The notes under the pieces: model-generated | What the model was told of the DNA's origin: nothing | The model's input: the letters and a program-made list of their open reading frames with translations, nothing else | Databases searched by the model: none | Shown here: in pieces, positions 1 through 40,858 of the stretch | How the letters are laid out: each line of letters starts with the position of its first letter | How positions within the stretch are numbered: position 1 is the first letter of the stretch | Made by a program: the position numbers and the translations under genes | Assembly: GCA_049521535.1 (NCBI GenBank) | Contig: JBEKOS010000001.1 | Span: 1-40,858, forward strand | Source of the DNA: Terriglobales bacterium | GTDB taxonomy: Bacteria; Acidobacteriota; Terriglobia; Terriglobales; Acidobacteriaceae | Reading direction: 5' to 3' | DNA: 40,858 nt

Positions 1-1
1 C

Positions 2-184
2 GCCGAGTCCGCTGTCTGCGCTTATCTCTCCTGGATTGCCCTGATTGGTGTGGGAATCAATGGAGTATGGCATGTTAGGATGGCGGACCCCGCTGCGGCG
101 TTGGCGGTCGTGCCGATTATTCTGTACGAAGGCAGGGAAGCGCTGCGGGGTCGGCCCTGTGGCTGCGGCGCGTGCGGAATATAA
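2..184 (+). CDS. 3' fragment (cut by window edge) of a membrane transporter; CDF-like cation transporter suspected
   Basis: Frame 2 is open from the window edge to TAA at 182-184. The tail ...WIALIGVGINGVWHVRMADPAAALAVVPIILYEGREALRGRPCGCGACGI looks like a last TM helix plus short Cys-rich cytoplasmic tail. It is partial, so the family call is weak. Confidence 0.35.
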   Translation, partial: AESAVCAYLSWIALIGVGINGVWHVRMADPAAALAVVPIILYEGREALRGRPCGCGACGI

Positions 185-236
185 TGGGTGAAGTGTGAGT
201 TCCCATTTTCCGCCGCGGAAGCTCCGGGGTGTCATC

Positions 237-1328
237 ATGCGGAAAAGGTTCTGTTTAGACACGAGAAACAAGGGAGCGAGGGCCAGGGCCCTTTTTCCTG
301 CATTGCTGTTCGTTCTTTTAGGTTTACTGGTCCTGGGCACGTTCGCCGTTGCCGATTCACCACCGTCAAACACCGCACTGCAACCCATGACCAAGGAGAC
401 GCGCATGCTGGTAATCCGCAGTCTCAACGCGGAATTGGTTTATGTGCGGCACGTCCTCCCGCAGGGCACCAAGTGGATTACGGTCAAAGATCAGAAAATT
501 ATTGCGCCCGACGAAGGCGAACTCCAACGGCTGGTGTCCACGTTTGGCCCGGCGGTCAAGCCGGGAGATCGCGCCATGATCTCAAATATCCTGATAAAGG
601 AAAAAAGCATTCTTTTCGAAATCAACGGCGGTCCCAAGAAGAAAACCAAGTGGTATCAACACGTGCAGATTTCGGCAGGCAGCACGCCGCTCAGTCCTAC
701 CGAGGATGCCACAAAGAACCCACACGGATCCATGATCGAGCTTCTGTTCGATACGCAATTTGTTCCCGAGTTGACTGGCGACCAGATCCGCGACCTGCTC
801 CACCCGGTATTCGATTTCAAGGCCCAGTCCGCCGCCGAAGCCTACATGGAATCGGTACCACCGCAGGTGAAGGAGGCGATCAAGAATCACGAGATTCTGG
901 TGGGCATGAATCGGGAAATGGTGGATTATGCAAAGGGCCGTCCTGACCGCAAGATCCGTGAACAGGATGCCGCTACCGGCAAGGATTATGAGGAATGGTT
1001 ATATGGACAGCCGCCGGCGGAAGTGCAGTTTGTGCGTTTTCATGGAGATGAAGTTGTGCGGCTGGAGATCATGCGGGTGAACGGCGAGAAGGTCATCCGC
1101 ACGGAGAAGGAAGTTGACCTGAAGCCTATCGTCGCCGAAGAGAAAGAGAAGCCAAGCCCGGTGCCGGCGAGCCGCCCCACGCTCCTTCGACCCGGCGAGC
1201 AGGCGCAGAACCAGCAGCAATTGCCCAAGGGTTCAGTGGACAATACCGTTCCCAGCGGCGAGCCAACGTCGCTGCCGTCACCCGGAAAAGGACCACCAGC
1301 CTTCCCCGCCCCGGTTTTTGGCGGATAG
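237..1328 (+). CDS. hypothetical secreted or membrane-anchored protein with Pro/Gln-rich C-terminus
   Basis: ATG at 237 lies inside ORF 195..1328. A basic N-terminus is followed by a hydrophobic helix (ALFPALLFVLLGLLVLGTFAVA). The tail is low-complexity and P-rich. No family recognised. Confidence 0.6.
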   Translation: MRKRFCLDTRNKGARARALFPALLFVLLGLLVLGTFAVADSPPSNTALQPMTKETRMLVIRSLNAELVYVRHVLPQGTKWITVKDQKIIAPDEGELQRLVSTFGPAVKPGDRAMISNILIKEKSILFEINGGPKKKTKWYQHVQISAGSTPLSPTEDATKNPHGSMIELLFDTQFVPELTGDQIRDLLHPVFDFKAQSAAEAYMESVPPQVKEAIKNHEILVGMNREMVDYAKGRPDRKIREQDAATGKDYEEWLYGQPPAEVQFVRFHGDEVVRLEIMRVNGEKVIRTEKEVDLKPIVAEEKEKPSPVPASRPTLLRPGEQAQNQQQLPKGSVDNTVPSGEPTSLPSPGKGPPAFPAPVFGG

Positions 1329-1377
1329 GCCAGCCGATTCATCGGGCGCAGAGCTTTCCAGTTGATAAACTGATTCC

Positions 1378-3021
1378 GTGAAGGTTGCGCTCGCCCAGAT
1401 TAACTCCACCGTCGGCGATTTCACCGGAAACTCAGGCCGGATCATTGATTTCTCCCGCCGCGCACAGGCAGCCGGTGCTGCATTGGTCTTATTTCCTGAG
1501 ATGTCGGTGTGCGGATACCCAGCACGCGACCTGGTGGAGATGCCGGCGTTTGTGGCTCGCAATGAAGAGGTAGTCCGCCAGATCGCCGCCGAGACCGCGG
1601 GGGTTACGGTGATTTGCGGCTTCGCCAGCCGGGCGCACGAGCAGACGGGCAAGTCAGTGATGAATTCCGCCGCCGTGCTGCAAAACGGCAAATTGGCCAT
1701 GGTGCAGTCGAAACGGCTGCTGCCTACCTACGATGTTTTTGATGAGATGCGTAACTTTGCGCCCGCGGAGCGGCAGTCATTGCTGCCCTGCAATGGCAAA
1801 CAAATGGCGCTGACCGTTTGTGAAGACGCCTGGAATGACAAGTCCTTCTGGAATCGCCGGCTCTATGAAGCCGACCCGGTGGAGGAATTGGTGCGTGCCG
1901 GGGGCAACTTCCTGTTGAACATTGCGGCTTCCCCCTTCTATCTCGGAAAGCGGAGATTGCGGCGCGAGATGCTCGCTTCGCTGGCCAGGCGTCACCGGAT
2001 TCCGGTAGCCATGTGCAACCTGGTCGGTGGCAATGACAGCCTGGTGTTTGATGGTTCCAGCCTCGTCCTCAACGCTGACGGCGAGGTGGTTGCAGAAGCA
2101 CTGTCGTTCGAGGAGGACCTGGTTCTGTTCGACACCGAATCCATGACTGGCGAGATGCATGGACAGGTTTCCGGTGAGGAGGCCAAGGCTTATGCGGCCC
2201 TGGTGCTCGGAACACGCGATTATGTGCGCAAGTGCGGATTCAAGCGCGTTCTGATCGGATTGAGCGGGGGAATCGATTCGGCGCTAACCGCTGCTATCGC
2301 CGTGGATGCACTGGGCCGGGAGAATGTTACCGGAATACTCATGCCGGGACCCTATTCCTCGCATGGCAGCGTTGAGGATGCTAGTGTGCTGGCTTCGAAT
2401 CTGGGCATCTGTATCGAACATATCCCGATTACCGGCATATTTGAGTCTTATGTCAAGGTGCTCCAGTCGCTGTTTGCCGGGCACAAGGTTGATGCAACGG
2501 AAGAGAATATCCAGGCGCGCATCCGCGGCAACCTGCTTATGGCGCTGTCCAACAAATTCGGCAGTCTGGTTTTGACTACCGGCAACAAGTCTGAGTGGGC
2601 AGTCGGATACTGCACACTCTATGGCGATATGGCAGGCGGGTTGGCCGTGATCTCAGACGTGCCCAAAACGATGGTATACCGCCTGGCAGAATATGTGAAT
2701 TCCAAGCGGCCAAACATGATCCCCAGTTCGACCATCGAGAAGCCGCCCTCCGCCGAGTTGCGCCCGGATCAGAAGGATCAGGACACGCTGCCTCCCTACG
2801 ACGTCCTGGACACGATTCTGGAGGGCTATGTTGAGGATTACTGCACTGCGGAGCAGATTGCCTCCGCCCACAATTACGACTTGCAATTGGTGCGATCGGT
2901 AATTCGCATGGTGGACAGCGTTGAATACAAGCGGCAACAGGCCTCACCCGGACTCAAGATCACGGAGCGGGCATTCGGCGTGGGGCGGCGGTTTCCCATA
3001 GCCGCGAAACACGAAATCTGA
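1378..3021 (+). CDS. nadE: glutamine-dependent NAD+ synthetase
   Basis: 547 aa with a GTG start. N-terminal CN-hydrolase/glutaminase domain (MKVALAQIN..., FPEMSVCGY) plus a C-terminal NAD synthetase PP-loop (GLSGGIDSA). Confidence 0.95.
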   Translation: MKVALAQINSTVGDFTGNSGRIIDFSRRAQAAGAALVLFPEMSVCGYPARDLVEMPAFVARNEEVVRQIAAETAGVTVICGFASRAHEQTGKSVMNSAAVLQNGKLAMVQSKRLLPTYDVFDEMRNFAPAERQSLLPCNGKQMALTVCEDAWNDKSFWNRRLYEADPVEELVRAGGNFLLNIAASPFYLGKRRLRREMLASLARRHRIPVAMCNLVGGNDSLVFDGSSLVLNADGEVVAEALSFEEDLVLFDTESMTGEMHGQVSGEEAKAYAALVLGTRDYVRKCGFKRVLIGLSGGIDSALTAAIAVDALGRENVTGILMPGPYSSHGSVEDASVLASNLGICIEHIPITGIFESYVKVLQSLFAGHKVDATEENIQARIRGNLLMALSNKFGSLVLTTGNKSEWAVGYCTLYGDMAGGLAVISDVPKTMVYRLAEYVNSKRPNMIPSSTIEKPPSAELRPDQKDQDTLPPYDVLDTILEGYVEDYCTAEQIASAHNYDLQLVRSVIRMVDSVEYKRQQASPGLKITERAFGVGRRFPIAAKHEI

Positions 3022-3096
3022 CTATTTGTAGTTGGCAATTTGTAATTTGCAAATGGCGCCGCAACACGACATCATTTGCAGGCTGCCGGGACTGAC

Positions 3097-4542
3097 ATGA
3101 AACACGAAGTCGGGAAATTAGCGCCCACGGTTGCCGTGGTTGGCGGTGGACTGGCGGGTCTGGCCGCCGGCACTGCCCTGGCGAGCGCCGGCTTCAAGGT
3201 CACACTGCTTGAGCGCAAGCCTTTCCTGGGAGGACGCGCCTCGTCCTATGAACTTCCCGGTGCCGACGAGGTCGTGGACAATTGCCAGCATGTTGTGCTC
3301 GGCTGTTGCACCAACCTGATCGACTTTTACCGTCGCATCGGCGCCAGCGATCTGGTGCGCTGGTACGACCATCTTACCTTCATTGAACCGGGCGGACGGC
3401 AGTCTGTCATTTCCCCGAGTTGGCTGCCGGCGCCGTTTCACGCGGCGCGGTCCTTCCTGCGTGCGCCGATGCTTGCAGGTCCGGACAAAAGGGCAATCGC
3501 TCGGGCCCTGGCCGCGTTTGCATCGAGATTGCCTGCCGATGATGGAAGGCCATTTTCCCAATGGCTGCTTGACCGGGGACAGTCCGCAGGCGCCATTGAG
3601 CACTTTTGGAAACCAGTACTGGTGAGTTCTCTGAATGAGGACCTGGAGCGCATTTCCCTGCCGGCTGCCGCCCTCGTTTTTCGCGAGTCGTTCATGAAAT
3701 CTGCGCAGGGCGGCCGCATGGGACTACCGCGGGTTCCGCTGTCCGATCTCTACTCGCGGGCGGGAGAGTATATCCGGGCAAATGGCGGCACAATCGAAAT
3801 GCGCGCCGCCGTGGAGCAAGTGGAGCCTTTTCAGGAGAAGGTCTTGTTTGCCCCGCGACTGTATGCCAGAGTCTCCGTGAACAACGTATCACAAATGTTT
3901 GACTACGCGGTTTCTGCGCTGCCCTTCGATCAGTTGATGCGGATTCTGCCTGACGTACCGGAGCTACAGGGCTTACGCACCCAGTTGGGGCGTTTTGAAA
4001 CCACGCCAATAACCGGCATTCATATCTGGTTTGACCGCCAGATCACGAAGCTCGATCACGCTGTGCTGCTGGATCGCACCATTCAATGGATGTTTCATAA
4101 GTCTCGGATACTGGGGACCCATCGCCAGGACGGTAGCGAAGGCACGAATGGTAGCTACGTCGAACTTGTGGTCAGCGCATCCAAGTCGCTGGTGGACCTA
4201 TCCCGCAAGGAAATTATTGAAATGGCGATTCAGGAATTGGTGGAATTTTTCCCTGCGGTCTGGGAGGCACGTCCGCTCAAAGCGACCGTCGTAAAAGAAA
4301 TCAACGCGACGTTTGCGCCACTGCCTGGCGTGGATGCAAATCGCCCACCAGCGCAAACTCCATGGCCCCGCGTTTTTCTCGCCGGGGACTGGACTGCCAC
4401 CGGCTGGCCGGCAACTATGGAAAGCGCAGTCCGCAGCGGATATCTGGCGGCGGAGGCAATCTGCCGCACCGAAGGAACTCACCAGCGCTTCCTTGTGCCT
4501 GATCTGCCACCTTCGGGATTCATGCGGCTCCTCGGTAATTGA
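3097..4542 (+). CDS. FAD-dependent oxidoreductase, HpnE-like (hydroxysqualene dehydroxylase family)
   Basis: Rossmann motif VAVVGGGLAGLAAG, LGGRA, and the block DNCQHVVLGCCTNL typical of HpnE-type amine-oxidase-fold enzymes. ATG 3097 is preferred over TTG 3076. Confidence 0.7.
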   Translation: MKHEVGKLAPTVAVVGGGLAGLAAGTALASAGFKVTLLERKPFLGGRASSYELPGADEVVDNCQHVVLGCCTNLIDFYRRIGASDLVRWYDHLTFIEPGGRQSVISPSWLPAPFHAARSFLRAPMLAGPDKRAIARALAAFASRLPADDGRPFSQWLLDRGQSAGAIEHFWKPVLVSSLNEDLERISLPAAALVFRESFMKSAQGGRMGLPRVPLSDLYSRAGEYIRANGGTIEMRAAVEQVEPFQEKVLFAPRLYARVSVNNVSQMFDYAVSALPFDQLMRILPDVPELQGLRTQLGRFETTPITGIHIWFDRQITKLDHAVLLDRTIQWMFHKSRILGTHRQDGSEGTNGSYVELVVSASKSLVDLSRKEIIEMAIQELVEFFPAVWEARPLKATVVKEINATFAPLPGVDANRPPAQTPWPRVFLAGDWTATGWPATMESAVRSGYLAAEAICRTEGTHQRFLVPDLPPSGFMRLLGN

Positions 4543-4578
4543 GACCGTTTCGAGCAGAAGCCGGGTGAAATCAATTTT

Positions 4579-5280
4579 CTATGACTGTTCCTCCAGCATT
4601 GGATTTGCTCGTGACCAATAACGCTGGTACGAGCGGTACACACCATACATCAACGGCAACACGCCGACTGCATACCAACCGATATACATGGATGCCGCGA
4701 GTACAATTGCCGCGAGGCCGGCGCTGAGCACGAAGTAAGGGAAGGTCAGGCTGAAAATCTCGCGCCACACTTTCGAGAATCCCGCCTCGGCAGTCGGATC
4801 CGTTGCCGCTATTACCAGTGAGACCGGAAGCGTATCGCCGAGGAAGAACGCTGCAGTCGAGGCCATAACCAACAGCGCGCCGGTCGCAACTGGAAGGTGA
4901 TGGGCTTGATGGAAGGCCAGTCCGGCAAATCCCGTGGCGTTTAACACATTACAAACGTTGAAAATGATCTGAACGGGCCGCTGACGATGTTTGCCAGGCA
5001 AGCACTGCACCAGAGTGGAAAGTCCGGCTACTGCCAGTGCCTCACCAAAGCTGAGTCCTGCCAGCGCGACCAGTATGAAGGGCAGATTCATGGACATGGA
5101 GCCTTCTAGCCCCGGCAGTGTGACCTTGAATCGCGCAGCTACGCCAGCTATCAAAAGGAGAATGCCGAATCTGGTCGCGTCTGCGGAATGAAATCCCCGC
5201 AGGCCGGCGCCCATCACCGCCAGGCTGCATAACACCACTGCGCCGATTATGAGTGTTGCGAACCGTGAGCTCTTTAGCAT
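4579..5280 (-). CDS. polytopic (~6 TM) membrane protein, unknown family; paralogue of 7714..8439
   Basis: 233 aa. AAGGAGG lies 5 nt upstream of the ATG, and the gene starts 32 nt downstream of subtilase 1. Blocks shared with the paralogue: PGLEGSMS-NLPFIL-ALA-LSFGEA, LSTLVQCLP, RPVQ, AFHQA, WREIF-LTFPYFVLS, YGVYRSY. Confidence 0.8.
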   Translation of the reverse strand: MLKSSRFATLIIGAVVLCSLAVMGAGLRGFHSADATRFGILLLIAGVAARFKVTLPGLEGSMSMNLPFILVALAGLSFGEALAVAGLSTLVQCLPGKHRQRPVQIIFNVCNVLNATGFAGLAFHQAHHLPVATGALLVMASTAAFFLGDTLPVSLVIAATDPTAEAGFSKVWREIFSLTFPYFVLSAGLAAIVLAASMYIGWYAVGVLPLMYGVYRSYQRYWSRANPMLEEQS

Positions 5281-5312
5281 GGGATCCTCCTTTCTAGGCC
5301 ATGCTCACGGTC

Positions 5313-7082
5313 TTAGTTTTCGCCGTAGATTGCGACCGTTGAACTCTCGCTATCATCAGTGGTGCTCTTACCCCAGACGACTGACTGCCCCCAGACTGTG
5401 CCGAATCCCTGGCTGGAACTTGTGCCCCAGACAGCAGCATTGCCCCAGAGGACACCGTCGTCGTTGAGCAAAGCTTGGGTGCCCCAAACATTCGTTTCCG
5501 ACCACGCTCCCGAAGTGGACCAGACGGCGGGCGCTTCGGTAACCAGGGTGACGGTCGTACTTCCGTTCTTGGTGCTGTAGTTCACGGGCGGCGACATGGC
5601 GGCGCCGACAGTATTGGGCGCCAATGCACTGCTGTTCAGCGCGGTCTGAATGTCGAGGTATCCGGCGCCTATGGTGAACACATCATATTGTTCGTTGTAA
5701 GTAATTCCGGTTGTCGGATCAGTAGCGGTGCTGTACATCGGAAAGGCCTTGTAGGCGCTGATCATCATCCGCGCCTTCACCTGGTCCGGCGTGAGATTAG
5801 GCTGCTGTTGCAACATCAGCGCGGCCGCGCCGCTGACAACGCCGGTGGCCATGCTGGTGCCACTGAGTTGAAAGTACTCGGATGAGGGCGAACTGCTCCC
5901 GCCGGTCTGGTACAGAGAGTATGGGTCTATATTGGCTGGATAGGTGGCGGACAAATACGTTCCCGCTCCATAAAGCGACGTGATGCGATTGCCCGGCGCT
6001 ACGATATCGGGCTTTGCGATGTGGTCCAGGGGCGATGGTCCTTTGGAACTGTAGCTGGTGATTACGTCATCGGCGCGGCTAAGTGTTCCCATGGTATTCA
6101 TGGCGCCGACGGTAATCACGTAAGGGTCATTGCCCGGCGCATCGATGGTGAGATACCCATTCGTGTTAAATGTGGTATCACGTCCGTCGTTGCCAGCAGC
6201 GACTACCACCACGATTCCAGCTTTCCAGGCCGATTCGACGGCCTGGCAAAGCGGATCCTGCGCATAGCTTTCCTCTACGGGGCGTCCCAGCGATAGGTTG
6301 ATAACTCGAATGTTATAGGTTTTCTTGAGATTGATTGCCTGTGAAATTGCATTGATGACGTCGCTGTCCTGGCCCGCACCGGTTCCATTCAGGACACGGA
6401 GGTTTACCAGGTTTACATTCGGCGCGACCCCATCGAAGGTATAAAAATACTGGCTTCCGGTCGAATCCTTGCCGTCACCCCCGATGATGCCGGCCACGTG
6501 GGTCCCATGACCGTAAGTGTCATTTGCGCTTCCGCCGGCATTGTTAACCAGATTCTGACTGTAAACCACGCGGTTTCCCAGGTCGGCGACGTTCATCACG
6601 CCGCTGTCAATTACGGCCACTCCAATGCCGCTGCCATTAAGGCCCAGGTTCCAGGCGTAACTGGCGCTCACCGCCTCAGGATAGTAATCCAGCGTCAGCG
6701 ACGAACTGGTGCTCATGGACTGTAAATGACGATCGGGCGAAATGTAAGCGACCTCCGGCTCCTTGCTCAGTTCCTCCAGGGTGCTGGCAGGGATCGAGAA
6801 CTTGCCGGCCTTGATGAAATCGAAGCGAGTCCGCAGCGTCCCGCCGTGTGCACGCACCTTGTTAAAATGCCGTTCGGTAGGCGCCGTGATGAATTGGATA
6901 ATCACGTCAACTGGCGCAGCACTCGATAGGTCAAGGTCGCTTGCCAACTTCGCCGACGCGGCTGCCCTCGCGGGCGAAGGGCTGGACGCCGGGTGTGACT
7001 CTGCACCAAAGGCCGGAATGACGGCCGTGGTGATCATCAATACTGTTGCGATTAGCCATGAAAATGTGTTGTTTCTAGTCAT
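5313..7082 (-). CDS. secreted S8 (subtilisin-family) serine peptidase with I9-like propeptide and C-terminal W-G repeat tail (cassette 1)
   Basis: Signal peptide MTRNNTFSWLIATVLMITTAVIPAFG. Catalytic motifs VAVIDSGV, HGTHVAGIIGG, INLSLG and SGTSMATGVVSG. The ATG at 7082 aligns with the paralogue start, and the TTG extension to 7121 is disfavoured. Confidence 0.9.
   Translation of the reverse strand: MTRNNTFSWLIATVLMITTAVIPAFGAESHPASSPSPARAAASAKLASDLDLSSAAPVDVIIQFITAPTERHFNKVRAHGGTLRTRFDFIKAGKFSIPASTLEELSKEPEVAYISPDRHLQSMSTSSSLTLDYYPEAVSASYAWNLGLNGSGIGVAVIDSGVMNVADLGNRVVYSQNLVNNAGGSANDTYGHGTHVAGIIGGDGKDSTGSQYFYTFDGVAPNVNLVNLRVLNGTGAGQDSDVINAISQAINLKKTYNIRVINLSLGRPVEESYAQDPLCQAVESAWKAGIVVVVAAGNDGRDTTFNTNGYLTIDAPGNDPYVITVGAMNTMGTLSRADDVITSYSSKGPSPLDHIAKPDIVAPGNRITSLYGAGTYLSATYPANIDPYSLYQTGGSSSPSSEYFQLSGTSMATGVVSGAAALMLQQQPNLTPDQVKARMMISAYKAFPMYSTATDPTTGITYNEQYDVFTIGAGYLDIQTALNSSALAPNTVGAAMSPPVNYSTKNGSTTVTLVTEAPAVWSTSGAWSETNVWGTQALLNDDGVLWGNAAVWGTSSSQGFGTVWGQSVVWGKSTTDDSESSTVAIYGEN
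5316..5528 (-). repeat. coding repeat: seven W-containing short repeats (five WG, two WS) forming the last ~71 aa of subtilase 1
   Basis: AVWSTSG-AWSETN-VWGTQALLNDDG-VLWGNAA-VWGTSSSQGFGT-VWGQSV-VWGKSTTDDSESSTVAIYGEN. On the + strand this appears as recurring GCCCCA(G/A)A motifs. Confidence 0.7.
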
Positions 7083-7124
7083 CGTCCTCTTCCTCTCGTT
7101 GCGAATTTCCTCGAATGTCAATCT

Positions 7125-7382
7125 TCAGTTCTTGTAGAAGTTGGATATGTCAGCATCCTTTGTCTTCCCTTCGATCTCGGCGGCATGATTTGCAGGAATC
7201 GTGGCCTGCATGAGATGGATCAGAGGCGATGCTCGCCGGGGTGCAGCGGGACGGGCGGTTGGCGTTTCCCTTGCAATACGATGGAAACCGAGCGCATTTT
7301 TCGAGGTTCCTTCCGCCGTTACGACCACCAGGAGGGCTGCTACCAGAATTGTGATCGATAGCACCTTGTTCGTCGTTTTCAT
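7125..7382 (-). CDS. small secreted hypothetical protein (85 aa), first gene of cassette 1
   Basis: GGAGG lies 8 nt upstream of the ATG at 7382. Signal-peptide-like N-terminus MKTTNKVLSITILVAALLVVVTAEG. It ends just upstream of the subtilase RBS. There is no counterpart in cassette 2. Confidence 0.55.
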   Translation of the reverse strand: MKTTNKVLSITILVAALLVVVTAEGTSKNALGFHRIARETPTARPAAPRRASPLIHLMQATIPANHAAEIEGKTKDADISNFYKN

Positions 7383-7408
7383 TTTCTAAGCCTCCGCCCT
7401 TCGACAGA

Positions 7409-7425
7409 TTGCACGGACAGTGCCA
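7409..7425 (-). promoter_or_regulatory. sigma54-type -24/-12 promoter of cassette 1
   Basis: The minus strand reads TGGCACTGTCCGTGCAA. GG and GC have exactly the consensus spacing of TGGCAC-N5-TTGCW. 14 of 17 nt are identical to the element at 10341..10357. Confidence 0.6.
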
Positions 7426-7440
7426 GATCCAAGCAAGTCA

Positions 7441-7453
7441 TAAGTTGATGATT
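7441..7453 (-). promoter_or_regulatory. IHF-like site between enhancer and sigma54 promoter (cassette 1)
   Basis: The minus strand reads AATCATCAACTTA against the IHF consensus WATCARNNNNTTR (one mismatch). It lies 16 nt upstream of the -24 element. Confidence 0.45.
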
Positions 7454-7517
7454 CTTATTGAAGGTGGCGTTGCAAGGACCCACGACCTGGGACAAATCGT
7501 CTTTAACTTGCGGACAC

Positions 7518-7536
7518 TTGGGACAATCCGTCCCAA
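7518..7536. promoter_or_regulatory. palindromic putative enhancer/operator TTGGGAC-N5-GTCCCAA (cassette 1)
   Basis: Perfect 7+7 inverted repeat TTGGGACAATCCGTCCCAA. An extra half-site TGGGACAA lies at 7488..7495, 31 bp away. The same motif and spacing occur upstream of cassette 2. Confidence 0.5.
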
Positions 7537-7713
7537 CGACTGATTTTGCGATTGCCTGAGTTCCGCCGGTAATAAAACGCGAGAAAGAACTCGCTGCTAA
7601 GTGACGCTTATGAATGCGGATCAAACGGACACAGACAATCATGACGGTGGAGTGTCCCGATGGGCCAACATTGGATGATGAAGGGAACGGAGGGCGGGAG
7701 AGGACAGAAAGTT

Positions 7714-8439
7714 CTAAACGGATGCGTCGGCGGAGCGGGTGTTAACCTGACCAGATTTCTCGATGCCAGCCCAATAAGCTCGATATGACCGATACACTCC
7801 GTACATGATGGGCAACATGCCCAGGGCGCACCATCCAGCGTACTCTGAGGCCGCGATGACGATACGAGCTACACCCGTGCTTAGCACAAAATAGGGAAAC
7901 GTTAAGCCGAAAATCTCGCGCCAGTTACGAGCCATTCCGCGAAACGGTGCCGCTTCCGTTGCCGCAATGACAATTGCGACAGGAATGGTATCGCTTACGA
8001 AGAATAACGCGGCGGCAGGTACCACCATGAGGGATGCGGCGGCGGCCGGCAAGCCGCCTGCCTGATGAAAAGCTACGCCTGCCAATGCGGTGGCGTTGAC
8101 CATGTTGCAGGTATTGAAGAGAAACTGAACCGGCCGCATCTTGTAGCCGTTACGCGGCAAGCATTGCACCAGGGTCGACAAGAGGGTAATGAGAATCGCC
8201 TCTCCAAAACTGAGTTTGGCGAGCGCGATGAGAATGAAGGGAAGGTTCACTGACATGCTTCCCTCGAGGCCCGGCATTGCAATTCTAAGCCGCGAAGCCA
8301 CGAGTGCCATGGTCAGGAGCACGGTAAAGAAGGTGAAGTCCGCGATCCGAAAGCTCCGCAGCCCGCAGCCGAGTGCCACCAGGCTGCCCAGCAAAACCGC
8401 GCCGACAACCCATCCCGTTAATCGTGAGCTCGTCTTCAT
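7714..8439 (-). CDS. polytopic (~6 TM) membrane protein, unknown family; paralogue of 4579..5280
   Basis: 241 aa, downstream of subtilase 2 after a 124-nt gap. It shares long identical blocks with the 233-aa paralogue, for example 23 of 27 residues in (M/L)PGLEGSMS..LSFGEA. Confidence 0.8.
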   Translation of the reverse strand: MKTSSRLTGWVVGAVLLGSLVALGCGLRSFRIADFTFFTVLLTMALVASRLRIAMPGLEGSMSVNLPFILIALAKLSFGEAILITLLSTLVQCLPRNGYKMRPVQFLFNTCNMVNATALAGVAFHQAGGLPAAAASLMVVPAAALFFVSDTIPVAIVIAATEAAPFRGMARNWREIFGLTFPYFVLSTGVARIVIAASEYAGWCALGMLPIMYGVYRSYRAYWAGIEKSGQVNTRSADASV

Positions 8440-8495
8440 GACGTTTCTCTTCAGTAGCAGGCTGCTATCGACGTGTCCACTCTCACCCTGGGTAA

Positions 8496-8531
8496 GCAGG
8501 TAGTCAGCGGTGTGTGACCGTTACTACCTGC
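8496..8531 (-). other. intercistronic hairpin between subtilase 2 and membrane protein 2
   Basis: GCAGGTAGT (8496-8504) pairs with ACTACCTGC (8523-8531), and an inner CGGT/ACCG pair extends the stem. No U-tract follows, so it is not a classical terminator. Confidence 0.3.
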
Positions 8532-8563
8532 TGCCTGCCAACTGTAAAAGATCTCACGATTTA

Positions 8564-10291
8564 CTAGTCGCCAGTCAAAACAGCCATGCCGGCATCGGGA
8601 GCGCCGCTCTTGCCCCAAACCACCGACTTGCCCCACAACACGCTGGTCGCTTCCACCGCCATGTTGCCCCACACGGCCTCCGCAGCGCCCCAAAGTTGTG
8701 AGCTGCCGGCGAGCGTAACGGAAGTGCCCCAAACCGAAGAAATTGACCAGGTCGAGGAAGAGCTTCCCAGTACCGAACCAGTAGCGGGAACAACTTGTAC
8801 CGACCCGCTGTAGCTGAAGGTGGCGCTGGGCGACATGGCGCTGCCCACCGTGCTCGGCGCCAGCGCGCTGCTGGAAAGCGCCGCCTGCACATTCAGGTAG
8901 CCCGCGCCTACGGTGAAGATATCGCTTTGCGAATTGTAGGTAAAACCGGCAGAAAAGACGCTGGTGTAGGGCTGCAAGGTCTTGCTGGCGGTCAGCATGA
9001 TCCGGGCTTTCACCTGGTCGGGCGTCAGTGCCGGTGTCTGCTGCAGCATGAGGGCGACAGTGCCGGCCACCGCCGGGGTGGCCATGCTGGTGCCGCTCAG
9101 CATGAAGTAGGCGCTGGAAGCAGCGCTGGTGCCGCTGGTCTGATAAGTCGAGGTGGGCACCACGTTGGTGGGTTCCTCGCCGTACAGCGTGCTGCCGGGA
9201 ACGCACAACGAGATGATCTGATTGCCCGGGGCCACGACGTCCGGCTTCACGATCTGATCGACCACGGTGGGCCCCTTGGAACTGTAGCTGGCGATCTGGT
9301 CATCGGCGGGACTGGGCGTGCCGTTGGTGTTCATAGCGCCGACGGTCAGGACATAAGGATCATTGCCGGGCGCGTCGATCATGCCGTAGCCATTCTCGCC
9401 ATAGGTATTGTCGCGGCCATCATTGCCGGCGGCAACGACCACCACGATCCCGTCCTGCCAGGCGGCTTCGACGGCCTGGCAGAGGGGGTCCTGAGTATAG
9501 CTCTCATACACTCCCCGTCCCACGGAGAGGTTGATGATGCGGATGTTGTAGGTGCTCTTCAGCGCCATGGCCTGATCAATGGCGGCGATGATGGTGCTGT
9601 CGGCGCCGGAGCCGTTCTCGTCGAGCACACGGAGGTTGACGATGTTGACGCTGGGGGCCACGCCTTTAATCGTGAGGCTGTAGCCAGACCCGGAGGACTG
9701 CGCACCATTGCCGCCGAGGATGCCGGCGACATGCGTGCCATGGCCATACAGGTCGGTGGTGGTGCTGGTTTCGCCGGGGACAAAGCTCTGGTTATAGACC
9801 ACGCGTGAACCGAGGTCGGGGTTGGGCAAGATGCCACTGTCGATCACGGCCACGCCAATGCCCGCGCCATTGAAGCCCAGGTTCCAGGCATACGCGGTAT
9901 TGATGGTGTTCTGATAGTTGTCAAAATACTGCGAGGTGTGCGTCTTGGTCTTGCGGTCGGGAGAAATGAAGGCCACCTCAGGATCGTTCGCCAGCTCCGA
10001 CAGGATTCTGGGGGAAACGGTGAACACCGCGCCCTTTACGCTGTGGAACTGAGATTTCAGCTTGCCGCCGCGGCTGAGTACTTTGTCGATATGGTGCTGG
10101 CTGGGCTTGGCGGTGAACTGCACAATCACGTCCACGGGCTCGGATTTGGTGGTGTCGAGGTCCAACGCAATTTTGCCGTTGTTGGCCCGGGATATCTGTC
10201 CCCAGAGCGCGCTGGCATTCGCCAAGGGCGAAATGCTCAGCACCAGGACTAAAGTTGCGATCCATCCGAATCTCTGATTTCTACTCATCAT
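8564..10291 (-). CDS. secreted S8 (subtilisin-family) serine peptidase with I9-like propeptide and C-terminal W-G repeat tail (cassette 2)
   Basis: Signal peptide MMSRNQRFGWIATLVLVLSISPLANA. Catalytic motifs VAVIDSGI, HGTHVAGILGG, INLSVG and SGTSMATPAVAG. GAAGGAGAG RBS. Long identical blocks with subtilase 1, for example QDPLCQAVE.AW..GIVVVVAAGNDGRD. Confidence 0.9.
   Translation of the reverse strand: MMSRNQRFGWIATLVLVLSISPLANASALWGQISRANNGKIALDLDTTKSEPVDVIVQFTAKPSQHHIDKVLSRGGKLKSQFHSVKGAVFTVSPRILSELANDPEVAFISPDRKTKTHTSQYFDNYQNTINTAYAWNLGFNGAGIGVAVIDSGILPNPDLGSRVVYNQSFVPGETSTTTDLYGHGTHVAGILGGNGAQSSGSGYSLTIKGVAPSVNIVNLRVLDENGSGADSTIIAAIDQAMALKSTYNIRIINLSVGRGVYESYTQDPLCQAVEAAWQDGIVVVVAAGNDGRDNTYGENGYGMIDAPGNDPYVLTVGAMNTNGTPSPADDQIASYSSKGPTVVDQIVKPDVVAPGNQIISLCVPGSTLYGEEPTNVVPTSTYQTSGTSAASSAYFMLSGTSMATPAVAGTVALMLQQTPALTPDQVKARIMLTASKTLQPYTSVFSAGFTYNSQSDIFTVGAGYLNVQAALSSSALAPSTVGSAMSPSATFSYSGSVQVVPATGSVLGSSSSTWSISSVWGTSVTLAGSSQLWGAAEAVWGNMAVEATSVLWGKSVVWGKSGAPDAGMAVLTGD
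8567..8752 (-). repeat. coding repeat: W-G/W-S short repeats forming the last ~62 aa of subtilase 2
   Basis: TWSISS-VWGTSVTLAGSSQ-LWGAAEA-VWGNMAVEATS-VLWGKSV-VWGKSGAPDAGMAVLTGD. Confidence 0.7.
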
Positions 10292-10340
10292 TAGCTCTCC
10301 TTCACTTTCCTCTCGAAGAGGACAAACACAGCAATCTCAG

Positions 10341-10357
10341 TTGCACGGTCATGGCCA
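10341..10357 (-). promoter_or_regulatory. sigma54-type -24/-12 promoter of cassette 2
   Basis: The minus strand reads TGGCCATGACCGTGCAA with GG/GC at consensus spacing. It lies ~50 nt upstream of the subtilase 2 ATG. Confidence 0.55.
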
Positions 10358-10373
10358 TCCGATGCGGTGCGGC

Positions 10374-10386
10374 TAAGTTGTTGATT
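10374..10386 (-). promoter_or_regulatory. IHF-like site (cassette 2)
   Basis: The minus strand reads AATCAACAACTTA, a full match to WATCARNNNNTTR. It lies 17 nt upstream of the -24 element, the same placement as in cassette 1. Confidence 0.5.
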
Positions 10387-10418
10387 TTGGGACTTAGGTA
10401 AGCCGGCCGTCGCTGCGA

Positions 10419-10437
10419 TTGGGACAAGATGTCCCAC
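10419..10437. promoter_or_regulatory. palindromic putative enhancer/operator TTGGGAC-N5-GTCCCAC (cassette 2)
   Basis: TTGGGACAAGATGTCCCAC, with an extra half-site TGGGAC at 10388..10393, 32 bp away. Confidence 0.5.
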
Positions 10438-10712
10438 AGAATGAGACGAACGAGACAGCTTTTCCCATCGAATTCGACGTTTTCGCTGTTTGCTTGCGCG
10501 GGTCGTCGTACGGAAGCCCTCGCCGGGGCCGGGCGGGCCTGGGGCAATTGGCCGAGGCTTGTAGATGAAGCCGTTACTTCAGTACCTGGTCCTGGTGCTG
10601 TCCTTTGGTAATTAATCAGAAACCGTGAGCGCACGCTAGCATGAACCAGACAGTGTATAGGTGTTGGGCCTGGCTGGATTACAGGCCCGGTGTCTTGGGA
10701 GACAAATAGGCG

Positions 10713-12467
10713 ATGCGATTACCCACGCGAATTCCGATTCTCTATTTAATGTTGGGAATACTGGTTTTGGTCAGCGTTGTTCCGATGTATTTCTATGCGA
10801 GTTGGGTTGTCAGCACCAATCGTGAGGCTCTGAAGGTTAACGAGCAGTTACTGGAAAATGAAATCACCCGCTCGTTGCGCGAGGATATTGGTCAGCGCCA
10901 GAGCAGCCTGCATACCGTGCTTGGTAACTTTAGCGCCGCGGTGGGTATTGCGAGTGGCGGCAACCTGAATGGCGACAAATTAAACTCCAAGGAAATGCAA
11001 GCGCTGTTGGAGAAATTCGTGGTTTCGTCCAGCGATCTCGCCTATGTCGCCCTCCTCAACCCTGACGCCAAGTTTATTTCTGCGGGGCGCGTGCAACCTG
11101 ATGGTTTTATGCAGAAAGAGGTCGAACGCGCCTTCAAAGCCGCACGCGACGGGCGGACCTATGAGGGAGAACCGCTCTCGCTAGGCTCGGGACAGAACAC
11201 TCGTACGCTGCTTCTGGTAAGCGCCCCCATTGTTGTGAACGGCAGCTTTGTTGGGAGTATTGCCGCGTTTGAAGACCTGCAATTTCTAGTTGATCGCCTG
11301 CATGCCAATCAGGACGGTGGCTTAACGGCTTATGTGGTGGACCGGCAGGGGCGGCTGGTTGCGGGGGCGTCATCAGGTTATGCGACCGGACAGGACATGA
11401 CCAGCAGCGAGATTGTAAAGAACTTTGTCGATCAGGCTGGAAAAGTGCAATTTGCTTCGACGATGGAGTTCAATGCCACGGTGGGCAAGCAAAAAAACCG
11501 CATGTTAGGAACATACTCTGTCGTGCCGGCCCTCGGCTGGGCGGTGGTCGCCCAAAAGTCGTTGCAGGATGCGTATCAGGGCGTTTATCACATGCAGTGG
11601 TTGGCGCGTGAACTAGCCCTGCTGACCATTCTGATCAGCATGATCATTTCGGTATGGTCGGCCAGAAGCATAACCAAGCCTCTGGATGAACTAATTGAAG
11701 GGACTCACGCGATTGCCCGTGGTGATTTCTCGCAACGAGTAAACCTAAAGAGCCGCACTGAAATTGCCGACCTTGCGCATACCTTCAATCGGATGACCGA
11801 GAGTTTGCAGAAATTTGTCGCCGACCTGAAGCACGCTGCCGAGGAAAATCGCGCGCTATTCTTCAGTTCCATCCAGATGCTCGCTGGTGCGGTCGACGAA
11901 AAAGATCCCTATACGCGCGGCCACTCCGATCGCGTCACGCGCTATTCCGTCCTGCTCGCGCAGGAGCTGGGATTGAGTCAGCAGGAAATTGAGACCGTTC
12001 GCGTGGCAGCACAACTTCATGATGTGGGAAAGATCGGTATCGAGGATCGCGTACTCAAGAAGCCCGGTGCGCTTTCGGCTGAGGAGTTTGAACTTATGAA
12101 AGCGCACACTACGAAAGGCGCTAATATCCTGCGGCCGGTTCAGCAACTGAAGGAGATGATCCCCGGAATCGAGCTTCATCACGAAACTCTCGATGGAAAC
12201 GGTTATCCTTACGGGTTGCAAGGCGACGAAATCCCGTTGCTCGCCCGCATTATCACCGTGGCCGACGTCTTCGATGCAATGACAACTCATCGGCCTTACC
12301 AAACGGCCATGGATCCTGACGATGTTGTGCGGAGGATCAACGCCAAGGCGGACATTAAGTTCGATCCACACGTGGTCCGGGCGTTGATGTCTGTGTTTGA
12401 CCGCGGTGAACTGCTCGAAGACGGCTTCTATGCGGAGAGAGAAGTGCCAGCGGGCGTAGGCGTTTAG
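10713..12467 (+). CDS. membrane-bound sensor HD-GYP phosphodiesterase (Cache-like periplasmic domain, HAMP, HD-GYP)
   Basis: 584 aa. Two TM helices flank a ~270-aa extracytoplasmic domain, followed by HAMP (ITKPLDELIEGTHAIARGDFSQRV). HD-GYP motifs are intact: HSDRV, LHDVGKIGI, HHETLDGNGYPYG. Confidence 0.9.
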   Translation: MRLPTRIPILYLMLGILVLVSVVPMYFYASWVVSTNREALKVNEQLLENEITRSLREDIGQRQSSLHTVLGNFSAAVGIASGGNLNGDKLNSKEMQALLEKFVVSSSDLAYVALLNPDAKFISAGRVQPDGFMQKEVERAFKAARDGRTYEGEPLSLGSGQNTRTLLLVSAPIVVNGSFVGSIAAFEDLQFLVDRLHANQDGGLTAYVVDRQGRLVAGASSGYATGQDMTSSEIVKNFVDQAGKVQFASTMEFNATVGKQKNRMLGTYSVVPALGWAVVAQKSLQDAYQGVYHMQWLARELALLTILISMIISVWSARSITKPLDELIEGTHAIARGDFSQRVNLKSRTEIADLAHTFNRMTESLQKFVADLKHAAEENRALFFSSIQMLAGAVDEKDPYTRGHSDRVTRYSVLLAQELGLSQQEIETVRVAAQLHDVGKIGIEDRVLKKPGALSAEEFELMKAHTTKGANILRPVQQLKEMIPGIELHHETLDGNGYPYGLQGDEIPLLARIITVADVFDAMTTHRPYQTAMDPDDVVRRINAKADIKFDPHVVRALMSVFDRGELLEDGFYAEREVPAGVGV

Positions 12468-12653
12468 CAGTACAAATCCCAGTGAAAGGTCCTGGCTCAG
12501 GAATCCCTTTTGTGCCAACCACTCCACTAAGGATATACATGATCCCGCAATGGCCCGGTCGGATACAACCGCACGAATGAATAGGCTCTCGGCCAGGGAG
12601 GTTTTCACGGCCGCGAAAATTGATTTGCAGGCGTGGAGGAAAGCTGCCGCTGA

Positions 12654-12797
12654 CTAAGATCCCTTGCCGTGCTTGGACTGGTGGGATTTTTCATGTTTGT
12701 TCTTGTGATGTTTGTTCTTGTGATGCTTGGCAAATGCGGGTGTGACCAATGCGAAGGCCAGTACGGCGGTTAACATGGCTGCGAAGACCTTCTTCAT
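12654..12797 (-). CDS. 47-aa secreted His/Lys-rich mini-protein
   Basis: GAGGAG RBS ~6 nt upstream of the ATG at 12797. Signal peptide MKKVFAAMLTAVLAFALVTPAFA, then KHHKNKHHKNKHEKSHQSKHGKGS. The DNA carries a tandem 15-nt repeat tttgttcttgtgatg x2. The longer ORF to 12935 is disfavoured. Confidence 0.6.
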   Translation of the reverse strand: MKKVFAAMLTAVLAFALVTPAFAKHHKNKHHKNKHEKSHQSKHGKGS

Positions 12798-13065
12798 GCA
12801 ATACTCCTCACGTCCATAAAGGTGGACATCACCATTCTGTCCCATAGGTTCCACTTTGTAAATCAGAGATTCTCCTGAGCGCGCGTGCCAGAAGTTCAGC
12901 GAGAGCTCGGACCAAAGCCACGCGCCAACAAGCAATGAACATCCAAGGCTCCGTTCCTCCCGACCTTTGGATCATCGTGCTCGATATAATCTGTAATTTG
13001 CACACCCAACTCGACATCCATCCCGTCAAGCAAATCTGGGTGCACTGAAAGAGCAGGCAACAAGA

Positions 13066-14061
13066 ATGGCGAAAATCCTCACATTGTTTGGCAGCCTGGA
13101 AGAACAGGAAAAACAAAAACAGCCGCTCGACAAGAAGGGCGGCCTGTTTGAGCGTATGAAGCAGGCGGTCACTCGCACTCGTGAGAACCTGAGCGAGCGA
13201 ATTGACGAGGTGGTCTCCGTCATTCCATTGGGCAAGGAGATCGACCGCAGCACTCTCGACATGCTTGAGGCTACGCTTATTGCAGCGGATCTCGGCTCCA
13301 AAACCACGCAGGAAGTGCTGAACAAGTTGCGCGAAAGGGCCGACCGAAAGCAGATTCAGGATGTGGATGAACTCAAACGGCTGCTGAAGCATGAGCTTCT
13401 GGAGATTCTTTCCCGCGCGAATACGCCGCCGATTGCTGCTGAAGAAGGTGAACCCGAAGTGATCCTAGTAGTCGGGGTGAATGGCACCGGCAAGACCACA
13501 AGCATTGGCAAGCTGGCACAACGATTGCACGAACAGGGGAAGACCGTAGTGCTGGCGGCTGCCGATACTTTTCGCGCTGCCGCCATCGAGCAACTTGAGA
13601 TCTGGGGACAGCGGACCGGCGCCGAAGTAATCAAGACCAAGCCCGGTGGCGACCCTTCGGCGGTACTATTTGATGCCCTTCAGGCGGCCAGAGCGCGGAA
13701 TCTCGACTATGTGATAGTCGATACCGCCGGACGTTTGCATACCAAAACCAGTCTGATGGATGAACTTGCGAAAATAAGGCGAACGGCGCAACGCTTCATC
13801 CCGCGCGCCCCTCACGAAACCTTGCTGGTGATGGACGCCACTACCGGGCAGAATGGCCTACAACAGGCGAAATTGTTTACGGAATCAGCCGGGGTCACAG
13901 GAATTGTACTGACCAAACTAGACGGCACCGCCAAAGGAGGCGTCGTGGTAGCTATCTCGCGCGAGCTGGGGGTGCCGGTGCGTTTCGTTGGAGTGGGCGA
14001 AAAAGCTGGCGATCTGCTGCCATTTGATCCGGTAGAATTTGTGGATTCGTTGTTTACATAG
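13066..14061 (+). CDS. ftsY: signal recognition particle receptor FtsY
   Basis: SRP-GTPase motifs [21 protein letters not shown] and [10 protein letters not shown], with a short acidic N-terminus. Confidence 0.95.
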
Positions 14062-14157
14062 TGGGTTCTTCCTAATACCTCATTACTAATAAGCGGTGAC
14101 TGAGAACACACTGTTCGCCCTGTCGTCAAACGGAATGGAAGAGACGGCTTTCAAAGA

Positions 14158-15327
14158 ATGACCCTTGACGAGCAATTTATGGAGCGGGCGATAGAACTGG
14201 CACGGAGTTCGGTCGGTCTGGCGTCACCCAATCCAGTCGTCGGCGCCATCATAGAGCGGGGCGGCGAAATCATAGGTGAAGGCAGCCACTCCTATGCAGA
14301 ACGGAAACACGCCGAGATCCTCGCGCTTGAAGCAGCCTCTGCCACTTCCGGCGAGCGTGTTCCAGGCGCAACGATGTACCTGAATCTCGAACCGTGCTGC
14401 CACCAGGGACGAACCGGTCCGTGTACCGAGGCGATTATCTCCGCAGGCATCAAGCGTGTTGTCGCAGCCATGTACGATCCTAACCCGCTGGTGCGCGGAA
14501 AGGGATTTGATCGATTGCGCGAGGCGGGCATTGAAGTAGCGACGGGTGTAGGCGAAAGAGAAGCGCGCAAATTGAACGAAGCTTTTGCCAATTGGATCCG
14601 AACACGCAGGCCATTAGTGACGCTTAAGTCAGCCTTGACGCTGGATGGGAAGATTGGCAAGAAGCAATCGTTGGCAAGAAAAGAACTTGACGATTGGCGT
14701 TGGATCACCGGTGAGCCAGCTCGTGCGAATGTGCAAGAGCTGCGGCATGTGACGGACGCGCTATTGGTTGGAGTTGGAACGGTTATTGCCGATGATCCAT
14801 TGTTAACAGATCGTTCGGGCAAGCCTCGCCGACGCCGCTTGCTCCGAGTGGTACTCGATTCCGCGCTGCGACTGCCTTTGGAATCACGCCTTGTTCGATC
14901 TGTGCAGGATGACCTGGTCGTATTCTGTTCGTCCAATAATCGCGATAGCAGACACGAATTAGAGACTCGGGGGATTCGCGTGGAGCAGATTTCCGTTGGC
15001 GGTGAAGGCGTTAATTTCCATGAGGTCATCACTCAACTTGGAGAAATGGAGAATCTAAGTGTACTAATCGAAGGTGGGTCGCGGATCAACGGCGCAGCGC
15101 TAGCCGCGAATGTCGTTGACAAGCTGTTTCTATATTTCGCTCCTCGGCTCTTGGGGGAGCGCGGGTCTGTTCCATTCAGTTCAGGTATGGGAAATTCCTA
15201 CCCTCCCTCAGGGCTCCGGCTTTTGAAGACCGCGATGTATCACTTCGGCGAGGATTTTGCTCTTGAAGGCTACCTGAAGGATCCGTATGCGGCACCGGCG
15301 GAAGCAGAACCAACGCCGTCAGTGTGA
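14158..15327 (+). CDS. ribD: bifunctional riboflavin biosynthesis deaminase/reductase RibD
   Basis: CMP/dCMP deaminase zinc motifs HAEILAL and EPCCHQGRTGPC, plus a C-terminal RibD reductase domain. Confidence 0.93.
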   Translation: MTLDEQFMERAIELARSSVGLASPNPVVGAIIERGGEIIGEGSHSYAERKHAEILALEAASATSGERVPGATMYLNLEPCCHQGRTGPCTEAIISAGIKRVVAAMYDPNPLVRGKGFDRLREAGIEVATGVGEREARKLNEAFANWIRTRRPLVTLKSALTLDGKIGKKQSLARKELDDWRWITGEPARANVQELRHVTDALLVGVGTVIADDPLLTDRSGKPRRRRLLRVVLDSALRLPLESRLVRSVQDDLVVFCSSNNRDSRHELETRGIRVEQISVGGEGVNFHEVITQLGEMENLSVLIEGGSRINGAALAANVVDKLFLYFAPRLLGERGSVPFSSGMGNSYPPSGLRLLKTAMYHFGEDFALEGYLKDPYAAPAEAEPTPSV

Positions 15328-15736
15328 TGCCAGTACGGCGACGCAGGAACAAGCCAAGCCCCGCACATCGATTCCACCCATCTCATCAATGGCTCGTGCA
15401 GCACACGCGTCGCCGAGATAGACGATCCAGATACTCTCCGGGAGTATGAAAAATCTGTGGGGAACGATAACTGATCTCTATGGCGAACGAATTCGTACTG
15501 GCATACGGAAGAAAAAAGACGGTGGCGCATACGTGCAGCGCAAGGCGGTCACATTCACGCGTAGCATCCCTTGGGAGGTGAAATGGCTCGGACCCTACAT
15601 TAATTCCGCTTCGCGGGAGTTCCTGCACAATGGGATGGCCGATCCTCGCACGGCGGCGCGAACTCGCAAGTAGACGGTTCCAGTCGCGTACCATCAGACC
15701 CGTCAATCGAGCGGCTGGCGAGCAATAACCACATTT

Positions 15737-16531
15737 TTATGCGCAGGGTTGGGATCCAGGTCCGCCAAATTCTTGCAGGTTCATTTCATCAAGCTCAAGG
15801 AATTCACGGACGATTGGCTGCTCCGCCGTGCGCATCTCTTCCGGGGTTCCAAAAAAGACCGCCCGGGCTTCGTGGAGGAACAGAATGCGGTCGCCAAGCT
15901 CTTGCGCCAGCCGCATATCGTGTGTCACAACGATCGAAGTGAGGTGAAGCTGATGCTTGAGCTTCTGGATCAGGTCGCCAAGGAGTTGGGCCATCAGCGG
16001 ATCCACCATTGTGGTGGGTTCGTCGTAGAGAATGCACTCCGGCTCCGCGGCGAGAGCGCGGGCGATGGCAACCGACCGCTTCATGCCGGTGGAAAGATCG
16101 GAAGGCAGCAAATCGCGAATCTCGCGCACTCCAACCATTTCCAGCAGCCCATCGATGATCTGGTAAATCTGGGCCTCATCCAGATCGCGGCGCTCGCGCA
16201 ACGGGAAGGCTACGTTCTCGCCTACGCTAAGGGAGTCGAAGAGCGCGCCGTTCTGGAAGACCATGGTAACTTTCTTCCGGATGCGTTCCATTTGCTGTTC
16301 GCTGTATCCAGCAATGTCTTCGCCGGCCACGACAATGCGGCCTGCATCGGGCTTCAGGAAGCCCATGATCTGCTGCAAGGACACTGACTTGCCTACGCCG
16401 GAGCGGCCGACAATACACACGGTCTCCGCGGGAAGCACATCAAAGCTAACGTCATCAAGGACGCGGTGCTCGCCGAAGGCTTTGCAGACATGTTCAAACT
16501 GGATGTAGGGCTCTTTGTGGTTGTCTGCCAT
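15737..16531 (-). CDS. ABC transporter ATP-binding protein (MlaF/Mkl-like), no adjacent permease
   Basis: Walker A GRSGVGKS, signature LSTGMKRSVAIARA, Walker B ILYDEPT. Confidence 0.9.
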   Translation of the reverse strand: MADNHKEPYIQFEHVCKAFGEHRVLDDVSFDVLPAETVCIVGRSGVGKSVSLQQIMGFLKPDAGRIVVAGEDIAGYSEQQMERIRKKVTMVFQNGALFDSLSVGENVAFPLRERRDLDEAQIYQIIDGLLEMVGVREIRDLLPSDLSTGMKRSVAIARALAAEPECILYDEPTTMVDPLMAQLLGDLIQKLKHQLHLTSIVVTHDMRLAQELGDRILFLHEARAVFFGTPEEMRTAEQPIVREFLELDEMNLQEFGGPGSQPCA

Positions 16532-16549
16532 TGCCGGGTCCTCTTGCGA

Positions 16550-17170
16550 TCAGCGCATGCCGGTGTCAGTCCTCGTCACAGTGGTCTTTCTGGCCCGTTC
16601 AAATTCCTCGGGGGTATTGAGATTGTGAAACATTGCAGCCGGAAATGAAAGTGCATTCATTTCGCTTTCGTCAATGACCAGGGTATTTGCTGCATGGAAA
16701 AGGGCATCAATGCGGTTTCGCTGTGCGCGGAGTGCTTCTTCAGCCAGCCGTCGAAAACCGAGGCGGTACACCGCACAAGTGGGTTGTAGCTGGCCACCGC
16801 CGAGGGGCAGCGTGACGAGCGCGCTGCTTGCCCGGGCGCGGTCAATCAGGAAGCGCAGGAATTCTGCCTGAAGGAACGGCAGATCAACCGCCAGCATGAG
16901 GTTCAACTCCGATGAACTGGCGCAAAGGGCGGCGTGGATCGCGCCGAGCGGCCCGCGATCCAGGAACACGTCCTCCACCACTCCTGCGTATTCCGCGAAT
17001 CTGGTGTGCGGTCCGACAATTCGAACTTGGCCAACTACTGCCGTTGCGAGACCGAGCGCGCGAGCCAATAGCTTTTGACCACGGAACTCAAGGAACGCTT
17101 TGTCGCTTCCCATGCGACTGCTCTTACCACCAGCCAGAATGAACGCGGTCACGTCCGCTGTAGAAGGCAT
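16550..17170 (-). CDS. mobA: molybdenum cofactor guanylyltransferase MobA
   Basis: N-terminal AFILAGGKSSRMGSDKAFLEF motif and ~200 aa length. Confidence 0.8.
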   Translation of the reverse strand: MPSTADVTAFILAGGKSSRMGSDKAFLEFRGQKLLARALGLATAVVGQVRIVGPHTRFAEYAGVVEDVFLDRGPLGAIHAALCASSSELNLMLAVDLPFLQAEFLRFLIDRARASSALVTLPLGGGQLQPTCAVYRLGFRRLAEEALRAQRNRIDALFHAANTLVIDESEMNALSFPAAMFHNLNTPEEFERARKTTVTRTDTGMR

Positions 17171-17179
17171 TTAGCTCCA

Positions 17180-18208
17180 TCACGATCGGTAAAGTGCGGT
17201 TTCGGCCGTGGGACGCCGGGTCATCAGTTCACGGATCGCTTCGCGTGGCGCCTTGCCTTGCTGCAGAATGGCGGCAACCTGTTCTGTGATAGGCATTTCA
17301 ACGCCAAGCTTGCGCGCCAAACCTATGGCGGCACGGGTGGTCAGAACTCCTTCTGCTACCATGCCGTGCATTCCCGCTATGATGTTGGGCAAAGTCTCAC
17401 CGCGGCCAAGCTCGACACCAACCGTGCGATTGCGCGAGAGCCCGCCGGTACAGGTGAGCACGAGATCACCAACCCCTGCCAGTCCGGCGATGGTTTCGGG
17501 GCGTGCACCGGCCGCAACGGCTAAACGGCTGATCTCTGCCAGACCGCGCGTAATCAGCGCGGCAATGGTGTTGTGCCCGAGTCCCAGCCCATCACAAACA
17601 CCGGCGGCGATGGCAATGATGTTCTTGAGGGCGCCACCCATTTCCACGCCCACAATGTCATCATTCGTATAGACCCGAAAACGAGGCTCACTGAACTCCT
17701 GTTGAACGGCGCAAGCAAGTTCGGTATCGCGCGAGCCGATGGCTACCGCCGTGGGGTCGCCCCGGGCAACTTCTTTGGCGAAAGAAGGACCGCTAAGTGC
17801 GCCGATGCGCGGGCTGAAATTGGAATCCTCGCGTACTACGCTGGTGATTACCTCATCCATGCGCAGGAGCGTGTCAGTTTCGATTCCCTTGCTGGCGCTG
17901 ACGAAGAGCATTTCTTCGTGCAGGTACGGTGCCATCTGTTGAAAGAGCCGGCGGCAATGGTGGGAGGGCATCACGCTTACCACAATCTGTACTCCGGCCA
18001 AAGCCTCTGCCAGGCTATTCGTCGCGAGCACCGCCTCGCCTATCTCGAAGCCTGGTAAAAAAACATCATTGACGTGATGGTTGGCAATCGCATCGCAAAC
18101 TTCGCGTTCGAACGCCCACAAGCGCACGCGATGCGTTCCTTTGCGGCCCAGCACAATGGCGATAGCCGTTCCCCAGGCGCCGGCACCGATGACGGCTATC
18201 TCGCTCAT
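17180..18208 (-). CDS. gpsA: NAD(P)H-dependent glycerol-3-phosphate dehydrogenase
   Basis: MSEIAVIGAGAWGTAIA Rossmann start at 18208, which overlaps the plsY stop by 4 nt. The upstream 113 codons of ORF 17180..18547 are a non-coding extension lying within plsY. Confidence 0.92.
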   Translation of the reverse strand: MSEIAVIGAGAWGTAIAIVLGRKGTHRVRLWAFEREVCDAIANHHVNDVFLPGFEIGEAVLATNSLAEALAGVQIVVSVMPSHHCRRLFQQMAPYLHEEMLFVSASKGIETDTLLRMDEVITSVVREDSNFSPRIGALSGPSFAKEVARGDPTAVAIGSRDTELACAVQQEFSEPRFRVYTNDDIVGVEMGGALKNIIAIAAGVCDGLGLGHNTIAALITRGLAEISRLAVAAGARPETIAGLAGVGDLVLTCTGGLSRNRTVGVELGRGETLPNIIAGMHGMVAEGVLTTRAAIGLARKLGVEMPITEQVAAILQQGKAPREAIRELMTRRPTAETALYRS

Positions 18209-18807
18209 CGCTTGTAGAACTCGAGCCGGTGCTCGGTGCCGCTGAGCAACCGACGGATGTTGGTGTGGTGCTTGGCAATGATGACGATCGCGGCGCCGTA
18301 CATGAAGGGAAGCGCAAGCGGATCCTTGTGGTATAGAAACAACGAGGCGATGACTGGAAATGCCGCGGCGGCCACGATGGAGCCTAAAGACACATAGCGA
18401 AAAACGGCGACCAGGCCGACGAAAATTACCAGCACGATCAGAACCGCTTTTGGCGCCAGAGCGAGAAATGATCCAACGCCAGTGGCTACGCCTTTTCCAC
18501 CCTTGAATTTCAGCCACACTGGAAAAACGTGACCCAGGATGGCGCATATGGCGGCGAGCGATGCCAATTCCGGCGAATGCGTGAAGTGACGAGCCAGCAG
18601 GACTGCCGCAGATCCTTTGGCGGCGTCCAGGAGCAAGGTCGTTACTCCGAGGCCTTTTGAGCCAGTGCGCATGACGTTCGTCGCGCCGATATTACCGCTA
18701 CCTATTTCGCGAATGTCTGTGCCCAGGAACAGACGGGTTAGGATCAGGCCGAATGGAATCGATCCCAGCAGATACGAAAGCGCCGCTACAGTCAAAAATT
18801 GCGCCAT
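18205..18807 (-). CDS. plsY: glycerol-3-phosphate acyltransferase PlsY
   Basis: 200-aa membrane protein with YLLGSIPFG and GSGNIGATNV motifs, in the conserved plsY-gpsA arrangement. Confidence 0.92.
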   Translation of the reverse strand: MAQFLTVAALSYLLGSIPFGLILTRLFLGTDIREIGSGNIGATNVMRTGSKGLGVTTLLLDAAKGSAAVLLARHFTHSPELASLAAICAILGHVFPVWLKFKGGKGVATGVGSFLALAPKAVLIVLVIFVGLVAVFRYVSLGSIVAAAAFPVIASLFLYHKDPLALPFMYGAAIVIIAKHHTNIRRLLSGTEHRLEFYKR

Positions 18808-18829
18808 GAAAGGTAAATTCTAACAGTCG

Positions 18830-19462
18830 TCAGTCGCGGGCGACCAATAGGTAGTCGAGCGTGAGAGGAAATCTTGCCAGCTTCGTGTAATGCGCGCCCG
18901 AGGATGAGAGATTGCTTTCATATAGAAAGAAATTTTCGGCGGTCATAACGCCGAATTCAGTCGCCGGCAATTGCCCGAGTCGTTCCTGAAGTCGTGCGAA
19001 GCTACGGTTTGGCTTATCGCCTGGTAGCGGTCGCGGATTCCCGGAGCCGCCGCTAGGATGGCGAGAGTCCCCGCCACGAGCAAGCGTCAGATGTGGCGAA
19101 AACCCGCGCTCTTCACCCGGCAGTCCCAATGCCGCAAGCGCTTCGTCCACGCGGTTGGCCAGGGCGGGTAGACCTGCATCTGCTTCGACTCCTACGCAAA
19201 AAACGCGCGGCCTGCCCGGGTTAGGGAAAAACCCTGTACCGCGAAATTTGAGGTTGGGCGGAGTGCCACGCACGATAGCTAGCACCCGCTTGATCTCCTC
19301 AATTCTCGGCGGAGATTGCTCGCCAATGAATTTGAGAGTTATGTGCAAACTTTCTGCGCTGACCCAACGTGCCGAAGGTGCGAAACTGCGAATTTCCGAG
19401 ATGAATTGAGAGATGCGCTCCCGAATTCCCGAGTCAATATCCAAGGCAACAAAAAGACGCAT
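18830..19462 (-). CDS. thpR: RNA 2',3'-cyclic phosphodiesterase (2H family, ThpR/LigT)
   Basis: MRLFVALDI start and two HxTx motifs (HITL, HLTL). Confidence 0.85.
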   Translation of the reverse strand: MRLFVALDIDSGIRERISQFISEIRSFAPSARWVSAESLHITLKFIGEQSPPRIEEIKRVLAIVRGTPPNLKFRGTGFFPNPGRPRVFCVGVEADAGLPALANRVDEALAALGLPGEERGFSPHLTLARGGDSRHPSGGSGNPRPLPGDKPNRSFARLQERLGQLPATEFGVMTAENFFLYESNLSSSGAHYTKLARFPLTLDYLLVARD

Positions 19463-19562
19463 AGAAGCAGTGACTCGTCAATCTCAAGTCGTCGCCAATC
19501 AGAGGTTACAGCCATTCGCACGCCGGTGAACTGGCGCCTGGCGACTGACAACTGGCTATTTC

Positions 19563-20807
19563 CTACATCAATCGCCGCCGGATCATGTCCAGCGCCTGCT
19601 CGCTGGCCCACTGGCGGATGCGGGCCCTGTCGCCGAAAAATTTGCGTTCAATGACTTCAGTCTTCTTGCCGTCGTGCAACGCGTGGTACACGAGTCCTAC
19701 CGGCTTTTCTAGAGTGCCGCCGCCGGGGCCCGCGATGCCCGTTATCGCGACGCCGAGCGTTGCATCGCAATCGTGCCGGATTCCTTCTGCCATGGCCGCC
19801 GCAACCTCGCGCGATACCGCGCCGTGAGCTTCGATCATCAGCGGTGGAACGCTAGTGAACAGAGTCTTCAATTCGTTGTGATAGGTGACCACACCGCCAA
19901 GATAATAGCGTGAGCTGCCGCTTACGGAGGTAATGCGCTGCGCCAGCAGCCCGCCGGTGCAGGATTCCGCCGTCACAAGCGTCGCTTGCCGCATTTGCAG
20001 ATAGTAGCCCACTACCTGTTCCAAAGTCTCGCCACGATTGGAAATAACCCAGTCGCCCAATTCTTCTTCGATCCGGTCCGCGAGTTCATCGACACGTGCC
20101 TGCGCTTCCTCCGGTGTTTCGGAGCGCGTGCGCAAGTGCAGTTCGATATCGCCGGCGCCAGCCAATATCGTGGTTTCCACATCGTGAAAGGTCTGATAAA
20201 TTGGCGCTAGGCGGGCGTCGCAGGCGGATTCGCCCATCATGCCGATCCGCAACATTCGCGTGGCAACAAAAGCTGCCGGCACCTTGTTCCGCAAGCGTTC
20301 GAGGCATTCGCGCTCGAACATTTTTTCCAATTCCCACGGCGGGCCAGGCAGCAAGATCACAATTCGCGGGTGACCCTCAAACAGCGTGTCGATCCACTGT
20401 CCGGGCGCGCTTCCCACCGGATTGGCGAGCACAAGCGGACTGCCTACCAGGTCTGCCTGCCGGTCGTTATTGGGAGTTACTTTCAATTGGCGCTCGGCGA
20501 AACGGGCGTAAAGCCTGGCAATAAGCTCCGGGTCACGACGAATCTCGAGGCCTAGAGCTGCCGCCACCGCTTCACGAGTAAGGTCGTCTTCCGTCGGGCC
20601 CAGGCCGCCGCTAAGGACCAGCAGATCCGAGCGCCATAACGCAGCGCGAATCGCATCGCGGATTGATTCCAGAGCGTCACCAACGATGGTTTTGCACCTT
20701 ACCTCAATACCGAGGTCGTTCAGTTGTCGAGTAAGATAGAGGGAGTTGGTATCCAGACGGTACGGGGTGAGCATTTCCGAACCGATGGCGATGATTTCGG
20801 CGTTCAC
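19563..20807 (-). CDS. cinA: CinA family protein (MoCF-binding domain + nicotinamide-nucleotide amidase PncC domain)
   Basis: MNAEIIAIGSEMLTPYRLDTNS N-terminus, C-terminal TAESCTGGLLA motif, 414 aa. Confidence 0.9.
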   Translation of the reverse strand: MNAEIIAIGSEMLTPYRLDTNSLYLTRQLNDLGIEVRCKTIVGDALESIRDAIRAALWRSDLLVLSGGLGPTEDDLTREAVAAALGLEIRRDPELIARLYARFAERQLKVTPNNDRQADLVGSPLVLANPVGSAPGQWIDTLFEGHPRIVILLPGPPWELEKMFERECLERLRNKVPAAFVATRMLRIGMMGESACDARLAPIYQTFHDVETTILAGAGDIELHLRTRSETPEEAQARVDELADRIEEELGDWVISNRGETLEQVVGYYLQMRQATLVTAESCTGGLLAQRITSVSGSSRYYLGGVVTYHNELKTLFTSVPPLMIEAHGAVSREVAAAMAEGIRHDCDATLGVAITGIAGPGGGTLEKPVGLVYHALHDGKKTEVIERKFFGDRARIRQWASEQALDMIRRRLM

Positions 20808-20966
20808 AGTTCTAGTCTCAAGGTTACGGCACTGAGTTGCAAGTTGGACTCTATCGGTGCAGACTTCGGCGGCTGAACGCGGAACAGAAAGAATTCCCAG
20901 CCGGTCGAAGCATTCGAAATTACGTAGTCGGGATTCTCAGGTTTGGTAGCTCTCGATGGCCGATGA

Positions 20967-22040
20967 CTAAGCCAGAACCCGCCCCTGGACATCCCACGTA
21001 AGATGGTGCACCGCGTTCGTCGTAGCCGCAGATCGTCCATCGCCACTCTGCGGAACCGACGTAGCCAGCACCACCGAACGCCCTGGAGCAAATGCGAGAC
21101 CGACAACATTGTGGCCGGCAATAGCGAGCGAAGCCTTGCCGTCCGGCGAGATTTTGACGATACCGCGGCGACCGGCAAGGGAGGCTGCGACATAGAGATT
21201 GCCGCTGGTGTCAAACGCGAGCCCCTGAGGGCGTCCCAAGCCTCGGTAGAAAACCGAGGCCTCGCCTTGTGGGCTTATGCGATGCACAGCCTCGAAACTG
21301 GAAGTAGTTGGTCCGGTAACATACAAATTCCCCCCGGGTCCAAACGCCAGGTGATAAGCGGAGACACTGGGTTCCAGAGTGGCAAAAACGAAAATCTGCC
21401 GGTCACGCGCGATCTTGAAGACGGTACCGCTGCGATCACCAACATATAGGTTTTCTTCGCCGTCAAATGCTATGCCAGTAGCCACTCCCAAACCCTGAGC
21501 ATAGGCCGACAAAGTGCCATTGGGACTCACGCGATAAACGGTTCCGTCAAAACGCGAGGAAACATACAATTGCCCGGCGCGATCGAAGGCCATTCCAGTT
21601 GCATTCATCAATTCCGTCACGAACGGCTTGACGTTATAGTTGGTATCTATCTTGAAGATCGATACCTGAACCTTTTGTCCGCGCGGACCGGAAAAAGTAG
21701 CGTAGATATTGCCTTCCCGATCGATGACCGGGTTCCCCACAGAATGCAGGTTCTCCGCCACCGGCACCGAAATCTGTATTTCGCACGAGTTGCTTGCGTT
21801 TCCATCGGTGGAAATCACAAGTGGGCCGCTGCTGGCGCCTTCCGGTACCTTTACGATCAGGAAGTGGTCAGCGCTGACCAGGACGGCGCCTTCAAGGTTT
21901 CCGAATCGAACCTGAGGGCGTCGCAGGCCGGCAGGGCGGAGTTGGCTGCCGACAATGCGAATCTCGCCTCCTGGCAACGAAGCCGTTGGATCAACAGCCT
22001 GGATCTGCGGTCTTCCGTTTACGTGTTTCTTGCCTAGCAA
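20967..22040 (-). CDS. IPT/TIG domain + NHL/SGL-type six-bladed beta-propeller repeat protein
   Basis: An N-terminal ~90-aa Ig-like segment is followed by repeated G.A.D..GNLYV-type blades (AFDRAGQLYVS, AFDGEENLYVGD, GPGGNLYVTG, AFDTSGNLYVA). Apparent TTG start and no signal peptide seen. Confidence 0.7.
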   Translation of the reverse strand: MLGKKHVNGRPQIQAVDPTASLPGGEIRIVGSQLRPAGLRRPQVRFGNLEGAVLVSADHFLIVKVPEGASSGPLVISTDGNASNSCEIQISVPVAENLHSVGNPVIDREGNIYATFSGPRGQKVQVSIFKIDTNYNVKPFVTELMNATGMAFDRAGQLYVSSRFDGTVYRVSPNGTLSAYAQGLGVATGIAFDGEENLYVGDRSGTVFKIARDRQIFVFATLEPSVSAYHLAFGPGGNLYVTGPTTSSFEAVHRISPQGEASVFYRGLGRPQGLAFDTSGNLYVAASLAGRRGIVKISPDGKASLAIAGHNVVGLAFAPGRSVVLATSVPQSGDGRSAATTNAVHHLTWDVQGRVLA

Positions 22041-22131
22041 TACGAAACCTCGGTTCCCGTTGGATTTGTCAATGCTCGCTGCAACTTCCGTTTGAAGACA
22101 GGTCCATGAATATTCTGGATGCTCAACAAAA

Positions 22132-22647
22132 CTACCTCAGTATGCCGAAATGTAAGAGCAGGTGCATCGCCACCAGCGCAAGCAATCCGGCGCCAATGTC
22201 GTCCAGCATGATTCCAGTTCCGCCTGGAATGCGTTCCAGCCTTCTTAACGGCGGAGGTTTCACGATGTCGAAGACACGAAAAAGTATAAAGGCCGCGAGC
22301 ACCGGTTTCCATTGCAGTGGAATGGCAACGAAAGCCAGCATCTGTCCGGAAAATTCGTCAATCACGACAAAAGCGGGGTCGAGATCGCCCTTCTCTTGGG
22401 CCACTCGCGTTGCTGCGGGAATGCCCACTGCCAGAGTAATCATGGATGCAGCAAATGCGACCATCGGACGCCACTCTCCCGGTAGGAATCGCGCTCCATA
22501 CCACCAGAGGCCCAGTGCGGCGAGTGAACCCCATGTCCCCGGTCCCGGACGTAGAAAACCAGCCCCAAAGAAAGTAGCCACCATCCACGCCCAATGAGGA
22601 GCGCGCGGCGATCCGGAAGGAGGCACTTCGCGAGTTTCTGGCGTCAT
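22132..22647 (-). CDS. pgpA: phosphatidylglycerophosphatase A
   Basis: PGPGTWGSLAAL, FRVFDIVKPPP and LDDIGAG motifs, 171 aa. Confidence 0.85.
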   Translation of the reverse strand: MTPETREVPPSGSPRAPHWAWMVATFFGAGFLRPGPGTWGSLAALGLWWYGARFLPGEWRPMVAFAASMITLAVGIPAATRVAQEKGDLDPAFVVIDEFSGQMLAFVAIPLQWKPVLAAFILFRVFDIVKPPPLRRLERIPGGTGIMLDDIGAGLLALVAMHLLLHFGILR

Positions 22648-22856
22648 CGGAACCTCTCCGAATCATCCTCATACTCAATTTTCCGGACACTGTCCTCATC
22701 ACTGGGATCTAAGGGCGACGACACGATATAGCGGCTGCTGGCCCAGTTCCCGAGGTCAATCGTCCGGCAGCGTCGGCTGCAAAACGGAAACTCAGGGTCT
22801 TTTCTCCCCACGAGCTTACCGCACGTGGGGCAACGAATAATCGCGTTTTGGTTCAT
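22644..22856 (-). CDS. yacG: DNA gyrase inhibitor YacG (zinc-binding)
   Basis: CPTCGK...FCSRRCRTIDLGNWA matches the YacG Cys4 motif. ATG at 22856. There is a 4-nt overlap with pgpA. Confidence 0.8.
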   Translation of the reverse strand: MNQNAIIRCPTCGKLVGRKDPEFPFCSRRCRTIDLGNWASSRYIVSSPLDPSDEDSVRKIEYEDDSERFR

Positions 22857-22975
22857 CAAGCATCCATCTCTCACAGCCAGCAAACGGCTCAAGCCAGGAA
22901 AAAGGCAGCAAAGGCATTCCCAGACACTTCGTCGTTGCCCATTGGCTTACCGATGAGGGCTGAATGCTGACTGCT

Positions 22976-24457
22976 CTAAATCAGGCTTGCCACCAGGTCG
23001 TATTCGTGAGCCTCTTGTATACGGCAGCGATAAAATTGTCCGGGCTGAGGCGAATGCTGGCCAAAGTCGTTGATAAAGAGCTTCCCGTCGATTTCAGGCG
23101 CGTGCATCTCGGTCCGGCCCTCCCACAGCAAATCCGTTTCGGACGATGGACCTTCGAGAACTACCTCCCATTCACTACCGAGCAGTGCTTTTTTCTTACG
23201 GGCGCTGATCCGTCTCTGCACGTCCATTAGCTTTCGCCTTCGACTTTCAATCTTCCTCCGCGGGACCTTTCCAGCCAGGGTGTAGCCGCTGGATCCTTCT
23301 TCGTCGGAATATGCAAACACGCCCATCCAGTCAAACTCTGCCGCCTTTACAAATTCGCAAAGCTCGGCAAATTCGTCTTCAGTTTCCCCGGGGAAGCCCA
23401 CAATGAAGGATGTCCGCAACGTGAGGCCGGGAATGGTGCGACGCATCTTCTCGATGGATTGCAGGTATAGACCTGCGCCTCCTCCGCGCTTCATGCGCCT
23501 GAGAATTGCAGGAGAAGCATGTTGCAACGGTACATCGATGTAGGAACAAATCTTTTGGTGCTGCGCAATCGTATCCAACAGTCGGCCCGTAATCTTGTTG
23601 GGGTATGCATACAGGAATCGCACCCAACGCAAGCCGCCAACTGCCGCCAGTCGATCCAGGAGCGAGGCTAATCCGTCCTTAAGGCCGAGGTCTTCGCCGT
23701 AGCAGGTTGTGTCCTGGCCAATCAGCGTTATCTCCTTCACGCCGGCCTGAGCAAGGCGCTCAGCTTCAGCTACCACGGATTCAAATCGCCGCGAACGGAA
23801 TTTGCCTCGGAGTTGCGGGATAATGCAAAACGAACAAGGATGGTCGCAGCCTTCAGCAATTTTTATATACGCGGAATGAGCCGGCGTAGCGAGCAGGCGC
23901 GGGGTATTCTCGTCGTAAAGATAGTTGGGCAGATCTGAGATGGCACCGCTCCAGTTTTCGCGGGAGAAGCGCCCTGACCGTTCTCGTGCACCGGCTTCCG
24001 GGCGCGAGTTCAGGATTGGGAACGGCGACGAGTCTTCTTTTGGAGGTTCACCCGCATTGACACCTGCAACAGCCAGAATTTGCTCTAATTCTCCTGTGCC
24101 GACTACAGCGTCCACTTCTGGAATTTCTCTTTGAATGTCGTTGCGGTAGCGCTCCACCATGCAGCCCGCAACGATCAGTTTTTGTGCTTGACCGGTCGTC
24201 TTATGGCGCGCCATCTCAAGAATCGTATTCACCGACTCCTGCCTTGCCGCGTCGATAAATGAACAGGTGTTTACGACAATGATGTCTGCGTTTTCGGCGC
24301 TGGAGGTAATCTCTGCGCCGGAGCGAGCGAGTAATCCCATCATCACTTCGCTGTCCACTAGGTTCTTGGGGCAACCCAAGCTGACGAAGCCCACTTTCTT
24401 GGGCTTAGCCGCAGTAGTGGCGGTCGCGGAAACGATTACCGGGAAGTCTTCGGGCAT
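22976..24457 (-). CDS. rimO: ribosomal protein S12 methylthiotransferase RimO
   Basis: VGFVSLGCPKNLVDSE N-terminal cluster, radical-SAM CDHPCSFC, and a C-terminal TRAM domain. Confidence 0.88.
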   Translation of the reverse strand: MPEDFPVIVSATATTAAKPKKVGFVSLGCPKNLVDSEVMMGLLARSGAEITSSAENADIIVVNTCSFIDAARQESVNTILEMARHKTTGQAQKLIVAGCMVERYRNDIQREIPEVDAVVGTGELEQILAVAGVNAGEPPKEDSSPFPILNSRPEAGARERSGRFSRENWSGAISDLPNYLYDENTPRLLATPAHSAYIKIAEGCDHPCSFCIIPQLRGKFRSRRFESVVAEAERLAQAGVKEITLIGQDTTCYGEDLGLKDGLASLLDRLAAVGGLRWVRFLYAYPNKITGRLLDTIAQHQKICSYIDVPLQHASPAILRRMKRGGGAGLYLQSIEKMRRTIPGLTLRTSFIVGFPGETEDEFAELCEFVKAAEFDWMGVFAYSDEEGSSGYTLAGKVPRRKIESRRRKLMDVQRRISARKKKALLGSEWEVVLEGPSSETDLLWEGRTEMHAPEIDGKLFINDFGQHSPQPGQFYRCRIQEAHEYDLVASLI

Positions 24458-24497
24458 TCAGTGCCTTGATTTTATCAGGACGAGAAGGAGCCAAGGG

Positions 24498-24935
24498 CTA
24501 CAAGCCGGCGCCTGCAGGTTTTGAGTCATGGCCCATCGTATCAGGGTCATGCTCAGCCCGGAACCAGTCCCGTCCGGGCCTGGTAAACAGCAAAGCGAGG
24601 GCCGCGCATTGAAAAACAACTCCTGCAATTTCCAGCGCTGCCACGCCAGGCCATTGAAAAAAATCCGTTTTTACCATTGACGAATAGGGAAGGAGACCCG
24701 CAATAAAGCAGGCAAGAAACGCAAAGCGGGCCCAATTTCGGCCTTGACCAACCTTCCAGAACAGCAACGCCGAAAGCAGTAGGGTCAAATCAATTGCGAC
24801 GTCGGAGTCACCGAGGACAAAGGAGCCTAAACTTCGGAGATGGGTGCGTTCAAAGACAGATTTTACCGGACTTGCCGCGATGCTCAACCACATTAGAGCG
24901 ACCGCCAGCTTGACCTGAAAAGGCTTGATTCTCAT
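24498..24935 (-). CDS. hypothetical small membrane protein (~4 TM)
   Basis: 145 aa with four hydrophobic segments, co-directional and tightly packed with its neighbours. No family recognised. Confidence 0.55.
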   Translation of the reverse strand: MRIKPFQVKLAVALMWLSIAASPVKSVFERTHLRSLGSFVLGDSDVAIDLTLLLSALLFWKVGQGRNWARFAFLACFIAGLLPYSSMVKTDFFQWPGVAALEIAGVVFQCAALALLFTRPGRDWFRAEHDPDTMGHDSKPAGAGL

Positions 24936-24987
24936 CGAAATCTAAGTGTACCAAGGCTGAATCCAGCCACCTAACGAATCTGCTGGA

Positions 24988-25875
24988 TCATGGCAAGTCG
25001 AGATAGCTGATCAGCTCAATCCCTTGCTGCTCAATTATTTTCCGAGCAGCGGACGAGGTAAGCACCTCACGTTCGCGCACACGCGAATCTCGCAAGCGCG
25101 TCTTCACGGTGGCTAAGGCGGCGTCATTGTAGCCGGGATGGCAGCAAAACTCCCATGTGCCCTCCGGAATGCATCCGATAATAGCCGCGAAAAGTCGCAG
25201 ATCGAGCGCGCCCGTCGACACGATTCCAAACGTACCGTCGGTAGTTACCATTCCGTGGTCGGCGACGCACTGACGAAAGCCTGCTTCCCAACCCCGCAGG
25301 ATCTTGACTTCGGTGTAGCGTTTCCAGAGATGTGGACGCCGCATTAGGTGTGCGAAGGCTAGCGGCTTGACGGGCGCGAACGGGTTGCGTATGGACCGCA
25401 CTCCACAGGAGTGTGCGGATAGTAATAAGGGCTTGAGAATCGCGGGGTGTAGATGTACATGTTTGTGCGTATCGACGTGCGACAGGCGAACTCCAGCGGA
25501 CTGAAGCTTACGGAGCTGAGCTTCGGCTTCGGCGGCAATTTCAGAGGAATCCAGTCGCCGGATCGCCGCTGCGGACATGAGGTTGACGAGGCTGGAACGG
25601 AACGAGCCAGTACTGTTCGGGACCAACGTCTTTATGCTGTCCGACTGGAGTACCGGTTTGCCGTCTACGAGCACAACGTGGCAACCGATGGATGGCAAGG
25701 GCTTCCCTGCACTGAAGCTCGGACTGGACACTGCCGCTGCCGCGTCGACTGAGCAGGCGGCGTTTGCCATTAAAGTAGCAGAGGTGACAACGCCTTGAGT
25801 AAGACACTCGAAGATGCCGCGATTCACGCCTGCGGTAAGACCAAGGTCGTCCGCGTTAATGATGAGGCGACGCAC
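24988..25875 (-). CDS. YdjC/ChbG/HpnK-family carbohydrate deacetylase
   Basis: MRRLIINADDLGLTAGVNRGI...VTSATLM..GCHVVL, the characteristic YdjC N-terminus. Confidence 0.85.
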   Translation of the reverse strand: MRRLIINADDLGLTAGVNRGIFECLTQGVVTSATLMANAACSVDAAAAVSSPSFSAGKPLPSIGCHVVLVDGKPVLQSDSIKTLVPNSTGSFRSSLVNLMSAAAIRRLDSSEIAAEAEAQLRKLQSAGVRLSHVDTHKHVHLHPAILKPLLLSAHSCGVRSIRNPFAPVKPLAFAHLMRRPHLWKRYTEVKILRGWEAGFRQCVADHGMVTTDGTFGIVSTGALDLRLFAAIIGCIPEGTWEFCCHPGYNDAALATVKTRLRDSRVREREVLTSSAARKIIEQQGIELISYLDLP

Positions 25876-25978
25876 ATGAGCAGTTTAGGAGCAGCAAGCA
25901 GTGGGCAGCAAGCAAAGAACAGTAGCCAGCCACCAGTCGGCTTAATCGCTTGCCACTTGTTCCACGCTGGTTCCTGAA

Positions 25979-26371
25979 CTATCCTGCCTTTTCAATTGGC
26001 CCTTCATCTGTGGCGGGCGGGAGTTCAGTCTGTCCCAGACAGAGCTTGATTTTCTCGATCAAAGAAGGAAAGAGCTCGTCTTTTGCCACGCAGATCTTGA
26101 CGTGCCGCCCTCCGTCGACGGGGCCGTATCCGGTGACGAGGATAATCGGTACCTGGGGATTCTTGATATGAATTCTGCGAGCTAATTCGAGGCCGTCCAT
26201 GCCATCCATTTTCCAATCCGTCACCAGGATGTCAAATTTCTCCCGGTCGAATTTCTCGAGTGCCTCCGCAGCATTGTAGGCACTCACCGCGCGATAGCCT
26301 TGCGATCTCAGTATTGCGCAACTCAAGCGCGCCAATACCTCGTGATCGTCTACAAAAAGAACGGTTTTCAT
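25979..26371 (-). CDS. single-domain response regulator (CheY-like receiver)
   Basis: FVDDH acidic pocket, phospho-acceptor context ILVTDWKMDG, ILVTGY. There is no output domain. Confidence 0.85.
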   Translation of the reverse strand: MKTVLFVDDHEVLARLSCAILRSQGYRAVSAYNAAEALEKFDREKFDILVTDWKMDGMDGLELARRIHIKNPQVPIILVTGYGPVDGGRHVKICVAKDELFPSLIEKIKLCLGQTELPPATDEGPIEKAG

Positions 26372-26628
26372 GCATCTTCTCCCGCACCACTTAGGGCAAG
26401 TGTAACAAAGGCGATCTCCATCGGGCGATGAAACGACTCAACTCGGTTCGGACTGCCAACTCAGTTGCATTTGAACCCGCGCTAACGAACTGGCGCCGGC
26501 GCCTTTACTGGAGATTGGTGCCTATTTCGGCTTTCTCCAGCACTCGCCTAGCATCTAACTAACATCAATTAAATCATACAATTGAGCAGTTTTGGCACAA
26601 TCGCCTTGGAGATTTCTTGGGTGAGGAT

Positions 26629-26658
26629 TTGACAACCGTCGTGTAGCCGAAGTATATT
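26629..26658 (+). promoter_or_regulatory. sigma70-type promoter of groESL
   Basis: TTGACA (26629-26634), an 18-nt spacer, then TATATT (26653-26658). The -10 element overlaps CIRCE. Confidence 0.6.
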
Positions 26659-26683
26659 AGCACTCATAGGCAATGAGTGCTAA
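26657..26683. promoter_or_regulatory. CIRCE operator (HrcA binding site)
   Basis: Perfect TTAGCACTC-N9-GAGTGCTAA, 100 nt upstream of groES. Confidence 0.92.
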
Positions 26684-26783
26684 TAATCAAGTAAGGATGC
26701 CTCAGTCATACTCTCGGCAAGCAGCCGGGGTGCCTAATCTGGCTAGAGTAAATCACCTACTAATCTTGAAAGGAGCTTGATAC

Positions 26784-27101
26784 ATGTCAACGAAACTTAC
26801 TCCCCTGCATGATCGCATCGTGGTCCGCCGTGTTGCAGAGGAGGAAACCACGCGTGGCGGCCTGATCATTCCAGACACTGCCAAGGATAAACCTCAGGAA
26901 GGCGAGGTCGTCTCCATCGGCAAAGGCAAAATCACCGAAGATGGGAAAGTTCGCCCACTCGACGTAAAACCCGGGGATCGCATCCTGTTCGGAAAGTATT
27001 CCGGAACGGAAGTGAAGCTCGACGGGGAAGAATTGCTCATTATGCGCGAGGAAGAAGTCCTCGGCATCATTGAGTCGGCCAAGAAAGCTGCGGGCCGGTA
27101 A
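26784..27101 (+). CDS. groES: co-chaperonin GroES
   Basis: 105 aa, [12 protein letters not shown]...[10 protein letters not shown]. Confidence 0.97.
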
Positions 27102-27105
27102 TTAG

Positions 27106-28848
<1,743 letters not shown>

Positions 28849-28878
28849 GAACAGCAATAGGCAACAAGCAAGTAGCCC

Positions 28879-28914
28879 AAGCCCCGAAGAGAATTCGGGG
28901 CTTCGGCTTTTTTG
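28879..28914 (+). terminator. rho-independent terminator after groEL
   Basis: AAGCCCCGAA-loop-TTCGGGGCTT stem followed by CGGCTTTTTT. Confidence 0.8.
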
Positions 28915-28959
28915 CGCAAGGCAAGAAACTCGGAACGAAAACGTTGTATCCTTCGCTCT

Positions 28960-29772
28960 ATGAGCACCATGATTCGTATGCCGGCTGTAGCAGGACATTT
29001 CTATCCGGGAAAACCCGCGCAGCTAGCCCATGACATCGAGAGCTACACCATCAGCGACGAAGAGAAGATCTCTGCAATCGGTTGCATCGTTCCCCATGCC
29101 GGCTACATGTACTCGGGACACGTGGCAGGGGCGGTGTACGCTCGGTTAAAACTCCCCAGGCGGTTTATTATCCTTTGCCCCAACCACACCGGTATGGGTG
29201 CCCCCCTGGCAATTATGAGTGCGGGGGAATGGCTCACCCCCTTGGGCAAGGTGCGGATAGACGCCGAACTCGCAGAGTTACTCAAACGCAATTACGAGCG
29301 ATTGAGCGAGGATACCGCCGCACAGCTTTGCGAACATGCCATTGAGGTCCAGTTGCCGTTTCTGCAGAAGCTTCTGCCGTCATTTACTTTTGTTCCCATA
29401 ACCGTTGGTGCCAGCCGGTATGAATTACTGGAAGATCTTGGCCGCGCAATCGCGGCAATACTCGGTGAGATCGATGGCCATGTGTTGCTAATCGCCTCTA
29501 GCGACATGAACCATTACGAATCCGATGAAATTACTCGCACTAAGGACCGGCGCGCGCTCGACGCCATTGTAAGCCTCGACTCCAGGAGATTGTATGGGGT
29601 GGTGACTCGACAGAATGTGTCCATGTGCGGGTTTGGGCCAGCCATCGCCATGTTGACGGCGGCAAAACTCCGGGGAGCGACCCGAGCCGAACTAATCAAA
29701 TACGCGACCTCGGGGGATATCAGCGGAGATCGGGACGCCGTAGTGGGATATGCGGGCGTGGCGGTCGTTTGA
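28960..29772 (+). CDS. AmmeMemoRadiSam system protein B (Memo-like)
   Basis: MPAVAGHFYPG...GCIVPHAGYMYSG...SSDMNHY motifs. ATG 28960 is chosen because the earlier start overlaps the groEL terminator. Confidence 0.82.
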   Translation: MSTMIRMPAVAGHFYPGKPAQLAHDIESYTISDEEKISAIGCIVPHAGYMYSGHVAGAVYARLKLPRRFIILCPNHTGMGAPLAIMSAGEWLTPLGKVRIDAELAELLKRNYERLSEDTAAQLCEHAIEVQLPFLQKLLPSFTFVPITVGASRYELLEDLGRAIAAILGEIDGHVLLIASSDMNHYESDEITRTKDRRALDAIVSLDSRRLYGVVTRQNVSMCGFGPAIAMLTAAKLRGATRAELIKYATSGDISGDRDAVVGYAGVAVV

Positions 29773-29862
29773 CAAATTGACCGCTGATCGAAGCGGATTA
29801 TCACAGATTAAAACGACGGGCTCTCAACTATGCTATCGGCGGTAATCCAGTGCCGAGTCCAT

Positions 29863-32256
29863 TCAATAAATCAGATATTTGGCCCTGATCTTTCGGAATT
29901 CTTCGAGTGCGTCCATCCAGTCTTCAGCAATCCGGCGTGGATCCCGGCCATCCCTAAGCGCGTCAAAACTTGCCTGGTTCACCAGCAGTAAGTCCAGTTT
30001 TTCCATCTTGTATTCCGCCGGATAAAGTGTGTGCAGGGCCGATGCCAATTCAAGGCCCAACTCGGGTGCGTCGAGCACGTTGCGGTCTACCACGATGATG
30101 TTGACCCCGCCGCAGTTTTCCCTCGCATATTGATTGGCATTCGGCATGAAGCTTCTCGGTACAAAGCGCACGCCGGAAATCGCGCGGGCGTTTAGATACT
30201 TCGCCAGTCCCAGCGAGTTAATCCAGGGTGCGCCGACCAATTCGAAAGGCGTGTCAGTGCCCCGGCCGACCGAGACGTTGGTTCCTTCAATGAGTCCTAC
30301 ACCGGAATAGAGCGTCGCCGCAGTCAGGCTGCGTATGTTGGGCGAGGGATCGATCCATCTCATGCCGGCAGAGTCATACCAATCGCCGCGCATCCAGCCC
30401 TGCATGGGGACAACTGTCAAATTAGCGTGGATGCCACGTTCCTCGTTGTACAACTTCGCCAGTTCCCCGATGGTCATGCCGTGACGCAATGGGACTTGAC
30501 CGTAGTTGACGAAGCTCTCGTGGTTCGGGTCGGGCATCGTCCCTTGCAAGTACGCGCCGCCAATCGGGTTCGGCCGGTCAAGCACAAAGATCTCCTTGCC
30601 CGACTTGGCCGCCGCTTCCAGGAAGTAGCCAAGCGTGGATTCATAGGTATAAAAGCGAACGCCTATATCCTGAATGTCAAAGACAATTGCGTCCAGATCC
30701 TCGAGGTTTTCTGAATTTGGGTGGCGTTTGGCATCCGTGTCGCCGTAAACACTAATGATTGGCGTTCCTGTCGCCCGATCGTGTGAATTTGCGATATCGG
30801 CTGTGTCAGCGGTCCCGGCGATGCCGTGTTCCGGGCTGAAGATGACGGCTACTTCGACGCCGGGTGCTTGTGACAGGACGTCGATGGTGCGGTGGCCCAT
30901 CGCATCCACTCCTGTGTGATTTGTTACCAAACCAACCCGGACCTTAGTTCCGGAGGTTGGATGAAGGTCACTGAAGTTGTGGGTTTCGAGCACATCAATG
31001 CCGGATTTGACCTCGCCGTTACGGAAGTGAACGCGGCGTGCGGCGAACAGAGTTTCGTTGTATCCAGTGATGCGCGCCAATCGAAGTTCGTCGTTTTCAC
31101 TCGAGGTGAGATCAAGGTCGCTTACCACCGCTGTGGCGATGCGTGCCCGCAAAGACGCCAGAGATTTACCGGCATGAGGATGGGCCGCATTAGTCAGAAT
31201 GATGATGCTGGTATGGGTAACAGGGTCAATCCAAAGGGAAGTGCCGGTGAAACCCGTATGCCCGAAGGAGCCCACGGGCAGCATCTCACCCCTATTGCTG
31301 GCAAATGGCGAATCGATATCCCAACCGAGGCCACGCAAACTAGCCGCCGTCGGTGGTTGCTGTGGCGTGGACATCTTCTCTACGGTTTGCTCGCTCAGCA
31401 CCTTGAATCCGCTGAGCATGTCCTGGGCGAACCGGGAAAGATCGTCTGCTGTGGAGAACAGGCCTGCGTGTCCCGCAACGCCGCCCATGCGCCGTGCCGT
31501 GGGATCGTGAACTACGCCCCGCAGCATGCGATGGTGCTCGTCGTATTCCGTTGGCGCAATGCGAGGACGCCATCCGGCGGGAGGGTTGAATTGCGATTCC
31601 TTCATCTCCAGTGGTCCAAAGACTTCTTTCGCGGCAAAATCATTCAGCGACATACCGGAAGCCTTCTCGACGATGAATCCCAGGGCTTCAAAATCAAGGT
31701 CACTGTAGTGGAAAGTCGAACCCGGGGGCAACAGAGGTTTTGACTCCATAATCATACGGTAGGCAGTTTCACGGCCTTCCCAAGGACTCGTCAGATCGAG
31801 GTCATCAGGAAGGTCTGAGAAATGGGTTAGCAAGTCGCGAAGTGTGATGTCACTCTTTCCGTTCTTGCCGAATTCAGGCAGATACGTCGTTACCGGATCG
31901 TTTAGCCGAACTTTGCCTTCCTCCACCAGTTTCATGATCAAAGTAGCGGTCACTACGCATTTGGTAAGGGAGGCAAGGTCAAAGATGGTATCCACCGTCA
32001 TGCGCTCGCGCGTGGGCTCGAGCGAACGCCAGCCGAACGCCTTTCGATAGACGGTCCTGCCGTTGTGCGTGATTAGAACGACCCCGCCAGGAATTGTTCC
32101 TTTTTCGACCGCCTGCTGCATTATTTCGTCGATGTTCTTGAAGTTTGTTCCGGAAGTATCTGCTGGCGGCCCCGGTTGAGCAATTACCGCCGGAAGAGTC
32201 AGGGAGGCAAGAGCGATAAACAGGACGAACCGATTAGCAGGTGTTCTCCCAAGCAC
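29863..32256 (-). CDS. secreted fusion protein: beta-lactamase-fold serine hydrolase (PF00144-type) + DUF1343/NamZ-type exo-beta-N-acetylmuramidase
   Basis: 797 aa with a GTG start and a signal peptide. SxxK (ASLTK), YSD and HTG motifs sit in the N-terminal half. The C-terminal half starts at GIDVLETHNF...VGLVTNHTGVD, typical of DUF1343. Confidence 0.85.
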   Translation of the reverse strand: MLGRTPANRFVLFIALASLTLPAVIAQPGPPADTSGTNFKNIDEIMQQAVEKGTIPGGVVLITHNGRTVYRKAFGWRSLEPTRERMTVDTIFDLASLTKCVVTATLIMKLVEEGKVRLNDPVTTYLPEFGKNGKSDITLRDLLTHFSDLPDDLDLTSPWEGRETAYRMIMESKPLLPPGSTFHYSDLDFEALGFIVEKASGMSLNDFAAKEVFGPLEMKESQFNPPAGWRPRIAPTEYDEHHRMLRGVVHDPTARRMGGVAGHAGLFSTADDLSRFAQDMLSGFKVLSEQTVEKMSTPQQPPTAASLRGLGWDIDSPFASNRGEMLPVGSFGHTGFTGTSLWIDPVTHTSIIILTNAAHPHAGKSLASLRARIATAVVSDLDLTSSENDELRLARITGYNETLFAARRVHFRNGEVKSGIDVLETHNFSDLHPTSGTKVRVGLVTNHTGVDAMGHRTIDVLSQAPGVEVAVIFSPEHGIAGTADTADIANSHDRATGTPIISVYGDTDAKRHPNSENLEDLDAIVFDIQDIGVRFYTYESTLGYFLEAAAKSGKEIFVLDRPNPIGGAYLQGTMPDPNHESFVNYGQVPLRHGMTIGELAKLYNEERGIHANLTVVPMQGWMRGDWYDSAGMRWIDPSPNIRSLTAATLYSGVGLIEGTNVSVGRGTDTPFELVGAPWINSLGLAKYLNARAISGVRFVPRSFMPNANQYARENCGGVNIIVVDRNVLDAPELGLELASALHTLYPAEYKMEKLDLLLVNQASFDALRDGRDPRRIAEDWMDALEEFRKIRAKYLIY

Positions 32257-32380
32257 GATTAAGTAAGTGTAGCTCCGTGCAAAGCGTAGCGACTACCTCA
32301 AACCCGCCTGTCGTGGGGCGTCCTCGCCCGCAGGTTTTCTTTTTGCTGTATCCGCAGTCCTGCTTTAACCTGACTAATAA

Positions 32381-33173
32381 ATGCAACTGCGCATGAAATC
32401 GATCCAAGATCTGGGGACCGAGAGGCCAAATCCGTCATCCCTCCATCTCGATGCGATGACAGCTCTTGAGATTGCCGCCCTCATGAACCGAGAGGATGCC
32501 AAGATTGCAGCGTCCGTCAAGAAGGCTCTTCCGCAAATTGCTGCTGCGATTGGTACCAGGCCGGAAACGGTGCAGTATGTGATCGCCGGCGGCGCTAAGG
32601 CCTTGGGGGTGGCGGTGGAAACCGATGAGGACTCGGCCGTACAAGGGCATAGGGACTTGGCTGCGAAAAGGCCTGGCAAGCGAGATGTTCTGGCAGGCAT
32701 CGCCGCAAGCGGTCGCACTCCATATACGATTGCCACACTTGAATATGCCCGGCGAAGAGGAGCGGCTAGGATCGCCGTGGTCTGAAATCGCAATTCGGCG
32801 CTGGCGAAAGCTGTGGATCTGGCAATCGAGGCCGACGTGGGCCCGGATATAATTGCTGGCTCCACTCGTCTGAAGGCCGGAACGGCGCAAAAGATGATCT
32901 GCAACATGCTCATCACCGGTTGCCTTGCGCGCCTGGGTTACGTCTACGGAAACCTGATGGTGAATGTCCAGCTGAAAAACAAAAAGCTGTTCGAACGCGG
33001 AATTTCCATACTTCAGCGCGCGACCGGAGTCAGCCGGGAAGAGGCAAATCGCGCTTGGCGCTTCCGGATTGAGCGTGCCCGTGGCGCTAGTCATGGCACG
33101 GGCTGGAATCAGTATGGCTGAAGCGGCTAGGCGGCTAAGAAGAACAAGGGGCAATGTACGCTTGGCCCTTTAG
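32381..33173 (+). pseudogene. murQ: decayed N-acetylmuramic acid 6-phosphate etherase (murQ) gene
   Basis: MurQ-like blocks GIAASGRTPY, GSTRLKAGTAQK and YGNLMV are present. There are three lesions: (1) ~35 codons including the SIS GAGTSGRLG loop are missing at ~32551/32552; (2) an in-frame TGA at 32783-32785; (3) a +1 frameshift at ~33048-33051, after which the MurQ-like C-terminus ...VALVMARAGISMAEAARRLRRTRGNVRLAL continues to TAG 33171-33173. Confidence 0.72.
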
Positions 33174-33186
33174 GGGGTCGGAGGTT

Positions 33187-33936
33187 TCAGATTTCCACGA
33201 ATGCTGAATCGTCCTCTGCTGGTTCCGTCACTTTTCCACGCCAGGCCCTGATCCCGGCGCCAATGATATTGCCGTAGATGTGCGGATTTTTGTTGGAAAT
33301 CTGCTCCAGGAAGCCGCGGACGACCATTCGCGAACCCTCTTTGAGCGAGCAAACGCATTGCACGATCGGGAACTGACCCATGGAAGCGCGCTCCCGAATC
33401 CACTCTTCTTTGACATATACCAATGGCCGAATCAGGCGAAATTCGGTCTTCGACGACATCGTGACCGGCGGCAGAGGCTTCACTTTGCCGGTGAAGACCA
33501 GGTTGCGCACCATAGCCTCGGCAAAGTCGTCGGCGGTGTGGCCGAAGGCGACCACATTGCACTGCATTTGCCGTGCAATTTCGTATACGGCACGCCGACG
33601 ATAGCGCGAGCAGATGTCACAGCCATGCTCGATGCGATCCTTTACTAGCCGCAGCGAGGGTTGATCTTCCACCAATTCCCAGCGGATTCCGAGGGCGCAA
33701 AGATGCGATTGAAGGCCGTCAAGCGAGCCCATAAACTTGCCCTGCTGAATGGTGAACGCCGCCAGTTCGAACGCCACCGGTGCGCGAGTCTTGAGTGCCA
33801 GCAATGCGTGCAGGAGTGCAAGACTGTCCTTGCCGCCGGATAGGCCCACTGCAATCCTGTCGCCGGTGCGAATCATGTCGAAATCAGCAATTGCCTTGCC
33901 GGTGAGCTTTGTGATCCGGTCGATTGGATTGAGCAC
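33187..33936 (-). CDS. ttcA: tRNA 2-thiocytidine biosynthesis protein TtcA family (PP-loop ATPase)
   Basis: PP-loop VGLSGGKDS, Cys motifs CDICSRYRR and QCVCS, and alignable blocks with E. coli TtcA. Confidence 0.82.
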   Translation of the reverse strand: MLNPIDRITKLTGKAIADFDMIRTGDRIAVGLSGGKDSLALLHALLALKTRAPVAFELAAFTIQQGKFMGSLDGLQSHLCALGIRWELVEDQPSLRLVKDRIEHGCDICSRYRRRAVYEIARQMQCNVVAFGHTADDFAEAMVRNLVFTGKVKPLPPVTMSSKTEFRLIRPLVYVKEEWIRERASMGQFPIVQCVCSLKEGSRMVVRGFLEQISNKNPHIYGNIIGAGIRAWRGKVTEPAEDDSAFVEI

Positions 33937-33966
33937 TGGATGAACCTCGAATCAAGCCTACAGCAA

Positions 33967-34692
33967 TCAGCAGTCAGCCGTCAGTCGAGTCAACACAGTC
34001 TGATAGGGACCAAGTTTTTTCACGAGGGCGATACCTACAACGCCGACAAGAATCAATGCACATGAGACAAAAGGGCTGGAAAAGACCCAAAGAAGGGGCG
34101 AAGTTGGAACCTTCACGAAATGGCGATCCCTGAAACGCAAGTGGTGGTATGGTTCGGTCAGCTTGCTCGTAGATACCAGTTCGCCGCTGTCGGAGAAGGA
34201 GAATTGGCGCTCTCCTCGTGCTGAAAGCACCACGATGCCGCCACTTGGGGAGCAGCCTGCTGCGAACTCGCCACCCAGAGCTTCGACATTCCATCCACGA
34301 ATAAAACGCCAATGCGAGTCGTAGATCTGAACCCTTCCAGAGGGAACGAGCGGAACAATGTACCGTCCGTCTGGCATTTGTACAACGCCGCTTACATAAC
34401 CAGCAGGCCACTCCCAGGAGACTGGGAGCTTGAGCAATCCGGTTGCGGATAGGGCGGATGCAAAAAATCCGCCGCCGCCTACGAGAGTGAATATGCCCAG
34501 CACTACTACGAGCAGCCTATTCAAACCACCGCGTCGAACATCAGCGGCAATTCCACTTGCCGCAAGTAGTATCCAAACTGTGGCGAAGACGGCGATCGCC
34601 CAGCCGAAAGCAGAGACCATAGGAGGCCTTACGAACTCGTCCGCTGTTTTACCACGACCCGCCGATTGTCGTGAGGCAGGTCGACCCTGCAC
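33967..34692 (-). CDS. hypothetical membrane protein (2 N-terminal TM, extracytoplasmic domain, C-terminal TM)
   Basis: 241-aa ORF. An alternative start at 34620 (MVSAFGW) is possible. No family recognised. Confidence 0.5.
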   Translation of the reverse strand: MQGRPASRQSAGRGKTADEFVRPPMVSAFGWAIAVFATVWILLAASGIAADVRRGGLNRLLVVVLGIFTLVGGGGFFASALSATGLLKLPVSWEWPAGYVSGVVQMPDGRYIVPLVPSGRVQIYDSHWRFIRGWNVEALGGEFAAGCSPSGGIVVLSARGERQFSFSDSGELVSTSKLTEPYHHLRFRDRHFVKVPTSPLLWVFSSPFVSCALILVGVVGIALVKKLGPYQTVLTRLTADC

Positions 34693-34741
34693 GAATCCTC
34701 GAATTCAGCCAATCGCTTGGCTGCCGTCTTTCCGTGGACTA

Positions 34742-35251
34742 CTATCTTCCGAGCTTTGGCAAATCTCCAGTACTGAAGATCGCATTCGCCCCCAGATGAG
34801 CTGGTACTGGCGCCAGCATCTGCTCTTTGCGATAAACGAGGTTACTGGCATTCAAGGCAGCGATCTGGAAGCCGTGGCCATGAGTAATGGCGTCTGTGGG
34901 ACAGGCCTCCACGCAATAGCCGCAGAAAATACACCGATTGTAGTCGATGTTATACACCTTGGCATACCGTTCCGCGCCGGAAAAACGTCGCTCCGAAGTG
35001 TTCTCCGCAGCCTCGATGTAGATACAATTGGACGGGCAGGCGGCTGCACAAAGAAAGCAGGCAACACATTTTTCCAAGCCGTTTTCATCACGCTGCAAGA
35101 CGTGAACGCCACGATAGCGGTCCTGGAAGACGGCGCCTTTCAACACTCCTGCTCCGTCAGGATAGTTCTCGACGATGGTTGGCTGGAACAGTTCGCGCAG
35201 GGTAACAGACATCCCTTTTGCGATTGCTGCTATGTCTTTGAGGACAGCCAT
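34742..35251 (-). CDS. nuoI: NADH-quinone oxidoreductase subunit I (2x[4Fe-4S] ferredoxin), orphan
   Basis: CVACFLCAAACP and CIFCGYCVEACP clusters in the NuoI/Nqo9 context (GVHVLQRDENGLEKC). No other nuo genes are nearby. Confidence 0.82.
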   Translation of the reverse strand: MAVLKDIAAIAKGMSVTLRELFQPTIVENYPDGAGVLKGAVFQDRYRGVHVLQRDENGLEKCVACFLCAAACPSNCIYIEAAENTSERRFSGAERYAKVYNIDYNRCIFCGYCVEACPTDAITHGHGFQIAALNASNLVYRKEQMLAPVPAHLGANAIFSTGDLPKLGR

Positions 35252-35413
35252 GATTCATCAAGTATAAAGCAATCATGGCCCAGCTCTCAGCGATCAGTCG
35301 AACCAAAGCAGGAGGGATCAGAAGTTGTATTTCGACTAGCGTTCGCTTTTTTGGAAGTCCGACGTGCCAATCACAGTTTGAACAAGCATAGGGCTTGGTG
35401 ATGGCTAATAGCT

Positions 35414-35444
35414 GAAAAAAGGCCCGGGAGAGAGTACCCGGGCC
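35414..35444 (-). terminator. rho-independent terminator after the CpxP/Spy-like gene
   Basis: GGCCCGGG (35421-35428) pairs with CCCGGGCC (35437-35444). The A-run at 35414-35420 on the + strand gives a U-tract on the minus strand. Confidence 0.7.
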
Positions 35445-35471
35445 CAGAAAGGAGACGTCAGGAGTAGCGTC

Positions 35472-35975
35472 TCACTCTTGAGAAGGAATCGTCCCAGTCA
35501 GATGCAGCAGTGCGCGGTCGATGTGCTCTTCATGCCGGGCACGCATTGCGTCCGCCTTCGTGCGCTGTTCCGGCGTGAGTACCTGGTTATAGACCTGCGA
35601 CATCAGCTTCTCTTTTTCGACCATCATTTGCGCCATGAGCGGGGCGTTTTGGTTCGCGAGCTCGCGAACTTTGGCTTCGGGAAAGTTGCCGTTAGCCGTC
35701 AACTGCAGCATCTGCATGCGGTTGGCGGTGAGCTGGGCCATAAGCGGTTTCATAGTTTCTTTTTCCGCCTTCCACATGGTCTTAATTTGTGCCTGCTGTG
35801 CGTAGGTGAGCTGGAGCTCCTTCACGAGAAAACCCATGAACTGATGGTGGTGTCCCATGCCGAAGCCGCCCATGTCCTGACCGCCCGTGTTCTGCGCAGC
35901 TTGTGCAATGCCAATCGCCGCGCCGGCGGTCAAAAGCGCTATCACCAATGCCGGCTTCATATACCTAAAACGCAT
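35472..35975 (-). CDS. periplasmic Spy/CpxP-family (LTxxQ) protein
   Basis: AAGGAG lies 9 nt upstream of the ATG at 35975. Signal peptide MRFRYMKPALVIALLTAGAAIGIAQA. Two LTxxQ motifs (LTYAQ, LTPEQ). Confidence 0.8.
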   Translation of the reverse strand: MRFRYMKPALVIALLTAGAAIGIAQAAQNTGGQDMGGFGMGHHHQFMGFLVKELQLTYAQQAQIKTMWKAEKETMKPLMAQLTANRMQMLQLTANGNFPEAKVRELANQNAPLMAQMMVEKEKLMSQVYNQVLTPEQRTKADAMRARHEEHIDRALLHLTGTIPSQE

Positions 35976-36057
35976 ATTCGAATGCTCCTTGCTTTGCACC
36001 CTTAAAGATCTAAACACAAGGGCTCGGTGTTGGCGGTAAAGAGTGGGTCAAGAGCGG

Positions 36058-36072
36058 GTAAAAATTTGTAAA
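36058..36072. promoter_or_regulatory. CpxR-type box GTAAA-N5-GTAAA in the divergent intergenic region
   Basis: GTAAAAATTTGTAAA. A third GTAAA lies at 36036-36040, 22 nt away. Confidence 0.5.
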
Positions 36073-36185
36073 TGCTAATGAATCTCGATTGACCCAGCCC
36101 TGTTACCAGAATAGGGTTCAGTGTAGCATCCGAATATCCGGCGATGGCCGGTAAGCGCTTACACGCTAGGGAAGGCTGGTTACAT

Positions 36186-36923
36186 ATGGATCGTGTGTTA
36201 ATAGTCGATGACGACATCGATCTTTGCGAATTGGTGACGGAGTATCTGCTTCCGGAAGAATTCCAGGTGGAGGCGGTTCATACGGGTCCGGCAGGCTTGG
36301 AACGCGCTCTTTCCGGCGAGCACGCGCTCATGGTGCTCGATGTGATGCTGCCGGGGATGAATGGATTGGATGTACTGCGTAAGCTGCGTGCGCACTCGCG
36401 CATTCCGGTGTTGATTTTGACGGCTCGTGGAGACGATGTCGACCGCATCGTGGGGCTTGAAATCGGCGCCGATGACTATCTGGCCAAGCCGTTTAACCCG
36501 CGTGAGTTACTGGCACGCATTCGGGCAATTCTGCGGCGCACGCAAGGCGTTGGTTCTGGAGCCACCGTTGGCGAGACAATTGTGGTTGCAGATGTGGAAC
36601 TCGATCCTGGCGGCCGAACAGTACGACGGTCCGGGGAACTGATCGAATTCACCTCCGTGGAGTTCTCGCTTCTGGAGGCGCTGATGAGTTCTGCCGGTCA
36701 AGTGGTCACTCGTGAGCAGATTGCGCATGACGTGCTCGGCCGCCAGTTCTTTCCCTACGACCGCAGCATTGATATGCATGTGAGCAAGCTGCGGCGAAAA
36801 CTTGGAGACGCGCCCCGGGGTGGCGACCGCATCAAAACCATCCGTGGCGTCGGCTATGTTTACGCCCGGCCGAGCGAGCCGGATATGTCGGCCGCGCGGA
36901 TGGCCGGGACGGAGCGAATATAA
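36186..36923 (+). CDS. OmpR-family response regulator, CpxR-like
   Basis: MDRVLIVDDD..., LTARG, GADDYLAKPFNPRELLARIRAILRR (closely resembles E. coli CpxR), and a winged-helix C-terminus. ATG at 36186. Confidence 0.9.
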   Translation: MDRVLIVDDDIDLCELVTEYLLPEEFQVEAVHTGPAGLERALSGEHALMVLDVMLPGMNGLDVLRKLRAHSRIPVLILTARGDDVDRIVGLEIGADDYLAKPFNPRELLARIRAILRRTQGVGSGATVGETIVVADVELDPGGRTVRRSGELIEFTSVEFSLLEALMSSAGQVVTREQIAHDVLGRQFFPYDRSIDMHVSKLRRKLGDAPRGGDRIKTIRGVGYVYARPSEPDMSAARMAGTERI

Positions 36924-38365
36924 TGCGCAGCCTCTTTCTCAGGGTGTTTCTCTCGTTCTGGGTTGCGATGGTGCTGGTCGGGCTGGCCATGGTGGTCACT
37001 TTCTCGATGCAGCGTGATGTCGTGGTGAATCGCTGGCGCACAGGCGTAGGGAGTGCCATCGGAGCATATGCGCAAGGCGCGGCGGATGAATTTGAGCAGC
37101 ACGGCCCTGATAGCTTGGTTCATTTTCTTCAAGGGCTGGAAAGCATCGGGGGTGGATCGCGCGCGGCGTTGCTGGACGCACAGGGAAATCCGGTCATAAC
37201 GCCACTCGGCTCTCACAGTCCACGAAACCTGGTGGACAAGGCGTTGCGTAGTGGCCAGCTTGAATTTCGCGATAACAGCGACTCCAGCCCCGAGCCATAC
37301 GCTGCACAACGGGTCACCAGCCGGTCAGGACATACTTATGTGCTGATATTACACAGAGTACCCGGCTTTTATAGTTATCACCTTAGTGCCAGCATGGAAG
37401 TTCTGCGCTGGACAATGGCAATAGTCATTTCTGGTCTGATTTGCCTTTTGCTTACTCGTCACTTGACCATGCCCATTCTTCGCCTGGGAATGGCTGCCCG
37501 CCAGCTCGCCGCTGGCGACTTGGGCGCGCGTGCGCCTGTCCCCGGAAATCGAAGTGATGAAATCGGGGTCATGGTGCAGGATTTCAATCGTATGGCAGAG
37601 CGCATTGAAGGCCTCGTCAATAGTCAGAGACAACTTATCAGCGATATTTCCCACGAACTCCGTTCGCCTCTGGCGCGTTTGAGTGTAGCGCTTGGCCTGG
37701 CGCGCCAACGTGCCGGCACAGGGGCTGCCGCACCCCTCGACCGTATTGAACGCGAAGCGGATCAATTGAACGAACTCATCGGCAAACTGCTGACTTTGGC
37801 TCGCCTGGAAACGGCCGCGCTGCCACCGGAACAAAGCTCGGTGGACTTGCAGGAGTTGCTGATGCAAATTGTTGACGACGCGGCTTTCGAAGCGCAGGAG
37901 CGGGGCTGCGATGTTCGCTTGCAGCCTCTGGTGAGCGGTACTAGAAGCTTTCCCGTGCTCGGCAGCGCCGATTTACTTCGCAGTGCGCTGGAAAACGTAA
38001 TTCGGAACGCAGTGCGCTACACCGCGCCCGGAACCGCAGTAGCGATTACGCTTGCGTGCGATGGTCGGTCCGTGGTGGTGCACGTGCGGGATCATGGGCC
38101 CGGCGTGCCGGAGGTGGAACTCGCTAATTTGTTTCGCCCCTTCTACCGCCTGGCGGACGCGAGAGACAGGCAAACAGGGGGAACCGGCCTGGGATTGACG
38201 ATCGCGGAACGCGCGGTGCGTTTACATGGCGGGAGCATTCGCGCCAGCACACTGAAGGGAAACAAAGGCCTTGACGTGGAAATCATCCTTCCGGCCGCAA
38301 GTGAACAAGATGCGAACCGGCAAGGCGCTGAAGTCAGCGGTTTGGAATCAGAAGTCAGGAACTAA
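36923..38365 (+). CDS. sensor histidine kinase, CpxA-like (periplasmic domain, HAMP, HisKA, HATPase)
   Basis: 1-nt overlap with the regulator stop. H-box SHELRSPL, G-box GTGLGLTIA. Confidence 0.9.
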   Translation: MRSLFLRVFLSFWVAMVLVGLAMVVTFSMQRDVVVNRWRTGVGSAIGAYAQGAADEFEQHGPDSLVHFLQGLESIGGGSRAALLDAQGNPVITPLGSHSPRNLVDKALRSGQLEFRDNSDSSPEPYAAQRVTSRSGHTYVLILHRVPGFYSYHLSASMEVLRWTMAIVISGLICLLLTRHLTMPILRLGMAARQLAAGDLGARAPVPGNRSDEIGVMVQDFNRMAERIEGLVNSQRQLISDISHELRSPLARLSVALGLARQRAGTGAAAPLDRIEREADQLNELIGKLLTLARLETAALPPEQSSVDLQELLMQIVDDAAFEAQERGCDVRLQPLVSGTRSFPVLGSADLLRSALENVIRNAVRYTAPGTAVAITLACDGRSVVVHVRDHGPGVPEVELANLFRPFYRLADARDRQTGGTGLGLTIAERAVRLHGGSIRASTLKGNKGLDVEIILPAASEQDANRQGAEVSGLESEVRN

Positions 38366-38589
38366 GGCGATTGAACTTGGAAGAATCGGGAGAATCACCG
38401 CCCGCCGGGTCTATATGCCCACTCGCGAGTACCGAGGCTGGATCGTTTAAGCTGCGCGGCTCGCTTCCGGAATGAGTATTTCTTGCCTCAGGTGCGATCG
38501 CGCCATGGTGTCGGCGAAGCCCCTGCTGTTTCAAGGCACTTCATCTCAGTTAGACTCTAAGAAGGCACTTTGCATGCGGCAACAGTGAC

Positions 38590-39279
38590 GTGCGCGAGGC
38601 GCCGGAATCGATCGACTGGATTCATCGAGAACTTGTCGTGCCGGAAACCATAGTGAAGCAGAGCCTTGGACAGTCGTCCAACACCGCACCGTCCGAAACC
38701 GAAAGGCTGCAATTAGCTGTCCGTAGATTATGGCCTGAGTTGGAGTGGATCGAGAATTCTCAGGTGCGCCTCGCGGTTGAGCAAACGTGGATGCGAGCAC
38801 TAGAGCTTAGCCCGCTCAAACCCGAGGATCTCGACCATATACCTTTTACCCTTTTGGTACCTAATTGTCCGACTACGTTCATGGAGCACAAGCGATGTGT
38901 GGTCCATATCGCCCGTCGCTCAGCAGAAGCCATGCGCGAGTTCATGGGTGAAGCGCTCAAGATCCAAATCGATACGGTCATTGCAGGCGCCATTCTTGCT
39001 GATGTCGGTAAACTGCTCGAATACGAACACGGCGCCGATGGCAAGACGGTACAAAGCGAGCGCGGGGAATTATTGCGACATCCATTCACCGGTGTTGCCT
39101 TGGCGATGGAATCAGGTGTTCCCGACGAGGTATGCCATATAATCGCGGCACACGCGGCAGAGGGTGACCTCGTCAAACGTAGCACGGAGGCGTATATCGT
39201 CCACCACGCCGATTTCATGGCGTATCTGCCTTTCAAAAATCCGAGAAACCTGATAAGCAGTGCGGCTGGCCGCCGCTAA
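38590..39279 (+). CDS. HD-superfamily domain protein with a variant HD motif
   Basis: EHKRCVVHIARRS...AILADVGK...HPFTG...AAHAAEGD...VHHADF. An Ala sits where the His of the HD dyad is expected. The start (GTG 38590) is uncertain. Confidence 0.6.
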   Translation: MREAPESIDWIHRELVVPETIVKQSLGQSSNTAPSETERLQLAVRRLWPELEWIENSQVRLAVEQTWMRALELSPLKPEDLDHIPFTLLVPNCPTTFMEHKRCVVHIARRSAEAMREFMGEALKIQIDTVIAGAILADVGKLLEYEHGADGKTVQSERGELLRHPFTGVALAMESGVPDEVCHIIAAHAAEGDLVKRSTEAYIVHHADFMAYLPFKNPRNLISSAAGRR

Positions 39280-39323
39280 GTCTTGGGAAGCACTAGGTCG
39301 TAGACAGAATTCTGGAGAGAGAG

Positions 39324-40721
39324 ATGTCTGGTGCAATTGCGGTTAAGAAGAAAGAACCCATTACCGCCAGAATGGCGCAATGGGCTGCAGGCGTTCGCTT
39401 TGAGGACCTTTCAGCGGATGCGGTTCAGCAATGCAAGCGCTTTCTGTTGGATTCGCTGGGCTGCGCCCTGGGCGGATACCGCGTCCATGATGTTCGCATC
39501 GCGCTCGAGGTACTTGATGAAATAGCGGGAAACGGGCATTGCACAGTGATCGGAAGCGGCAAACGCGTGGACGCACCATCTGCAGCGCTCGCCAATGCTC
39601 TTATGATTCGCTGCATGGATTATAACGACATTTATTGGAAGCAGGATCCGTCGCACCCCTCCGATATTTTTCCAGCGGCGTTGGCCGGTTGTGAGCGTGC
39701 GGGCAGTGATGGCCGCGAACTCATGATAGGTCTGGCTCTGGGCCACGAATTTGAGATGCGGTTCTGCGAGGCGGCCTTTCCCGGAATCCGTGAGCGCGGC
39801 TGGCACCACGCCACGCTAACAGCATTCGTTTCCCCCATCGTGGCCGGACGTATGCTGCACTTGAACTGGGAGCAAATCCAGCATGCCATTGGTATCTCTG
39901 CCAGCGCTCGCGTGAGCCTCGGGGCAGTAACCGCCGGCAAGCTGACGATGATGAAGAACACGGTGGATCCGATGGCAACCCAATCAGGCGTACTCGCCGC
40001 GTTGCTTGCCGAGAAGGGTTATACGGGACCCGAACATGTCGTGGACGGCAAGGAAGGTCTCACTCATTGCTTTGGCCCGAATTGGAATTTGGATGCATTG
40101 ACGGATGGACTGGGAGATTCCTGGCGTATAACGCAATGCGGCATGAAAGCCTTCCCCACGGAGGCTCTTACTCATACTCCAATTAGTGCGGTGCTCGATC
40201 TAGTGCGCGAGCATGAATTGACGCCGGAACAGGTCGAACGAGTTCAGATCCGGTCCCTGGCACGAGCAGCGGACATTCTGGCCGACCCCAGCAAGTACGA
40301 TCCCCGCAGCAAAGAGACCGCTGACCACTCACTGCCGTATGTGATTGCGGCGGCACTTGTTGATCGCCAGGTGACACCGCTGCAATTCACGGAGGCTAGG
40401 ATCAATGACCCAAGACTCAGGGCTCAGTTGCGCAAAGTAGAGGTGCTTGCCGATCCGGAGATCGAGAAAGTGTTTCCAGCAATGCAAAGAGTTATTGTGA
40501 CCATCCATACAACCTCGGGCAGAGAGTTCCAAAAGCAATTGGATTTCCCAAAAGGTGATCCAAGGAATCCATTGTCTGACAATGAAATCGAAAGTAAATT
40601 TAAAGCTTTAGCTGATGAGACGTTATCAGTATCTGCACAAGAAAATGTGCAGGACATGATTTGGAACTTGGAAAAGCTAGAGTCGGTATCGAGATTGATG
40701 CAATCATTGAAAGCGGATTGA
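39324..40721 (+). CDS. MmgE/PrpD family protein (2-methylcitrate dehydratase-like)
   Basis: 465 aa with the typical N-terminus (RFEDLSADAVQQCKRFLLDSLGCALGG) and family length. Confidence 0.88.
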   Translation: MSGAIAVKKKEPITARMAQWAAGVRFEDLSADAVQQCKRFLLDSLGCALGGYRVHDVRIALEVLDEIAGNGHCTVIGSGKRVDAPSAALANALMIRCMDYNDIYWKQDPSHPSDIFPAALAGCERAGSDGRELMIGLALGHEFEMRFCEAAFPGIRERGWHHATLTAFVSPIVAGRMLHLNWEQIQHAIGISASARVSLGAVTAGKLTMMKNTVDPMATQSGVLAALLAEKGYTGPEHVVDGKEGLTHCFGPNWNLDALTDGLGDSWRITQCGMKAFPTEALTHTPISAVLDLVREHELTPEQVERVQIRSLARAADILADPSKYDPRSKETADHSLPYVIAAALVDRQVTPLQFTEARINDPRLRAQLRKVEVLADPEIEKVFPAMQRVIVTIHTTSGREFQKQLDFPKGDPRNPLSDNEIESKFKALADETLSVSAQENVQDMIWNLEKLESVSRLMQSLKAD

Positions 40722-40784
40722 GCTTCCGAACTCACGATGTCGTCCAAGATGCCCAAGTCTTCACGATGAACCTCGAATAAGTCC

Positions 40785-40858
40785 ATGTCTCAAACCATCG
40801 TAGAAAAACTCGCGCAAGCTCACGGTGCAGGAGGGCCAGGTCGCCATTGGCGCGCTGG
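40785..40858 (+). CDS. 5' fragment of a possible aconitase-family/3-isopropylmalate dehydratase large-subunit-like gene
   Basis: MSQTIVEKLAQAHG... resembles the LeuC/aconitase N-terminus. Only 24 codons are present. Confidence 0.35.
   Translation, partial: MSQTIVEKLAQAHGAGGPGRHWRA

Follow-up and report, generated by a model that had tools for sequence, protein, structure and literature searches.

Membrane sensor modules of the MASE type are widespread; for MASE9, to our knowledge, a ligand has yet to be reported. In Bacillus subtilis, subtilisin, Epr and Vpr process the Phr/CSF signalling peptides, which are imported by Opp. In Pseudomonas fluorescens, periplasmic proteolysis is controlled by c-di-GMP through the LapD–LapG system (PMC3032545, PMC3032553). 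MASE9 was described as having eight predicted transmembrane segments, two of which are too short to span the membrane (an intramembrane hairpin), and a membrane core in which certain aromatic (Phe/Tyr) and hydrophilic (Asn/Ser) positions are conserved (bioRxiv 10.1101/2021.11.05.467447). The main text of that paper by Galperin & Chou contains neither 'protease' nor 'Acidobacteri', and its single 'stand-alone' concerns HD-GYP, not MASE9. In the literature searched, we found no description of an association between S8 peptidases and MASE9.

Layout of the duplicated locus

The window (the whole stretch of 40,858 nucleotides of Terriglobales DNA that was analysed) carries two consecutive units on its minus strand, in each of which an S8 subtilase gene is followed by a membrane-protein gene. 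The ORF list agrees with the initial annotation in this respect, including the extra small ORF of copy 1, and the flanking flavoprotein, c-di-GMP phosphodiesterase and FtsY genes are also those it had named. The features are:

3076-4542: amine-oxidase-family flavoprotein, flanking gene
4579-5280 (-): Mem1, predicted stand-alone MASE9, copy 1; 233 aa, PF20972 25.8 bits
5313-7082 (-): S8-1, predicted Sec-exported pro-subtilisin with WG hexapeptide tail ending ..AIYGEN; Peptidase_S8 E 3e-52
7125-7382 (-): small orphan ORF of 85 aa with a signal-peptide-like N-terminus, lying between S8-1 and the sigma-54 promoter of copy 1
7410-7425 (-): sigma-54-type promoter, copy 1 (TGGCAC-TGTCCG-TGCA), from a motif scan
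7519-7535 (no strand): palindrome TGGGAC-N5-GTCCCA, candidate UAS, copy 1, from a motif scan
7579-7594 (-): terminator-like hairpin and T-run between Mem2 and the copy-1 UAS, from a pattern scan only
7714-8439 (-): Mem2, predicted stand-alone MASE9, copy 2; 241 aa, PF20972 29.9 bits
8564-10291 (-): S8-2, predicted Sec-exported pro-subtilisin with WG hexapeptide tail ending ..AVLTGD; 575 aa, Peptidase_S8 E 4.5e-55
10342-10357 (-): sigma-54-type promoter, copy 2 (TGGCCA-TGACCG-TGCA), from a motif scan
10420-10436 (no strand): palindrome TGGGAC-N5-GTCCCA, candidate UAS, copy 2, from a motif scan
10713-12467 (+): dCache_1-HAMP-HD-GYP c-di-GMP phosphodiesterase (Pfam), divergent neighbour
13066-14061: FtsY, flanking gene

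The S8-1 ORF spans 5313-7121 and opens at TTG 7121; because the Shine-Dalgarno sequence gaggaagagg precedes ATG 7082, the latter is likely the true start. The copies have diverged substantially, as had been judged by eye: identity is 54% between S8-1 and S8-2 (583 aa, with the tail) and 58% between Mem1 and Mem2 (224 aa). The duplication is old rather than recent. The status of the small ORF at 7125-7382 is uncertain: it has no match in Pfam, NCBIfam or PADLOC, tblastn returned nothing in 85 related loci, and it is dissimilar to the small ORF of locus L004. The small ORF upstream of S8 in L087 proved to be a fragment of an S8 gene and is ruled out as a homologue.

The exported protease and its membrane partner

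Both S8 proteins match Peptidase_S8 (PF00082, E 1e-52 to 1e-55). In an alignment of 62 S8 sequences, D151, H184 (in an HGTH motif), the oxyanion N290 and S402 are invariant, and a Foldseek search with the AF2 model of S8-2 matched pro-subtilisins including their propeptide, such as Tk-SP (3afg). The catalytic triad, the oxyanion Asn and a fold with propeptide, by which an S8 pro-subtilisin is recognized, are thus all present. Of the I9-like propeptide that had been proposed, the propeptide is supported by the model, but the Inhibitor_I9 HMM matches only weakly (E ~0.1). The window proteases share the propeptide and catalytic fold of Tk-SP and pro-subtilisin E (3whi; E 1e-25 to 1e-27), with every catalytic residue in place, and differ from them in the C-terminal extension, which is a WG hexapeptide repeat of low model confidence and without a Pfam match rather than a beta-jelly-roll or P-domain. 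Two other assignments were rejected. Scores against the T7SS mycosin model (TIGR03921) were 152-161 bits, below its equivalog cut-off of 278.75, and reflect generic S8 similarity only; for an anti-phage defence system, PADLOC gave generic subtilase and IetS S8-domain matches and none for the membrane protein.

The odd W-G tail is real. It consists of 5-11 S-V-[VL]-W-G-[TS] hexapeptides at the S8 C-terminus, spaced mostly by 6 or 12 residues, with multiples of 6 in 307/394 spacings. At E up to 1 it matched no Pfam repeat family, Hexapep included, and as a protein query by itself it gave only two hits, which were uninformative because the repeats have few indexed words in common. Against PDB sequences only marginal matches appeared, to left-handed beta-helix proteins of the gamma-carbonic-anhydrase-like type (E 0.011). 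The hexad phasing, together with this marginal match, suggests that the repeats may fold and that the tail is then not a peptide source; AF2 left it unfolded (residues 528-575 of S8-2, pLDDT < 30), and it may be either a beta-helix or disordered. The extreme end, ..I-x-G-E-N, is conserved in S8 proteins paired with stand-alone MASE9, and is basic or otherwise different in the sampled S8 partners of fused-only MASE9.

The membrane partner had been considered to belong to no named family. HMM comparison instead places it in MASE9: Mem1 and Mem2 score 25.8 and 29.9 bits against PF20972, both above the gathering cut-off of 24.3, and many of their homologues carry precomputed PF20972 annotation. 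MASE9 is a named but functionally uncharacterised family. We assign both proteins, from sequence, to MASE9 in stand-alone form because they have no output domain while homologues carry one. They stop ~20 residues past the last helix, and neither is the N-terminal sensor of an output domain; in homologues at E <= 1e-47, MASE9 lies N-terminal to HD-GYP, HD-GYP-GAF-GGDEF or a (hybrid) histidine kinase, and all output-bearing relatives found are signalling proteins. The window proteins also differ from MASE9 as described in that the domain is the whole protein, encoded after a subtilase in what is probably an operon.

The six transmembrane helices first proposed are an approximation: the AF2 model of Mem2 (pLDDT 90.6, pTM 0.87) shows eight helical segments (4-28, 35-49, 66-75, 78-93, 103-126, 139-161, 169-198 and 204-240), of which 35-49 and 66-75 are short, in agreement with the published MASE9 topology. 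F38, F68, F108, F147, Y183, S63 and N109, together with K52, E80, Q92 and E162, are conserved in the MASE9 alignment and may correspond to the aromatic and polar intramembrane positions of the published family. Between the stand-alone domains and the fused ones linked to S8, 22 conserved positions are shared, including K52, S63, E80, Q92, N109 and E162. In the model the periplasmic loops are short and leave almost no periplasmic surface, so that docking of a folded protease on MASE9 is unlikely. The MASE9 profile matched no PDB sequence. The best PDB fold matches of Mem2 are ECF S-components (Foldseek probability 1.0, target-normalised TM-score 0.72-0.74, ~170 aligned residues, rmsd 3.4 A), with E-values of only ~0.015 and none <= 1e-3. 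These weak S-component E-values count against a receptor function, as do the short loops and the lack of an evident output in the stand-alone form.

Conservation, neighbours and regulation of the pair

In 78/78 testable Terriglobales genome loci, a gene-neighbourhood census, which the initial annotation had called for, found the MASE9 gene immediately preceded on its own strand by an orthologous S8 gene with the same tail, the median intergenic gap being 32 nt; the loci, almost all of them from a single order, are phylogenetically related, and the counts overstate independent support. Flanking genes vary (L001, L005 and the window). S8 orthologues with variant WG tails adjoin MASE9-HD-GYP-GAF-GGDEF genes in L086-L090, L095 and L096, in one relative orientation in L086 and L096 and another in L088, L090 and L095, and in L092 the order is S8-S8-(tandem MASE9)-MASE9-HD-GYP-GAF-GGDEF. 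The persistence of the pairing with c-di-GMP-fused MASE9, together with the census, supports the view that the pair is a conserved functional unit and not a recent duplication. The proposal would have been undermined by a well-characterised family of unrelated role and without S8 synteny; what was found is an uncharacterised family with conserved synteny.

When a metagenome census was taken from the S8 side, a MASE9 gene was present in 20/27 testable loci and missing within ~3-4 kb in the other 7/27, for example in L114, where the S8 tail is canonical. Across all 80 metagenome loci, 16 MASE9 partners were fused and 26 stand-alone. A link of every tail-bearing S8 gene to MASE9 is ruled out by L114/L115 and L169, and the strict 1:1 ratio suggested by the window and L092 by arrays, which are common, in which a single MASE9 gene follows 2-3 S8 genes. 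That S8 is not strictly tied to MASE9, and the pairing not 1:1, also speaks against a receptor function.

The 85-locus set (L001-L091 minus four near-identical copies) was inspected for neighbouring genes. An SBP_bac_5 protein and an Opp/Dpp-type ATPase are encoded directly upstream of S8 in 43-46/85 loci, and such genes occur in fused-type loci too; none adjoins the window pairs. HD-GYP genes adjoin the pair in seven loci (L009, L019, L024, L046, L057, L061 and L074). The dCache-HAMP-HD-GYP neighbour in the window is in keeping with this recurrence and may not be there by chance.

The upstream regulatory architecture said to be retained between the copies is present before both. The sigma-54-type motif TGGC-N6-CGTGCA occurs in the window exactly twice, at 7410-7425(-) and 10342-10357(-), as does the palindrome TGGGAC-N5-GTCCCA, against 0.15 expected. 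Among 78 related loci, a looser TGGC-N8-TGCW lies upstream of S8 in 52 (background 0.046 per 620 nt), and the palindrome, kept in relatives as GGGACA-N3-TGTCCC, in 29 (background 0.015). The palindrome is upstream of the promoter, at a spacing of 104-105 nt in 19/24 distinct examples, and is a candidate enhancer-binding-protein site (UAS). The motifs suggest that the two window units are sigma-54-dependent. The window contains no bEBP gene. Neither promoter nor palindrome was found upstream of four fused-type S8 genes examined (L086-L090), and this regulation may be specific to the stand-alone-MASE9 clade plus L092. Scanned against Rfam at E up to 1, positions 4000-11000 contained no RNA family, and a c-di-GMP riboswitch is absent upstream of both S8 genes; sigma-70 promoter and terminator scans gave counts not above those for shuffled sequence.

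Coupling between protease and membrane protein

We propose that S8 and MASE9 form a cognate protease/membrane-receptor module coupling extracytoplasmic proteolysis to membrane sensing, and we give this reading about an even chance of being correct. Each unit would be a co-transcribed, sigma-54-dependent two-gene operon, switched on from the GGGACA-N3-TGTCCC enhancer site. Its first product would be a Sec-exported pro-subtilisin with a WG hexapeptide C-terminus, catalytically intact as judged from the residues in its sequence, and its second a MASE9 membrane sensor without an output domain. MASE9 would perceive, within the membrane, something that S8 supplies, most likely hydrophobic Trp-containing peptides released by S8 or S8's own WG tail. 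Through such coupling, whether physical or ligand-mediated, signalling would be linked to peptide foraging and to proteolysis outside the cytoplasm. In the fused relatives (MASE9-HD-GYP-GAF-GGDEF) the read-out would be c-di-GMP turnover. Since the window MASE9 has no output domain of its own, it would have to act through protein–protein contact, for example with MASE9-/HD-GYP-enzymes such as dCache-HAMP-HD-GYP; that the window dCache_1-HAMP-HD-GYP protein is its trans-acting output is possible but unproven. Anchoring, sorting, maturation and sensing had all been suggested for the partner, and of these the partner's place in the sensor family MASE9 favours sensing.

The locus resembles the B. 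subtilis Phr/Opp system in that extracellular peptides would be made by S8 proteases in the company of an oligopeptide permease, Opp/Dpp being a frequent neighbour of S8–MASE9. It differs in that no separate Phr-like precursor gene was found at S8–MASE9 loci, and the B. subtilis receptor is a cytoplasmic RRNPP protein, whereas the candidate here is membrane MASE9 in diderm Acidobacteria. A more specific version, which we consider quite unlikely, is that WG hexapeptides are cut from the S8 tail, autocatalytically or by paralogues, enter the membrane and bind the cognate MASE9, as a self-contained peptide-signal generator/receptor pair of Acidobacteria that feeds c-di-GMP turnover via the fused forms, with Opp/Dpp importing or clearing the peptides. 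If true, WG peptides would be the first ligand for any MASE9 domain.

Information could also run the other way, from cytoplasm to protease. The gene for an exported protease beside one for an inner-membrane protein with c-di-GMP-related domains mirrors lapG–lapD (PMC3032545, PMC3032553), where periplasmic proteolysis is likewise linked to c-di-GMP. By analogy, MASE9 would grip the WG tail on the periplasmic side of the inner membrane and hold or release a periplasmic subtilase, under the control of HD-GYP-GAF-GGDEF in fused forms; the stand-alone form would anchor or retain the protease constitutively. A tail rich in Trp is suited to the membrane interface, the ..I-x-G-E-N end is conserved with stand-alone MASE9 and different in the fused-only partners sampled, and S8 and MASE9 paralogue lineages show a weak concordance (odds ratio 6.7, P = 0.002, uncorrected for phylogeny). 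However, LapD has a dedicated periplasmic domain, followed by HAMP and degenerate GGDEF-EAL receptor domains, whereas MASE9 has minimal periplasmic exposure; its cytoplasmic part is HD-GYP-GAF-GGDEF in relatives, modules predicted to be active enzymes and not c-di-GMP receptors, and is absent in the window, which leaves the stand-alone form without cytoplasmic input. LapG is a cysteine protease of unrelated fold, and 2-3 S8 genes per MASE9 gene are common. With an S8 protease and a MASE9 partner, the locus is not a LapD/LapG system and resembles it in logic only, and we regard such a tether as unlikely.

Less likely still is a purely nutritional role, in which subtilases digest environmental protein under sigma-54 control of the nitrogen-limitation type, Opp/Dpp imports the peptides, and a digestion product is carried or captured by the stand-alone MASE9-fold protein, acting alone in the manner of an S-component and with no part in signalling. 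The Opp/Dpp genes that immediately precede S8 in about half of the loci, the sigma-54-type promoter and the multi-copy S8 arrays would all fit, as would the resemblance in fold to RibU (5kbw/3p5n), ThiT, BioY, FolT and CbiM, small membrane proteins that bind ligands in the membrane. Yet that structural match has a weak E-value, with extra helices in Mem2 and no sequence similarity detected; the neighbourhoods examined showed no gene for an ECF T or A component, the window pairs lack adjoining Opp genes, and every output-bearing MASE9 relative is a signalling protein.

Finally, shared Terriglobales ancestry alone could have kept S8 and MASE9 together without direct functional coupling, since the loci belong almost entirely to a single order, often have the same Opp-S8-MASE9 arrangement and are not phylogenetically independent, but this is highly improbable, as the association outlasts changes in flanking genes, in orientation, in MASE9 architecture (stand-alone, tandem and HD-GYP-GAF-GGDEF fusion) and the divergence of the window copies.

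MASE9 has at these loci a fixed genomic partner, an exported WG-tail protease, which offers a concrete and testable hypothesis for what MASE9 senses. The S8–MASE9 pair points to a second tie, besides LapD/LapG, of extracytoplasmic proteolysis to c-di-GMP signalling, and the regulator behind it could be sought by means of the conserved sigma-54 promoter and enhancer motif. Soils and peat are rich in Terriglobales, the order in which the module is common, and in these habitats protein foraging, exopolysaccharide production and biofilm decisions are ecologically important.

Two diverged copies of a subtilase-MASE9 unit

Two minus-strand units occupy positions 4579-10291, a segment of even base composition throughout. 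Copy 1 comprises the subtilase S8-1 and its membrane partner Mem1, and copy 2 comprises S8-2 and Mem2.

Features of the two copies in the window
4579-5280, minus strand: Mem1, membrane protein of 233 aa
5313-7121, minus strand: ORF of subtilase S8-1; likely start at ATG 7082, preceded by the Shine-Dalgarno sequence gaggaagagg
7125-7382, minus strand: small ORF of 85 aa
7410-7425, minus strand: sigma-54-type motif upstream of S8-1
7519-7535: perfect palindrome upstream of S8-1
7594-7579, minus strand: terminator-like hairpin
7714-8439, minus strand: Mem2, membrane protein of 241 aa
8564-10291, minus strand: S8-2, subtilase of 575 aa
10342-10357, minus strand: sigma-54-type motif upstream of S8-2
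10420-10436: perfect palindrome upstream of S8-2

Mem1 and Mem2 are 58% identical, and S8-1 and S8-2 are 54% identical over their full length with the tail. These values agree with the initial annotation, which had argued against a recent duplication, and the duplication of the unit is old. Domain matches of the neighbours also confirmed the flanking genes named there, hpnE-like and ftsY genes and a c-di-GMP phosphodiesterase. The small ORF, located between the copy 1 sigma-54-type promoter and S8-1, has a good Shine-Dalgarno sequence and a signal-peptide-like N-terminus; it has no homologue among the related loci and no family match, and may be lineage-specific or a non-gene.

Both subtilases matched Peptidase_S8 strongly and Inhibitor_I9 weakly, and a signal peptide of the Sec type can be read directly at each N-terminus (..ANA|S and ..AFG|A). 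An alignment of 62 S8 orthologues shows no variation in the catalytic Asp, His, Asn and Ser, and AF2 modelled the propeptide and the catalytic domain well. In the C-terminal tail the hexapeptide S-V-[VL]-W-G-[TS] is repeated 5-11 times, with a WG-to-WG spacing of mostly 6 or 12 residues (multiples of six in 307/394), and those S8 proteins whose partner is a stand-alone MASE9 protein have a conserved ..I-x-G-E-N end after it. Variant tails (xAILWGT, EAVLWGT, DMVLWGS, SALWGR) are homogeneous within one protein and different between proteins. Tail residues 528-575 were modelled with pLDDT below 30 and the tail gave no Pfam repeat match; its only fold hint is a marginal match (E 0.011) to left-handed beta-helix gamma-carbonic-anhydrase-like proteins. 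A conserved W-G-[RK], echoing the C-terminal repeats, also occurs in the n-region of the S8 signal peptides (consensus MxxxxxxxxxWGxxxL...AFA; residues 8-11 in S8-2).

The initial annotation could place the membrane partner in no named family, but both paralogues score above the Pfam gathering threshold of MASE9 (PF20972). The published description makes this domain the membrane sensor at the N-terminus of HD-GYP, HD-GYP-GAF-GGDEF and GGDEF-EAL proteins, with eight predicted transmembrane segments, of which two make up a short hairpin, and proposes that its ligand binds inside the membrane (bioRxiv 10.1101/2021.11.05.467447). We built a MASE9 profile from 90 homologues; among 1.84 billion representative proteins it had 2,993 matches, the best 150 of which fall into three classes: stand-alone proteins of ~240 aa, two-copy proteins of ~460 aa, and longer proteins. 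Of ten longer proteins scanned, nine continue past the membrane domain with HD-GYP, HD-GYP-GAF-GGDEF, histidine-kinase or hybrid-kinase domains; the tenth, P0262, belongs to the two-copy class and has no Pfam match. The AF2 model of Mem2 (pLDDT 90.6, pTM 0.87) contains eight helical segments, of which two are short. Since the Pfam score, the architectures of the homologues and the modelled helices all fit MASE9, Mem1 and Mem2 are genuine MASE9 domains without an output domain.

A profile search of PDB sequences gave no relative, and the best fold matches of the Mem2 model are ECF-transporter S-components (probability 1.0, ~170 residues aligned, target-normalised TM-score 0.72-0.74, with weak E-values of ~0.015). 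Stand-alone and S8-linked fused MASE9 domains have 22 conserved positions in common, several of them polar or charged, among them K52, S63, E80, Q92, N109 and E162 of the polar core. Among 144 newly listed profile matches, ~28 are tandem two-MASE9 proteins of 440-475 aa, and the existence of this class suggests a dimeric or hetero-oligomeric mode of action for MASE9 domains.

Conservation of the S8-MASE9 pairing

Scanning one genome per species, we found relatives of the membrane protein in 186 genomes and analyzed the best 80, almost all of them Terriglobales, Acidobacteriaceae, Sulfotelmatobacter or Angelobacter metagenome-assembled genomes. An S8 gene lies directly upstream of the MASE9 gene, on the same strand, in 78/78 loci with enough upstream DNA. 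The gap between the two genes has a median of 32 nt, and the upstream S8 proteins are 45-55% identical to the window S8, tail included. Two of the loci, with a gene order and promoter motifs typical of Terriglobales, come from a Deferrimicrobiaceae bin (L051) and a Verrucomicrobiia bin (L058); mis-binning or horizontal transfer is possible for these non-acidobacterial genomes.

On long contigs, genes for S8 orthologues with variant tails each adjoin a gene for a protein of ~806-832 aa (L086-L090, L095, L096), in which the first ~220 residues are homologous to Mem1/Mem2 and the remainder is HD-GYP-GAF-GGDEF. The fused MASE9 domains are 30-34% identical to Mem1/Mem2 (tblastn E 1e-23 to 1e-35; BLASTP E 3e-32 and 6e-35 for the L087 and L090 proteins), and the fused gene lies downstream of S8 or divergently upstream. 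In L092 the order is S8-S8-(tandem MASE9)-MASE9-HD-GYP-GAF-GGDEF.

L092, 5001-6389: tandem MASE9 protein, between the two S8 genes and the gene encoding MASE9-HD-GYP-GAF-GGDEF

The association with S8 belongs to the MASE9 domain and not to the output domains. Upstream of the S8 gene in L087, an ORF of 79 aa (4690-4929) encodes an S8 fragment (..INLSMGRPVWESYRQDPLC..), the remnant of a duplicated or decayed S8 copy.

The reverse scan of metagenomes, seeded with the S8 C-terminal region, returned 80 loci, with HD-GYP-GAF-GGDEF fused to 16 of the MASE9 partners and another 26 apparently stand-alone. Loci with 1 kb or more of DNA flanking the S8 gene or array on each side number 27, and 20 of these have a MASE9 gene. 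Exceptions include L114/L115 (canonical tail, no MASE9 gene within 3-4 kb) and L169 (no MASE9 gene), three loci with S8 ahead of a transporter cluster (L134, L141, L154), and L148, with an HD-GYP gene in which no MASE9 domain is detectable. It is common for a single MASE9 gene to be preceded by an array of two or three S8 genes with WG tails (L101, L106, L130, L139, L151, L152, L159). From these two-sided counts, MASE9 of the window subfamily implies an S8 neighbour in essentially every case, and the reverse holds in roughly three quarters of cases.

Promoter architecture and gene neighbourhood

Both window S8 genes are preceded by a sigma-54-type motif and by a perfect palindrome, in agreement with the claim that the upstream architecture was retained, and each element occurs just twice in the 40.9-kb window. 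Upstream of S8 in the relatives, TGGC-N8-TGCW was found in 52/78 loci (background 0.046 per 620 nt) and GGGA-N7-TCCC in 29/78 (background 0.015). The palindrome GGGACA-N3-TGTCCC lies upstream of ATTGGCA-N6-CGTGCAC in related loci L008-L078, with the consensus ggcGGGACAaacTGTCCCacGCCC ... ATTGGCA-N6-CGTGCAC, and also before the first S8 gene of L092. Palindrome and promoter are 104-105 nt apart in 19/24 distinct examples from relatives, and 78 and 109 nt apart in the window. In the four fused-type S8 genes examined, the upstream DNA contained neither motif. The palindrome and promoter together are a candidate regulon motif of some enhancer-binding protein for sigma-54; the window holds no gene for such a protein, and no Rfam element was found in the region. 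A terminator-like hairpin parts Mem2 from the candidate copy 1 enhancer site, and no such hairpin separates either S8 gene from the Mem gene that follows it, in a scan that overall did not exceed shuffled sequence.

Clustering of neighbour ORFs in 85 loci (L001-L091 minus four near-identical copies) revealed an SBP_bac_5 peptide-binding protein (43/85) and an Opp/Dpp-type ATPase (46/85) directly upstream of S8, with two permease genes further upstream.

L020, 200-2865: Opp/Dpp-type importer, made up of two permeases, an SBP_bac_5 protein and a single ATPase that has an oligo_HPY tail

The importer adjoins S8 in both orientations in L088, L090, L095, L096 and ~43 other loci, and it accompanies the fused MASE9 type in varying orientation as well. 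It is absent beside the window's pairs, where a dCache-HAMP-HD-GYP gene takes its place divergently upstream of S8-2; in seven other loci the pair is flanked by HD-GYP genes, several of them MASE9-HD-GYP fusions. Elsewhere in the window (29863-32256, minus strand), a 797-aa protein combines NamZ_N and NamZ_C (exo-beta-N-acetylmuramidase) with a beta-lactamase-family domain, which is an unusual architecture for cell-wall recycling.

A probable protease-coupled membrane element

Taken together, these results show that an exported WG-tail subtilase and a MASE9 membrane domain form a conserved module, often with a peptide importer. A sigma-54-type promoter and an enhancer site dedicated to it are predicted to control the Terriglobales form. 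The components are known families, S8 and MASE9; the module did not group with defence systems or mycosin, and neither a stand-alone MASE9 protein nor an S8-MASE9 association is described in the literature searched. Since this S8 family pairs with MASE9, fused or not, we infer that MASE9 is an element functionally coupled to the protease, with c-di-GMP turnover as its output where one is present. Most likely, MASE9 would perceive a hydrophobic Trp-containing protease product, or the tail itself, within the membrane, and the window MASE9 proteins, without output, would need to act via other proteins. We give this overall picture an even chance. Release of the tail repeats themselves as signalling peptides for MASE9 seems improbable.

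The module could also be read as a LapD/LapG-like tether with inside-out control; it does not qualify as a LapDG system, and we find this reading doubtful. A purely nutritional module, with the MASE9-fold protein as an S-component-like carrier, would suit the fold matches and the frequent importer; the fold and sequence comparisons do not establish ECF membership, and this reading is quite unlikely. The genes flanking the pair vary from locus to locus, and inherited synteny with functional coupling absent is highly improbable.

The S8-MASE9 pairing would represent protease-linked membrane and c-di-GMP signalling, and it gives an orphan sensor domain, in a phylum abundant in soil, a signal that can be put to the test.

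Follow-up and report, generated by a model that had tools for sequence, protein, structure and literature searches.

Predicted sigma-54 promoters with tandem enhancer sites upstream of two S8 peptidase cassettes in an acidobacterial genome, and a candidate family for their activator

The stretch of DNA analysed here (40,858 nucleotides from a Terriglobales bacterium, hereafter called the window) carries on its minus strand two tandem paralogous cassettes, each of which consists of an S8 peptidase gene and a gene for a MASE9-like membrane protein. The locus raises the question of how these cassettes are transcribed and which protein switches them on. To our knowledge, the sigma-54 regulons of Acidobacteriota, a phylum that is dominant in soil but poorly represented in culture, have hardly been explored. 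The sequence comparisons described below make it quite probable that each cassette lies behind a conserved sigma-54 promoter with a tandem enhancer, and that the activator is an enhancer-binding protein (EBP) encoded outside the window, most likely from a family that combines a GAFSGA loop with an HTH_8 domain and, in most cases, a C-terminal PilZ domain.

The two cassettes and the elements upstream of them

The S8 (subtilisin-family) peptidases of cassettes 1 and 2 share 55% amino-acid identity. The positions of the genes and of the elements upstream of them are collected in Table 1. The first open reading frame behind the promoter of cassette 1 has a signal-peptide-like N-terminus and a GGAGG 8 nt upstream. 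Conservation of this 85-aa frame was sought in the orthologous loci and none was found, so its reality is uncertain. For the peptidase of cassette 1, the ATG at 7082 is likely to be the true start. Given the terminator-like hairpin between the two cassettes, cassette 1 should form a transcription unit of its own. On the other side of cassette 2, the dCache-HAMP-HD-GYP gene occupies the position that is held by a MASE9-HD-GYP fusion gene in most orthologous loci; a sigma-54 element directed towards this divergent gene was sought and none was found. In the two intergenic regions upstream of the cassettes, no sigma-70-like promoter was found. An Rfam search of the whole window returned no RNA family, and a riboswitch or other RNA explanation was dropped for this reason.

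Table 1. Genes of the two cassettes, their neighbours and the predicted promoter elements (positions in the window)
Feature	Sequence	Position	Strand	Remarks
Cassette 1, distal enhancer (UAS) site	TGGGACGGATTGTCCCA	7519..7535	-	perfect 6-N5-6 palindrome; PWM 19.7 bits
Cassette 1, proximal enhancer site	AAAGACGATTTGTCCCA	7488..7504	-	AAAGAC-N5-GTCCCA, one half perfect, the other degenerate; PWM 12.5 bits
Cassette 1, IHF-consensus site	AATCATCAACTTA	7441..7453	-	1 mismatch to WATCAR-N4-TTR
Cassette 1, sigma-54 -24/-12 element	TGGCACTGTCCGTGCA	7410..7425	-	1 mismatch to TGGCAC-N5-TTGCW
Cassette 1, first ORF behind the promoter		7125..7382	-	85 aa, ATG at 7382
Cassette 1, S8 (subtilisin-family) peptidase		5313..7121	-	
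Cassette 1, stand-alone MASE9-like membrane protein		4579..5280	-	
Terminator-like hairpin and T-run		7579..7594	-	between the end of cassette 2 and the cassette 1 enhancer
Cassette 2, distal enhancer site	TGGGAAAAGCTGTCTCG	10451..10467	-	TGGGAA-N5-GTCTCG, degenerate; PWM 15.5 bits
Cassette 2, proximal enhancer site	TGGGACATCTTGTCCCA	10420..10436	-	perfect 7-3-7 palindrome, TGGGAC-N5-GTCCCA; PWM 21.7 bits
Cassette 2, IHF-consensus site	AATCAACAACTTA	10374..10386	-	perfect match to WATCAR-N4-TTR
Cassette 2, sigma-54 -24/-12 element	TGGCCATGACCGTGCA	10342..10357	-	3 mismatches, TGG..TGCA kept
Cassette 2, S8 peptidase		8564..10291	-	ATG at 10291
Cassette 2, stand-alone MASE9-like membrane protein		7714..8439	-	
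dCache-HAMP-HD-GYP gene, predicted c-di-GMP phosphodiesterase		10713..12467	+	divergent from cassette 2

An earlier note on this DNA had read a -24/-12 element with GG and GC at sigma-54 spacing on the minus strand at 7425-7409. This reading holds: in TGGCACTGTCCGTGCAA (7425..7409, minus strand), GG (7424-7423) and GC (7412-7411) are separated by exactly 10 nt, and the element has a single mismatch. The TSS of cassette 1 is predicted near 7399, which places the IHF-consensus site at about -54 to -42. The one mismatch that the note had counted in the IHF-like site at 7453-7441 was confirmed, but the site is separated from the -24 box by 15 nt and not by 16. The perfect palindrome TTGGGAC-N5-GTCCCAA is present at 7518-7536 as it had been placed, and is the extended form of the distal site, the centre of which (7527) lies 103 bp from the first G of GG, or at about -128 from the predicted TSS. 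The sequence described as a half-site at 7488-7495 is present as well; however, it forms the better-matching half of a second full site that is otherwise degenerate, AAAGAC-N5-GTCCCA (7504..7488). This proximal site is centred at 7496, 72 bp from GG and at about -97 from the predicted TSS, and aligns with the perfect site of cassette 2. The putative enhancer thus takes the form of a tandem pair of 17-bp sites about three helical turns apart.

The same elements had been said to recur in the same order upstream of cassette 2 in diverged flanking DNA, and all of them were found there with identical spacing. The distal and proximal sites of cassette 2 are centred at 10459 and 10428, and its TSS is predicted near 10331. 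For cassettes 1 and 2 alike, the distance between the two site centres is 31 bp, and the first G of GG is 72 bp away from the nearer centre and 103 bp from the farther one; the DNA between the elements cannot be aligned between the cassettes. When the two upstream regions were aligned with plain MAFFT, the promoter-proximal parts fell out of register and were re-registered by hand on the elements. In each of the two intergenic regions, the named -24/-12 element is the sole match to TGG..TGC.

The window contains two exact copies of the 12-base palindrome, compared with a calculated expectation of about 0.003, and a PWM of the site at a threshold of at least 10 bits finds only four places in 40.9 kb, which are the four cassette sites. 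Taken singly, neither the sigma-54 pattern (30 occurrences versus 24.6 in shuffled sequences) nor the IHF pattern (34 versus 36) is enriched in the window. The significance of the promoter elements therefore comes from their co-occurrence, their fixed spacing and their conservation in other genomes.

Conservation of the architecture and comparison with known sigma-54 promoters

Conservation was assessed in 80 orthologous peptidase loci of Acidobacteriota (47-55% identity) from Terriglobales, Bryobacterales, Sulfotelmatobacter, Angelobacter and Paludibaculum; these are related MAGs, and counts taken from them overstate the number of independent events (two of the loci, L023 and L063, are near-identical). 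The S8 peptidase belongs to a very large acidobacterial family, and the closest orthologous locus in the genome collection shows about 55% identity. For a finer footprint, the two nearest peptidase homologues (72% and 67% identity) were examined as well, but neither contig includes a promoter: one of the genes lies directly behind another peptidase gene, and the other has only 46 bp upstream.

With up to two mismatches allowed, the seed TGGGAC-N5-GTCCCA gave 40 matches in the DNA that precedes the peptidase genes in the 80 loci (51.9 kb), where 1.95 were expected, a 20-fold enrichment. Elsewhere, the same seed was found at chance level (32 matches in the other 899 kb versus 33.8 expected). Seed matches were present in 32 of the 80 loci. 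The motif proposed in the earlier note is thus enriched, but the orthologues yield a better consensus of 7-3-7 type, TGGGACA-N3-TGTCCCA, in which GACA is nearly invariant. Of 93 matches to the PWM, 72 fall within 600 bp upstream of a peptidase start and 46/80 loci are positive, counts that are circular to the extent that the PWM was trained on the upstream sites; the seed-based test alone is free of this circularity. Most of the remaining PWM matches lie upstream of a second peptidase paralogue or beside an EBP or MASE9-HD-GYP gene. About half of the 80 loci carry no detectable site.

Sites in the orthologous loci are paired at distances of 28-33 bp or 90-95 bp. Downstream of the site centres, TGG-N9-TGC was found 36 times at a distance of 67-76 bp and 28 times at 97-105 bp, with about one case expected per range, and the resulting promoter consensus is TTGG-N8-C-N-TGCA. 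A perfect IHF consensus, in either orientation, was found in the 40 bp upstream of GG in 13/31 promoters versus 0.06 expected, and the position of the IHF site is conserved. The earlier note had made its reading depend on enrichment or conservation of the palindrome in front of orthologous cassettes, and the reading passes this test: upstream of the orthologous peptidase genes the palindrome is strongly enriched and fixed in position across Terriglobales and Bryobacterales. The note's overall reading as a sigma-54 promoter that combines an IHF site with a palindromic enhancer is matched in the orthologues by -24/-12 elements in register and an IHF consensus in between. Judged from these alignments, the predicted three-part architecture of enhancer, bending site and -24/-12 element is conserved across orders, and a reading as an enhancer-dependent sigma-54 promoter with a bending site is therefore well supported.

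Sigma-54 promoters of the NtrC/NifA type that carry an IHF site include glnAp2, nifH and Pu. The predicted cassette promoters resemble them in the GG-N10-GC spacing of the -24/-12 element, in the IHF-consensus site between promoter and enhancer, and in the tandem 17-bp palindromes (6-N5-6, or 7-3-7), which lie about 100-130 bp upstream at a spacing of whole helical turns. NtrC sites have the sequence TGCACCA-N3-TGGTGCA (TGCACC-N5-GGTGCA) and NifA sites the sequence TGT-N10-ACA. The 17-bp geometry is shared with the NtrC sites, whereas the half-site here is TGGGAC(A) and differs from that of NtrC; likewise, the cassette sites follow TGGGACA-N3-TGTCCCA and not the NifA pattern. Further differences are the -12 box, which is [C/G]TGCA here rather than TTGCW, the target, which is a secreted S8 peptidase together with a MASE9 protein, and the host, which belongs to Acidobacteriota. 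By this comparison, the promoter architecture is already known from NtrC/NifA-type systems, and the predicted enhancer motif and regulon are new. The analysis yields an enhancer motif with its promoter grammar, a candidate activator, and a small regulon dedicated to secreted subtilases and to signalling proteins of the MASE9/HD-GYP kind.

A candidate family of activators and other readings of the upstream regions

According to the mechanism that we propose, each cassette (S8 peptidase and MASE9-like protein) would be transcribed from its own sigma-54 (RpoN) promoter, with a -24/-12 element of the form TGG-N9-[C/G]TGCA and, about 30 bp upstream of GG, a bending site of the IHF type. An AAA+ EBP encoded outside the window would bind as dimers to the two 17-bp activator sites, which are centred about 72 and 103 bp upstream of GG and would lie on the same face of the DNA, and would then oligomerise. 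IHF would loop the EBP onto the closed complex, and ATP would be used for promoter opening. The earlier note had stated that no EBP gene lies in the window, and this was borne out: no ORF bears GAF[TS]GA, no sizeable ORF has a Sigma54_activat domain, and neither an EBP gene nor rpoN was found in the window, so that both are assumed to be encoded elsewhere in this genome. The note had also concluded that the activator acts in trans and had left its identity aside. The first part agrees with the content of the window, but for the second part a candidate can now be put forward, since elsewhere an AAA+-HTH_8 family is genomically linked to the motif.

In 18/80 orthologous loci, an EBP of this single family is encoded within 6 kb of the peptidase, often directly downstream or upstream of it. 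Pfam assigns to the family the domains Sigma54_activat, AAA_lid_14, HTH_8 and PilZ (E-values of 1e-64 to 1e-67 for PF00158 and of 1e-14 to 1e-18 for PF02954). The AAA+ domain begins at the N-terminus, a receiver domain is absent and the HTH_8 domain is of the Fis type. The sigma-54 contact loop reads GAFSGA, with Ser in place of the Thr of the canonical GAFTGA, which counts against the assignment, and is invariant in 11/11 aligned members. Most full-length members carry a C-terminal PilZ domain, members of 320-345 aa are devoid of it, and an N-terminal PAS domain is added in some. The family scores below the cut-off of every named NCBIfam EBP equivalog, NtrC, NifA, AtoC, ZraR and PrsR included (333 versus 476 bits for NorR, 276 versus 443.55 bits for PspF), and databases name its members only generically as 'sigma 54-interacting transcriptional regulator'. 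PspF is an EBP without a regulatory N-terminal domain. It resembles the candidate EBPs in having the AAA+ domain near the N-terminus followed by the HTH, and the members of 320-345 aa have exactly the layout of PspF. Besides the score, the candidates differ from PspF in the GAFSGA loop, in the C-terminal PilZ that most of them add and in the N-terminal PAS of some, and no PspA-like partner was seen.

Starting from the EBP, 80 metagenome loci were collected as a second, independent sample. In these loci the EBP gene is almost always divergent from a MASE9-HD-GYP gene, and the motif recurs in the intergenic DNA that adjoins EBP, S8 or MASE9-HD-GYP genes. Sigma-54 elements in the expected register point towards an S8 gene in 9 cases and towards a MASE9-HD-GYP gene in another 9. 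Moreover, the recognition helix of the EBP co-varies with the outer positions of the motif. EBPs with the HTH sequence ISRRTLSRKL are paired with T-G-G-GACA, where G at half-site position 2 has a frequency of 0.86, and those with IS[S/T]RTLRRKL are paired with n-n-G-GACA, where the frequency of G is about 0.3 at position 2 and about 0.9 at position 3. Since both cassettes in the window carry TGGGACA, an activator of the ISRRTLSRKL type is predicted elsewhere in the genome.

A member of the AAA+ (GAFSGA)-HTH_8 family, usually with a C-terminal PilZ, is the most likely activator on the basis of gene neighbourhoods, and it is plausible, given the co-location and the co-variation of HTH and motif, that this family binds TGGGACA-N3-TGTCCCA. 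The promoter and enhancer could also be real and be served by a different EBP, the neighbourhood of GAFSGA/HTH_8(/PilZ) genes reflecting a shared pathway instead of direct binding. We consider this rather unlikely. It would suit the distance in the window, where the cassettes lie at least 25 kb from any EBP gene, the orthologous loci with a linked EBP that show no motif (among them L014, L030 and L060), and the many EBP loci of the subgroup of about 600 aa (PAS-AAA+-HTH-PilZ) that have neither motif nor target nearby. However, the motif adjoins the EBP gene even where the peptidase is missing (L144, L147, L149, L152 and L156), the HTH residues follow the outer motif positions, and no other regulator gene recurs in these loci.

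It is far less probable that a conventional repressor or activator uses the palindromes as operators at a sigma-70 or ECF promoter, the GG-N10-GC match being incidental. The chance-level frequency of the sigma-54 pattern alone would allow this, and a similar inverted repeat, GGGACA..TGTCC, serves an unrelated type of regulator in streptococci. On the other hand, TGG-N9-TGC stands at one of two fixed distances from the sites in dozens of loci, with an IHF consensus conserved in between, both regions are free of a sigma-70-like promoter, and helically phased sites about 100 bp upstream have the geometry of an enhancer and not of an operator. The streptococcal look-alike, the only such repeat met in the literature, comes from papers on the ComRS/comX competence system and was judged coincidental. 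Least credible of all, and already contradicted by the orthologue data, is the reading of the upstream likeness as a residue of tandem cassette duplication, or of the palindrome as an RNA hairpin or terminator without enhancer function: the cassettes are paralogues at 55% amino-acid identity and the palindrome could fold as a 7-bp stem, yet the elements and their spacing are kept in flanks that have diverged beyond alignment, distant orders share the sequence itself and not only the capacity to pair, positions 4-7 hardly varying, which is the pattern of a protein-binding site and not of a stem with compensatory changes, the palindrome is followed by no T-run and has no Rfam match, and that of cassette 2 lies upstream of the predicted TSS, beside the divergent gene.

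The PilZ domain and a possible link to c-di-GMP

If a GAFSGA/HTH_8 protein is the activator, its PilZ domain raises the question of c-di-GMP. The domain (PF07238) scored 34-57 bits versus a cut-off of 22.5, and precomputed assignments give it for all 120 homologues listed. At the place of the N-terminal RxxxR motif of c-di-GMP-binding PilZ domains it has Q-Q-R-Y-F-R (RxxR), in which only the last Arg is invariant, and in an alignment to MotI/YpfA (5vx6) the first Arg is off by one residue. The (D/N)xSxxG motif is present, with N362, S364 and G367 invariant in alignment A3. Part of the domain resembles the PilZ chains in the PDB that are named 'Type IV fimbriae assembly protein'. PilZ domains of this type are not known to bind c-di-GMP.

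From the PilZ domain, the constant pairing of EBP and HD-GYP genes and the presence of MASE9 proteins in the regulon, we infer that c-di-GMP, or else contact with the HD-GYP phosphodiesterase module, may control how active the EBP is. Since the PilZ domain has RxxR instead of RxxxR and the short members are devoid of PilZ, control by c-di-GMP is the weakest step of the proposed mechanism, and the EBP might, instead of sensing the nucleotide, be coupled to the HD-GYP module by direct protein-protein contact. An EBP that is set by c-di-GMP would make protease secretion a c-di-GMP output. It is conceivable, but we hold it only tentatively, that the window represents one output arm of an undescribed c-di-GMP circuit widespread in Acidobacteriota. 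In it, a PilZ-EBP, whose C-terminal PilZ domain follows the HTH, would use this domain to sense the messenger or its HD-GYP phosphodiesterase partner, would bind TGGGACA-N3-TGTCCCA, and would switch on secreted S8 peptidases and MASE9 sensors and, in other lineages, MASE9-HD-GYP itself. If so, the action of the PilZ-EBP on MASE9-HD-GYP would give a feedback loop between protease and c-di-GMP, and the protein would be the first EBP of the PilZ type. The searchable literature gave no description of a PilZ-fused EBP, of acidobacterial sigma-54 promoters or enhancers, or of the motif string. A functional PilZ domain would mean a new coupling of c-di-GMP to sigma-54 transcription and would connect second-messenger signals with extracellular proteolysis among soil bacteria. 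If the domain is not functional, a clean and transferable annotation rule for hundreds of acidobacterial loci would still be gained.

EBPs that respond to c-di-GMP are known in FleQ and VpsR, which sense the nucleotide without a PilZ domain (PMC12564702, PMC7288161). Like these, the candidate EBP is an AAA+ activator of the sigma-54 type, with a putative tie to c-di-GMP, in its case through genomic pairing with HD-GYP genes. It differs from them in lacking a receiver domain and in that a separate PilZ domain, with an atypical RxxxR, usually follows the HTH at the C-terminus. The membrane proteins of both cassettes match MASE9, a domain described together with MASE9-HD-GYP phosphodiesterases (bioRxiv 10.1101/2021.11.05.467447). 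Most orthologous loci have a MASE9-HD-GYP fusion, whose gene is divergent from the peptidase or EBP gene. In the window, by contrast, MASE9 stands alone with no output domain and is predicted to be co-transcribed with the peptidase, and the HD-GYP domain sits on the dCache-HAMP protein.

Regulatory loci and predicted targets

Among the metagenome loci fetched through the candidate activator (EBP) family, L083-L162, the gene for the MASE9-HD-GYP fusion is nearly always divergent from the EBP-PilZ gene (for example L098 4511..8320, L103 and L121), and L103 and L121 each carry two MASE9-HD-GYP genes. At loci encoding short EBPs that lack PilZ, the palindromic enhancer motif and a TGG-N9-TGC element 71-105 bp away are aimed at the MASE9-HD-GYP gene and not at a peptidase (L141, L144, L148, L152, L153, L156, L161 and L162). 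The phosphodiesterase itself therefore belongs to the predicted regulon of those lineages. A PilZ-bearing EBP gene followed by a short one of the same family was observed in tandem in L094 (110..2882), L118 (6965..9411) and L158, an arrangement that hints at either hetero-oligomeric activators or a recent duplication. A subgroup of EBPs of ~600 aa carries an extra N-terminal extension, which in L068 is a PAS domain (Pfam), and neither the motif nor a peptidase was found near its genes.

S8 peptidases and the reading frame behind promoter 1

Both S8 peptidases of the window terminate in a series of short repeats in which Trp-Gly pairs are invariant (..VWGxS..LWG.., alignment A2). This series is kept throughout the acidobacterial family and matched no Pfam domain. 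The tail may serve in surface anchoring or substrate binding. The closest available relative, locus L163 (72% identical to the peptidase of cassette 2), contains two abutting S8 genes (1..2359), the stop codon of one lying right at the start codon of the next. Since tandem peptidase operons are also present in L010, L027, L052, L058 and L153, they are common in this S8 family.

A GGAGG ribosome-binding site precedes the 85-aa ORF, whose N-terminus resembles a signal peptide. The ORF matched nothing in Pfam or NCBIfam, and orthologous loci showed no counterpart between promoter and peptidase gene. Either it encodes a small secreted protein specific to the lineage, or it is not a gene.

Other features of the window

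Features of the window and their coordinates
Feature	Position	Strand	Remark
S8 peptidase, cassette 1	5313..7121	-	alignment A2
85-aa ORF	7125..7382	-	immediately downstream of promoter 1
S8 peptidase, cassette 2	8564..10291	-	alignment A2
ftsY ORF	13066..14061	+	encloses the sigma-54 match, same strand
Sigma-54 consensus match	13514..13529	+	ribD downstream
Lone receiver-domain protein	25979..26371	-	upstream of groES/groEL
797-aa protein	29863..32256	-	beta-lactamase-family/NamZ
Envelope-stress gene set	35472..38365		Cpx-like

The perfect sigma-54 consensus TGGCACAACGATTGCA within ftsY is the only match with 0 mismatches in the window, compared to ~0.04 expected. No enhancer-PWM matches were found near it, and it would represent either an intragenic sigma-54 site or a chance occurrence.

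The 797-aa protein combines a beta-lactamase-family domain with the two NamZ (exo-beta-N-acetylmuramidase) domains in a single chain. This fusion is unusual and relates to the recycling of the cell wall. At higher coordinates lies a Cpx-like envelope-stress module, in which the gene of an LTXXQ/Metal_resist (CpxP-like) periplasmic protein is divergent from genes for a response regulator of the OmpR type and a HAMP histidine kinase.
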